Shown here in pieces: positions 1 through 64,000 of a stretch of DNA of 64,000 bases; the first letter of the stretch is position 1, and the number at the start of each line of letters is the position of its first letter. Under the pieces are notes generated by a model. It was not told where the DNA came from, did no database searches, and saw nothing but the letters and a program-made list of their open reading frames with translations. The position numbers and the translations under genes are program-made. This DNA is from Chlorokybus atmophyticus (lineage: Eukaryota; Plantae; Mesostigma and Chlorokybus algae): NCBI GenBank assembly GCA_009103225.1, contig RHPI01001715.1, positions 1,144,011-1,208,010 on the forward strand, read 5' to 3'.

Positions 1-431
1 TAGTCCTAAAATCCCGTCAAACCCGCTCCGTAGGGTGATGCAGGAAAATCGCATATTCTCTTTCATCTTGCCAATGCGAACGCACAACTCTTTGGTCATA
101 AACGCAGCGCCATTACCTCTAGAGGGTGGCTCTCCATCAGCAAGCTTCACTTCACCTCGTAATGACGAAAACCAACCGTAACGCCGCGCAATATCAATAC
201 TCATAAAGTTGCTGTTGGCACCGCTATTAATCATGAGCTTACACTCCCTCCATCGTCCTTGGTCATCGCAAATGTGTGCTCGAAGCCCGAAGTACTTTGT
301 TGTCTCCTCTTTTGCATAACTCACCACCGTTGGCGCGTTCATAGCCATCTCCTCTTGCTTTCTTGATGGAAATGTCACAGCATCCGTCCGTGCATGAGGC
401 TCCTTCTTATCCCCAGCAGTAGCCTCCTCAC

Positions 432-1460
432 CTACTGGGAGAAGTCATTTTCCTGCTCCACGCCATTTTGCTCCATGGTGTTGACGCGACAATCACGGCG
501 AGGGTTGCCAATCGGTGTTAGCCTTTGCATGCTTTGTTTGGGGCATTCGTACGCCAAATGCTCAGTCGACCCACACGCATAACACTTGCGCACACCTTTA
601 CCTCTTTCACCACGTCCGCCATGCTTCGCCTCACTTCCACGCGTGTGTATGGCACCCACCTCCATTGGTGCAGGCCCAAAGTCAGCTCCACCTCCATTGG
701 CAAGCGCTAAACTTGGTTCTCCTTGTCTCCATGCATGTTGAAAGCCTCCCCGAGGCTGATCACCATGCCTTTGCCTACAGTCAGTGTTTCTTGTGGTGGA
801 CTTGAAGTACATCGCGTCGAGACGCTCCGCGATGCATATAGCCTCCGCGAGTGTTTTAGGGTCCCGTAGCTCCACTTCTTTACGGCCCGAAGGTTATAAA
901 CCACGTGTATACCTGTCCAGCTGCTCCTCCTCCGTCATATTGGGTATGGACATCACCAATCGCTGAAACGCAGCCGTGTACGCCATCACCGACCCCATTT
1001 GTACAAGGGCTGCAAGTTGGTCGCTTGCGGCCTTCACGCTCTCAACGGGAACAACAAATTGAAGCCTGACCTCCAGTGCCAACTCTTCCATGGTGGTCAA
1101 TGGTAGCGCCAACCCATTTGCGACACGCGTACATCGATGCCTCCACCATACAAGTGCTGCACCTTCAAGCAATGTCGCTGCACCCTCCACGTGCAGATGC
1201 GTGGGCACCTCCATGAGCTTCAACCAAGACGATACTTGAAAATTCCATTCATCCACCGCATCCATCACGTTGACCCTTGAATGGCTTGGGCTTTGGCACC
1301 TTCACATGCACGCGCGAGCTTGATGCCATGGGAACTTGTACACGCGCCATCGCATGCTCATACGCCTCGCGTTGTGCTTGTGCCGCCGCTTGAGTGTGAT
1401 GAAGCTCCTCCTTCAATGCTAAGATGGCAGCATGAAGCTCTTCCATGCGAGCATCCTCCA
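432..1460 (-). pseudogene. gag: gag of copy A1, split by two frameshifts
   Basis: ORFs 1249-1803, 894-1268 and 432-875 give KVPKPKPFKG, retrotrans-gag-like LEGAALVWWR..YTAAFQRL and a CX2CX4HX4C knuckle. Confidence 0.85.
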
Positions 1461-1540
1461 TCTCCACTAACACACCACACTCCGTTTCCGAATGAAAAGT
1501 GTAAACGCCCACACACTTCCGCTCTCCCTTCGTAAATCGT

Positions 1541-1552
1541 GCTCCGATACCA
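1541..1552 (-). promoter_or_regulatory. Primer-binding site for tRNA-iMet
   Basis: Minus strand TGGTATCGGAGC, 2 nt after the LTR CA; canonical is TGGTATCAGAGC. Confidence 0.85.
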
Positions 1553-1554
1553 GT

Positions 1555-2223
1555 TGTGACGGTGCTCGTGCCTTGCCACCTGTGAGTTGGTCCAATCAAC
1601 AACCCTCTCACCAAGGCACAGTATTCACACCGGAACCTTGCCCCCTCTGCCAAGCACACACGCGCGCCCCGCCACTCGCGTACGCACTCGCATGCGCTCG
1701 AAGCTACACACCGACTTGTGCAGCGCCTTGGATCGTCACACAAGCAAGCATACACCAGTGGACACTTGCTAGCAACCCCTGCTAACCACCACCAAGCTTG
1801 CACACAAGAAACTAGGGAGCTAAAGGTTGTATTGCAAATTGTAGAATGTCACTTTTATACCTACCAGTCTGCACATGCTACTATCTAGACAAATCTAGCG
1901 CTAGACAGAACTAGAAGCTAAGATATTCTTGCAGAATCTTGTAGTACACTTCTAGACCTTTCCGACGTACCAAAGATCTCCTCATTTGCTGCTCATATGG
2001 TCAAGTTATACTACTTGGCGCCAGGCCCTTCTAGAAATCTGGTCGAGCCCTTCTCGACTGGCCCTCCGTTTTCTGGCGTCTTCCAGACTGGCCCTGAGCC
2101 AATTGATATCTGCGACAGACTCGTAACTCGCCGATATCCGCCACAAGTCATGAAAAACATGATACCTCACAAATAAGGCCTAAAATGGCCATGAAAATCA
2201 CGAATTTGGCCTTGACTATTACA
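1555..2223 (-). repeat. 5' LTR of Gypsy copy A1 (~669 bp)
   Basis: Minus strand starts TGTAATAGTC at 2223 and ends CCGTCACA at 1555. Homology to 32012-32681 stops exactly at these ends. Confidence 0.9.
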
Positions 2224-2230
2224 GCGTTGC

Positions 2231-2345
2231 GTGAGCAAAAGGTGGCATGCCTAGTGGAGATAATGCGCTGCGTGAGCAAGAGGTGGCATGCTACTTGAAT
2301 GCGCGCTGAATGAGCAAAAGGCGACATGCTGAGCTGGCATAAAGG
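2231..2345. repeat. Degenerate ~41-bp tandem repeat, 3 copies
   Basis: TGAGCAAAAGGTGGCATGC-like core at ~2232, 2273 and 2312. Confidence 0.6.
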
Positions 2346-2713
2346 AAAAAGGTGTGCGTGAGACAAGGACAGAAGTTACACAACTAGTTTAAGTTACAAG
2401 TCACACAACTAGTGCACTCATACAGTGGGCATAGTCCAGGGTGCATTTGTACAGGGCTATAGGCAGGTGGCAATATGTTAGGCTGTACAGATATACATGC
2501 AGGCACAGCACAACACAGCACCAGGCGCAACCAACTATTACACAGCCAACTGTGCACCAGTGCACGACCTTAGGGTCCTGCCTGAGGAGGGGGCTTGCAC
2601 TTGGAATCAGTGCCTTGCTTGGTATGGCGAGGTGCTCGGTGGAGGGGATTTCAAGGGAATCTGGCATGGCGCGCATATGGAGTTTAAGAGGGGGTCGCTG
2701 GAGGAGCCGGGGG

Positions 2714-2800
2714 GGTGCTGAGCGGGTGCTGAGCGGTCTCGGGTGCTGGTACCCTTACGGAGCGGGCTGCTGTATGTGCTGAGCGGGTGCTGAGCGGTTG
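2714..2800. repeat. 11-bp GGGTGCTGAGC repeat cluster
   Basis: Two doublets of (GG)GTGCTGAGC at ~2714-2736 and ~2776-2797. Confidence 0.6.
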
Positions 2801-3325
2801 TTGAGCAGGAGGTTGCTGCTGGTCACCGGACAGGGGCTCATTGCCACCGTTGAGATGGGACGCTATCTGGGTATACGCACTCTTAAGTTAGCAGGCATGC
2901 TCACGGACTGCAAAACCACAACCTCACTACCAGAGACAGACACATGCACACACAAACACAAACACGCAGCCAAGCATGTACGCATGCACAGCAAAAGGTG
3001 GCAAAAGAAGTAGACTAAGCCTTGCCAACAAGTAAGCAAGCAAAGCAGAAGGCCATGCAGGCGCTCACCGCGGAGACGGCGACTTTGAAAGCCCCACCGC
3101 CCACCTACACGGCCTCGACAACGCCCACACAGCCGGCGCCAGTAACCATGCCCTGCTTCGGACGTAGACAACAATGAACCTTAACACCCCCTGTGGCGAT
3201 GGCGGCGACCTTGAAAGCAACATCAGAACAACAGGTCACAGGCCTAGGCCTGTCAGTGTCACACCGCCGCAACAGGCTGAAAAACCGCACCACTTTCAGG
3301 TGTCCATTTTCAGCTTGACGTTGAC

Positions 3326-3600
3326 ATGGTGCAGACGTCTGCAGGTTAGGATTGCCGGTGGCGTACAGTCCGGGCCATGCTTGGTGCGGAAGGAACCTCA
3401 AACCTTGCATGGTGCAGACGTCCGCGGCTCATGACTGCCGGTGGCGGACAGTCCACGCCACGCTTGGTGCGGAACACGACACACCCCGCCTAGGCTGGTC
3501 GCAGATCGGTGACCAGCCGCACCAAAAATAAACCATGGTGCGGACGTCCGTGGCTTACGAACCAGAGTCCATGGTTGGCGCGGATCTCATCGAAGCAGGG
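3326..3600. repeat. ~82-bp degenerate tandem repeat with TGGTGCRGA cores
   Basis: ATGGTGCAGACGTC..TGCCGGTGGCG.ACAGTCC..GCTTGGTGCGGAA at ~3326 and ~3408, and a partial third copy at ~3535. Confidence 0.6.
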
Positions 3601-4384
3601 TTCCGGCGCGGCCTCCTTGGCGCAGCCGGTCGTACCAGCCATGGTTCGGTTTCGTGGAACCCTGGTTCCAAATTGCTTTCCGCCGTGTATAAGACATGCA
3701 TGCATGCATGGCAATTGCAGCCACTTGCACATGCGCCTTGGTTAGCGGCCTTTTTGCAGTAGCAGCCAACAGCAGGAAGATTAGGACGTGGACTCCCCCT
3801 CCCTCCCCATCATAATAACAAAGTACGCGACTTTTGGCGAATTAAAACACTATAGTACACGTACAACAAGCAGTTGTTAATAATACATTGAAAGTACGTG
3901 AAATCTTACGATATTGGGCTACAATAGGTCATTTTTCGTGAATAACCGGGGATAGCGCAGCAAACGGGCTTTTGCGTGCGACTTGTCACGCGCCGGGTAC
4001 GTCGAGGCAGTGCCGTGTGACCCACCTTGCATATCAGCATTGCAAGTAACAAAGCATCTTTGAACCAGTTTTATGATATCACAAATTAAAATGTTATGTG
4101 ACATCATTGATAATGACTTTGATCATATTATATCATTGGTGGATCAAACACTGTATGATAATGCATTATATTGTACAATGAGTTGCCCATCACTTGTTAG
4201 CACACATATCGCATCACAAACATCACTAATATGTCTTAATATTACGCATGATTAAAGTATGAATAAAATACTGGCCGACGCATTGTGGGAAAAGTACGGA
4301 AAAACACGCGTACTTTGCATACCACGTACTAATACGCGTACTGCATTCTTTGTAACTATGCTCCCCATCGCTCGCCCACACCCT

Positions 4385-4943
4385 CGCTGTTACGACGAGG
4401 GTCCGGCCATCTAAGCCATAAAAGACCATGGTTAATATTATGGCTATTTCTATTCTTATGTACGCCCAGCTCCCTGGTTGCCGTAACACACCTCCCCCAT
4501 TGGAATGTAGCACGTCCTCGGCTACTTCTATAGGGTCCTTTGTCTTAACCCTTCGCCCTCGGGCGACCTAGCCATCTCGACCGACGACCACGCACGGTCG
4601 TCTCTTTACAATCACTTTCGTTCGCGTTTTAGCAAACGCTCTTTCAAGATCCCTCGATCTCATTCTTGGGACCGTTTTGAATCGCATTCTTTGCCGTCCC
4701 CTTTCATTCCTTCCGACATGCGACTTTTTTCCCAAGGCCGCAGAAAAATCTCTTGGATCTTTACCAATTGGAAAATTGCCGCTCTATCCCCCTTGAGGAT
4801 CGAGCCCGCGGCCTTTGGATTGTCAGCTCCAATACAAAATGTTCCAACAAGGATCCGGCCATTTAAGCCATAAAAGACAATGGTTGAAATTTTGGCTCTT
4901 TATATTCTTATGTATTACGACCAGCTCCCAAGCTGCCGTAACA
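4385..4943. repeat. Dispersed ~100-bp direct repeat pair (4385-4488 and 4858-4943)
   Basis: GGCCATYTAAGCCATAAAAGAC.ATGGTT..ATTCTTATGTA..CCAGCTCCC..GCCGTAACAC appears in both. Confidence 0.65.
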
Positions 4944-5380
4944 CTCATCGCCTCTTCCCCCGTCATCTATGCTGCCGCTGGCAACCATGGTTACAGTTAC
5001 ACGCATTGGCGCACAGCATGCATCGGCAGAGTATGTCGTTAATATTGTGCTGGCACGTCGTCGCTGTGCGTGCTTCTCGCTTCAAACGGGCAGACGCCTC
5101 TGCTCCCCAGGTAGCCTCCATCAGATGTTCTTGTCTTACACACTGCCATGCATGGCCAATAAAGCGGGCACTACTACTAGGCACAGGATCTACACTCACA
5201 CATGGTGCCCCCAGTCTAGCACCAACTACCTAACATACATCACATACCCATGCATGCGTCACAACATGCAACCGCCGTGCATTCACACTGCTTTAGCTGC
5301 ACATTCCACACCAATCGTGCCCATTGAAGCATGCAACCATATGCCGCAACATAGGGTAGCCAGGCCCACATTAATACTGC

Positions 5381-5567
5381 ATGTAGTACTTAAGCGCATA
5401 CTAGCATAATGAAGGATACATTATGTGCGACATGTAACCTTAATGACACTTCTATGATTTTCAGACAATTTGCATGTAGTACTTAAGTGCGTACTAGCAT
5501 AATAAAGAGTACATTATGTGCGACGTGTAACCTTAATGACACTTCCATGATATTCAAACAATTTGCA
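5381..5567. repeat. ~93-bp tandem duplication
   Basis: ATGTAGTACTTAAG..ACATTATGTGCGAC.TGTAACCTTAATGACACTT..ACAATTTGC occurs twice head to tail. Confidence 0.8.
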
Positions 5568-6999
5568 TGACATGCCAGTTCTTGGTGGAGAAGATACATG
5601 ACATGGATTATGTTCGTCGCGTACATTCAATGTTAATTGTATGGAAGTGACGCGTTGGTTGGCTAGTTAATAAACACGCTAGCGCTTCCTTGGGCCCCTA
5701 TTGATTGTTTGCTTGGTTTTGCCTGGCCGCTTGCATTCAAGTGGCATGTGCCTTATGTACATGTTGCACAACTAGTAAGCTTTGCATTTAAGCTTTGTAC
5801 ACATACATCAATATCATACATGTGCAGTCAATTAGGCATGATATGTAAATTCTGCAGTACAATCTCCCATGAATGCAACTATATCATGGTAGTGCATTGC
5901 AATACACGACATGTGTTTATGGTCATAAATGTGTATTGCGCTGCGCAAGCGTTGACAATGTCAAACTTTCATTGACAAACACTACCACACGCATTAACAA
6001 AAGACAATTAGTTGACAGAGGATGGATAACATCCTACACCATAACTACATATTGATGACATACAAATACACCCACCTTGTGTGCACAATGCAAAGAAAGG
6101 TGTCTGATATGCAAGCGAGTACCAAGATTTATTGCAGTGCACGACCAAAATGCAAGCAATGTCCGTCAACATACATACAGCCCCATTTTAGATCTTGCTT
6201 AGAAGACGCGCTCCCCATGCAGACAGTAACATCAGTCAGAGCGCGAAGTTGGGTGTGGTAATCTCGCAGGTTGTGTGCATTTTATCCACACTTGTACCAT
6301 GTGTGAGCATTTTGTGATGGAGATGGTGCAGTGCTGCTGAGATCTCATATGAAGCTGATGTTGGGTACTTTGCGTGCTAAGATGCAAAGGATGGAAGGCA
6401 TTCTGTATAACATGAGTTACCAGCAGCTGTATGTCCTGATGTCCCGGAGAGTCTTAGCCACGCCGTGACAATGGTAAGTGAGGTGAGGGAGGTATGCATG
6501 CATGCATGCTGGCACGTGTGTGGGGAGCAATGTATCTGCCCGCACACGTATTCTATGTAGGCTTGTATGAAGTGATCATGCTAACGGACTAACTGCCTAA
6601 CCGACTACCTGTCTGGCCTAGCGCACCAACTGCTGTTATCAAGTCATTTGCTGCGTCATGATGACGTGGCGGCAGCCATTGCGACTATATTCACCTGCGG
6701 GGCTTACACTACGAGCCTCAAGACCTATAGCCTTGCAACCGCCACAACTTCGCCATTCACGCACAGCATCCCCACCCTTCTCGCCAACCCGTTGTCTGTT
6801 GAGGCTACCCTTGTTGCGGCCTGCACGACCACAGCAATTGCCTAACCCTTAGCACCTATTACTCAGATCGACTAAATTGTACCCTGCTTGCTGCTTACTG
6901 CTCCACCCCGTGCCCTCACCCCGCTCATGCACTTAGCTACAAGCACATAGCCTACCATGCCCTTGTCAATGCCTTGATGATGCTTTGCAACTGCCTACT

Positions 7000-7811
7000 T
7001 GTGTGTGTGTACATACAATGCGAAACGGCAATGCACATGCATTGTCACCACGCAGACAGCAATCAGCAGGCGCACACTCTCACATATATTCAACCACCGG
7101 GCTACACTAATACATCTAGGCCAACAACTACACCACCACCCCGTTATTCATGCAAGCATGCATGCAGCAAAATGCAATCACCTGCACAACGGCCGTTGGT
7201 TAGCGGCCCAGTCTTAGCCGAGGCAGCAGCAGCAGCAGCAGACCCAACGGACTCCCCCTCCTCCTCCGCCCACATCACCTCCACCCACAACTGCATCATA
7301 CACCCTGCTGCGGCTGCGTCGTTAGGGTTTGCGCCCATTAGCGCGCAGCATGCATACGCACAGCATGTCGCACTCCCTTTTCGCAGTGCTGTGTACTCCA
7401 CCGCGATGACACGGGCAGACCTCGCTGCTCCCCATGTACTGCAATTCGCCGTAGTAGTCCTGCTCGGGTGCTCCTTGCACGAAGTGAGGGCGAGGCTGTC
7501 GATGCCGGCCAAGCACTGCCTGCATGCATGGCCAACGGGTTGCTGCCTCGCTGTGCTATTCGCATGTCTATGCATGCATGGTGCCCCCGGTCAAGCACCC
7601 TATTTACACCCAACAGTCACAAGCAATCAGCAACCAACCTATGGGACTAAGGGGACCTCCCTATGCCTCAACATAGGGTAGCTAGGCGCACACCTTAACC
7701 AGCGTGGGCTGACCTAGCTTGCCTCTGGCTCGGGACGGCCTGAAGGACTGCCAGGGCGTAGTATGTACACGTCGCACTCCCTTTGCAGTGCTGTGTACTC
7801 CACCGCGATGA

Positions 7812-7815
<4 letters not shown>
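7000..7815 (-). mobile_element. ORF-less mini element related to the adjacent Penelope-like element (non-autonomous derivative)
   Basis: 43-bp direct repeat at 7370-7413 and 7773-7815. 7000-7300 is collinear with the PLE terminal repeat and 7575-7760 with the PLE 5' leader. Abuts (GT)n. Confidence 0.6.

Positions 7816-7873
<58 letters not shown>
7815..7873. repeat. (GT)n microsatellite ending at a single-N gap (7874)
   Basis: Direct reading of the sequence. Confidence 0.97.
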
Positions 7874-7874
7874 N

Positions 7875-10800
7875 TAGGGTATGTGAAGTGCTGTGTGAGA
7901 CACACGCATACATATGCCACATGCACGCCAACACTCACATGCACACTACCAATTCAGTTTATCGAGTTGTACACCATCACTACCGGGCTAACCACTATCA
8001 CTATGACACTACCGCCCGTCCCCGTTAGCCATGCATGCATGTTGACATGGTGTTACCTGCCCACAGGGCCGTTTCAGTCAGTTCTGTTCAGCGTCGCAGT
8101 TGCTGCAGCATCAAAGACCAGCAGGACTCCCTCCCCTCCTCCCCCTCCTCCCCCTTCTCCGCCACCCCCCCCTTCCTCTGCCTCTCTCATCTCCCAAACC
8201 CTCTGCGCGTGAGCCACCCCCGCGGTGGTCCTGCTGTCGCTGCCACCCTTGCGCTGCAGTGCCAACGTCAGCACTGCACTGCGCAGGGTCCTTGCGTCCT
8301 TGCTGACAGTTAGGTCTGGTCGGTGGGGTTGGGTGGTGGGGTTGGTGTGGTATCTTCTTCGCACAGGCACACTGCGCTACCACGCAGTGTGCTCCCCGCG
8401 CACGCTCAGCGTTGTCGTTGTTGTGCGGTGCTGTTGCAGCGACTGACACAGCATTCTGTACATCAGTGCTGGGGGCGTGCAGTAAGTGTATTCGGCGCTC
8501 CGCCTCATGTGTTGTCTGAGTGTAGCTAGCATGCGCTTCATGGGATGGCCTTTGGCGTGCATCGCTTGCAACAACTGTGTCATGGCTTGCAGGCAGTGCT
8601 TGCGATAAGTACATATGCGTGTAAAGCGCATGTATTGCGACTCCACTACGCCCAGCTTCACGCTGCTCGGGATGTTGGACTGGGGTAGCGGGGCTCTGTG
8701 GTAGGGAATGCGGGTGTAGTTTGGCAGTTTGCGCTTGCAGTACCATCGTGTACACAGTCCGTCCACTGTCTGAAATAGTGCCAAGTCCAAAAACGGCAGT
8801 GTTGTCGCAGCCGCTGCACATGTGACTGTCAGTGCGCCTCTCGGGTACAGCCCACCTCCTAGCACGTTGGGGTCTAGGTACAGTAGCTTGGCAGAGTCCA
8901 CCAGATCCACTACCAGCAAATCATCTATATAACGCAAGACGCCTCGGGCACATTGCGCCAGAATGCGAGGTTGCCTGCGTGTCGCAGGCGTTGTACAAAC
9001 TGCAGCTCGTACGTCAACAAGTAGCCGTTCGCCAAATGCACCCCGGCGTTATTCCCCATGGGAATGCCCACTCTTTGTCTGTACAGTTCATCTCCGGCCG
9101 TCCTGATATAGAGATTGTCCAGCAGGAAGCTCAACATGTCTTGTAGACTCTGTGGCGTGAATGTTCTCCACACTGCATCATCGTCTACATGATATGAGGC
9201 CGAGGCTGTCCACTTATGTAAGACTGAGCCATCTGCTTGCAATGACAGATGCAGATGCGTGTTTCTGGCGTGCCTCCGTTGGTAATCAAATGTCAGCGCC
9301 ACCAACCAGGTCATGCGCTTCAGCAGGTCATAATGTGGAATTGTTGTATACAGCGTGGAGAAGTCATAAGTCTCCAGTAGTAGATGGCGCCGCTTGGCTG
9401 CTGTTGTTCGCGTCGTGTTGAAAGCTGATTACAATCGACCAAAGGCTCTGCTGTCTCCCATTATCCAGCTGTGGTGCACACCATGCAGTGCCACCTCTGC
9501 CCAGACATCATGCCAAACCGGTTGCATTGCCTGATAGACTCACGCCAACCAGATACTGGCATCCGACAGTGTCGTGGCGTAGGCGGCCGCGATAAAGCGT
9601 GGCTTGGGGGGTACCTTGTGTAGTTTATACAGCAGATACAAATGTGGCAAACGCTGTGGTTGTTGCGCGCTGCGGAAGCCTTTGATGCGATTCCATTCTT
9701 CATGGCGGTCGATCACCAGTTGGGGCGACAGTTCTTCTCGCTGATACGTCGGTGTGAAGATTTCAGTGGCAAGACATGTCAGGTAATGTTTTTTGCAGAC
9801 CAGCACAATCACTCCGCTACACTTGTCAGCTTCGGTAATGATGAAATCACGTTGCAGCCGCTTCAACTCTGCAGCATCTCGCTGCAGCATCACTTGTTGG
9901 CTGGATGGTTGTGTCGTTGTTAGCGTCGACGCTCGCTCATGTATCAACGGCAACAACGTGGTTGTCCATTGCTGTAATGCCATTGGTTGTGCCCAGTGCT
10001 GTTCCATGTCTCGTGTGAAGCGCCACACCGCTGAGTCAATTGCTGGCAAACAAACTTGCACATCTGCTGGCACTGGGGCACGGAATTTTGTCCCCCGTTT
10101 CAAGATCGTTCTCATCATCTCTGAGCTGGTCACGGCATCGTAGTCACACGTCACTATATGTCCCAAGTCCGGATGCACCAAAGCCGCGTAGCTTGTGCGT
10201 GAACAGATGCAAGTGCGTGCTGACATGATGGACAGCTGCTGCTCCGCTGAAGCATCTGTGACTGCCGTGGTGTGGTTGCACAACATGCTGCCCACTGTTT
10301 GACTGCCGCGCCATACTACCAGAGGCAAGCCCATGCGTGCACGCGCATGCGGGGGTAGCGCGGACTGCACAGATGGATGTGACAACAGCTGCTGTACCGC
10401 CAAAGCGTCCATGGCGGCGTTTTCAAAGGGGCAGGCAATCAGCAAGCGGGCATTCCTTGTTTGTGGTAGGGCAGTTGGGTAATTGTTCAAAAGACGTTGC
10501 AGCGTTCCCAACAGTGCTTCTGCGTTGGCTGATAGGATGTGCAGATCTTCCGGCGCGGTATGCTGGAGCACATTGAGCATCTTGTGCAGATTGAGTAACT
10601 TGCAGTTCAGCAGCTCCATAACATCGCAACGTCCGCTTCTCATGCGCTCCGCCCAGTGCTGTATGCGCCTGAAATAATTTCTGTATCCAAACACCCTCCC
10701 CGATAGTAGTGTGTGCAGTGTTGTTTGTCGTTGGTGGCGCAGTTGGCGGCGGTGCCAGTGTGGCAACCTTGCCCTTTTGTATGGCGAGTGTTCCACATTA

Positions 10801-12032
10801 TACCCGCGAGGTGTTACTGTACGAAGGCGTCTTGTCCATAGCCATTCCTTGTGGGAGGCGCGGAGATGCCTCTGTGCTGTCGTCTCGTTCGTCAACAAGG
10901 GTATCTTCTCCACTGGTGAGACTCCCCAGCAGTGCACGGGAATTGTGCGCATCGTCAGCTCCAGCAGTCTCGCATTCGCATGATGTGACGATGTGTAATG
11001 TCCTTTGAACCTTTCAAACGCTGTTGTCACCGTCATACCAACGTAGCACTTCTTCGCTCCTGTCAAAGAGTACATCACGTAGATGACGTGGGTGTCTTCA
11101 ATGGGTGACAATGGCGGTATGGCTCCTACTATTCGCTGCACCATTGTGCGTATTCTTCGCAGCACTGGCAACTGCCAGTGTAAATGAGCGTCCAGCAGTC
11201 TTTCTTTAACGTGTGCCCAGTCCCAATGCGATTGCGTCATCGCATCCATCCACTGCATTGCATGGGCAACGGGGTAGGGCCTATCACTTGGACATACTAC
11301 TACCTAGCATGCATGGTGCCCCCGGTCAAACACCTGTTATCCTCATCAACAACCTCACTACAATCGTCGCTAGGCAACTATCAGCAGCCAAGCAACACAC
11401 CACTGGCACATGCATAACCTATGCCTTGGCATAGGGTAGCCAGGCGCTTACCTGTACAGCGTAAGCTAACCTGGCTGGCCTCTGGCGTGGGCTGGCCTCA
11501 ATGCGACCACTAGGGCATGATGTGTATAGGGCATGTGAAGTGCTGTGTGAGACACACGCATACATATGCCACATGCACACCAACACTCACATGCACACTA
11601 CCAATTCAGTTTATCGAGTTGTACACCATCACTACCGGGCTAACCACTATCACTATGACACTACCGCCCATCCCCGTTAGCCATGCATGCATGTTGACAT
11701 GGTGTTACCTGCCCACAGGGCCGTTTCAGTCAGTTCTGTTCAGCGTCGCAATTGCTGCAGCATCAAAGACCAGCAGGACTCCCTCCCCTCCTCACCCTCC
11801 TCCCCCTTCTCCGCCACCACCCCCTTCCTCTGCCTCTCTCATCTCCCAAACCCTCTGCGCGTGAGCCACCCCGCGGTGGTCCTGCTGTCGCTGCCACCCT
11901 TGCGCTGCAGAGCCAACGTCAGCACTGCACTGCGCAGGGTCCTTGCGTCCTTGCTGACAGTTAGGTCTGGTCGGTGGGGTTGGGTGGTGGGGTTGGTTTG
12001 TGTGTGTGTGTGTGTATAGGGTATGTGAAGTG

Positions 12033-12040
<8 letters not shown>
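7875..12040 (-). mobile_element. Penelope-like retroelement with N-terminal GIY-YIG endonuclease (Naiad/Chlamys-type domain order), near full length, inactivated
   Basis: ~470-bp direct terminal repeats at 7875-8346 and 11527-11998, plus a third short 3'-end copy at 12017-12040. Internal EN-RT ORF. (GT)n on both sides. Confidence 0.88.
8377..11258 (-). pseudogene. PLE polyprotein: GIY-YIG endonuclease, CCHH-like linker, Penelope-type RT and thumb; two in-frame stops and one frameshift
   Basis: Motifs in order: IYVMYSLTGAKKCYVG..ERFKGH..LRTVTPRGYN; CICS..HPDLGHIVTCD; ADK; LPHLYLLYKLHKVPPKPRFI; YDFSTLYT (~9340-9380); QRVGIPMG; YIDD; LPFLDL. Confidence 0.9.

Positions 12041-12071
<31 letters not shown>
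12000..12071. repeat. (GT)n microsatellite interrupted by a 24-bp PLE 3'-end copy
   Basis: GT runs flank TAGGGTATGTGAAGTGCTGTGTG, which matches the sequence at 7875. Confidence 0.9.
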
Positions 12072-12072
<1 letters not shown>

Positions 12073-12308
12073 ATTTGGTGTTTGCTTCCTTGCGTGCGTG
12101 TGTGAGCACACTTGCATCAGTACCACCGGAAAGCCTATACAATTTAGTTAATTGGTTAACCCTAAACACTAGACCTGCAAGTATGCACATCTATAGGAGG
12201 TGTGTCTGGCACAACACTCGGTCACTGTAGCCATGCAACTCCTAGCGACTGAGCTGAAGAATGACATGCGCCAATTATGTACACAGGGCAATCTTGCCCT
12301 CAGCTGCC

Positions 12309-14683
12309 CTATGACACCTGAATAGTTTCACCCTTCCGCAAAGCCTGTTCTGCCTTAACCCAGACAAGAGCGTCCTGGTAACCATCATCATGGAACTTGT
12401 CCAGCATGGCGTCTTCTGGTGGCACCAATGCGTACTGCAGCAGCTGCGGCATGAACAGGCAGTAAGCAACCAACTATGCAAGCAGCAACACATAGCAACA
12501 CATCTAGTCACAATGCGTGCTAGCATGCATGACAGGATGGTATGGCTACCTCTAGGACAGGAACGCGCGCAATCTGCGGGTTGTTGTCGGGGCTGATCTG
12601 TACATTACTCATGCGCATCTGCGAAGCAGGGAAAGGAGACACTCTGATTGTTCTCTGGCCAGTTGTGTCTGGCATGAAGGCTGTCACGGCGCCATCAACA
12701 CAGTATCGTCCTCTGAATAGCGTGAAAAATTGTGGCGCCAAGTAGCTGTGCAATGGCAGAGTAGGCCTCAGTAATCGCTTCACGCGTCATACATCAAGTA
12801 CAGTGTGCGGTGTCTGAGCCCTTACCTGGGGATATGGCAGGAAGTTACCAAGGCGTCAATGAGATCTTGACGCGAGTTGAAGTGACTGAGTAGCACTCCG
12901 CGAGGCGTGTAGAAAACATCAGTCACAGCCACTGTGGCATTGCAGCATGTGTCAAATGACGTATTTCAAGCTGTTGTGTCACTTAGTCAGTATAGGACCA
13001 CCAAAGTGCGATATATCCGTAGTCTTCCTTACCCCTTATTCTGCCGGCCACCAGCTCATGTGCGTTTTCTGGCAAGACGTCTTCAAGCACACGTCTCAGG
13101 ACTGCCTACGATGCAGTCACAAGTCAGCACCAAGCCCATGTAATGGAATCCTGCATGCATTCATCCCAAAGTCCAACTGCTTGACCAACTTGATGAAATA
13201 CTCCTCGCTCACCCCAAGACGATGCCGGGTCCCGTTAGCACGGCAATCCGCTGCCAAAACCTTGGTCATGTCCATGCCCCTCTTGACCCCAATCCCCGCA
13301 GCAACGGTGCCGCACACCAGCGCCCCAGCAGACGACCCGGCCAAAGGAGTGTTATCCTAACAAGCGCTTGGACTTAGCGATCTCTTGCCAACAAGACTGA
13401 GTAAACATTCACATCATGACAGCAAGCTCACCAGCATGAAGCCATGGTCTTCAAGACATGCAACGACACCTAGATGGTATGGGAAGAGAAGACCGGCTGC
13501 GCTGAAGGAGAACCCGAGGGGTGCGGTGGGTTGTAAGGCCACCGTGTCGGACAGCAAGGGCGGTGCATCCGACACCAGCCGTCCGCTAGGCAGCAACACT
13601 CTTCGCGACGCAGTCATAAGCCTGCGCAGCGGGTGCACCACTTCCTCATCTTCGGGCAGCAGAGGCTCAGGTATAATGGGTGCAGGTTTTTCTTCTGTGG
13701 CAACTTGTGAGGCCTGCGATACGGTTCAGTAAAGATCAAGGAAGGCGACGCACATTGAGAAAGCACAAAATCGTGCACGCTTAACAATGCCCATGTACTG
13801 CATGCTGGTGTGCAGTTTACACAGGTGACTGCTATCAACTGTGCTTGAGGCGTATTGCAGTGGTTTGCTTTCATGCAGGCCAGCGTTGATACACAGACTA
13901 CGAGGACACATGCAGATAGTGTGCTGCAACTGTTATCCTATGTTGCATGAGGTGTGCAGTCTGCACAGCTGACTTTTAGCGGCTGAAATAAGGTGTTACG
14001 CTTTGTTTTGCACTACAACGGTGATGCATGCCATTAGAATACACATGGACTGATAGACTAATGCCACAGGGTGACAATGTGACGATTATAAATCAGATGT
14101 GTTGTCAACAGAGTGCACGCAAGCTGCTCACCTTCTGGTCGGAGAGCAGGGCGGCAGGCCTCAAACGCAGCAGGCGACGCAGGCGGGGTGTCGTAGCAGA
14201 GAGAGCGGATGGCTGGCCAACAGGCCGCTTTGAGCGCAGCGCACCGGTTGCGGCGGTGGCCTGCGGCTGCTCCGACCTGGCCGTGAGGAAGATATACCTG
14301 CCGACTGCGAGCATCCTCCTCCAGCGGGGCAAGGCTCCGGGAGTGGCGGGACCTGAGGAGGAGGCGGAGGACGACGGGGAGGCGACGGAGGCGGCAGCGG
14401 GCGATCCTGAAGAATCCAATCTACCAGAGGGGCGGGCGACGCTGCCCTGCTGATCTTGCTGCCTCTGCTGCTGCTCGCGCTGGGCTCTGCGCCTGCAAGT
14501 GAGGCCAAGAAACGCCTGCGCCGGAAGAGGCGGAGCCGCTGGCTCCGTAGACGTCGCCGACCCCAAACGTCGCCTCAACACCCCGCCGACGCGCCGCCCA
14601 GCCGCGAGTCGCTGCTGCAGCCGCAACACCTCACTGTCCTGCTGCAGCAACAACACGGGAGCCTTCCTCAGCAGTTGCGCCAT
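12309..14683 (-). CDS. Patatin-like phospholipase/lipase (PNPLA-type, resembling the plant AT1G33270 family), 7 exons, ~495 aa, intact
   Basis: Exons 14683-14132, 13713-13432, 13356-13213, 13105-13033, 12931-12826, 12745-12550, 12443-12309; all GT-AG and phase-consistent. Motifs FSFSAAGLLFPYHLGV, GSSAG nucleophile elbow, SCHIP, VDGA, EDAMLDKFHDDGYQDA. Family assignment is from recalled similarity. Confidence 0.92.
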
Positions 14684-15591
14684 CAGCCACCCCTACCCTT
14701 CCACCGCCACCGCTGCCACCGCCGCCACGCCCCTGCCAGTGCCACTGTGGCGCTGAATTGCCACAGAGCGACACGTAAGCAGCCAGCCGCCGTGAGAGTG
14801 CAGTGTCGCGCAACGACCGTCGGACAGGGGGCAAGGCTTGTGGACCACAGGCGGGAAGCTTCGTTCGCTCTTCGTTCGTCTGGCCGAATGGCTGTGGTTT
14901 CTTGTTATTATATTACACGTTGTACGCTAACATGACGACGCGGTTGACAACACAGAGCCTTGCTTGGGTCCACTAACCTCACCGCCATGCATGAATCTGC
15001 GCAAACCGCTTCCCACGCACACAATCTCAACTACTTTGCGTGCACACAGCGATAGCAAGGGAATGCTAAAGCACATGCATGACATGTGTGATTATACATG
15101 TAACCGTGTATGTAACCCTGCATTTATTAAACCCGTAAAGTACGGCAGTCACGGCGGCGGCAACCATTGGTGGGCGAGGGTGTGAAAGTGACGACGCCGG
15201 GAAGCGGAAGGGAGAAGGGCGTGGGAGTCCTTATCGTTATTGAGGCTGCTGTTGTCGTCAAAACCAGTAACAGCAACCTTTGTGGGCAAGTGATTGATTT
15301 TACTACTGCTACTGGTGCATGCTTGTATGACTGATGGAATGTTAGCTTTGTGTAGGTAGTTGTCGGGCCGCGCGGGGTCAAGTGCAGACTCGTCTCGGGC
15401 TGTCATCATGGCGGTGCCGATGGTGAGAACGTGGTGATGAACTGCCTCACCTTTAGTGGGATATCATAATGAAGGCTAAAAAAGTACCCCCCACATTGCG
15501 GCTGCCACGAGTACTGCTGGTTTCGTTAAGTTATGCATAAGGTCAGCAATGAGGAACATGCTATGGAACAAGGGTAGGAGCAGTCAACGAG

Positions 15592-15775
<184 letters not shown>

Positions 15776-15776
15776 N

Positions 15777-16100
15777 CATATTGATAATCCTGTAAAGGAA
15801 CCTTCCGCAGAGGAGGCTCCACGCAGTAATTGTGCATGCCGTTGTTGCATCCATTACATAAGATCATTAAGTCTTCATCGGCAATGCTGCCACACTTCTC
15901 ACAGCGTTTACTGCGGCCGGGGCGCAGGTGTTGAATGACGTAAAAGCCTGCCACTTGAGGAAGGTGACGTGGCGCACAGTTGCAATTAGTGATGTTGTCC
16001 TTGAGCCGCTTGCCGTTGTTGCCCAAGAGGTCAAGCACCGTAAAGGGTACACCCACATGGCAACTTTTCGGCGGACTGGACCCCTGTCCGTTGCCAGGTC
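15777..16100 (-). pseudogene. Gypsy integrase C-terminus plus PHD finger fragment (DNMT/PHD family)
   Basis: TVLDLLGNNGKRLKDNITNCNCAPRHLPQVAGF matches the sequence at 32700-32830, followed by CEKCGSIADEDLMILCNGCNNGMHNYCVEPPLRKVP. Confidence 0.8.
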
Positions 16101-16599
16101 CACATGGGCCGCGGACTGGTCTCGAGACTGACCTAGATTGGCAAGGAACGGTACTGTTCCCTGTTCCTAGAAACGACAAGTTGATGACAGGCCAATTTAT
16201 GGCCCTAATGTTGGTCCAATGTTTACACAACCGGCCGATGCTGGTACCCAAAAATGGACCAATTTTGTTACCATTTTAGTGGCATGCTGCATCACTGATG
16301 AGCCCGATGCATGGACCATGAATAATCATGCAGCGGTTTAAGTCGACATTGTCATTTGCTTCATTAACCATACTGGTCTTACAGGCTGCAGATTCCATGT
16401 GCATAATAGTGATCAACAGCGTGCACTCAAGAGCTGCAACACATGCATAAAAAAACCTTATGATTTAATAGTATTCCACCTAATACCCTGTATAAACAAC
16501 ACTACAACAATTGCTACACGCTTAAGGCGAGGTGTACGCCTGCACGCTTGCAAAGTGTGCAACTCGCCTGGACGCCTACAGCTGTGCACATGGAGAATA

Positions 16600-17300
16600 G
16601 CATATGTGTGCAAGCACACGCGTGCGCACATGCTTGAGCTCCCGCACGCCGTCCAGCATGCAGCACGCCTGACCCCCTGCAAGCCACCACTGTGTTAGCT
16701 AACACGCATGCCATGCACCTATGTGTGGCAGCAGCAACAGAGGTGTGTATATGCGTGTGCACGCATGCGCACGTGTGCCTTCTGCAGTGCAGGCGTGGGC
16801 GTACATATGTACACGTGTGCGCTTGCAGGCATGGGCAAATAGGTATGCGTGCAAGCTTGCATGTGCATATAGCCGTGTGTGTAAGAATAATGTGAGCCTG
16901 CGTGCATGGGTGCCTGCAGGCGTGCTTATCGGCACAGGCGAGCACACATGTATGCAAGGGCGGAGGGAGAGTTGCACAACCTTTTAAGCGCAAATGTTGT
17001 AGCTTGAATTGCGTGCCATAGCCTAAACCATACAGCACGCTTGAGTATGCACGTCTAGCCACGCACGCGCAAACAAGATTGAACTTCGGCACGTCTGCAG
17101 GCGTGAAGGGCAGCGTACATGTAAGTGCAAGTGCGTGGATGCATATGTTTGCACCCACATGCAATTGCATGTGTCTTTGCGTAGGATATGCACAATGGTG
17201 TGTACGCGTGCGCAAGCACGCGCGCCTGCAAGCAAGCAAGGCACACAGTTGTAGCAAATGAGCAACTACATACCTGCATGGCACTTCTCAAGCTACATTC
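16600..17300. repeat. Low-complexity alternating purine-pyrimidine tract (GCAT/GCAC/GTGT rich)
   Basis: Many overlapping ORFs of C/A/H/V/M/T composition; no conserved domain. Confidence 0.6.
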
Positions 17301-18059
17301 TTCACACGCTGGCACTAGGCACCATCATCATCCCAAAAGAAAAGGGCATACATGTTCACCTACAACTTCTTAACTTGGACTGCACACGTGCAGCTCCACC
17401 TGCTTACAAACAGCCAGCTGCCGCGCCAAGCATAAGTTACAGACTTGTGCGTGGCAACATAGCGAAGAGGGTTACGCTTTGCAAATTTGGGCAATTAGCT
17501 CACACGACATGCGCAAGCTAAGAAGCGCATCCCCCACCTCTCACCTTGTCTCACCAAATACAATACCAATTCCTTTGGCAGCTTGCGCTTCAGCTGCAAA
17601 ACCCAATGGTTGTGACACATAAGTCTGTTGCTCAAGTAGTCATTGACGTAGTGTAGCAGCAACGCAGATGACCACACAACTTGTACTCGTGGCTATGTTG
17701 TACGGCAGACTGCCGGTGGAGACCTTCAACCTGCCAGCAACAATTGTAACATGTGAGCTCAACAGCAGCACTAGCACAAACACAACAGATATGACAACAG
17801 TGACATGACTAGCCAGCAATACCTGCAGGCATTGCCGGCTTGGCTGCAAGGTGTGGAGGAGGAGGCAAGCAGGAGGAGGCGAGCAAGTCAACAAAACTAG
17901 TAAACACGGCTTGGCGAACCAATATTGGGCCAGTACGCTTACGAGACCACCAATGATGTTGCGCGCCGATATTGGCCTGGCCTCGTGGAACAGTGGTCCG
18001 CGCATGAATTGCCCTGTGACCTTCAGCACCTTGTACATGACACGCTGCACGCAGATGTT

Positions 18060-19250
18060 CAGCTGCATGGTGTTTTGGAGGGTGTTATGAGCACGTGCAC
18101 ATGCCATGTAAAAGACAAAGTCCTGCTTCGCCGACTGCGCTGCTTGTAGAAGCCAATGCGTATGCGTTCGTAGCGTAGGGTGTCATTGCGTTCGGCGATA
18201 TGTAGCTTGTTCTTTGTCAGGGGCACCAAGTGGCGGAAGAGGTCAGTGCGGACCTTTAGGTCATAGAGCATGAGGTTCGGGTCTTCAAGGTTGACCAACA
18301 CCCGAGTTGCCTCCTGATGTGTGAGGAAAAGAAGAAGTGGCTCGCGTCCAAACAAGAGTTGGCTAGCCCGTATCAACTCTTGTTATTACAAGTACACCGG
18401 TGTACTTGTGGAGGGCAGCCTGCTTGGACCACCTTGGGAAGGTGATCACTCCGGATGCGCTTGTTGTGGTCGATGACATACTTTTGGAGGGCATTTTTAA
18501 TGGTTGGCATGGTGCGCTCTGCCAAGCCGTCAGCTTGGGAAAATCCTCGGAGGTACGTCTGTGGCCAATGTAGGTATGGTTGATGAGCTTACTGAATGCT
18601 TTGTGGAACGCGGTGGCTTGTCATTCATGACCTTAGCGCAAGAACTAAAGCGGCTGAGGACATGGTCGAGGAATGCTTAAGCAACTCCTCTGCTGCTCTT
18701 GGCTGGTAACGGGAGCAGCTCTATCCATATGGAAAAGAGCACGATCATGACCTGGATGTACTTGCCGCAGGCCGAAGGAGAGGATTTTGCAAAAATGTCG
18801 ATGCCCAGCGGTAGGATATCTCAGAGATGGAAAGTGGATGCAGCGTGGCGCTGCGGGTGTTGAGGCTGACACGGACAAGGTCACAGTGCCCATGGGAGCG
18901 ATTTTCACATATCCGCGGACTGATGTGTACATGCTATGCCACTGGATTTGTGCGCGCACTAACTTGGCTTGAAGCTGACAGTACGCTTGACACCAAAGTG
19001 ACCCAGCTCGGTGTGAAGAGTTGCGATGATGCCTTTTCGTAGATGCAAGGCAGGTACCTCTTGTCCTCAATGCGGATATGTCGAAGGAACGCCCGTCCTA
19101 CAGTGGTAATATCACGTACGCTGGCTTACGCGGTCACGCATTGGTGCACTCATTGATTACAAGACAAAAAGTCCTAGCTGCCTGTGTTGCAGGAAGGCGA
19201 GGGAGTGGGTGTTGAGCCAGTTGTCCTGTTGAAGGTCTGTGTGTGCGTTG
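18060..19250 (-). pseudogene. Decayed Gypsy integrase (DNMT/PHD family); probably the same element as 15777-16100
   Basis: LGHFGVKRT zinc-binding region (~19000), HPQADGLAERT-like core (~18520), LLFGREP..DTLRYERIRIGFYK (18059-18376). Confidence 0.75.
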
Positions 19251-19309
19251 GGAAGGGGGGGGTGGGGGGTTGATGTCGTCAATTACCCCCTCATTGGAGA
19301 CCTCTAGTG

Positions 19310-20167
19310 TGTCGTGCATGCCATGGTCGAGGGTCACGCTGTCTCGGGCACACTGCAGACGAGCGCTCATAAGCGCAGCATCAGCATGCCCACGGCATCA
19401 TTGGAGAAACACAAATAAAGACAACCGCCCAGACATCGGCATGGGCTCGGGGATGAACCTATGTGAGGATCGGTCAGTAGTAGATCCGGTTACGCTCTCC
19501 TCCTTATTATACCTACTGTGCTGTAATACACATAGTAAATAAGCACCTACGATAGGTAGTGCTGTATACACAGTTCTTTGCATGAGTGGATGATGTATTA
19601 CACTGTCAAGTGAGGTGAGTGAATAAGCAACTCAGATATGCTATATCCTAACTAATGCAGCAAACACACCACCGCCAAGCTCACATCAACGACAGGCACA
19701 TCGCACAAGAGCATACCCTGTGTCTCACGTGGTAAGGCAGTCCTTGGCAACCAGGACAGTGTGCTTCCAGTTCAAGTCGCTTCACAAGCTCTTAAAGTCA
19801 GAGTCTCTGCTCTTAGTACTCATAGTGTCACTAGTGAGTCTAGTGACATGACTTCCTACTTATACATGTCAAATCATGACTGTGCAGTGCCATGCGGGCA
19901 TTAGGCCAAAGGTCACATCAAGGCCGTATACTACTACGAAAATAACCCAAGACTTGTTATAGCACAGGAGCTGATAACAGATTCCTAAATGATCAACTAC
20001 ACGCGGTTCCAACAGAGAGGTCTATAGGGTAGCCCTAGCTACATGCTACATGGAGTGCGAGGTAGCTAGCAACAGGCTGGGGCGCGCGCGGTCTCCATGC
20101 TGGTAGCCTGGGGCTGGATGTAGGCATGCTCGAGGAGGACTGGCATGCGAGGGTAGTTGGCATGACA
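19310..20167 (-). repeat. Full LTR (~858 bp) of the DNMT/PHD Gypsy family with 8-bp terminal inverted repeats
   Basis: Plus-strand ends TGTCGTGC..GCATGACA. Homologous to 42598-43167 and, inverted, to 59105-59690, where it precedes gag. Confidence 0.8.
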
Positions 20168-20169
20168 GC

Positions 20170-20418
20170 TGTCGTGCCTACCATGAAGGGTCACGCTGTG
20201 TCGGGCACACTACAGACGAGCGCTCATGCCGTGGGCATGCTGGTGCTGCGTGCAGCATTGGAACACAAACAAAGACAACCTCCCAGACATAGGCTCCCAG
20301 GCATAAGCTCGGGGATGAACCTATGTGAGGATCAATAGTATGATCAATAGTAGAGCTGGTGACGCTCTCCTCCTTACTGTATCTACTGTGCTGTAATACA
20401 CACAGTCAACAAGCCACA
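20170..20418 (-). repeat. Internally deleted 3' LTR of element B2, preceded by a polypurine tract (20419-20424)
   Basis: Homologous to 19310-19545. Minus strand reads AGGGGG|TGTGGC and ends GCACGACA. Confidence 0.65.
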
Positions 20419-20469
20419 CCCCCTGAAGTTCTAGGGTAGCCTCCTGCTCCAGGACTCAGCTTTTACCGA

Positions 20470-20635
20470 CTGTGTGGGGGACCGTTAATGCGGCAGTCAT
20501 CGCACCAATACTTCCACAGCGGCACCTTGTCCTTGGAGGGTAAAGGCAGTAACAGTGCATGCCTTGGTTGCAGCCTTCGCATAACAGCATCACCGGGTCA
20601 TTGTCGGCACTGCCACATTTCTTGCAGCGGTTGCG
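20470..20635 (-). pseudogene. PHD finger at the end of element B2 integrase, separated from the rest by a nested insertion
   Basis: RNRCKKCGSADNDPVMLLCEGCNQGMHCYCLYPP, frameshift, then KVPLWKYWCDDC (C4HC3). Confidence 0.85.
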
Positions 20636-20776
20636 TGTGACGGTGCTCGTGCCTTGTTACATATGAGTTGGTCCAATCAACAACCCTCTCACCAAGACAA
20701 GGTATTTACACCGGAACCTTGCCCCCTCTGCCAAGCACACGCGTGCGCCCCGCCACTCACGTACGTACGCGCGTGC
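20636..20776 (-). repeat. 141-bp terminal fragment of a family-A LTR
   Basis: Collinear with 32012-32152; 14 differences counted (~90% identity). Starts exactly at the LTR TG/CA end. Confidence 0.85.
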
Positions 20777-21612
20777 TGTCATGCGCGAGCATATAGTGTC
20801 ATGTGCATGGTGCCCTCGGGGCTGGCAGCCTACATGGGCCCTATGACTTTGGAGCCCTGAGCCATTATAGAGGCTCTTTATGTTAGGTTTTCACTTGGGA
20901 CTCGAGTTTGGGTCGTCTTTTACGAGTGGGAGGCGTATTCGAGGCGTATCCATAGCCAGATACAGAGTTTTCGGCGTAATTGAGTTAGTATGGTATCCCG
21001 CGCAGCTGTTTGGGAGTCATGACTTGTAGCAGATGTAACTGACAGTTGGAGTGGTGGTTTGGCGTGGGGATGGACTTAAAAGGTGCGTCTTAGTGTGTAT
21101 TTAAAGAGGATAAGCTTTGGGGAGCCATTGCTATCCATTTACTACCACGTATCGGCCTCATAATGACGAATGATGTTATGTAGCTGGTGCAGCCTGTAAG
21201 TCATTAGAAGTTGAAGAGTTGGTTAGGAGTTGGTTGGGCATGGACTCAACGGTGGTATATACGCCTTAGTTGGCTTGTGTTACAATTGGTTGAATGCAAG
21301 TTGGCTCACTGGAGTGCAAGCAAAGCCTTCGGGAAGAGGTTCTTGGCTGAGTGTATGCGTGTGTGCATGCTTGCGTGTGTATGCGCGTGTGCCTTGCTTG
21401 GTTGCCTTGCATGAAGAAGTGTGTATCATTGTTGCGACCTTGATGCACCGTATGAGCTGCCTTAGCATGGGTGAGGACTGAGTTTCATGAGCAAACGGCT
21501 GATTGCAAGTCAAGTTGGGGTCATCTTGCGTTGCTTGTGCAAGGAGATACGCATCTTTCACTTGCATTCAACCCATCAGCTGAGTTTGCTCGAGTTGAAG
21601 TGAGGAGCAGGC

Positions 21613-23058
21613 GTGTTCATGCCCCTACGATCTGGTGAGGATTGGCACAAGAGACCCACGAAGGCGGCTCCAAAGAGAAGAGCGCCGAGAAGGGCGATCA
21701 CTCCGGTGGTGGAGGGCGTTGCTAAAGAGGTGGAGTCTTCGAGTGACGAGGAGTCCGACTTCGAAGACGAGGGTGGGGTGATGTTTGACTCAGCTTCAGC
21801 CATGGATAGCACACCGAAGTTCAGTGGGAGGCACGGCACGGCGGACTTACGCGACTTCATCGACCGCTTCGACTTTGCGATGGTCAAATGGGAGTACCGC
21901 GACAAGTCGGGGTGGGACGAGCACAAGGCCTTCAAGATGCTGCCTCTATACCTTAAGGATGAAGCCTTGAGCACGTGGAGAGAGGTCAAGGAGCAGCTGG
22001 AGATGTGAGAGAGGGCATTGCGCGTGGGTGCACCGGCTGAGTTTAAGGCGGAGTGGAAGAATGAGCAGCCCGTGACTGAGTTCAAGGCGCTTCTAAGGAA
22101 GACTTACCCACAATCAACCCCTGCCAAGGTTCGCGAGCTGAGCTACTTCAAGCGCCACACCGGTGAGACGGCGAGAATGATGTACATGCGTATGCTCAAG
22201 CTCTTAACGGACACGGACTACAAGGTGATGACGGATCAGACCGCGGCGGTGGTGTACCTTCAACAACTTGAGGGGGACTTGAGGCTGAAGGTGGAGACCA
22301 TGTTGACCACTCAGTCAGAGTTTGGTACATACACGCTTGCGGATGTGTTGAAGGTGGCCGAGACGGCCAAGATTCAGCATGAGTACCTCAAGAACATCGA
22401 CCGGCAGCGTCGTGGGTTGAAGTTGCTTGAAGCATCGGAGGAGAAGAGCTCTTCCAAGCCCGTGGCAGCAAGCAAGGCAGCTGGTGGCAAGTCCGGGCAG
22501 CTCAAGCACGCCAACAAAGCGAGTGTGGAAGGTGTGTCGGGTGCCAAAAGCTGGTCGTGCGGCGAGCAAGGTCACATCGCAAAGAATTGTGGGAAGGGTG
22601 GCAAGAAGGACGTGTGTTCTCATTGCAAGAAGGGAGGGCACGTCGAGGCCAAGCGTTGGAGTAAGCACCCAGAGCTGCGTCCACAAGCACGAGGAGGTGC
22701 AGCCGGTGCTCACTCGGGTGTGAAGGAAGAGCCTTCAATGTTAGAGGTGACAAGAGCCCTAGCGGCTATGCAATCTGAGTATGCATCGTTGAAGAGCATG
22801 CTCGAGCGAGGGAAGTGGCCCGAGAGCGGAGGGAGGGATGTGCCTAGCAGCTCCGGAAGCTACCTTGCGTTTGGTGCGCTCCACGGAGGCACGGAGGTGT
22901 CAGCGGCGGCTACAACGAGAGCGTCGGTGCGCGGCGGGGCTGCACCAGCTCCCCCGACTATGATGGTCGAGGAGGAGGCCGCACTCGTCTGCGAGGAGGG
23001 TGTGGACCATGATAGGATGCGTGCACCACCTGCCCGCATGCCAAAGTCATTTGAGTAG
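21613..23058 (+). pseudogene. gag: gag of B1 (one in-frame TGA at 22006)
   Basis: TPKFSGRHGTADLRDFIDRF; knuckles SWSCGEQGHIAKNC and CSHCKKGGHVEAKRW. Confidence 0.85.
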
Positions 23059-23619
23059 CTGCCAACAACCCCGTTGGAGCAAGAGAGTTTGCATCCGGAA
23101 GGTGCGAAGGTGCAGCCGACTGCTACGGCAACGGCGCGACGTGAGGTCGGCGTCGGTAGCGGTGGTGAGCACAAGACAGTGGAGGAGCTGCTCCAAGTTT
23201 GTGTAAAGCTTCTAGAAGAGTCTAAGATGCTTTACCAACAGCCCCCAACCCGAGTCCATGAGGGAAACTCGGAGTTGACAGCGCCGTTGGAGGGTGTCGC
23301 GACGGTGCTGGTCGGGCAGCCTCTTCTTCGCTTGGAGGACCTTGGAGTCACCAAGGAGCAGGTGGTAGGGCTGTTGCAAAGCTCTCTAGACACCATGAAG
23401 AGTGCCTCCACAAAGTCTCATGACCAGATAAGCAAGTCTTAAGGAGATATGATGGCGCAAGTAGGCCGTATGGCTGCGCGGGCAATGCTGGCGGCGTCGG
23501 GAGGGCCCGCGTCGGAGTCGAGTTCTCTCACTCAGCTTGGAAACAAGCTGGAGGAAGGTATGGGGAGTGTAGGAGGGATGTTGGCACAGCTTCCCGCCAC
23601 TCGGCCGGGCTTGAGAGAG

Positions 23620-24060
23620 AAGATTTCGCCCAATGTGGCTATGGTAGACAACCGGAGTGGTCACGTCAGCCTGGACGGCTTTGTACCAGATGTTGTCTTG
23701 GTAGATACAGGCGCACAACCTGTCATCTTAGGTTCCAGAGCTGTGGCAGGCCTAGGACTTACCTCCAAGGAGTGGGAGACATGCCCGTTCATGATTAAGA
23801 CCTCGGCGGGGACCGTCGAGACGGTGCGAGGCATCACCGTGCAGCCGGTGGAGATCCATGTGACTGCAATGGGAGGTGCTACCACATCATTCAGAGTTCG
23901 ATGCCTCATCACGGATGCAAGAGGGTATGATGTGCTGCTCGGACAAGAGTTCTTGTTCCCCGTCGGTGGCGGTGTTGATAATTGGATCGAGCAAGGGTTC
24001 TTTCGGCCGCGTTGGCGCACGGGAGGGGGAGAGAAGGCCTACTTTCCGTTGAGCATCACG
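23620..24060 (+). CDS. pol: Aspartic protease domain of B1 pol (within ORF 23449-25521)
   Basis: VLVDTGAQPVILG..YDVLLGQEFL. Confidence 0.88.
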
Positions 24061-24432
24061 CAAGGGGGTGTCGAGAGGGCTCCAACCTCAGCATCTGCAC
24101 TGTGGGCGTGCTCGAGTTGGCGACCAGCTATGGGGTGGCTTGGTGACAGCGTCGACTTGTACAATGACCATGTGGAGAAGGGAGACGTTGTCTTCAACCA
24201 CATGGAAGAGGAGAGACCTCTGGAGCTGCTACAAGCGGCTCATGCTCAGCAACAAGAGCTGGAGATAGCTGCACAACACCGTGCTCAGCGGCATCAACAA
24301 GCTTATGAGAAGGTTGGCCATGCGTGGACACGAGATGTGATGGCATTGGCGCCTCCGTTGCTGCCCGAGGGTGTGCGAGCTGTACATCCGCCTATCAACT
24401 ACAACACCATTGAGTGGGAGGTCCCCGAGGGC

Positions 24433-25385
24433 GGTGTTGTAATGGTTGAGCTGTTCGGTGGCATTGCAAGTGGGCTTGCGGCTGCGTTGAACGCCGGCAT
24501 CAAGGTGCGGCGTTACGTCCATGTGGACCCTTCCCCAACGGCACAACAAGGTGCTCAACATCATGTGAGGGTGTTGTTGACGAAGTACCCGGACCTGCTA
24601 TGTGAGAGTGCGGTGAAGGGCTTCCAAAGTGCATGGCCTCAAGACATTTGCTTAGTGGGGCCACATCATCTCGCGGCAATCGGAAAGGTTGATTTGCTAG
24701 TAGCGGGGTGGGAATGCCATGGGCATTCACGGGCTGGTCATGGGAAGGGATTGATGGATGCGCGCTCATCATTGTTTTGGGAGTTGATGCGTGTTATCAA
24801 CATGATTCAGCAAAGACAAGAGCAGCCCATGGCGTACATCATGAAGAATGTGCCGGCTGAAGACGATAAGCGCAAGCGCGTGAAAGAGGACTATCAGCTG
24901 GTGAGACATGTTCTAGGCCATGAGCTGGTCATGGATGCGGCACGGCATGATTCGCGCGCACATCGGCTGCGTGTGAAGTGGACAAACCTCGCGCCTATCG
25001 AGATACTTCGCATGGTGCAGCAAGAGTATAAAAGACCGCAAGGTTTGACAGTCAACCAGGTGCTGGAGCATGAGCGCACAGCACAACAGGTCAGCAAGGC
25101 TGATCGGCCGCCTCAAGAGGTGGTGAACCAGGTCGGGCACGACATGGCAGCGTTGCCGACGCTGGTGACCTACCCAGGCTCTTATGCATTCCGCAACGAA
25201 GGGCCAGGGCTGGTGTGGGACTCACGACACAGCAGGTTGGAAGAGCCAACAGCTGATGAGCGCGAGCGAGTGATGGGGTTCTTGTCAGGTGCGACGGCGG
25301 CGCCAGGACTGAGTGAACAACGACGCCGAGTGCTGCTAGGGCAAGCCATGGACCAGAACAGCATGGTGTGGCTGATGGTTGTCAG
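24433..25385 (+). CDS. DNMT3-like C5 cytosine methyltransferase domain within Gypsy pol
   Basis: Motif I VELFGGIASG; II YVHVD; III QDI; IV AGWECHGHSRAG; VI YIMKNVP; VIII AHRLRVKWTNL; IX ERERVMGF; X LLGQAMD. Collinear with the DNMT3 catalytic domain. Confidence 0.92.
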
Positions 25386-25559
25386 CTTGGCGGCACATGA
25401 GTTGGCATCAGGCTTCGTGCCGGTGCGACAGCAAGCACGTCAGGCGCCTGCGCCTCTGTCGAGGGGGGGGAGCATGGTGTACATGATGGTGAGAGTAAAG
25501 GGGTGTCTTTTTCGCCTGTGACAGCTGCAAGTGGCAAGAAAACGGCTATAGATGGTGCC

Positions 25560-28540
25560 TTGAAGCTTGAGAAGGCTACCGACCAGACCATGGAGTGGTG
25601 TATGGGCGAGTGTGTGACACCAGAGCACTGTGAGCGGCTCGAAGCATTGTTGGCTCGCAAGCGCAATTGCTTCGCCTACTCTATCAAGGAGTTGGGAGTT
25701 TGCAACTTCTACACAATGAACATTGAGTTGACCTCTCCTGAGCCCATCTTTCGTCGGCAATATCGGGTGAGTAAGGTGGAGAAGGAGTTCGTGTTTGACA
25801 AGTGTGCTGACTTGTTGGAGGCCGGACTCATTAAGGAGTCGACTTTAGACTTCTCGGCTGCGACAGTGCTGCCATTGAAGAAGGATGCGCAGGAAAACTG
25901 GACCTCAAGGAGGATGTGTGGTGACTATCGGCCATTGCATTGAGAAGACCAAGGCTGATTGCTACCCCATGCCTATTCCGGAGGCAATCTTCGATGACAT
26001 CGGCGATGCAAAGGTGTTCTCAATTGTGGCCGACTTGAGTCAAGGCTTCAACCAGATTGCCATCAAGCCTGAGGACCGTGGCAAGACAGCATTTTGAGAA
26101 GTGGATCAGCTCTACCAATGGAAGGTCGTGCCGTTCGGCTTGAAGAACGCACCAGTGAAGTTTCAGTGCGTGATGGATGGTGTGCTTCGTGGGCTACCCT
26201 TTGCAAGATGTTACATCGATGACATCTTGGTGTTTAGCCACACAATGGAGGAGCATCTTGTGCACTTGGAGCGCGTATTCGAGCGCGTGCGCGAGGCCGG
26301 CATGAGGTGCCACCCGGAGAAGTGCTTGTTCGGGGCTGATCGCATCTCGCACCTGGGGCATGAGATAATGCCAGACGGCGTCTGCGTGCAGCGAGCAAAG
26401 GTGGATGCCCTGCTGCAAGTGCTGACGCCGACGGACATCAGTTGACTACGCGCATTTCTCGGCTTGGCGAACTACTATCGGCGGTTCGTCGAGGGGTACA
26501 GCAAGATTGCAAAGCCCTTGAATGAGTTGTTGAGGAAGGAGAAGGCGTGGTGCTGGTCGAAAGAGTGTCAACGCGCCTTTGAGCTTCTTAAGGAAAAGCT
26601 GTGTACTGCGCCAGTGCTGAGACGGGCAAACTACAACCGTCCTCTCATCCTACACACAGACTGGAGCCGCCTGGGCATAGGGGCCGTGTTGTGTTACAAG
26701 GATGACAATGGGAAGGAGTATGTGGTGGCGTACGGCAACCGAAGCAACAACGCTGAGGCCAACTACAGTTCTTATGAGGGGGAGTGTCTGGCGGCGGTGT
26801 GGGCCATTGTTCACTTCAGGCCGTTCTTGTATGGCCGTCCCTTCACGTTCATCACCGATCATCAGCCTTTGCAGTGGTTGATGTGCAACGACAAGCTCAT
26901 AGGGAAGCATGCCAGATGGGCGCTCATACTGCAAGAGTATGAGTTTAGCATTAAACACCGAGCTGGTGTTGACAACATGGACGCGCATGGGCTGAGTAGG
27001 AACCCAAACCCATCGTTTGTGGACGAGAGTGAGGCATGGCATGACTATGCCATGCCCGTGGCTGGGTTTTTGGCCTTCCGTGTGGCGTCATTGCTTGTGT
27101 TGGCGGGTTCCGCGGACGTGTGCGCAACCACACGCCACAACGCAGCAGATGAGCGCGATGGTGATGGTATTATGATGGCTTTGGCATCTGCACCAGCCCC
27201 GACGGTCGACAACGTTAATGGGGAGGAAGCCGAGGCTTCAATGGATGTATGGGGTGATGAGCAAGTGCTTGCTTACCTCAAGACCGGGCTGTTTCAAGCT
27301 GGGTGCAGCACGGCGACACGTGATCGTGTGTGGCAACGTGCGCAACGGTTTCGGTGGGAAGGAGACCACCTTGTGCGCTTAATGCATGATGGAGGTGTGA
27401 GGATTGTGCCTCAACCACATGAGAGGAAGCCGCTTGTGGAGCTGCTTCATGAGAAGATGGGCCACTTTGGTGTCAAGAGGACACTTGGGCTTGTGCAATC
27501 AGCATATTGGTGGGCTGGCATGCAGTCTATCGTAGCGGGAGTGGTCGCGAGTTGTGTGGAGTGCGACAGGGTGAAGGCGAGCTTCAATGCCAAGCACCCA
27601 CAGCTGCACCCTCTGCCAATACAAGGACTATTCTATCAATGGAGCCTAAATTTAGCCGGAGACCTGCCAGTCAGCAAAAGAGGCAACCGCTACGTGCTCG
27701 TGATGATTGAGCACTTCTCAAAGTGGGTTGAGGTGGTGGTGTTGCCGTTGAAGGAGAGCAAGCTAGTTGCTGAGGCTTTCCTTGACCAAGCGCTGAGCAG
27801 ATTCCGAGCCTGTGCCGAGGTTCTCACATGACCAAGGCACTGAGTTTCTTGACCAGTTCGATGACTTGTTGGCGCACGCCTTCATTGATTGTCGCAGGAC
27901 TTCCCATGATCATCCTCAAGCTGATGGGCTTGCAGAGAGAATGGTACAGGTGGTGAAGAAGAGGCTTCGCAAGTATTGTCTCACTCACAACAAGAGAGAC
28001 TGGGACTTGGCGTCGGCGTGGCTGGGCTACCGCATGACGCGACAAGCTGCGCTGAGCTCATACAGCCCCTACTTCTTATTGTATGGGAGAGAGCCCATAC
28101 TACCAACAACAATCAGGAGGCAAGTTGAGCAGGAGCTTGACTTGGAGGATCCCACTGTGTGAGTAAGAGAGATAGCAAAGCGTGCAGAGTTGTGTCGGCG
28201 TGTAATGCCAATGGCACTTGGCAACCTGCAAGTGGCACAACACCGCGACACGCTGCGCTATGCCAGGGTGAGGAGTGGCTTCTACAAGCCAAGACTGCAG
28301 AAGTTTCAGTCAAAAAACTTCATCTATCTGCAGAGGAAGACCAAGGAGACATTGGACACGAGTGCGAGTCGCACCATTCTGCGTGTGAAGAAGGTCCTCA
28401 GCAACGGAGTGTTGTTGCTGGAGGGAGCTGATGCCCGCACTACCCAGGAGCACATGAAGAGCTGCGCTCATTGTCATCTGCCCAACGTGGATGACTACGT
28501 GGATCCGTCGACGGCAATATCAGGTGTGGATCACCGTTGA
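25560..28540 (+). pseudogene. pol: RT, RNase H and integrase of B1 with several stops and frameshifts
   Basis: [81 protein letters not shown]. Confidence 0.92.
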
Positions 28541-31500
28541 CCGTAATAACTTTGTTGATCGTAAATGGTCCCAACCAGCGTTCATTCAGCTTGCGAACTC
28601 CCGTACGCACCCGTACATGCTTCGCGGAGAGTAACACAATGTCGCCTTCCTGAAATGTGAGGTGTCGGCGATGCGCGTCCGCGTGCTGCTTCTGCCTATT
28701 TTGTGCCACCAATAGCGCCTTTCGAGCTGCCTTATTAATGTCCGCGCACTTTGTGAGGAAGTCATTAGCTACCTCTACACGCACGTCATGTCGTCGCGGT
28801 GTTCATGCTGTCAACGGTGTCAATGGATGTTGCCCGTAGTTCATAAGGAAGGGAGTGATACCTGTGCTGGCATTGTGGTGGTTGTTGATCGAAAATCACC
28901 AACTCAAGCAGCTCCGCCCAATTGTCTTGTTGCGCGTTAACCTAGCAACGCAGCATGTCCTCAATCACACGGTTGGCCCGCTCCGTTTGCCCATCGGTTT
29001 GCGGGTGGAATGCCGTGCTAAACATCAGTGTAGTACCCAGTGCACTATGCAATGCCTACTATAACTTACTTGCAAAGCGCGGGTCGCAATCACGAACAAT
29101 GTTTCGTGGTAATCCGTGAGAATGAAACACTTGCTTCACGAACAAGCAGGCGGCCTCCGGTGCCGTGCAAGACTCGCCACACTTTGCCAAGCGTACCATT
29201 TTGCTGGTTTGCACGACGAACACAAATATAGCGTTGTACCCTTCTTTTGTCTTTGGTAGCCCTATGATAAACTTGCGATAATACCCTGCAAGGCTAAAAA
29301 AGGACATAACCTCCTTACGTTAGTCGGGGAAGCCCACTCGCGCACCACCTGCACTTTGTTGGGGTCCGGCTTGATGCCTTCAAGCGACACAATGTGGCCT
29401 AGGTACTCCACCTCTCAAAGCAAGAATTTGCACTTTTGTAGCTGGGTGTACAACTTGTGTTCGCGCAAACGCTGCAACACGCGCCGTAGAAGTGCCACGT
29501 GCTCCTCTTTTGTCTTCGCGTACATCAAAATGTCGTCGAGGTACACGAGGACTCCCTTACCAATTAAGTCAGCGACAACGCTTTATTAGCGTTTAAAATG
29601 TTGCTGGCGCGTTCGTAAGTTCGAAGGACATGACCAACCACTCGTAGTGCCCATCACGTGTTTTAAAAGCTGTTTTCTCCACATCCTCGGGCGCGATGCG
29701 GATTTGGTGATAACCTCCAGCAAGATCAAGTGTTGTGAAGTACTGCGCACCTTGCAATTGCTCCAGCAACTCGTTGATACGTGGGAGTGGAAAGCAATTT
29801 CTCTTCGTGATGTTGTGAAGAGCTCGATAGTCGACGAACATGCGCAAGCTCTCGTTCTTCTTTCGTACAAACAAAATAGGTGCACCATAAGGGGACTTAC
29901 TAGGCCTGATGTAGCCTCTTTTCAGCAAGTCCGCCACCTGCCTCTCGGCCTCTTCCAGCTCCAAGCGTGACAACTCATATACGGGTCGATATGGTGGCTT
30001 GTGCCCGCCCTCAATCAGCTCCACACGGTGGTCTATGCTCCGTAGAGGTGGTAGACTAGATGGAAGTCCGTCCACCATGATATTTTGGTATTCTTTAACA
30101 AGTTTACACACCTCGGGGTCCATTGTAGCCGTCTTAACATCGTCACTCAGCTCCGGTGCTGACTTTGCAGTGTTTTCGCACACAACGCACAACCATGCAG
30201 CCTTTGCCTTCCGTGGAGACGATAACTTCCTTGATTGCGCATAAGAGATCTGGGCAATTGTCGTACCACCTGATTGTGCGTGCCGCGCCTCGATGACGTC
30301 CAACGCAGCTATGGCAAAATCTCTCTTGCTTTCCATAAAGCGATCTTCCTCTTCAACAGAGCATGCGCGCATACCTTGAATGGACTCTCCACCGTTTCGT
30401 TCGATGGTGAGCACGCGCTTCCTCTAATTGATGGATGGATTATGTTGCTATAGCCACGGTAGTCCTAAAATCCCGTCAAACCCGCTCCGTAGGGTGATGC
30501 AGGAAAATCGCATATTCTCTTTCATCTTGCCAATGCGAACGCACAACTCTTTGGTCATAAACGCAGCGCCATTACCTCTAGAGGGTGGCTCTCCATCAGC
30601 GAGCTTCACTTCACCTCGTAATGACGAAAACCAACCGTAACGCCGCGCAATATCAATACTCATAAAGTTGCTGTTGGCACCGCTATTACTCATGAGCTTA
30701 CACTCCCTCCATCGTCCTTGGTCATCGCAAATGTGTGCTCGAAGCCCGAAGTACTTTGTTGTCTCCTCTTTTGCATAACTCACCACCGTTGGCGCGTTCA
30801 TAGCCATCTCCTCTTGCTTTCTTGATGGAAATGTCACAGCATCCGTCCGTGCATGAGGCTCCCTCTTATCCCCAGCAGTAGCCTCCTCACCTACTGGGGG
30901 AAGTTGTTTTCCTGCTCCACGCCAATTTGCTCCATGCTATTGACGCGACAATCGCGGCGATGGTTGCCATCCGGTGTTGGCCTTTGCGTGCTTCGTTTGA
31001 GGCATCCGTACGCCAAATGCTCAGTCGACCCACACGCATAACACTTGCGCACCCCTTTACCTCTTTCACCACGTCCGCCATGCTTCGCCTCACTTCCACG
31101 CGTGTGTATGGCACCCACCTCCATTGGTGCAGGCCCAAAGTTAGCTCCACCTTCATTGGCAACCGCTAAACTTGGTTCTCCTTGTCTCCATACATGTTGA
31201 AAGCCTCCCCGGGGCTGATCATCATGCCTTTGCCTACAATCAGTGTTTCTTGTGGTGGACTTGAAGTACAGCGCGTCGAGACGCTGCGCGATGCATATAG
31301 CCTCCGCGAGTGTCTTAGGGTCCCGTAGCTCCACTTCTTTACGCCCCGAAGGTTTTAAACCACGTGTATACCTGTCCAGCTGCTCCTCCTCCGTCATATT
31401 GGGTATGGACATCACCAATTGCTGAAACGCAGCCGTGTACGCCATCACCGACCCCATGTACAAGGGCTGCAAGTTGGTCGCTTGCGGCCTTCACGCTCTC

Positions 31501-32681
31501 AACGGGAACAACAAATTGAAGCCTGACCTCCAGTGCCAACTCTTCCATGGTGGTCATTGGTAGCGCCAACCCATTTGCGACACGCGTACATCGATGCCTT
31601 CACCATACAAGTGCTGCACCTTTAAGCAACGTCGCTGCACCCTCCACGAGCAGATGCGTGGGCACCTCCGTGAGCTTCAACCAAGACGATACTTGAAAAA
31701 TCCATTCATCCACTGCATTCATCACGTTGACCCTTGAATGGCTTGGGCTTTGGCACCTTCACATGCACGCGCGAGCTTGATGCCATGGGAACTTGTACAC
31801 GCGCCATCGCATGCTCATACGCCTCGCGTTGTGCTTGTGCCGCCGCTTGAGTGTGATGAAGCTCTTCCCTCAATGCTAAGATGGCAGCATGAAGCTCTTC
31901 CATGCGAGCATCCTCCATCTCCACTAACACACCACACTCCGCTTCCGAATGAAAAGTGTAAACGCCCACACACTTCCGCTCTCCCTTCGTAAACCGTGCT
32001 CTAATACCAGTTGTGACGGTGCTCGTGCCTTGCCACCTATGAGTTGGTCCAATCAACAACCCTCTTACCAAGGCACAGTATTCACACCGGAACCTTGCCC
32101 CCTCTGCCAAGCACACACGCGCGCCCCGCCACTCGCGTACGCACTCGCATGCGCTCGAAGCTGCACACCGACTTGTGCAGCGCCTTGGATTGTCACACAA
32201 GCAAGCACACACCAGTGGACACTCGCTAGCAACCCCTGCTAACCACCACCAAGCTTGCACACAAGAAACTAGGGAGCTAAAGGTTGTATTGCAAATTGTA
32301 GAATGTCACTTTTATACCTACCAGTCTGCACATGCTACTATCTAGGCAATTCTAGCGCTAGTCGGAACTAGAAGCTAAGATATTCTTGCAGAATCTTGTA
32401 GTACACTTCTAGACCTTTCCGACGCACCAAAGATTTCTTCATTTGCTGCTCATATGGTTAAGTTATACTACTTGGCGCCAGGCCCTTCCAGAAATCTGGT
32501 CGAGCCCTTCTCGACTGGCCCTCCGTTTTCTGGCGTCTTCCAGACTGGCCCTGGGCCGGTCGACATCTGCGGCAGACTCGCAACTCGCCGATATCCGCCA
32601 CAAGTCTTGAAAAACATGATATCTCACAAATAAGGCCTAAAATGGCCATGAAAATCACGAAATTTGGCCTTGACTGTTACA
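28535..32681 (-). mobile_element. Ty3/Gypsy copy A2 (5' LTR 32012-32681, PBS 31998-32009, gag, PR, RT, partial IN); RNase H deleted
   Basis: PBS TGGTATTAGAGC; gag knuckle; [16 protein letters not shown]; YLDD at ~29530; YYRKFI fused directly to IGLPKTKEGYNAIFVFV; WLGPFTI. Confidence 0.92.
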
Positions 32682-35297
32682 TCGCGGGTGTTGGATCTTG
32701 CCGAAGCCAGCGACGTGGGGAAGATGACAGGGCGCGCACTTCACCATGGTGTCCTTCATGCGCTCGCCGTGCTGTCCCAGAAGGTCCAGTACCCCAGTGG
32801 GATACACCTTTAATACGTCATAGACAGTGCGCCCGCCGGAGGTGTCGAGGGTGTCGTGTGTGGCCGCCATAGACGAAGTCCTCTTGGTTGGAAACGGCGT
32901 TCTCGCTCCTTGCAGAAACCGCTGCGTCACACGCTCGTAGCGAAGCGTGTTGCGCAGATTGTTGAAGGCCATGGGGACAATGTGCTCGAACAGTGCGCTG
33001 CGCACTGTCAGATCATGTAGCATCTCGTCGGGGTTGTCGAGATTGTCCACCTCTCTGTCGACCTCCTGCTGTGCGCGGAAAGGGAGCAATAGTTGCCTTC
33101 CAGATAGTAAATAGTACGGGCGGTACTCCCGCAGTGCTGCCTGATTGGACAGCCGATACCCTAGTGCTTCCCATGCGAGGTGGTCATCCCATGTGTTCTT
33201 CTCGTAGTCAAGGACGTACTTGCGAAAAGCCTTGATGGTCTACACGATACGCTCAGCGAAACCATTGGCTTGTGGATGGTTGCGTGAAGTGCGGCAATGG
33301 TTGATGAAGCATCTGTCCATGAGCTTGTCGAAGGCTCCTTTGAACTCCGTACCTTGGTCGATAATGACTTCAGCACAGCTACCGAAGCATCCGAGTACAT
33401 GGGAGAGGAAAGCGTGGGCTACTCCCCTCGCTGCTCTTGTCAAAAAGGGGCACCAGCTCCACCCACTTGGAGAAGTGCTCGATCATGACGAGGATGTAGC
33501 GGTTGCCTCGTGTTGATGGCGATAAGTCCTCGAGAATGTCTAGTCCCCAGCGGTGGAAATGTGCCGAGGTGGGGAGGGGATGCAAGATGGCATTGCGCGT
33601 GTTTAGGCTCGCGCGGACCATGTCACAGTGCTGGCAGTCGTTGACGCACTTGTGCACCTGTTTGTGCACCCATACCCCCAGTACTTAGTCCTGACCAGAC
33701 TAGCCGTGCGCTTGACACCGAAGTGTCCAAGCTCGGTGTGGAGGGTAGCGATGATGCCTTCTCGCGCAGCTAGTGTTGGGACCTCCTTGTCCTCGTTCTG
33801 TATCCGTTCATACAGCTTGTTGTCAGCCCAGCGATAGTGCTGAGTGCATTAACTAATGCGGTCCTTCTCGCGCGCGCTCATGCCTGCTGAAAATTGTCTA
33901 GTATGGAGCAGTGCGAGGGATGGCTTGTCAAGCCAGATGTCGTGTGTCGGTGGGTGCCAACTCCTCATCGTCCACCTCAGGGTCGTCGGCAATCGCTTCT
34001 TCTGATAAGGGGTCGGTGACGATGGGCCCGAGAGAAGGCACCTTCTCGTCTGCTGCTGCCTCGGTGGCTTGGGTCTTGCGCCTTGAACGTAGCGCAGCGA
34101 CAGCGAACATGGCCGCTACACCTGCAGGTGCGGTTGCAGGACCCAACTCGTGTCGTGCTCTCACATCGTTGGTGCTGAGGTGGGGGTTACGACTAAGGCT
34201 GTCTACAATCTGGTTGGACAGGCCTGCCCAATGCTCCACCTCAAAGTTATACTCCTGCAGCAGTAGTGCCCACCGTCCCAACTTGCCTGTCAGGTGCTGG
34301 TTGGTCATCAGCCACTTCAGTGGTTGGTTGTCGATAATCAGTCGAAGATGCCGTCCAAGTAGAAAGGGGCGGAAGAAGGATATGGCCCATACTGCGGCGA
34401 GACACCCCCCCTCATAGCTGCTGGAGTTGGCGTCAGCGCTTTTGTTGCTACCGCTGGCATACGACACTACGCGCTCCTTCTTGTTGTCGTTGTGTTGCGC
34501 GAGCATTGCTCCCATGCCGAGCTTGCTCCAATTTGTGAGCAGAATGAATGACCTGTTGTAGGTCTCTGCTGAGAGGAAGGGAGCTGTGGTGAGTCGGAGC
34601 TTCAACTCTTCCAGAGCCTCTTGTTGTGCCTCTTCCACAGGAACTCCGTGTTCCTCCGCATCTTGTTGAGTGGCCGCGCGATTTTTGCGAAGTCCTAGAC
34701 AAACTGTCTATAATAGTTGGCAAGGCCGGGGAAAGCACACAGTCGCGTAAGATTTGTGGGGGCAGGGATGGCCACCAGTGCCTCCACCTTGGCCTGCTGT
34801 AAATACACACCGTGGGGCACAATCATGTGCCATAGGTACGGTACCTTGGGGGTACAGAAGGTGCACTTGTCGGGGTGCACCGTCATCCCTATTTTTTTTC
34901 AATCTTTGTAGCACCACTTCCTCGATGTGCCAAAGATGCTCCTCATTGCTGCGACTGAAGATGAGGATGTCGTCGATATAGCGGCGTGCGAAGTCAATCC
35001 TTTGAGGGCTTTCCATGACGCGCTGGAACTTGGCAGGAGCATTCTTCAGTCCGAAGGGCATGACCTTCCACTAGTACGGCTGTCGGTTGCCCCAGAAGGA
35101 GGTCTTGTACTTGTCCTCCTTTTTTATGGCAATGTGGTTGTACCCTTGGCGCATGTCCAGGGTACTGAAGACTGTACAGTCTCCTACATTATCAGAAATA
35201 CCTTCTGCAGTAGGCATTGGGCACCTATCTTGCTTGGTCTTATTGTTGAGGGGGCGGTAGTCCTCGCATGTGCGCCGGTCTGTCCAGTTGCCTGCTG

Positions 35298-35741
35298 CCG
35301 CCGATAGTAGTTCGCCAAGCCGAAAAATGCGCGTAGTCAACTGATGTCCGTCGGCGTCAGCACTTGCAGCAGGGCATCCACCTTTGCTCGCTGCACGCAG
35401 ACGCCGTCGAGCACTATCTCATGCCCCAAGTGCGAGATGCGATCAGCCCCGAACAAGCACTTCTCCGGGTGGCACCTCATGCCGGCCTCGCGCACGCGCT
35501 CGAATACGCGCTCCAAGTGCACAAGATGCTCCTCCATTGTGTGGCTAAACACCAAGATGTCATCGATGTAACATCTTGCAAAGGGTAGCCCACGAAGCAC
35601 ACCATCCATCACGCACTGAAACTTCACTGGTGCGTTCTTCAAGCCGAACGGCACGACCTTCCATTGGTAGAGCTGATCCACTTCTCAAAATGCTGTCTTG
35701 CCACGGTCCTCAGGCTTGATGGCAATCTGGTTGAAGCCTTG
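35298..35741 (-). repeat. 444-bp inverted near-identical copy of B1 RT segment 26041-26484, inserted into B2 RT
   Basis: Same length, five differences noticed by eye, and the same premature TGA. Confidence 0.93.
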
Positions 35742-36039
35742 CGCCTTCGGAAGGTAATAATGGTCGCGGCCGTAAAGTCCGATGTAAACTCCTCGATCAG
35801 GCCTGCATCCAATAGAGCCGTGCACCTTTGCTTCACCACGTCGTCTTCCAACTTGGAGAGTCGGTAGTGTCGTTGGAACACCGGTTCGGTGTCCACCAAC
35901 TTAATGTCCATCTGGTAAAATGAGCAGCTGCCTAGCTCCTTCACGCTGAAGCAAAACTGGCTCCTTCACCTGTTTAAGAGAGCCTCGAGTTGTTCTCGTG
36001 TCTGACCTGTAGCCGCAGTGGTCCAACGTCACGGGACTT

Positions 36040-36910
36040 GGACCCATGACTAATAACGACTGCTGAAGAGAATCCTATGGCGCGTTCGCGCTCACGATCG
36101 TTGGGTTCCTCCAGCAGGCTTGTATTGAAATCTAACATCATGCCTTCGCCTTTGTTGCGGAAGGCGTATGATCCTGGGGATGACACAAGAGTGGGCAGCG
36201 CACGGCGGTTGACCAGGCTGGTTGCACTGGTAGAAGTGCTGGTGATTGTGCCGTGCAATCAGGGTTCAAAGTAGCGTTGACGGTGAGATTGCGTGAGCGA
36301 CTGCTGTGCAGATATTCATTAGCGAAGATATCCTCGACTGTAGCCGGGTTGGTCCACTTGGCGCGGACACGATGAGCACGAGATCCACGACGCGCTGCGT
36401 TGATTTTGAGAGGATGCCCCAATAAGGAACACACCTGTCAAAAGCTGTTGGCCACGTGATGACGATTATTGTCCTCGGAGTGCATGTTCTTAATGATGTA
36501 CCCCCGCAAAAGGCCTGGAAATCTGGTTGCTTTGCAGAAGTTTAATGACGCGCATCAGCTCCCATAATAGTTGCGAGCGAAGATCAAAGAGTCCTTGGCC
36601 TATACCTGCCCTGGAGTGTCCTTTACACTCCCGCCTTGCTATCAGTAGGTCGATGTTGCCCACCGCCAAGAGGTGATCCGCAGTGATCAAACGGATGTCA
36701 TGTGGTAGTGCCTTCCGACTGCCTTGCAGTGCTGATATTGGCAGCTGCTGCGGATAGCATTTGTGTAGGTGGCGCGAGTGGTGGCTTAGGGCAATCTGTG
36801 CGAATGGATCAAGGTCACAGTAGAGGTACTTGGTGACCGTCATGCCAGTGTTGAGGACAGCGGCGAGGCCACTACCTATACCTCTAAACAGTTCCAACAG
36901 AGCGATGTTT
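36040..36910 (-). pseudogene. Second DNMT3-like methyltransferase domain (frameshifted)
   Basis: LELFRGIGSG; YLYCD; HDI; ARRECKGHSRAG; YIIKNM; AHRVRAKWTN; PTLVSSPGSYAFR; RERERAIGF. Confidence 0.88.
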
Positions 36911-39900
36911 TGTTGTCGTTGAAACACGTGCAACTCCACTACTCCAGTGGCCATCCGGTGTTGTTCCTGGACGGCAGCTTGGTCCTTGTAGAGAGGGAAC
37001 CGTGCAGTGACCCGTGGTCTAGTTAGTAGTAGATGCGACCACTTGTGCGCACCAACGGCGTTGAGATGGTTTTTGTAGGGCAACTTCTTCAGTGGCATCC
37101 TCCTGTAACTCATCGTGTGGGACAGGAGATCCCTGGTCAGGGTTGCGGGTGACTACCGCTACTGACCTGTCAGTGGTTGCCGAAGCCAACCTGTAGGTGG
37201 CTGTTGCAGCTGACCTTTAGTGAGAGCGAATGCGAGCCATCAGTTCGAGAGGCAGATATCCCTGAACCTTTCCATCCTCCTCATCTCAATGTTGACAAAA
37301 CTATGCCTTCTCTGTCTAGCAATGCAGCCCCATGCTAATAGGAAAGTTGAAGTCCTGTCCCAACAGCAAGTCGAGGACTCGCGTCGGTGACCACACTTTT
37401 GTATGATCTCGATGCTATGGGAAGGGTCTAACCTTGTCAAGCAAATGCGGAGGGCCTGCTTGGTGATGCCAATCACCTTGTCTCGGCTATCGATCGCTGT
37501 GTCGAGCACGTATGGGCAGGGCATCAGCTCAGCGCTGGTCATGCCGAGGTCGCGTGCGAGGTAATGTCGATGACGACAGACTGGACTCTAGAGTTCAGCA
37601 CCATGCGCTTGCGTGCTCGACCGTTGATGGTAACATGCTTGGCTTTGTTGGCGATCATGGTTGCGTTGGCGTTGATGCGCAGCCGCTTGAATCATTGGTA
37701 GCGTGTGCGTGGGGTGATTGCTGCAATCTCTTCCGGTGGTGTCGAGCGCAGTAGTGCGGCAAGCGCCCCTCGACCGGCTGGGGCTTGAGAACCCCCTTGT
37801 TCGCGGCTTGGCCCGAACCGTCCTTGTCTTGGCTGTTGGTATACACGCTACGGCCTGGGTGCTAGCAGTGCTGCCTGTAGCTGCCCCGATTGTGGCGCAG
37901 GTGGATTGCGCCTATGTGTGGCCGGGTTCATACATGGCGGTGTAGCCAGTGGCTGTGGGGAAAATCCTGGAGGACCTGGTGTTTGTGGGCCCACCTCCCG
38001 TGCAGCCTGTTCTTCCACTTAGATCCAGCGTACAGCATGAGCCGCCTCCCTGACCAGTGTACCTTCCCATGTGGCCGTTGGGTTGTTGACCACGTCATTC
38101 CAGCGATGGTTCTGCGGCATGGGCTGAAGATACACTGCGCGCCGCGCTCTTGTGTCGTGATAGTGGGAACCCTTAGGATCCCTGCCATGTAGGCATCCCA
38201 TCTGCCATTGACCACCCCCACTTCTAGCACCGCTCTTGCTCGTGCACGCACAATGAGGTAAATCTCTGGTTGTTAGACATGCTGCTCATAAGCAGCTGCG
38301 ATGCGTATGCGTTGTCGCGATGCTTCCACTCCTGGCAACCTCAGTTTGGCCTTTTGAGCTCCATCTAAGGTGTCAGTGGCTGCCGAGGCAACCTCGCCAT
38401 AGGCTTGCCGCAGCGAGTGAAGGAAGGTGTGCAACCATAACAGTCCGGTGCCGAATGCGAATAGAGGGACTGCGTGGTGATTTATGATAGCCAAGTCACT
38501 AGTCTCGCTTGCGCTGCATTGCCACCTTTTCTCATCCCCATCATCTGTTTTGGGCCGATGCCTTCTTGTCGATGTAGCATGGTTGCTTGTCGTAACATGG
38601 CAGTGCGAACTTTCTGTTCTCCAAGTGAGCCTGCTCCATCCCGTTGTATACACCCTTGTGGTGTAAGGTAGCCTCTCCTTGGATGTTGTTGATCGTCAGG
38701 CAAGTCTTCCACCAAGGCGGGTAGCAGCGGGGCGATCACCCCCCTGGTTTGTTGGGCTAGCGCCCTCGCCTAGTCAATGTCGGGTCGAGCTCAACGGCGA
38801 GAGGTGTCGTGCTGAACAATGGGCCAGCAATTGTTGGTTGGTTGAGGAACGGAAGCGCAAGCAGCAGCAAGGGCTTGCGCTTTTGCATTGATGGCTGCAG
38901 CTTGGTCCTGCCGCCAAGTGAACACTTGTTTCAGAGCGGTGTAGCGCTCGTGAAGCCGAGCAGTGTTGAGGGGCCTCAGCGCTTCGTCGTGACCCAAAGG
39001 CATGTCAGCTGCATCATTGATGTGCTGTTGCGCATTGGGTTGCCGGTCTTGATACGTGTCCAGCGGACTTGGCTGAAAAGGCTCGCGACGGACTTGTGCG
39101 GGCTGGCATGGCGCGGTCTGCATGTTGTCATGCAAAATTCAGAACAGCTGCAGTGCCAACTCTAGCACAACAGGTGTTTTTATCACAACGACACGGTCTC
39201 GCATGGGAGGCGTCGTGCCGGCAAAGATATCAACCTCCAAGTACCGCTGAGTCTGCTCTGACATGGTGTGATATTCAGACAATGGGAAGACGCAATTACT
39301 GCGTTCAACGCGCGTGGTGCGCTCTCCTCGCCCAAAAGCACTGGTAGTGGGATCTGCTCCACGCATGATGGTCTCCCATGCACGCTCAGCTTGCTAACCT
39401 TATGAGACAGCCTGAGTAACGTCGAGGACGGGCAATGTAGCTGCGCGCGTTGTCGCAGTGGCAGCGAACTCGATGATGGCACTGGCAATGGTTGCGATAG
39501 TGCCGGTCCGTGGCGCGAATGTGGTCTCAACGCCCACTGACACATGTGGTCCTGCAGCTGGAGCGGTGCGGTCTACGGTTGCAGAGTCGGTAACAGCAGT
39601 GGCTGTCGCCATCGTGCTCATTAGTGTTGAAGTCACGGTGCCCACTGATGTACCAACTCCTGTTGCAGCTGGAGTAGTTGCTGCTGATGTTGACGGAGTC
39701 GACGTCGTAGCCGTTATGGCTGTTGCTGCTGATGCACCACTGGTGGCTTCAGAGGAGGTAGCTGCTGACGATGTTGTGGCTTACCCTCGTGCCCGTCGGG
39801 ATGGTTGAACGCGTGACGGAGTGCTCGTGTCTCTCGTGCGCTTCGGAGCCATCAGTGCCCATCGGGCAGAGTAGCAGGCGCGTAGTCCAGAACCTTGTCT

Positions 39901-40059
39901 TCCTCCAAGCGTGCCATACGCGCCATAAGGGCAACAATATGGTCATCAACTGGCGGGTTGGCTGAAGCCTTGGCGGCAACAACGGCAGCGCGCGGACATC
40001 GTTCAAGTCCCTTGCGCTGAGGAGGACAATTCTTCCCCCTGTAGCCTTACTCTTCCTTG

Positions 40060-40240
40060 CAAGCATTGGCATTGTTGTTGTTGTTATTATAACCTCCGGT
40101 GCGGTTGCTATTGTAGCTACCAGAGTTGTTGCCGTTGTGGCCTCTAGTGTTGTTGCTGTTGTAGCCACCAGAGTTGTTGCCGTTGTGGCCTCCAGTGTTG
40201 TTGCTGTTGTAGCCATTAAGGTAGTTGTTGCTGTAGCAGT
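40060..40240 (-). repeat. 54-bp coding tandem repeat (N/G/Y-rich) in B2 gag
   Basis: GTTGTTGCCGTTGTGGCCT..GTTGTTGCTGTTGTAGC unit repeated; a related tract lies at 61320-61440. Confidence 0.7.
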
Positions 40241-43167
40241 TGGTACATCCAAACGGAGGGAACTTGAGCCAGCAGACTGACTCCAAGTGGCCCGTCTTGT
40301 GACAGTACTCGCAGACTAGAGTTAAATACTCTTCTTTGCACTCCTTTTAGTGGTGCCCATGCCGTCCACATCGATAACATAGCACAGGGCAGGCAAAGCG
40401 GTATGAGCTGGCCGTTTCCCTTTGTTGCGTGCTGGTGGAGCGTCCCGGCCATGCTTGCGGTGAGGAGGCTTAGTAGTTGTGCTGGCTACAGGCCGTAAGG
40501 CATTGCGGTTGGTGTTTGGCACTGCGGTTGGTGTTAAGCACTGCCTTCTCATACACCGAGCGCTTGTGGATGGCTTGTGCAGTTTCGAAAGCTTCTTTAT
40601 GCGTGTGATTCAGCTGTAGTTCAGGGTCAGGTGCGTCGACTCGCTTAGGGTGGCATCCAACTCATTAACATACACCACTGCAGCGGCCTCGTTACTGACG
40701 ATCTTGTAGTCATCGTCCTTTAACAGCCCTTCCAGTCTGGAGTACAGGCGTAGAGGGTCCTCGTTGGGCTTGCGTGGAAACTGTCTCAGCTCCTCCACTT
40801 TGCTGGAGGTCTGAGGTGGGAAGGTGCGATAAAGTGCAGCGTGTAGGTCCTTGAGTGGAGAGTCAAAGATGGCAGCACCTACAATGATGGCTGGTACGCG
40901 CAGTACAACTGACCCGAGGGTGAAAGCGCTGCCTCCCGCACGAGAGCCAGATGTTGCCAGAGGTAGAGGTGTGCCCACCTCAACGGCTACAGCTCGTTGT
41001 TCTTCAAAGATAGCAGCAGAACGGTCTAGGACTCGGGCCCGTCGTGTGGCCGTCTTGTTGAAGATATCCCTACATCCAAGCGGATGGTTAACCTGCCCTC
41101 TGAACAGGAATGGCCGCGAGAAGGCTCTAGGCGAGGACTTGAATCGAAAGTTCCAGGCGCGTGAAGGTTCCAGGTGTTGAGAGTTATTCCTACATACGAT
41201 CAGCATCGACCCTCCTCACAGAAGTAGAAGGTCGTAAGGATGAGCACTAGGTCCGGACTTAGCAAGATGGCATCGTCGGACCAGACTCCGGACTCCAGAC
41301 TGGAGCCTTACTACCTGCTTTGTATCTCTGCGTATAATTACTTATACTAGGCGTGTAAGAGCTTGTTGAAAAGCTCTGGTTGTGAGAAAGACAACGCAGT
41401 CTAGAGCGCGTTAATGGCTGAGTATAGCTTACGCAGTACTTGCAAATGTAGACGTGTGTATAACTGGCTGGTATAAGAACTAGCGGACAACTTGTAATAG
41501 ATGAATGTGATGTGACTTGTGTATGCTCTGGTGGCGGTAGCTCTGTCTCTGTGTGTTTATGCTTGCCTCAACTACATGTGCATGCTAGTCCTTGAACACC
41601 TAGCGCGGACTCGAGTCCGGAGTCTGGCAACTTCCGGCCTGCACGAGAATTGTCATAACTCGGTGGTTACTGCACCGATTTGGGCGTTCTAGAGCTCAGT
41701 AAATAGGCCTTGAATATAGCTACAAGATGCTATCTATAATGCAACATTCGAATAAGTTCGAATAAGTGTAGCAAACTTGGTGGCTTTTAGAGTAGACAGG
41801 TGGATTCCTGGCGGGTATAAAACCCGCGGACATGATGGCAATAGATGGTTGCAGAAGTGCACCAAGGGAGGAGAGGATGACTACCAACCTCTCACACAAC
41901 TCCAGCCCCAGGCACACCCACGCCCAACACACCCACATGCACACACACCACACCACACCCCACAAGGGATAAGGGGGAGAGCCCCTTCAACAGCTACAAC
42001 CAGGCACCCCACACACAAGGCCCTCAAGTGGCCCTCAAGTGGTGAACACACTCTGATCCCTACTCAAGGTAGCAACTGAGCTTCTATACCACTTGCCGCT
42101 CTCCCGACCTGACACACAGCATTGCCAAGGTCCAAGGCCTTGTCACTGTGTGCTGACCCTCCAGCACATGCTGACTATGTCCACTTAGGACGTGTCCCAC
42201 CACAGGACATCAACCTCGGGATTATCAAACTCCCTCAGTTTTCCATAGGAGAAACAATCCTACCTTGGAACTACAAACAAAGGCTCTCATAATACAGTAG
42301 TACTTGCGGATTGCCCACAGGCATCACTTAGCCTTGCAACTGTCATCACAGTGGCAAATCGCACTACCACAGTATGATCATGTGGTTTGCCAACTTGGCC
42401 TTCCAGCTCTATGCTAGCCCTCATCAATGCCTTGTGTAGTTCATCACACTCAGGGACTGCGGCTCAAGAGTAGACCTACATGAGAGCGCACCCCACAAGC
42501 ACTACACATGCTTATGGAATGGAAAACCCACTTGGTCTCTTCTTACTACATAAGTAAGGGACAATGACTTTTGCCAGCCTTATAGGCGTGACAACTTTTA
42601 AGTGAGGTGAATAAACAAGCAACTCAGAGATGCTATGTTTTGACTGATGCAGCAAACACACCACCGCTAAGCTCACAACAATGACAAGCACAGCGCACAA
42701 GAGCATACACTGAGTCTCACACGCATAAGACGGTTCTTAGCAACTGGGATGGTGTGCTTCCAGTTCAAGTCGCTTCACAAGCTCTTAAAGTCAGAGTCTC
42801 TACTCTTAGTACTCATTCACAGTGTCACCAACGAGTCTAGTGATATGACTTCCTACTTATACATGTCAAATCATGACTGTGCAGTGCCACGCCGGCACTA
42901 GGCCAACGGTCACATTGAGGCCGTATGCTACTATGGAAATCCCCTTAGATTTGATATAGCACATGAGCTGATAACAGATTCCCTGATCAGCTACGCGCGG
43001 TTCCTACAGAGAGGTATATAGAGTAGCCCTAGCTACATGCTATATGAAGTACGAAGTAGCTGGCAGTAGGCTGGGGCGCGCGCGGTCTTCATGCTGGTAG
43101 CTCGGGCTTGGGCTAGGATGTAGGCATGCTCGACGAGGACTGGAATGCAAGGGTAGTGGGCATGACA

Positions 43168-45900
43168 AAGGGCCCCCACCGTCTTGAGGAGGCACGCCAC
43201 CTGCCAGCTCACCCTCCCTCACACTGGTGCCTGCTCCAGTGGGGCATCCTCCGCCGGCTGCTCCGCCCTAGATGGCGGGGACCACAGGAAGAAGCGGCAG
43301 ACTCGTTGCAGTGATTGATATCAGCCTTGCAAGGGTTGACCACTGCTGCCAGACACCAAAGGCATGAAAGAATGCTCTGGTTGATCACCAGAGACCGCCC
43401 CAGAAGGGAGAGATGCTGCTGTGCCCAGAGACTGAGCTTGCCCTGTATTTTGCGTAGCACCTCTGAATACAGCTGCTCCCTCCGAAGGGAGACCCCCATC
43501 GGGACACCACGGAGAATTGCACCTTCTCCCCGCGAAAGCCACCGCACCCCCCAATTGGGAGGGGCCTCGCGCTGAGCCAACTCGAGAAGAATGCCAACCG
43601 ATCTGTGGTGGTTGAGTGCTGAGTCAGACGCCAAGCACTAGTCCTCTAGTAGACGCCTAAAGGCCTCAAATGCTACGAAGGAAACTTGTAGGACTACCGA
43701 AGTGTCATCCGCGAAGGCAACATACATGAGCTCGGCTTGAGTGCAAGCCCTGGCCGAAAGTCCTCGCCAGGAAGGAGGCCCTGCATGTCCTCGCTGGCTG
43801 CGATCATCGCACCCAAGGCCTCCACCGCCAGGACAAACAGGACCGGTGCCAACAGGCACCCCTGACGGACACTGCATTTGAGTGTAAAGGGGAGGAAGCC
43901 ATGCCCGTTTACCAGCCCCTGGCGGACCCCTCCACCGTTCAGTGTGCGTACTCGGGAACAGAAGAGGGGGATGAAGCCTTGCTTCCTCATCACCGCCTCC
44001 AAAAAATCCCAGTCCAACTGATCAAACGCCTTCTCAAGGTCGAAAAGCAACATGGCCGCTCTCTGCCTGGTATTTGAGGCATGAGTCCACGCGCTCATGG
44101 CTGTGAGGAGGTTGTCGAGGATGTAGCGGTGGCGCACACAAAGCCCGCTTGCTTTTGCGCGATGATGTCCGAAAGAACCACCGACAAGCGTGAGCTGAGC
44201 GCCTTCGCCAAGATTATGTAGTGCACAGGCAGTAAAGTGATTGGCCGCCAGTTGCGCAAGTCCGTGATGGAGCCCTTCTTGTGGATAAGAGCTAGCATGC
44301 CGGTGCGCTGGGACGCGCCTGCACACGCACCCTATAGCCCCAGAAAAGAGAACCTGCTTGCAATACTCCATGTAGTCCTCTTTCAGAATGGGCCAGGCAT
44401 GTTGCTAGAAAGCTACTGTCAGGCCATCTTTCCCTAGACTCTTGTGTGTATCCATGGCCCGCAAGGCAAGGAAGAGCTCCGCTTGGGAGATGTCCGCATC
44501 CAAGCCCGGAAGGTGATATGGAGAAAGAAGCACCGGCACCGCCTCAGTACACCTAAGCACCGCCGCCTGCCTGGCTTGCGGGTCCACCGGCGTCGTGGTG
44601 TACAACGCAGTGAAGAAGGAGCTCGCCGCCTGCAGGATCTGCTCCGCCTCCACAAGGGGAGGGTTGTGCTCTTCAAAAGAGTAGGTTAGCGAGCCCAGTG
44701 ACGGGGACTGGCTTTGTTGCTGGCCCCGCGAAAAAAAGAAGGAAGTCATGCGCTCGCCTTGCGTGCGCAGCTTGTGATTGAAGCGGATGTGTGCACCCTC
44801 CACCACCTGTATGTCTAGCTCCTCCAGCTGAGCCTGAGGTCCGACCTCTCCCTGAGCAAGCCCTCTCGCTGTGGGTTGGCGACGAGCCCCACCTCCACCT
44901 GCGCTAGCAGCAGGCGCACAGCCTGCTGGGATCGTTAGCGCTGCAGGCGGTGATTGGTTATGTGAGATTGCGCCAGCACCGTGAGAGAGTGCGGGCCCTC
45001 CTCGAACCACTCCACTATCTCTCCTCTTGCTGGTCGAAGCAGCCGGTGCCTTGCCCATATAGTCTCCAGGGCGGTGACAAAGGCCGGGTCCTTTAGCAGA
45101 GCCGGATTAAGCTTCCACAACCCCAAGCCCCTCGGGGATGACTCCGGTGGTGGTGAGAGCTCAAGGTGAATGGGCTTGTGATTGGACAAGCTCTCACCAA
45201 GTCGCACGCCGTAGTCAGTGATCAGAGTGCGCAGCTGGTGGCTAGCGTAGAAGCGGTCCAAGCGAGCCGCCCGAAAATCCTGCCCCTTCTTGCCATTAGA
45301 CCATGTGTGCACCTCACAGTCCGTTGACAACATGCGCAGGGAATCCTCAAGCTGGTACCGCTCCATCAACCCCGCGAAGGCGTTTCCTTCCTCCGTGGTT
45401 GGTTGTGTGGAGGGGTGAGATCGATCTATAGAATCAAAGTTCCAGTCCCCCCCCCCATCACGCACCAATTAGCTTCAGGCAGGCTAGACTGGAGGGACAA
45501 GAAAAAGGACGCTCTGTCAGCAGAAGGGTTGGGGGCGTAGACGCTGATTAGGAGAAGCAACCCCCTTCCCCAATGGCGCAGAACCCAGCAGCAGCGAGAA
45601 GGCACAGCTACCCCTATGCTCACCACCGACGAGGCCCATGCATAAGGGTATAGAATTGACACGCCTCCTCGACCGTCATCAGCATGAGACCACACAACTG
45701 GGCCTGCCCAAAACTTGCGCAACCAGTGCGCATAAAAGGTGTCTTGAAGCTTTGTTACCTAAAGGAAAAGAGCAAGATGACGCCCCCTCCCGCCAAGACC
45801 GAAGCCTCGATAGTAGCGAGCTTCGCTTGCTATAGCCTGAGGACGTGCGGGGGCTAGGTAGGCCTCGCACATTTCAGGTAGTCAGCTGTAAGGACGTCCC
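43168..45900 (-). mobile_element. L1/Tx1-like LINE ORF2 (AP endonuclease plus RT), decayed; 3' end cut at the B2 LTR
   Basis: LTT*NVRGL, LQDT, SVYAP, GGDWNF, RLDRFY, NHKPI, NWRPITLL, FDLEKAFD, VRQGCLLAPVLF, FADD, LSLLGRSLVIN. Confidence 0.9.
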
Positions 45901-48440
45901 ATCACCTCCCCGGTGAGGTCAGGTCCGTAGAGCTAAAAGGTTCTTGAGACTCCGCGAAGAGTTGGCGAGGACGGAGAGAGCCAGCACCACCTTTGGGCTC
46001 ACCAGCAGGGCCACGCCGGCTGAAGGAGGAGAGGAAGGGGAAAGCGGAGCTCCTTCTTCAGCCGTCCCCCCCTCCCAAAAATAAGATGTGCGCCAGCCCA
46101 AAGTCACTGCGTGGCGCTGAGCGCCCGTGGAGCGAGACTTGCCTGAGCTGCGGGAGGTGACGTGCTGAAGCCAGTCAGCCAGAGTTCCCCACCGTTGCAT
46201 CGTGCACAATAGTCCGGCTCTGCCAGGCATGGAAGCAGCACATAAGCCACCCGCTCTCCCGCCACCACCACAGTGACAGCCTGGGTATTCAGGCTCGTAA
46301 ACTCCATCACCATATCTAGCTGATTCTGAGGGGGGAGGTAGCCCACCTTCTCCAGCGCCGACGGCACCTGGGGGCGCCACTAGCTGCGCAGCTCAGAGTC
46401 AAGAAGGTTGTCCGGGGGAAGGGCCCGCACAAAACGCAGCCCCGTAGTCTGGCCTGGGTCTACGAGCAAAATAGAAGTGCGCCCTGTGCCGCCGCTCAGA
46501 TGATTAAAAACCGGAACAATGTATGCCTTTGTCACTGCACTTGCCTCCTGCTCCAACATGCCCAGCACATAGCAGAGGAGGCGGGGGAGAGGACGCAAGG
46601 ACTGTGCCGACTGCTCAGAGCGAGGGGGAGAGGACTCTAGCTGTTCAGCCGGCGCCCGCTGTGCGATGATTGTGCGCCACCGACGCACAAGCCACCCATG
46701 CCCGGGGGAGAGACAAAGTGTACAGGAGCAGAGTCTTGAGACCCCCCATTCTCTGTCACCACCCGCTCTTTGGAGTGTCGGGGGGTGGGCACCGCCTGCT
46801 CTGCTTCCTGCTGCAACACCCATGTCGCCAACGAGCTCTGGCCAACGGGTTGAGAACGGGGAGCAGTCTTCACCAAGCTGGCCTTGGTCTTCTTGCGCTT
46901 GCGTTTCGAGTGATCATCCCCCACCTGCGGGGCCTAGCGTCATTGCTGACTGGTGCGGGACAGCAACTGGCACTGAGAGCACTGGAGGCGGGGGTAAGAC
47001 GGGGAGGAGCAACGCCGACCGCTGATGAGGGGCTGATGAAGACGGCGCTGCAGACCTGCCTCGATCAGAGGTGGGGAGCGGAGAGGGAGGTCTGTTAGAA
47101 CCACCAGCACCAGAGCGGCGTGGGGGGGAATGTCTAGCAGCCGCTTGCGCCCCTGCCGAAGCAGGAGTACGCCTACGATGCTGGTTGTGCGGGCACATGT
47201 CTCGAATGTGTCCTTCAGCCAGACAATGAAAGGAAGTAGGTAGGGAGGACGGGGTGAGGACCACCACCATGTGAATCCTGACCTCATCGCCGTGCTGCAT
47301 ATGCACTCGCAGCCTTCGGGGGAGGACCCTTCCCTCAAGAGGTGTAAATGCATATCGGGTGTTGGGGGTGAGAAATAAGTTGCGCACCACCGTAGAAGAG
47401 ATATGATCGCCAAGCTTGCCGTAGCTCGCCAACGCCACCCGCACAACCGACTCCAGCTCAGTTGTCACTCCAAGGAAAGAAACTCAGAACTTAGGTGGAG
47501 GGGCTGCACCCCACCGCACCACACGAACAACAAGGCCTCCACACAGCGGCAACGTCCCCTTTCTGGAGCGCTGGACGATGTCCGCAGCCGCACCCTCCAA
47601 CGAGAATACGCAAGTGAATTCCCCAGCAGCGCCAGGGTGCGTTAAGGAGATAGTCGAACCCCCTCCCCCATCCGGACACCACACGTAGCCATGCAAAACG
47701 CATCGATGTTACAGAGGTGGAGGAGGGAGTCAAAGGAAACTGCAACACTAGGCATGCTCCATGAAGATGCGTGCGTTAAGTGTCCTTAAACGAGCTAGGG
47801 GGTTTCACACCCAGCAGCACATCGTCTATCGCATCCGGGCACACTTCCACCGATGCAGCACACGAAAGCAAAGCCTTGTGCACCTGAGTGGTGTGGCGTG
47901 AGGGAGGGTGAGGAGCTGCCCCAGGATGCGGAGAGGGATCGGTCCGTCTCAATGATGGCCCGGACCTCCAGGCAGCTAGGCTGAATGAAGAGCAGCCGAC
48001 TGATTGGCAGGACTCTAGCAAGGGAGGGTGGTGGAGTGAGTGGGATCGGTGATGGGGGAGGGTGGAGGGGGATCGGGGGGNNNNNNNNNNNNNNNNNNNN
48101 NNNNNNNNNNNNNNNNNNNNNNNNNNNNNNNNNNNNNNNNNGGGGTAGGGGAGTCCGCCAGCTCCATGAGATGGGAGCTGTCGTCCTCCGCCATCGTAGG
48201 GGAGAGGGTGGGATGTTAAGCGTGGGGGGTGCGGGGGGAGGAGGCTGGTCAACGGCGTTGACCAGCGAAGGGAGGAGAGATGGGGGCAGCGCAGGCCTAG
48301 GACGGCCGCCTGAGGACGCTGGAGGAGCGGAGAGGCCCCCCCAGTCAATCCCCAGGCCGCCACTAACACTTTGAACGCGAACTTGGCCTAGGAGAACGGC
48401 GCCGCCGTTGCCCACGCAACCCAATAAGAGCATTATGTAA
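45900..48440 (-). mobile_element. LINE 5' region: ORF1 with CCHC knuckle and a truncated endonuclease start
   Basis: SFHCLAEGHIRDMCP at ~47200; MEFTSLNTQ..LPCLAE and SAGVALLVSP at 46340-45990. Interrupted by an N gap. Confidence 0.65.
48081..48141. other. Assembly gap (61 N)
   Basis: Direct reading. Confidence 0.99.
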
Positions 48441-48772
48441 TCTTGAACTTTGTGGCAGCTGAATACATTTTGTGTAATGTGTAAGCCGTGCAAGTGTATG
48501 ACATGTTAATCCACACACATGCACCGGTTGCTAACCAGTTAAGCTCAAAATGGCTTAGCCATACATCAAATGTAATTTATAAAAGAAGTTTACAATAACT
48601 CATGTAACAAGCATAGCTACCATATCATATTCAATGTAATGGACCAGTGTGACATGCCCTCTGACCGGCCGTATCAATATAGCCATATGAAAAAAATATT
48701 AAACGCTTGACGCCATTGCTTGCCTATGCATTGCAATGTGACCAAGACTACCAAGCATGAGCATGAGGTATG

Positions 48773-48836
48773 AGCATGTGCAGCTACACCCACTTGCCAA
48801 CCGATCGGTTGGCAAGTGGGTGTAGCTGCACATGCT
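48773..48836. repeat. Perfect 64-bp palindrome (32-bp arms, no spacer)
   Basis: AGCATGTGCAGCTACACCCACTTGCCAACCGA|TCGGTTGGCAAGTGGGTGTAGCTGCACATGCT. Confidence 0.97.
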
Positions 48837-48972
48837 TTTTTGGCTGTTAAACAACCAAAGATGACTGACCAATGTCAAACACGAGCAGCAGCCTAGATGT
48901 AAGCTTTTCTGGCTGTTAAACAGCCAAAAATGACTGACCCACATCAAACACGAGCAACAGCCTAGATGTAAG
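48835..48972. repeat. 69-bp tandem duplication
   Basis: GGCTGTTAAACA.CCAAA.ATGACTGACC...TCAAACACGAGCA.CAGCCTAGATGTAAG occurs twice. Confidence 0.85.
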
Positions 48973-49713
48973 GTCAGTCAGACATGTCGCAACCGTATCA
49001 TGAAGTAATAATGACTGCCTACTGCACGAGTGCAGAAAAAGCACACCTGGTGCATAGCAGTCATGATGACGACCTAGGGATTCGTCAGGTTGTGCCGCGC
49101 GCGCACTAGCGACTTGCCCAAGCAGTGCCCGCGCTCTAGCTACGACTGATATGCAGAAACGCGGAGCGCTAACATGCGCTTGCGCTAACATGCTGGGTTG
49201 TAGCCGGTGCTACCGGCCCGATAGGTTGAAGCACTGTCCGTCCCTTTTTCGTTCCAGTGTGTGCAGCCTTTGGTGTAGGCTGACACTGTGTAGCCAGGCT
49301 ACGGTAGCCTACCGCTTCCAGGCTTGCCTTGCGCCAGCATGTGCGCTTGCGGGTAGCGGGGTGCACCTGATTGCCGCCGCCGCCGCCTTCGCCGCTTACG
49401 CCACGATTGGCCTGGTCAGTTTCCTGGGTGTTTGTCTGCGTCGCTGCGGAACGTAACGCAGCTCCCGCCGCCTCGCCCTGTATGCTGCTCCGCTGTGCAT
49501 GTGCATGTGTCTGTCCGTGAGCTCAAGCTTCATGCACGCATTCCTGTCTTTTCTTGGCCTGCTTGATCTGCTTCGTCCATGCGCCATTGCTTGGCTGCTC
49601 CTCACATTCGCAGCTGCACAGGAGCTTCTTTGCTCATAATACTGGTCTGCTCGACTGCGTTTCAGGCCACAAGGTTGGGTCGAGCTTCTCCTTCTTCACT
49701 GCCGCCGGTGGCA

Positions 49714-52700
49714 ATGGCGGCGGCATGGTTGCTTCTTCTGGCGCTTCTAGTTGCGTGCGCCTCCGCCCTCACTGTGGACGAGTTGTACCCCTTTGGTGCT
49801 GTCAACGGCGACACAACAATGAACAGGTATGTTGTCAATCCAAGTGCAGTATGGTTTGATTTCAAGTGCAGTGCATGATCGTGCGTTTTGCACACGATCA
49901 TCAACAATGTCGCTCGTGTTGGCAAAATACGAATGTCGTTTGTCATCACATAGCTAGCTGGCATTGGTGTCAGAGACAGATATAGTCCTCCACCCGGCCA
50001 GTCCAACATGAGCATGCATGTGTCAACTGTGCATGATGTGTTTATGTTACAAATGGCATGCACCAGAGTGTCCGAGCATGTGACACTTGTCTGTATGAAA
50101 CCAGGTGCTACTCATGTGCGTCTGACATGATCCGTCTGCCATTCGCGGTGCCGGTGTTTGGAGTTGCAAGCGTGCGCGGCGTCTACATCAACAGCAACGG
50201 CAAGCATGTGACCTGCCCTATATGCATTGCGGAGCATGGTGCTGTGAAATACCTAACACAAAACAGTGCATGGCAGCTGAACGTGCTGTGAGCCTTTGCA
50301 TACTTACGACTCATCTTGGTACACTTGTGGTCTGTGTCTTTTAGGGGCGGTGCATTTCCGCCAACCGTACAGCCAGGGTTCTCCTGCAAAGTTCCCCTTG
50401 CAAGCCCCTTACTACAGCATGGTGGCAGGCTTTTGGGCAAGGCTCTGGAACGTGTGCCCAAACTGCGGGGAAACCACATACCGCACGGTCGACGACACAG
50501 CCGTCCTTGCTGGCATCAGCGCCGATGTCCGTGCAGCCTTTCCTACCGAACAACTTGCAACCGGCTTCATCGCATTAACAGCCTTCATCGTCACTTGGAA
50601 CACGGTGTGTGCATGTGTGCGTGCGTATGTGCACGTCCGATGTTGCTGTAACAACACCTCGTTTCGTGAACAGACTGCGCGTTGCTGTATGGCGACAGAT
50701 GAAGCCGAGACCTTCCAGACTGTCATTGCTTTCAACATCGACACGACCTTCATCTTCTTACTGTACGCCAATGATAGACCCCAAACTACTTTTCTTAGCA
50801 ACTTTGGTAAATGGCCACTGCACGCCTCCAGCTCTTGACCCTCTTGCACAAATTGGTGCGTGCACAATCTGACCATGAGGGGTTATTCATGTGCTTTGCA
50901 CAGCTCAAGCGGGATTCAATGCCGGGGATGGGGTCCGCGGCTACAACCTGCCCGGCTCCCGCACCGCTGCGATCGGCAATGCATCCAGACTGAGTTCAAA
51001 CATTGGGCAGGTGGGCACAACTGCCATCCGGATGCCTCCGTCATCCGGATGGCAGCGATGTTGAGCATTGCATACATGCATGCGCCCGCACTGACTGCAA
51101 TCAAGCACGCTTGCACATGCTCGTACATGTACCCACATCTGCACTATGCAATTGCATGCGCACATATGTATGCCCTCACGCACGCGCGCATGCATGCAGA
51201 CACGTGCATGTGCGCGCATGTGTCCTGAGCATCTATAAACATGTGTCCTGAGCAGAGGCTTGGCAGTCTCACTACTAGTTTCGTGCCTCTGCAGCCTGGC
51301 AAGTGGTGCTTTGGACTGAATGCTTTCCAAACGCTCAGCGGAGTCCCATAGTAAGTAACAGCTATCCGTCTGGCATCAGTGACACAGCGGGTATGCGTCT
51401 CGACGCTTGCGGCAATACGAGAGTTTTCAAATGGGATGTTAATGGCGACGGCGCCTTTGACGATGCCGATGGGACCCTGACAATTCTTGACAACTCTGTC
51501 CAGCGCCTGCCTGTTGGCGTGCATACAACAAGCGTTCAAGTCAGCAGCCCCTCCTGTCCGGCATCTCCTCCTGAAGTGCGCAGCACCACTCTCAACGTCA
51601 TCACTACACCACCTGTCATCAACAGCGTGCGTGTATCCACACTAAGCGGCGGGCCCAACACCACAGTGGGAGTTGATATTCCTGTGTCTACGCGAGTAGC
51701 CCTTCAGGAATGCTTTCCTTTTACCCAAACCGTGGACTGCGGCCTGGACAATGTCGCGAGGGTGTGCTTTGGTTGCCCGTTAAACTTAGCTTGCTCATCG
51801 TGTGTCATATCCACTAACAACTTGTGCACGCACGTGTACATGAGCTTGATTGTGCTTGACTCTTGCAATGACAGGACACTGAGCCAGACTGGATCTGTCA
51901 ATACAGCAGCATCGGAGTGAAAGTGATTACGGTGACGGTGAGGCAATTTGACTTCGTGGTGTCCCACAGCATCACCATCACCATCTTTGGTTTCTCGTAA
52001 GTGTACAGAACAGAGTTTGCCTATGCACTGCGCGCATCCATAGTGAGCTGAGATCATGGTGCGTGTTTCAGCATAGGAGGGCCGTATGATGCGGACATAT
52101 GCCAGACCATCCGACTGAATGCTTCCCCGAGCCTGGATGCATGCCGCCTGCAGCAGTTACTGGCTTGGGACCTGGACAATGATGGCAAGTTTTATGACGC
52201 TACCGGGCAGAATCCCAGCTTCAATGCATACAAACAGGGCCTTGGCCCGGGGATCCACACAGTAAGCGTCCGCGCCAGCAGCAGCAGGAGGTGCTCGGAT
52301 AATCATGAGAAGTTGAGCACCACCGTCAATGTCACCATCGCGCCCCTAGCCATCCGCAGCTTGACGACACATCCGACCCCGAGCGGCAACAAGGTTGCAA
52401 GTGTCGCAGAGGATATCATCGTGAGGGTGCAGCGCTCCGGCGCAAGCTGCGCGCCTGTCAATCTTACAATAGACTGCGGTCCAGACAGCGTGGTGAGTAG
52501 CGCACTTGCATGAGCGCGTGTTAGCGTGCGCGCACTCGTACAGCCAGTGGCATGTTCGTGTTTGGCGAAGTTCAACTTTAAAACAGAGTCTTAAATAGTG
52601 TTGTGTCCATGCACTTGGATTGTCTCAGAGTGCTGCGATGGGATACTGTCGCTACAACAGCGCTGGCATCAAGACGATCACCGCCACAGTTGTGCAGTAT

Positions 52701-55151
52701 GGCGCCACAGCGTCCCGCTCACTCAACATTACGGTCACAACTTTCTAGTGAGTGCAACTAACTAGACCTGTTTTGTCGGGCTTGCGCATGCAGTGCACTT
52801 ACCGCTTGTGTGCGTGTGTGTGCGCGTGATTGCAAACCTGTACGAGCAGCATGGGAGGGCCGTATAGCGTCACCCCGTGCTCCAGCCTTTTTCTTGCAGC
52901 TCCCACTACAATTGACGCATGCGGGGGAATTCGTCAACTTGTATGGGACTTCAATGACGACGGTTCGTTTTCCGACGCCGCAGGGAGCACACCTTACCTC
53001 TCCACGGGAGACTTCCAATTGGCGCCCGGTGTCCACCCCGTTCGCGTACAATCCAGCAGCAGCCCAGCCTGCCCCGCCTCGCCAACTGAAATGCACACAG
53101 TCAATATGACTATCACTGCGGGTGTCAAGCTTGCCATCAATGGCATATCCACACACCCAGCGGGCAACATCCCAGTCGCAACAACTGGATCCGACATCGC
53201 AATTGTTGTCACAAGACAGGATATACACTGCCTGCCTTGGACCGTCACTCTTGACTGCGGCGCAGGCAGCGTGGTGAGTTGCATGCGTGTTGTTGCTGCA
53301 TGTTACGCTGTACCCATGGACCTTTGCTGACTGTGCGCACGTCTGTGTGCACAGAGCACTGCATATTTATGCCGATACAATACTCCAGGAGAGAAAGTCA
53401 TCTCTGCAACCTTGACGCAGAACGGTGTCTCTGTCTCGCGCTCTCGCAACCTTACAGTTGCTGCCTACTAGTGAGTGCGACCCCACATGCATGCGTTGTT
53501 GCTGTTGTTGTTGTTGTTGTTGTTAGCGTCATTGTGCTTGCGATCAAATGCTCATCCCAAGTATGCAGCATCGGGGGGCCGCACTCAACTTACCTGTGCG
53601 GGAGTGTCAATGTGTTTGCTGACGGTGGTGCCGACGAGTGTGGCAAAGCCCGAACCCTGGCCTGGGACTTGAACAACGACGGTCAGTTTGACGATGCGAA
53701 GGGGTCGAAAGCCCTGTTCGATGCAGCCGCTCTGCACCTCCCCCCAGGGTTGTACCCAATAAGAGTGCAAGCCAGCAGCAGCGACCCCGCCTCCTGCCCC
53801 AACGCGGTCCCTCTCGTTCTCATCACCAACGTCACCATTACCGGCAGCATACCACCCCCAATAATCTACTCCATGAGCGCGTGTACCAGCAAGTGGCAAC
53901 GCAAGAGCCGATACTGGAGAGGCTATTGAAATCACCACACAGTTATCATTGGTTTACTGCCTCCCGTATAACCTGACTATCAACTGCGGTCCAGACCACG
54001 TGGTGAGCGCACACGCACGTGTGTACGCTGGTGCGTTGTCTCCCTCATACTGTGACACTCTGGTGCTTGCAACAGGGCAATAACACAAGCCAATGCCAAT
54101 ACATCACTGGTGGAATGAAGCTTATCACAGTAACGCTTTCACAGGAAGACGTTGAGGTGTCCATCAGCCTCAATGTGACAGTGATTACCACACCGCCATC
54201 CTGCACAACGTAAGTGTGTGTATACAGCCATGCACACGCATGCTCTCACATTAACATCACTCTCGACCGCATGACGGACAGGGCGGCATTTCCGAAGGGA
54301 AGAGTGCGTGGGAAGCACGGCTGTTCCAGCTCTCAATGGCAGCAGCTCGTAGGATGCTACCATCCTGACAACATCAAGCCTTACACCAAGCTCTATGATG
54401 CTTTTGCTAGCCGCGCGAGCTACGACGCACAGGTACAGACGCTTTATTTATTCTTCTTTCTTGCGGTTAAAGTCACTTGCTAGCGCCATGCTTGCAGTAC
54501 ACATGTTGAAGTGGCTTGTGTGCAGCTGATTCAGCGCTACTTTGGCAACCGTACCATTGCCCAAGCCCTGGGCGCCCCATTGCGTCAGGTATGTGTGTTC
54601 TTTGCCGTAAATGCGTGTGTGTAAAACCACGTCCTTGAAATGCGCACAGGCCTGCCTAAGTGCGCGCGCTTGGGCGCGCATGGGCGCGTGGGCATGCGGG
54701 TGTCAGCCAAGCATTAATACAATTGCCTGCGTGCTGTTGTTACGCATGTCGTGCTCATTGACACTTAGACAACTCAGGTTGACTTGTTGGCACTGGAGGC
54801 CACCGCAGCTCTGCTGAATGCGGAAACGGTGTACTATGCGCAGGTTCAGCTTATATGACGTACTTTGTTGCATGCATTCTCATGTGATGTTGGTTTACGC
54901 GTGTCAATTGAATGTTAATTAATGCTCAGTGTCCCCTTTCGGTCAAGCTCAACTTCCGCCACGGCTTGTACAACGCAAAGAATCGTACAAAAGGTAAGGG
55001 GAATCGGAGACATCACGCATGCATGTGGAATTAACCAAATCGCCCCTTCCTGTGCGCAGTGCAAGGAGTCTTAGATAAGTTCTACTATCAAAATGTTGCG
55101 GCGCGGGCTGGGTGCCCTAGCTCCGACGACTTTGACAACCATTGCCAATGA
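49714..55151 (+). CDS. Secreted ~1110-aa protein: signal peptide, NIDO domain, four PKD/Ig-like double repeats, C-terminal domain; 19 exons, two frame disruptions (possible recent pseudogene)
   Basis: Exons 49714-49826, 50105-50199, 50345-50604, 50674-50806, 50904-51010, 51295-51350, 51380-51755, 51875-51996, 52072-52492, 52629-52747, 52850-53273, 53355-53470, 53569-54002, 54076-54209, 54282-54432, 54526-54588, 54769-54843, 54948-54993, 55060-55151. NIDO motifs LYPFG..D, YINSNG, VTW, ETFQ, AQAGFNAGDG..LPGS..SNIG.PGKW.F. Confidence 0.82.
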
Positions 55152-57149
55152 ATTGAATCATCCACCCCTTTTTTAGTATGATGTGCAAAGCGTGTCATGT
55201 GAATGCGTGTGCCCACGCTTGTGTTGTTGCGTCAACGGGTCATCCGCCTAAAGGCAACGTGGTTGTGCTTGGTTGGTATTTTGTTTACCAGCTAGTGCCA
55301 CTATGAACATTGCATGGACTTATAAAGAGTCCATGCTGTGTGATAATTTGGTTTGATGTATAACCAACAATAGCGCTGCGGTAAAGCATCTGATCTTGGA
55401 GGTGTCACAACAAGTCAACATCATGCAAGCAACTTGGAAAATGGATCAGATTTGCATGAGGGCCAAGAAAGAATTAACTACTTCGCTTAGACAACAGTTC
55501 TAAGACTACTAGCACTAAACTCTCAAGCAGCAACATGAGCAAGCAGTAGGCGAGCGACCAGTGCAGGGACATTGGTATGCGCGAGCCCAACTTCACACAC
55601 ATGTGGATGTTGCTGCTCGCTAGACCAGCTCTTATAGCATAACACATTCCCAACATCAATGTATAAGTTAGCAACAGTTGAGCACCTATGTTCATGCAAT
55701 GTTAATGTGTTGTGTGCTGCGAGCTCTGACGAGAGTATGCATTAGTGAATATGTTAACAACAATGCATCAGCATGATGCTGTGCATTGCATGCTATGATC
55801 TTTGCTTCGATTTGCATATGAGGATATAATGCATGCAAGTGGACCAATGCAACACATGTTAGAGTAAGCCAAGGCACATGGTATGGGCCGGGGGCCATAG
55901 CTCGGGGGAGAGGAAGAGAGACGGCACGCACCCGCGGAGCGCAGTGCGCAGCGTGTCAGCCAACAACTGGAGGTTGAGAAAAATCTTGGTGCTGCAGCCG
56001 ACGCGCGCACTTTTCTAGGTTTTTACAAGTCAATGCTAATGTAATGCTAGAATAACATGCTGTAACAACATAGCACAAGCATATGAAAAACTAGAACAGC
56101 CTAACCTACGTGGCACCCAAGGCAACACATGACACAAATAACAATAGGCAACTATGTACATAACTTTCGCAAGAGTTGCTAACAGCAAACTCTTCAAGAA
56201 GAAGCGGGACATACAAAGCGCACGCTCACTCATGTGCACAACTAACAACAATTGCAACAATCAAATTGGGGCCAAGTAGAGCTTTAATTTAACTAGGCCA
56301 ACGGACACTATGACCTCAAGGCAACCGCAGCAAGGCACATCAACGGTAGGGCAATGGTAGAAGCCGGCAGGCAGATAGCAAGGGACGAGGCACCACCTGC
56401 AGAGCGCAAGAGAGGAAAGAGGTGCGGTTGGGCTTGAGTCTAGCAGCGGTACCATCTACTACAGCGTTGACTTGACGACTGCTTCGCCTGCAGCGTCTAG
56501 CAGCGCCGTCAGATGAAGTAGCGTCCACGGTTGTTACCACGCAGGCTACTTTCTGGTTTGCTGTTGCAGGCAAAGCCCCAAGTCAAGTTAAATTGCTCGC
56601 GCAGTCAATTGTACAATCAGCCCACCCATAGCATAGCATCTGAAGTAGCACCAATCAGGCATGAATTATAAGCAACAGCCACAGCACAGCATGCTGCTTA
56701 CATGGCACAACCTGCATCATCATTTAGCTCCAATTGAAACACTAAGCAGACCCTGATTTACATGTGGGCAGTTGCCTGCTCCCCACACTCAGTTATCTTC
56801 ACCTTACATGTAGTCACCTATTTATTGAAATAGTTGGTGCTTGTAGCTTGTTGCAAACCAGTTGGCACTACTTGTACAAGGCATTATACACCATTCTGCG
56901 CTGTGCATGCATCCACTTGCAAAGCTGAGACAACAGTGTCTTCCTGGGAAATCCCTCTCACTGCATTGCTTTTGGTAGGTTAGTCATTTTCAGCACAAAA
57001 TGAGAGCGGTATGTGCTCAATCTAAAGAACCTCACACACACTGCAAAATAACCACACCCAGCTTGGCTTGTTTGAAAATGTCAGTACCGGGTGTGGCGCT
57101 AGCCTTCTTGCAATATTCAAAAATTGCAATTCATTCAAGTTGCAATACA

Positions 57150-59090
57150 CGCTCGAGCATAGACCAATGTCACGCATTAAAATAAAGGCATGTTCAAGAA
57201 ATGATCCATGGGCCCCAGTGCGAACTGTGTTAATGTAAAACTTTGTGGTGGGTAGATACCACCACCAACCTCTAATTCACCCGCATACATGATTGTCAAA
57301 GTCTGAGTTGTTCAGCACCAAGACATCATCCACATACCTCATGACGGAGTTGCACTATTGTTGCAGCAGTGTCACGCCTAACAGATAAAGACATAGTTAC
57401 TCTAAGGCTACCATATTGACAGCATGACTTGTGTGGGGGTCTATTCTCTAGAATCTGTACAGTACCTTGGGGATTCACTCATATAGTAAGTCATTGTGCT
57501 CATGAGCCCTTGACAAGATGACTTGTACACTTCACGGATAAGCAGCTGGACAAAGCTGGTTATTCATGTATCACACGATGTGACAAGGGCTCTGAGAGTC
57601 CGGAGATGTGCACGTGAGTATACATGTGCCAGGTGCACATAGTGCTCGCAATTCTTAAAACCTGTGCGGCCAAGAGGTGCAAACATCAAGGTCAGCACGC
57701 GTGACCAAGATACTGGAGTCTCTTAAGCAATTTGTGACCAGATGGGAAGGCAACAAAGGGAAGTGCTTAAGGCTTAATTAGCATGGGGCTGAGGACTTGA
57801 CTTGTTCAATTCGAGTTTTAGTGAGCTCGGCCGGGTGCTGAATCGCTCTATGTATGGGGTGCCTGAATTAGCTGTTAACGGGGCCTTCCTTATTCTTGTA
57901 TAAGGGTGGTGTTGCTGGGAGCTGGCTAAGCGAAGGATTTCTTGGCAATCAAAACGAGCTGACCAGAGCTTGGTCTATTGGTTCAGTTTCTTGTGCATTG
58001 TGCTTGGCAGCATTGTGCATTGATGCAGCTTGTGTAGCTGGCGTGCACTTGCCTTGTGGTGCACGCTTGCATCATTAGGCACTAGCACGCTGTATGTGAA
58101 GACGCGGGTGTGTCACAAGCAGGTCATCATGCCCTTGCGCTTTGAGTTTACGCATAGATGGTAACTCCCTTAAACTGAGATAGCAGTTGGCTACGTAAAT
58201 TCCGCCATGGTTTCCCATTGGGATACCAATGGTTTGCCGATGCAAAACATCTTGTGAAGTGCTAACAAATAAGTCGTTGACTGGGCCATTGGGATGCCAA
58301 CGGCCCAGTCAACGACGGTGCTGCGTGTGTGTGTATGTCTGTCATTGTCCTGCACGCTGTGGTACCCACCGGTGCATTATGGCACAACACCACTAGTAAC
58401 GATCAAATTTAAATGGTGGCGCCTCTATGTCGTGTGGATGCATGTGCAAACAGCACATCATCCACCAGGTTAGACTTGCAGAGCAAGTCTTCATGCGATA
58501 TGTTGATATATACAAGTTGATGAAGCTGTACAATGCCATGCAGACTGGCACCAACTTGTCAGTTAATGGTGTTCCAAAGCTGTAGATTCGCTGGACCTCC
58601 AAAAGGTTATTCAGGATTCAACTGCACGGCACACCTGGCACGTTCACACTGTGGGACCACGATTGATCGAACTTTGTTGAACATCGGTGCAAGCAATTTG
58701 TAAGCCCGCGTCAGCCACACGTTACTATATAATAAAAGAAATGAACGCACCTGCGATGAAGCGTGGCGTGGGTGGTGTTTTGTGGAGCTTCACAGTTATG
58801 TATAGTTGTGGCAACCGCTTGGCAGCATGTGGGGATAAGTGGTACCCCCAAGCTGCCACGTCTTGTTTGTGTCTGTGCAGCTGCGCGAGCAGCTCATGCA
58901 CCAACTCATATGTTGATGTTAGCAATTCAACAGCGATAGATAAAAACTTTTGCACAAAACACCACTGCATTTGTCCACCTCTGTAAAACAAAAAGCATCA
59001 CGTAACTCATGAACCAAATGTCGGTCGGATGTAGTGTAAGTTGGTGGCGTAGTGGATGGCGTCTGAGCTAACACATGAAGCACAGCGGAC
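57150..59090 (-). pseudogene. Second, more decayed Penelope-like RT fragment
   Basis: TEVDKCSG (~58980), LPQLYITVKLHKTPPTPRFIAG (~58780), RQTIGIPMGNHGG (~58220), MRYVDDVL (~57330), GGGIYP (~57255); all parallel the PLE at 8377-11258. Confidence 0.82.
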
Positions 59091-59104
59091 ACTGCTCTAG
59101 ACTT

Positions 59105-61830
59105 TGTCATGCCCATTGTCCTCGCATGCCAACCTTTATCGAGCATGCCTACATCAAGACCCTCGCCCGGCCTACTAGCATAAAGACCCGCGCGCGTCAC
59201 TGAACCGGAAGCTAAATCATGACTCATGACCACCCGTGGCCCACATAGGTTACGCGCGTACCTGTTTAATTGTGAATTCTGTTGTAAGTTGTGTTCTATA
59301 TTAAGTGGGGGGGTCGTTGATGATAGCCTCAATACGAACGTTAGCTTATATTCCAAACAATCATAATTGGACTTGTTTAAGTAGTCACAACATTCACCGG
59401 ATCAGCTGGTGACACTATGAGCGAGAAAGCTAAGAGCTTGTTAAGCGACTTGAACTACAAACCACGCCGTCCCGGTTCCCGGGAATCCTCTCACCGTGTA
59501 GGAGCCTGTGCATGCTCTTGTGCACTATGCTTGTCATTGTTGCGAGCTTGGTGTGCTTGGTTGCGGTGTGCTTGTTGACATTAGGGCACAGCATCCACGT
59601 GTTGCTTGCTCACCTCACTTAACAGTTTAACACATTTCCCACTCATGCAAAGAACTGTGTGAACAGCACCACCTATAGTCGTGGCTTGTCGACTCACAGT
59701 GTCACCCTTTTTGCTCAAGTGAGTGTGGTTGCGTTCTGCATATCAGAAATGCAGCTCTTAGTTGGATACATCTTGGTGCATTGTTCTCACCATTATCACA
59801 TAGTGCGCACAAGCACTAGTGTGTTGAGTGGTAACAGCATTAAGATAGCTTTATAGAGCACAAACACTCCAACCTTCATACACTTTCACCATCGCATTAA
59901 CTGTATGAGCAGGCCCACCCCGTTCTCACCAATAGACGAGGGGGACCTCAGCAGCTGGAGCCCAACCTTTAACCTCACCTACGAGCGAGCAAGTGAAGGA
60001 AGCAGTTACCGTAGCAGCGGAGGCTCTCAGCCCGTCTCCGACTTCACCTCCTCTCACTTCACTCCTCGACAATCAGCTTCTTGACCTCCTTCGCAAATTG
60101 ACGACGAGAGATGGAGCCTTCCAGCTCAACCAACTCCTGCGCTTCTCCCGACGTTCAGGGACCACACCACTTATTGAGTTCAGTATCAAGTTCCACTTTA
60201 AGATGCGACAGCAAGCCTTTAAGAACAAGGATCGGTCAGATGAGGTGTCATTCCATATTATGGCTTAGTATCTGAATCACGAGGCACATGACGTGTGGAA
60301 GACCATTGCTGAGCTGCACAGAGTTAATGGCTATGGGGAGCTGACCAGACCCATAACATCCACGTTAATCTAGCAGCTGCTGCCCAGGCAGCAGTGGTTC
60401 CTCCAACCCGACTCACTGGTCGGGCATTAGCGGCAGCTATGTAACAAGCAGCGAACGAAAAAGCCGAGCTGGTTGTTACCTCCCTAACCCCTGCAGAGAT
60501 TGAGGCCAAGAAGGCCGACGGACGTGTCAGGATACTTGACTGCACCACCGCCATCATTAAGGAGCAGCAAGCTGCAGCTTTAGAGATGGGTGCATCTCCG
60601 CTAGCAACACCGGGGTCACATATTCTAGCAGGAGGCAGTGTCTTTACCCTTGGATCGGTGGCACTGCGCACACCAACTATTACCGCTGAGGCTACCATGT
60701 CTGAATCTCCGCTCAAAGACCTCTACGTCGCACTGCGGCGCACCTTCCCACCACCATCCAACAGCAAGATGGAGGAGTTGAGGTGCTTCCAACAGAAGCC
60801 CAACGAGGACCCTCTTTAGCTGTATTTGCGGCCGGAAGGACTGCTGAATGACACTGACTACAAGATTGTTCTTGAGGAGGCAGCCGCAGTGGTGTGCGCG
60901 GCCGAGTTGGACCCCACCTTTAGTGAGTCGACGCGCTTGCCGCTAAACTGCAACAGGGCCCTCCGCTACACCCTGAAGGAAGCTCTCAGGACTACACAAG
61001 CCATTTACAAAGCGCACGGTGTATGAGAAAGCAGTGTTGAACACCAACTGAAGCGCATCACGGCATATGGCAAGCACAAGTGCAGAGCCCCCTCGGCGAG
61101 ACCGCAGTCGGGATGCTCCAGTCACTCGCAACAAGGATAAATGGTCAGCACATGATGCCCTTGTTGCTCCAGTGCTGTGCTATTGGTGTGGTCGGCATGG
61201 GCACCACAAAAAGAGAGCACCGAAGACTATGGCTACGTTGTGTACACATCTGCGACTACTGCCACAAGATCGGACACTGGAAGTATGATGGCTTAAGTTC
61301 CCCGAGCTTCGGCCCTTTATTAGCTACAACAATAGCAACAACGGTGTTGGCTACCGCGACAACAACAACAACAACGCTGGTGCCTACAACAACAGCAACA
61401 ACGCTGGTGGCTACAACCCCAGCAACAACAACACCGGCGCTTGCAAAGAAGAACCTTGGTATGAAGGGAAGAACCGCCCTTTACAACGCAAATGACCTAA
61501 GGGACAAGTCGTGTTGAAGCTGCTGGTCTCAAAGCACCAGCTAAGATCACCAGCTGTTGACTAAGTGGCAGCCCTGACGCGCATGGCACAGTTGGAAGAA
61601 ACCAAGGAGCAGGCCTATCAAACCTGCTACTCTGTCGCTTGGCACTCATGGCACCAAAGCAGAAGAGGGACACTCCCACGCCATCGCGTGAGCAACCGAA
61701 AAGACGCGAGCAGAGAGAAATTGGCGCATCATCAACAGCGGCATTGTCGGAAGCCACAAGTGGGGCTGCATCCGTCGCAAATATCACACGGTGACTGTTC
61801 AGGGACTGAGGGACTGATGGGTACCTGACC
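59105..61830 (+). mobile_element. 5' fragment of a DNMT/PHD-family Gypsy element (LTR part plus decayed gag)
   Basis: Starts TGTCATGC. 59105-59690 is homologous to the family LTR. ESPLKDLYVALRRTFPP..KPNEDPL, YKIVLEEAAAVV and the knuckles parallel B2 gag. Confidence 0.82.
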
Positions 61831-62914
61831 CCGCCTGACTTAATGGTTTGGTTTATGTAGGGACTTACAGGATGGCCGGTGCTACTCCGCAACATTTAAT
61901 GACGGCCAGCGGTCGATAGCTACACGCGATTAAAGCCTGCCTGTGATGAGAATGTGACGTCACCGCATCATCATATGACGGCAGATCGCCGGTCGTTTGT
62001 TTTGCTCAATAGCGACCTATGTAGCATAGCAGACAATCACCTTTCGGTCATTTTTTGCGACGGTCGGCCGCCGGTCGTTCAATAACCATCTTACCGTATG
62101 CTCGGCGGCTTGCCTACCATGGCAAGCCAGTCACTATCAGTCCCCATTCTGTGACCTGCCCGCTTGTCAAGTAAGTGGCGGCAGACCACCGGTCGTCTGT
62201 TAGTGCGGCGGCAACCTACTGACTATGACAATTACACGACCGCCCGTCCTTTATTGCCGGTGAGCAATGCGGAACGATGCTAATGCAATGATTGTACCAT
62301 ACAACTGGTACGAAAATCCCACTATTACCATAGCACTATCGTACCATTTTCATGGTATCATGGTGCCATTATGACAACGCGTTTGAATCACCTGGGTTGC
62401 CCAAGGTTCAAACGCTCAACGGCTTCAAGCAAGTTGAACAGTTGAGTTGTGCAGCAGCGGCGGCAACGGCAACGGCTAACAGTAAGCAAGTTTGCTTGGT
62501 GCTGTAACGTTGTGTTATGCGCAACAACGCATGCAGCCTAACCGTCCTTCTGATCTCAGGGCGGCTAAGCCAGGCCAGGCCAGGCCAGGCGGCGGCGGCG
62601 GTATATGGCAAGCAACAGAATGTGTATGTAAGTTGTCACACTCTGAGCATTGGTGTGTAAGTTGCTGTTGATGGCGTTGCTGTGATTGACTTGTGCTTAC
62701 AGGAGCGGAGGCGGAGCGCAGGAGCGGCGGCTCGGTATAAGGCCTTGGATTGGGGTGGTAGTAGCAGTAGTAGTAGCAGCAGCAGTAGTAGCCGCTCACA
62801 GTAGTTCATGTTGTAGCATAGTACCAGTATGACTTGCAACACATGTGATATTATAATTTACGATTATTTCATCATCGTTGACGACACTCACGTAAGGTAT
62901 CGAATCATGACTGA

Positions 62915-63095
62915 ACGGTACCCAACCGGTACCTTTGAAGGTACCCTTCAGTAACGGCAGGTACCATAAGATACCTGTTTGTTACAATTAGTTACCGTAC
63001 AATCGCCGGTACCTAGCTATTAGGTACCGGTTAGTTACTTATCAGTTAGGTTAAGTCCCTTTTGCTTGACTGATGGGTATCCTTACAGGTACCTG
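62915..63095. repeat. GGTACC-rich region with a perfect 10-bp hairpin (63006-63030)
   Basis: Seven GGTACC sites in ~180 bp; CCGGTACCTA-GCTAT-TAGGTACCGG. Confidence 0.7.
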
Positions 63096-64000
63096 TCAGT
63101 TAGAGTTAGTCCCTTTATGCAGACGATCGTCGACTGATGGTAACGGCCGTTATGCTCAGGCCCTTGTATCGAGATCGCCGGCAGACTGAACAACGACAGT
63201 CTGACTGAGTATCCTCAGATCCACGACCGTCTTATATATTTGGTCGGCCGTCAGGGGTAACATCTTGCGACGTCGGCAGCCACAACCACTACTGGGCCGA
63301 CGCCGTTGTCGACAACACCGTCGACAACCACACCAACAGTTGCAGCCAGTGCAGATACACCTGGCACCACTCTGGCCCCAGTAATGGAAAAGCGCCGACA
63401 CCGCAACTATAGCTGTTAAAGCCCGTTGGTGGTAAAGATACCACCGCTACTACCACTGAGGCCGTCGCACTTGTCACGAGTACCGCTGCACTCAAAGTTA
63501 CTTCGTCGTAATGACTGCTGCGAGTGCCACAACCATTGCAACCGTTGATGCCGCACCCTCTGCAGCTGGCACACTCTCAACAATTGCCACTGCCGCACCA
63601 TTAAAGGTTCGTTTAGCCCTACCACCACACTTTAATGTCATTCAACATGTCCCGCGCGGACCGCAAGCAAAAGCGCGCCTGGGTGTTTGTTCTGCACAAC
63701 AAAAAATAAACAATCATTGCGTACAGACCAAGGGGGCAACGCACCACGAGTAGCCTGAGATGATCGCATTCTGCCATTCCCACCTCTAGAGTACCACACA
63801 CTTTCGGAGCCCACACAACAACCATTGCAGGATGAGATCATTGCAAACACTGCACCGGAGATGCGAGATCGTCTCTTCGGGGTCACCTATCAACAACATG
63901 CTGTGTTTGAATTAGCAATCCTGCTATTCTTGGCAATGCACGCAAAGTTGCAAGAGGCACCCGCTCGATCACGACAGGCAATGCCTGCTTAGCAAAGACT

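Follow-up and report, generated by a model that had tools for sequence, protein, structure and literature searches.

The PR-DNMT frame lies in a dead Gypsy copy

The window (the whole 64,000-nucleotide stretch of Chlorokybus atmophyticus contig RHPI01001715.1 analysed here) contains copies, or parts of copies, of a Ty3/Gypsy retrotransposon, numbered 1 to 4 (Table 1). Copy 1 encodes an aspartic protease (PR) and a C5 DNA methyltransferase (DNMT) in a stop-free frame of 692 codons at 23443-25521 on the plus strand, as identified from the list of open reading frames and from Pfam. The preliminary description had presented this as an uninterrupted 690-aa ORF. An open PR-DNMT frame is indeed present, but it is not a natural unit; it is a stop-bounded fragment of gag-pol, with limits that result from the decay of the copy. 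The same frame can be followed upstream through the gag region across in-frame stops. The reverse transcriptase (RT) lies just downstream of the DNMT, as had been reported, followed by RNase H (RH) and integrase (IN); the RT is in a different frame from PR-DNMT and carries more stops and shifts. Copy 1 lies within the LTR of a different Ty3-type element, and its 3′ end was presumably lost through a later deletion. A PHD finger had been described as accompanying the integrase. PHD fingers do occur in the window, at 20629-20534 in copy 2 and at 16038-15790 in copy 3, but copy 1 has none, being cut at 28540. Copy 1 is a dead, broken Ty3/Gypsy retrotransposon copy.

All 30 bins of copy 1 are covered by contigs of two public runs. 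These contigs are mostly less than 95% alike, which indicates that the family, referred to below as Gypsy-DNMT3, is multi-copy in those two runs. Both at position 23440 (the stop) and at 27828 (the frameshift) the contigs depart from copy 1, so that these breaks are likely private to copy 1. Two contigs that span the DNMT-RT border each have one gap relative to copy 1.

Table 1. Features of the Gypsy-DNMT3 copies in the window.
Feature	Position	Strand	Remarks
Copy 1 Gypsy-DNMT3 element	20777..28540	+	TGTCATG at 20777; 3′ end (PHD and repeats) gone from 28540; inside LTR of another Ty3-type element
Copy 1 gag region	21604..23442	+	PR-DNMT frame; stops at 22006, 23056, 23440; zinc knuckle remnant (zf-CCHC, E 0.007)
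Copy 1 aspartic protease	23692..23955	+	PF13975, E 2e-7, above Pfam cut-off; residues 84-171
Copy 1 DNMT3-like C5 methyltransferase domain	24439..25392	+	Motif I from 24448; Cys 24715-24717 intact; motif VI Glu to Lys at 24844-24846; R-x-R 24964-24972 intact
Copy 1 RT and RNase H	25401..26940	+	Frameshifts and stops at 25941, 26095, 26443
Copy 1 integrase (H2C2 zinc finger, rve core)	27415..28540	+	Frameshift ~27828, stop 28160; ends before PHD
Copy 2 whole span	19310..43167	-	A1, gag 41215-39749, PR, DNMT, RT, RH, IN, insertion 32681-20636, PHD, B1, A2, B2
Copy 2 repeat A1	42594..43167	-	Starts TGTCATG; 86% identical to A2
Copy 2 DNMT	36043..36915	-	PF00145, E 2.5e-5; frameshift ~36500; motif VI KNM
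Copy 2 PHD finger	20510..20635	-	PF00628, E 1.3e-5; parted from integrase by inserted LTR element
Copy 2 3′ end	19310..20414	-	G-run; B1 20414-20170 (ends CACGACA); 2-nt GC spacer; A2 20167-~19545 (starts TGTCATG); B2 19544-19310 (ends CACGACA)
Copy 3 remnant	15790..19276	-	Integrase 19276-18104; PHD 16038-15790 (E 3.9e-8); no DNMT in window
Copy 4 5′ part	59105..61430	+	Starts TGTCATG at 59105; repeat A extends to ~59687; gag 60550-61430

Other copies and nested insertions in the window

A second copy had been placed at about 36040-36910. It proved to be a divergent element on the minus strand with the same order, PR-DNMT-RT-RH-IN, in which PR (37548-37241) and DNMT are followed by RT, RH and IN to 32703, and it is ~45-57% identical to copy 1. 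A Ty3-type LTR element (Ty3_capsid, RVT_1, SH3_Tf2-1) at 20636-32681 on the minus strand, flanked by a 5-bp duplication that reads TCGCG/TTGCG, is inserted in copy 2 and parts its integrase from its PHD finger; it is in the LTR of this element that copy 1 is nested. Positions 1-2226 are a 97% identical copy of the 5′ part of the LTR element. It is noted that a 444-bp piece of the copy 1 RT (26041-26484, plus strand) is found inside the copy 2 RT (35298-35741, minus strand) at 99% identity and with two stops in common; it is either a recent break-repair filler copied from 9 kb away or an assembly artefact. Since the flanks of copy 2 are mismatched, this copy may be a recombinant. At its 3′ end it borders on the linker of the copy 3 integrase, and at its 5′ end directly on a decayed LINE (~43200-47500, minus strand) with an endonuclease-like start and an RVT_1 match (E 7.7e-9). 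A long poly-C/G run adjoins the PHD of copy 3. No DNMT was found downstream of copy 4 within the window.

It should be mentioned that assembly gaps (63 N) lie at 15570-15776, 48081-48141 and 7874, and the structure across them is uncertain. Direct repeats of ~480 bp at 7868-12000, 98% identical and 3652 bp apart, enclose a 587-codon frame (9540-11303, minus strand) with no Pfam match and probably represent a young non-autonomous LTR element. Short repeats, tandem or in pairs, are present at 5378-5569, 48773-48972 and 4388-4952; they comprise units of 93 nt and 69 nt, a palindrome of 64 nt (48773-48836) and a 110-nt pair 452 bp apart. An intron-rich host gene at 49190-55148 (plus strand) encodes a NIDO (nidogen-like) domain and repeated PKD-like modules; its exons match EukProt record P0188 at or near 100%, with P0189 as a paralogue. 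P0188 bears the label Chlat1, which stands for Chlorokybus atmophyticus in a published reference list (PMC10739892); the host is accordingly most likely this streptophyte alga, and a land plant was rejected as the source of the window.

The methyltransferase domain resembles DNMT3

The 23443-25521 frame scores as a C5 methyltransferase on PF00145, the profile named for checking in the preliminary description, with an E value of 2.5e-7 and 30.9 bits against a cut-off of 22. The LFGGIA, AHRLR and ERVMGF motifs listed in that description are all present. The nearest solved proteins by sequence are DNMT3A, DNMT3C and DNMT3B. An alignment-based structural model (pLDDT 95.2), taken in place of a single-sequence model with a pLDDT of 33, has DNMT3A/B as its top folds, with a Foldseek E value of 1.6e-19. 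When a profile of 39 family members was compared to the PDB, DNMT3A scored 87.5 bits and DNMT3B 76, ahead of DRM-type entries (43 and 35) and M.HhaI (37). The term DNMT3-like is thus upheld on the basis of similarity and fold, DNMT3A, DNMT3B and DNMT3C leading both searches.

Motifs I-X of the domain are colinear with those of DNMT3A and unrearranged. A DRM identity was rejected: the motif order is not circularly permuted, and the 35-43 bits of the DRM entries extend over part of the profile. A host DNMT3 gene was also rejected, as the DNMT is without introns and lies inside pol. The domains follow the Gypsy order PR-RT-RH-IN with a DDE integrase, and the intronless DNMT belongs to a polyprotein with RT and RNase H; in copy 1 it is in frame with PR, and the RT is offset by a frameshift. 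The element is very probably a new member of the Gypsy-DNMT3 kind known as KnitGypsy-Dnmt3.

Catalytic residues

The motif VI glutamate of C5 methyltransferases is required for activating the target cytosine. The domain had been described as having a complete set of C5-MTase motifs. This is not the case, as the motif VI Glu is replaced by Lys in both window copies, giving KNV at 24844 in copy 1 and KNM in copy 2. This Glu is found in 109 of 109 homologous proteins and in 79 of 80 metagenome loci, the exception (L048) also having Lys. Of the residues expected in an active enzyme, copy 1 keeps the motif IV Cys, the motif VIII Arg-x-Arg and the F-x-G of motif I, and has lost the motif VI Glu. The catalytic Cys is present in 108 of the 109 proteins, and the motif IV dipeptide is mostly E-C rather than P-C (78 E and 28 P among 109). 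Copy 1 deviates at 4 of 61 conserved positions, motif VI among these, and copy 2 has further Gly-to-Arg changes in motifs I and IV. With the motif VI Glu lost, both window enzymes are probably dead. In each copy the Lys arises by a single G-to-A transition, and the copies are rich in such lesions; private decay is therefore more likely than a fixed change.

Family members, layouts and selection

Protein searches gave 113 relatives, 72 longer and 41 of similar length, with no K. nitens element protein among them. In metagenomes, an alignment-based scan confirmed 325 of 596 stretches, the best 80 of which are the loci counted throughout; a scan with a single protein query gave 14 pattern matches and zero relatives. 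The 80 loci include duplicates of one place in two assemblies (L031/L032 and L079/L080). The order gag-PR-DNMT-RT-RH-IN-PHD (layout 1) is found in 62 of the 80 loci and in Closterium proteins, and a Marchantia protein (P0006, 45% identical) has gag-PR-DNMT. A second order, RT-RH-DNMT-IN-PHD (layout 2), is found in 14 loci and in the Haematococcus proteins P0066 and P0072. The remaining four loci are too short for the layout to be called. The PR-DNMT-RT order of copies 1 and 2 is a family trait, as had been suggested, and does not occur as an isolated insertion. A search for intact copies, also suggested then, led to P0140, an unbroken 2300-aa gag-PR-DNMT-RT-RH-IN-PHD polyprotein. A 51% identical relative, P0073, is recorded as a protein of a bacterial MAG; the 2.4-kb contig that encodes it was likely binned there from a plant or an alga.

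The fusion of DNMT to RT is not universal, since L002 (5083-5085) and L007 (4661-4663), which are separated by a dS of ~1.4, each have an in-frame stop between gag-PR-DNMT and RT-RH-IN-PHD. The stop suggests either read-through or an independent start, and production of the DNMT in the same amounts as Gag. For the DNMT domain of the relatives (not of the window copies), dN/dS ranged from 0.09 to 0.53 in the 9 pairs, out of 14, for which it was measurable, being 0.09-0.19 in five and 0.28-0.53 in four; among the intact L001, L002 and L007 it was 0.09-0.12. As judged by these ratios, the domain is under purifying selection in the relatives. After 32 of 90 rows were dropped as near-duplicates, the two layouts separate in both trees, with a support of 88 for the DNMT (quick search) and of 98 for RT-RH. 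The trees are unrooted; one RT-RH outgroup aligned over 39 columns and the other was a long branch.

Split repeats, junction and target duplications

Direct repeats split as A1...B1-A2-B2 surround the Gypsy domains in copy 2 and in L023, L036, L039, L049 and L079. In copy 1 the TGTCATG start is all that is visible of the repeats, the 3′ end being lost. TGTCATG, or a sequence one change from it, begins all 25 locus 5′ ends, some of them from duplicate loci, as well as window copies 1, 2 and 4. The B repeats terminate in GACA, so the element termini are TGTCATG...GACA. A G-run directly precedes B1, and B1 is joined to A2 by a two-base spacer that is always GC, AC, GT or AT, that is, GC or a C-to-T derivative of it. 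The exact CA-GC-TG junction occurs in 13 of the 80 loci, two of them of layout 2, compared to 1.4 (maximum 5) over 30 shuffles. Within the window, the junction pattern with one mismatch allowed is not enriched (6 found, 7.0 expected), and none of the 25 locus ends has the junction before the 5′ end. Heterogeneity from end joining is slight at the A2/B2 border.

Target duplications of 4 bp flank five of six complete loci (L036, L039, L049, L079 and L037), or five of seven when window copy 2 is included; there is none in L023 or in copy 2 (CCTT versus CACT). L037 has a shorter A...B form. No tRNA-type (TGG-type) primer site follows A1 in the seven ends inspected by eye. A canonical LTR retrotransposon was rejected on these grounds, as the 5′ end has A only and the G-run is followed by B, not by TG. 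Domain scans found rve and H2C2, and no tyrosine recombinase family in P0140, P0145, P0047 or the two L002 ORFs. An element of DIRS type (DIRS, PAT or Ngaro) was rejected in view of the DDE integrase domains without a recombinase and the 4-bp duplications. Taken together, the TG...CA ends, the CA-GC-TG junction and the 4-bp duplications point to an integrase cutting a circle-type junction.

Proposed mechanism and alternatives

We propose that copy 1 is a dead Ty3/Gypsy copy and that, in intact members, the DNMT3-like enzyme located between PR and RT likely acts on the cDNA of the element itself, methylating it ahead of integration; we would put the probability of this reading at roughly 0.65. 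Self-methylation of element cDNA was put forward as a hypothesis in 2018 (PMC5890265), and the preliminary description had rightly treated it as one. The polyprotein would be processed by its own protease and packaged as in other Gypsy elements, and the packaged DNMT would meet the new double-stranded cDNA and methylate it. We consider this sequence of events somewhat better than an even chance. The methylated incoming DNA could mimic host chromatin, or could fix its own state after insertion. As for activity, the Klebsormidium Gypsy-DNMT3 domain gave no methylation in yeast, a result its authors describe as inconclusive; CG methylation in yeast is reported for a related DNMT3 borne by a dinoflagellate retrotransposon (PMC5890265).

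The G-run before B suggests that plus-strand synthesis begins there, and the repeat made by RT would therefore be B-GC-A. In circular or end-joined cDNA, the DDE integrase could cut each strand of the palindromic junction after CA, in a staggered manner, with GC lost and two processed ends produced. We regard such opening at CA/GC/TG, which would give the observed ends, as an evenly balanced proposition. A one-repeat circle would yield A...B and a two-repeat circle A...B-A-B, and both forms are observed; recombination between B1 and B2 is another possible origin of A...B. The other product expected from a 2-LTR circle, A-B-A at the 5′ end, is seen in none of the 25 ends (some of them duplicates), so that the junction-cut model needs an unexplained asymmetry.

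The PHD fingers of KDM5, UHRF1, BAZ2, CHD4, PHF21A and AIRE are readers of unmodified H3 tails, and the PHD finger of the family is nearest to these. By this resemblance the finger would read unmodified histone H3 tails and steer insertion, a role that we put forward tentatively, at slightly less than even odds.

The DNMT may instead have been retained, in the lineage of Chlorokybus at least, as a DNA-binding or decoy module with weak catalytic activity or none, the motif VI Lys being then fixed in the family there rather than a private lesion. The Lys in two of two window copies, compared to one of 80 loci, the inactivity of the Klebsormidium domain in yeast (PMC5890265) and the predominance of E-C in motif IV are consistent with such a role. 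However, Cys and Glu hardly vary in the family at large, the Lys codons are single G-to-A transitions in copies with many other lesions (4 of 61 positions off in copy 1, Gly-to-Arg in motifs I and IV in copy 2), and the Lys of L048 indicates that the change arises sporadically. We find this explanation improbable, and similarly so an enzyme active in trans or after integration, whose target would be the site of insertion, further transposons or the chromatin of the host rather than the particle cDNA. In L002, L007 and Marchantia-like proteins the DNMT closes ORF1 after gag and PR, apart from RT, and so could be made in excess; in layout 2 the DNMT adjoins integrase-PHD. Action in cis is nevertheless the simpler reason for purifying selection on the domain, and the K. 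nitens methylome is ordinary according to the published account (PMC5890265).

Two further explanations concern the origin of the domain and of its position. The DNMT could have come from a phage or a bacterium and merely resemble DNMT3: on the family profile, three phage DNMTs from among the best matches (one of these sequences being incomplete) reach 60-65 bits, which leaves DNMT3A a margin of ~22 bits, and phage DNMT clusters take ranks 2 and 3 in the ESM Atlas at 0.96, equal to the streptophyte cluster. Against this, DNMT3A comes first in both the sequence and the fold searches with its 87.5 bits, phage records all stay below 80% coverage of the query, with 23-32% identity among the ten matches listed, and a published tree groups the Klebsormidium element domains with Dnmt3 (PMC5890265). 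A phage or bacterial source thus appears slightly less probable still than the two alternatives above. A PR-DNMT join without function, produced by a single chance insertion or by misassembly, might be entertained for a window so heavily nested, with 63 N gaps and a 444-bp copy 1 piece in copy 2. It is refuted by the family data, namely the same order in 62 of 80 loci and in named genomes, the unbroken polyprotein and dN/dS far below 1, and we give it almost no weight. Methylation of the element's own cDNA is the reading that we retain.

Comparison with known elements and significance

DNMT capture had been described beforehand as known from dinoflagellates and charophytes. The concept is known, but the charophyte described in the published account is Klebsormidium nitens, not Chara (PMC5890265). 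KnitGypsy-Dnmt3 of K. nitens (de Mendoza et al. 2018, PMC5890265), compared here by its description, has an intronless, unrearranged Dnmt3-like domain in a Gypsy pol, DIRS-like repeats with Gypsy domains, purifying selection and a charophyte host, all of which resemble the present element; it differs from it in that the host here is Chlorokybus and the window copy is dead. For KnitGypsy-Dnmt3, the text consulted is silent on domain order, PHD finger, TG...CA ends, junction and target duplications; some of these, such as the domain order and the PHD, may be shown in Fig. 4c of that paper. SymbioDIRS-Dnmt3 and SymbioLINE-Dnmt of Symbiodinium also are retrotransposons bearing a C5 methyltransferase, that of SymbioDIRS-Dnmt3 being of DNMT3 type and CG-active in yeast. 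Unlike the window element, these belong to other orders, with a tyrosine recombinase or as a LINE, and are described as independent captures (PMC5890265). DIRS elements of other lineages are reported to carry adenine methyltransferases, whereas the methylase of the window family is a C5 enzyme (PMC5890265).

The split repeats A1...B1-A2-B2 are shared with PAT-like and Ngaro elements, for which a circular intermediate has been proposed (PMC7192593). In contrast to the description of those elements, the window family carries a DDE integrase and has TG...CA ends and 4-bp duplications, and the full-length proteins scanned gave no tyrosine recombinase. EpiLTRs/DAM-LTRs are likewise Gypsy-like and combine a DNA methyltransferase with a chromatin reader; they are described as differing in having a DNMT4-related enzyme, DAM and a chromodomain, in Cymbomonas and Euglena, and their authors consider the capture distinct from that of the streptophyte Gypsy-DNMT3 (bioRxiv 10.64898/2026.05.21.726589). 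Gypsy-7a_cRei of Chlamydomonas is likewise a Gypsy element of a green alga, its gag-pol includes a PHD finger and its insertion is biased to intergenic sites, but no DNMT is listed for it in its description and its LTRs are near-conventional (PMC9940879). In the literature text searched, mostly freely accessible and without figures, there is no account of the junction, the target duplications, an integrase PHD, the two layouts or a Gypsy-DNMT3 outside Klebsormidium.

DNMT capture by Gypsy elements was known already; the present analysis adds the junction, the ends, the target duplications, the PHD finger, the two layouts and members in Marchantia, Closterium and Haematococcus. A more speculative view, to which we give about one chance in three, is that of one old Gypsy-DNMT3-PHD lineage across green plants (Chlorokybus, Closterium, Marchantia and Haematococcus), in which the DNMT would have moved between two slots of pol, the cDNA would be self-methylated, and the integrase would cut a single CA-GC-TG circle junction instead of linear ends.

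The intact natural polyproteins (P0140 and L002) allow the 2018 question, the activity of a Gypsy-borne DNMT3 and its DNA substrate, to be tested, and the conserved junction with the 4-bp duplications offers a concrete substrate for studying the processing of split repeats by a DDE integrase. It is the junction-cutting route, together with the spread of the family over green plants, that deserves further attention. With a streptophyte that branched off very early, a liverwort and a chlorophyte among its carriers, the family would imply a capture much more ancient, or more mobile, than a single event in Klebsormidium.
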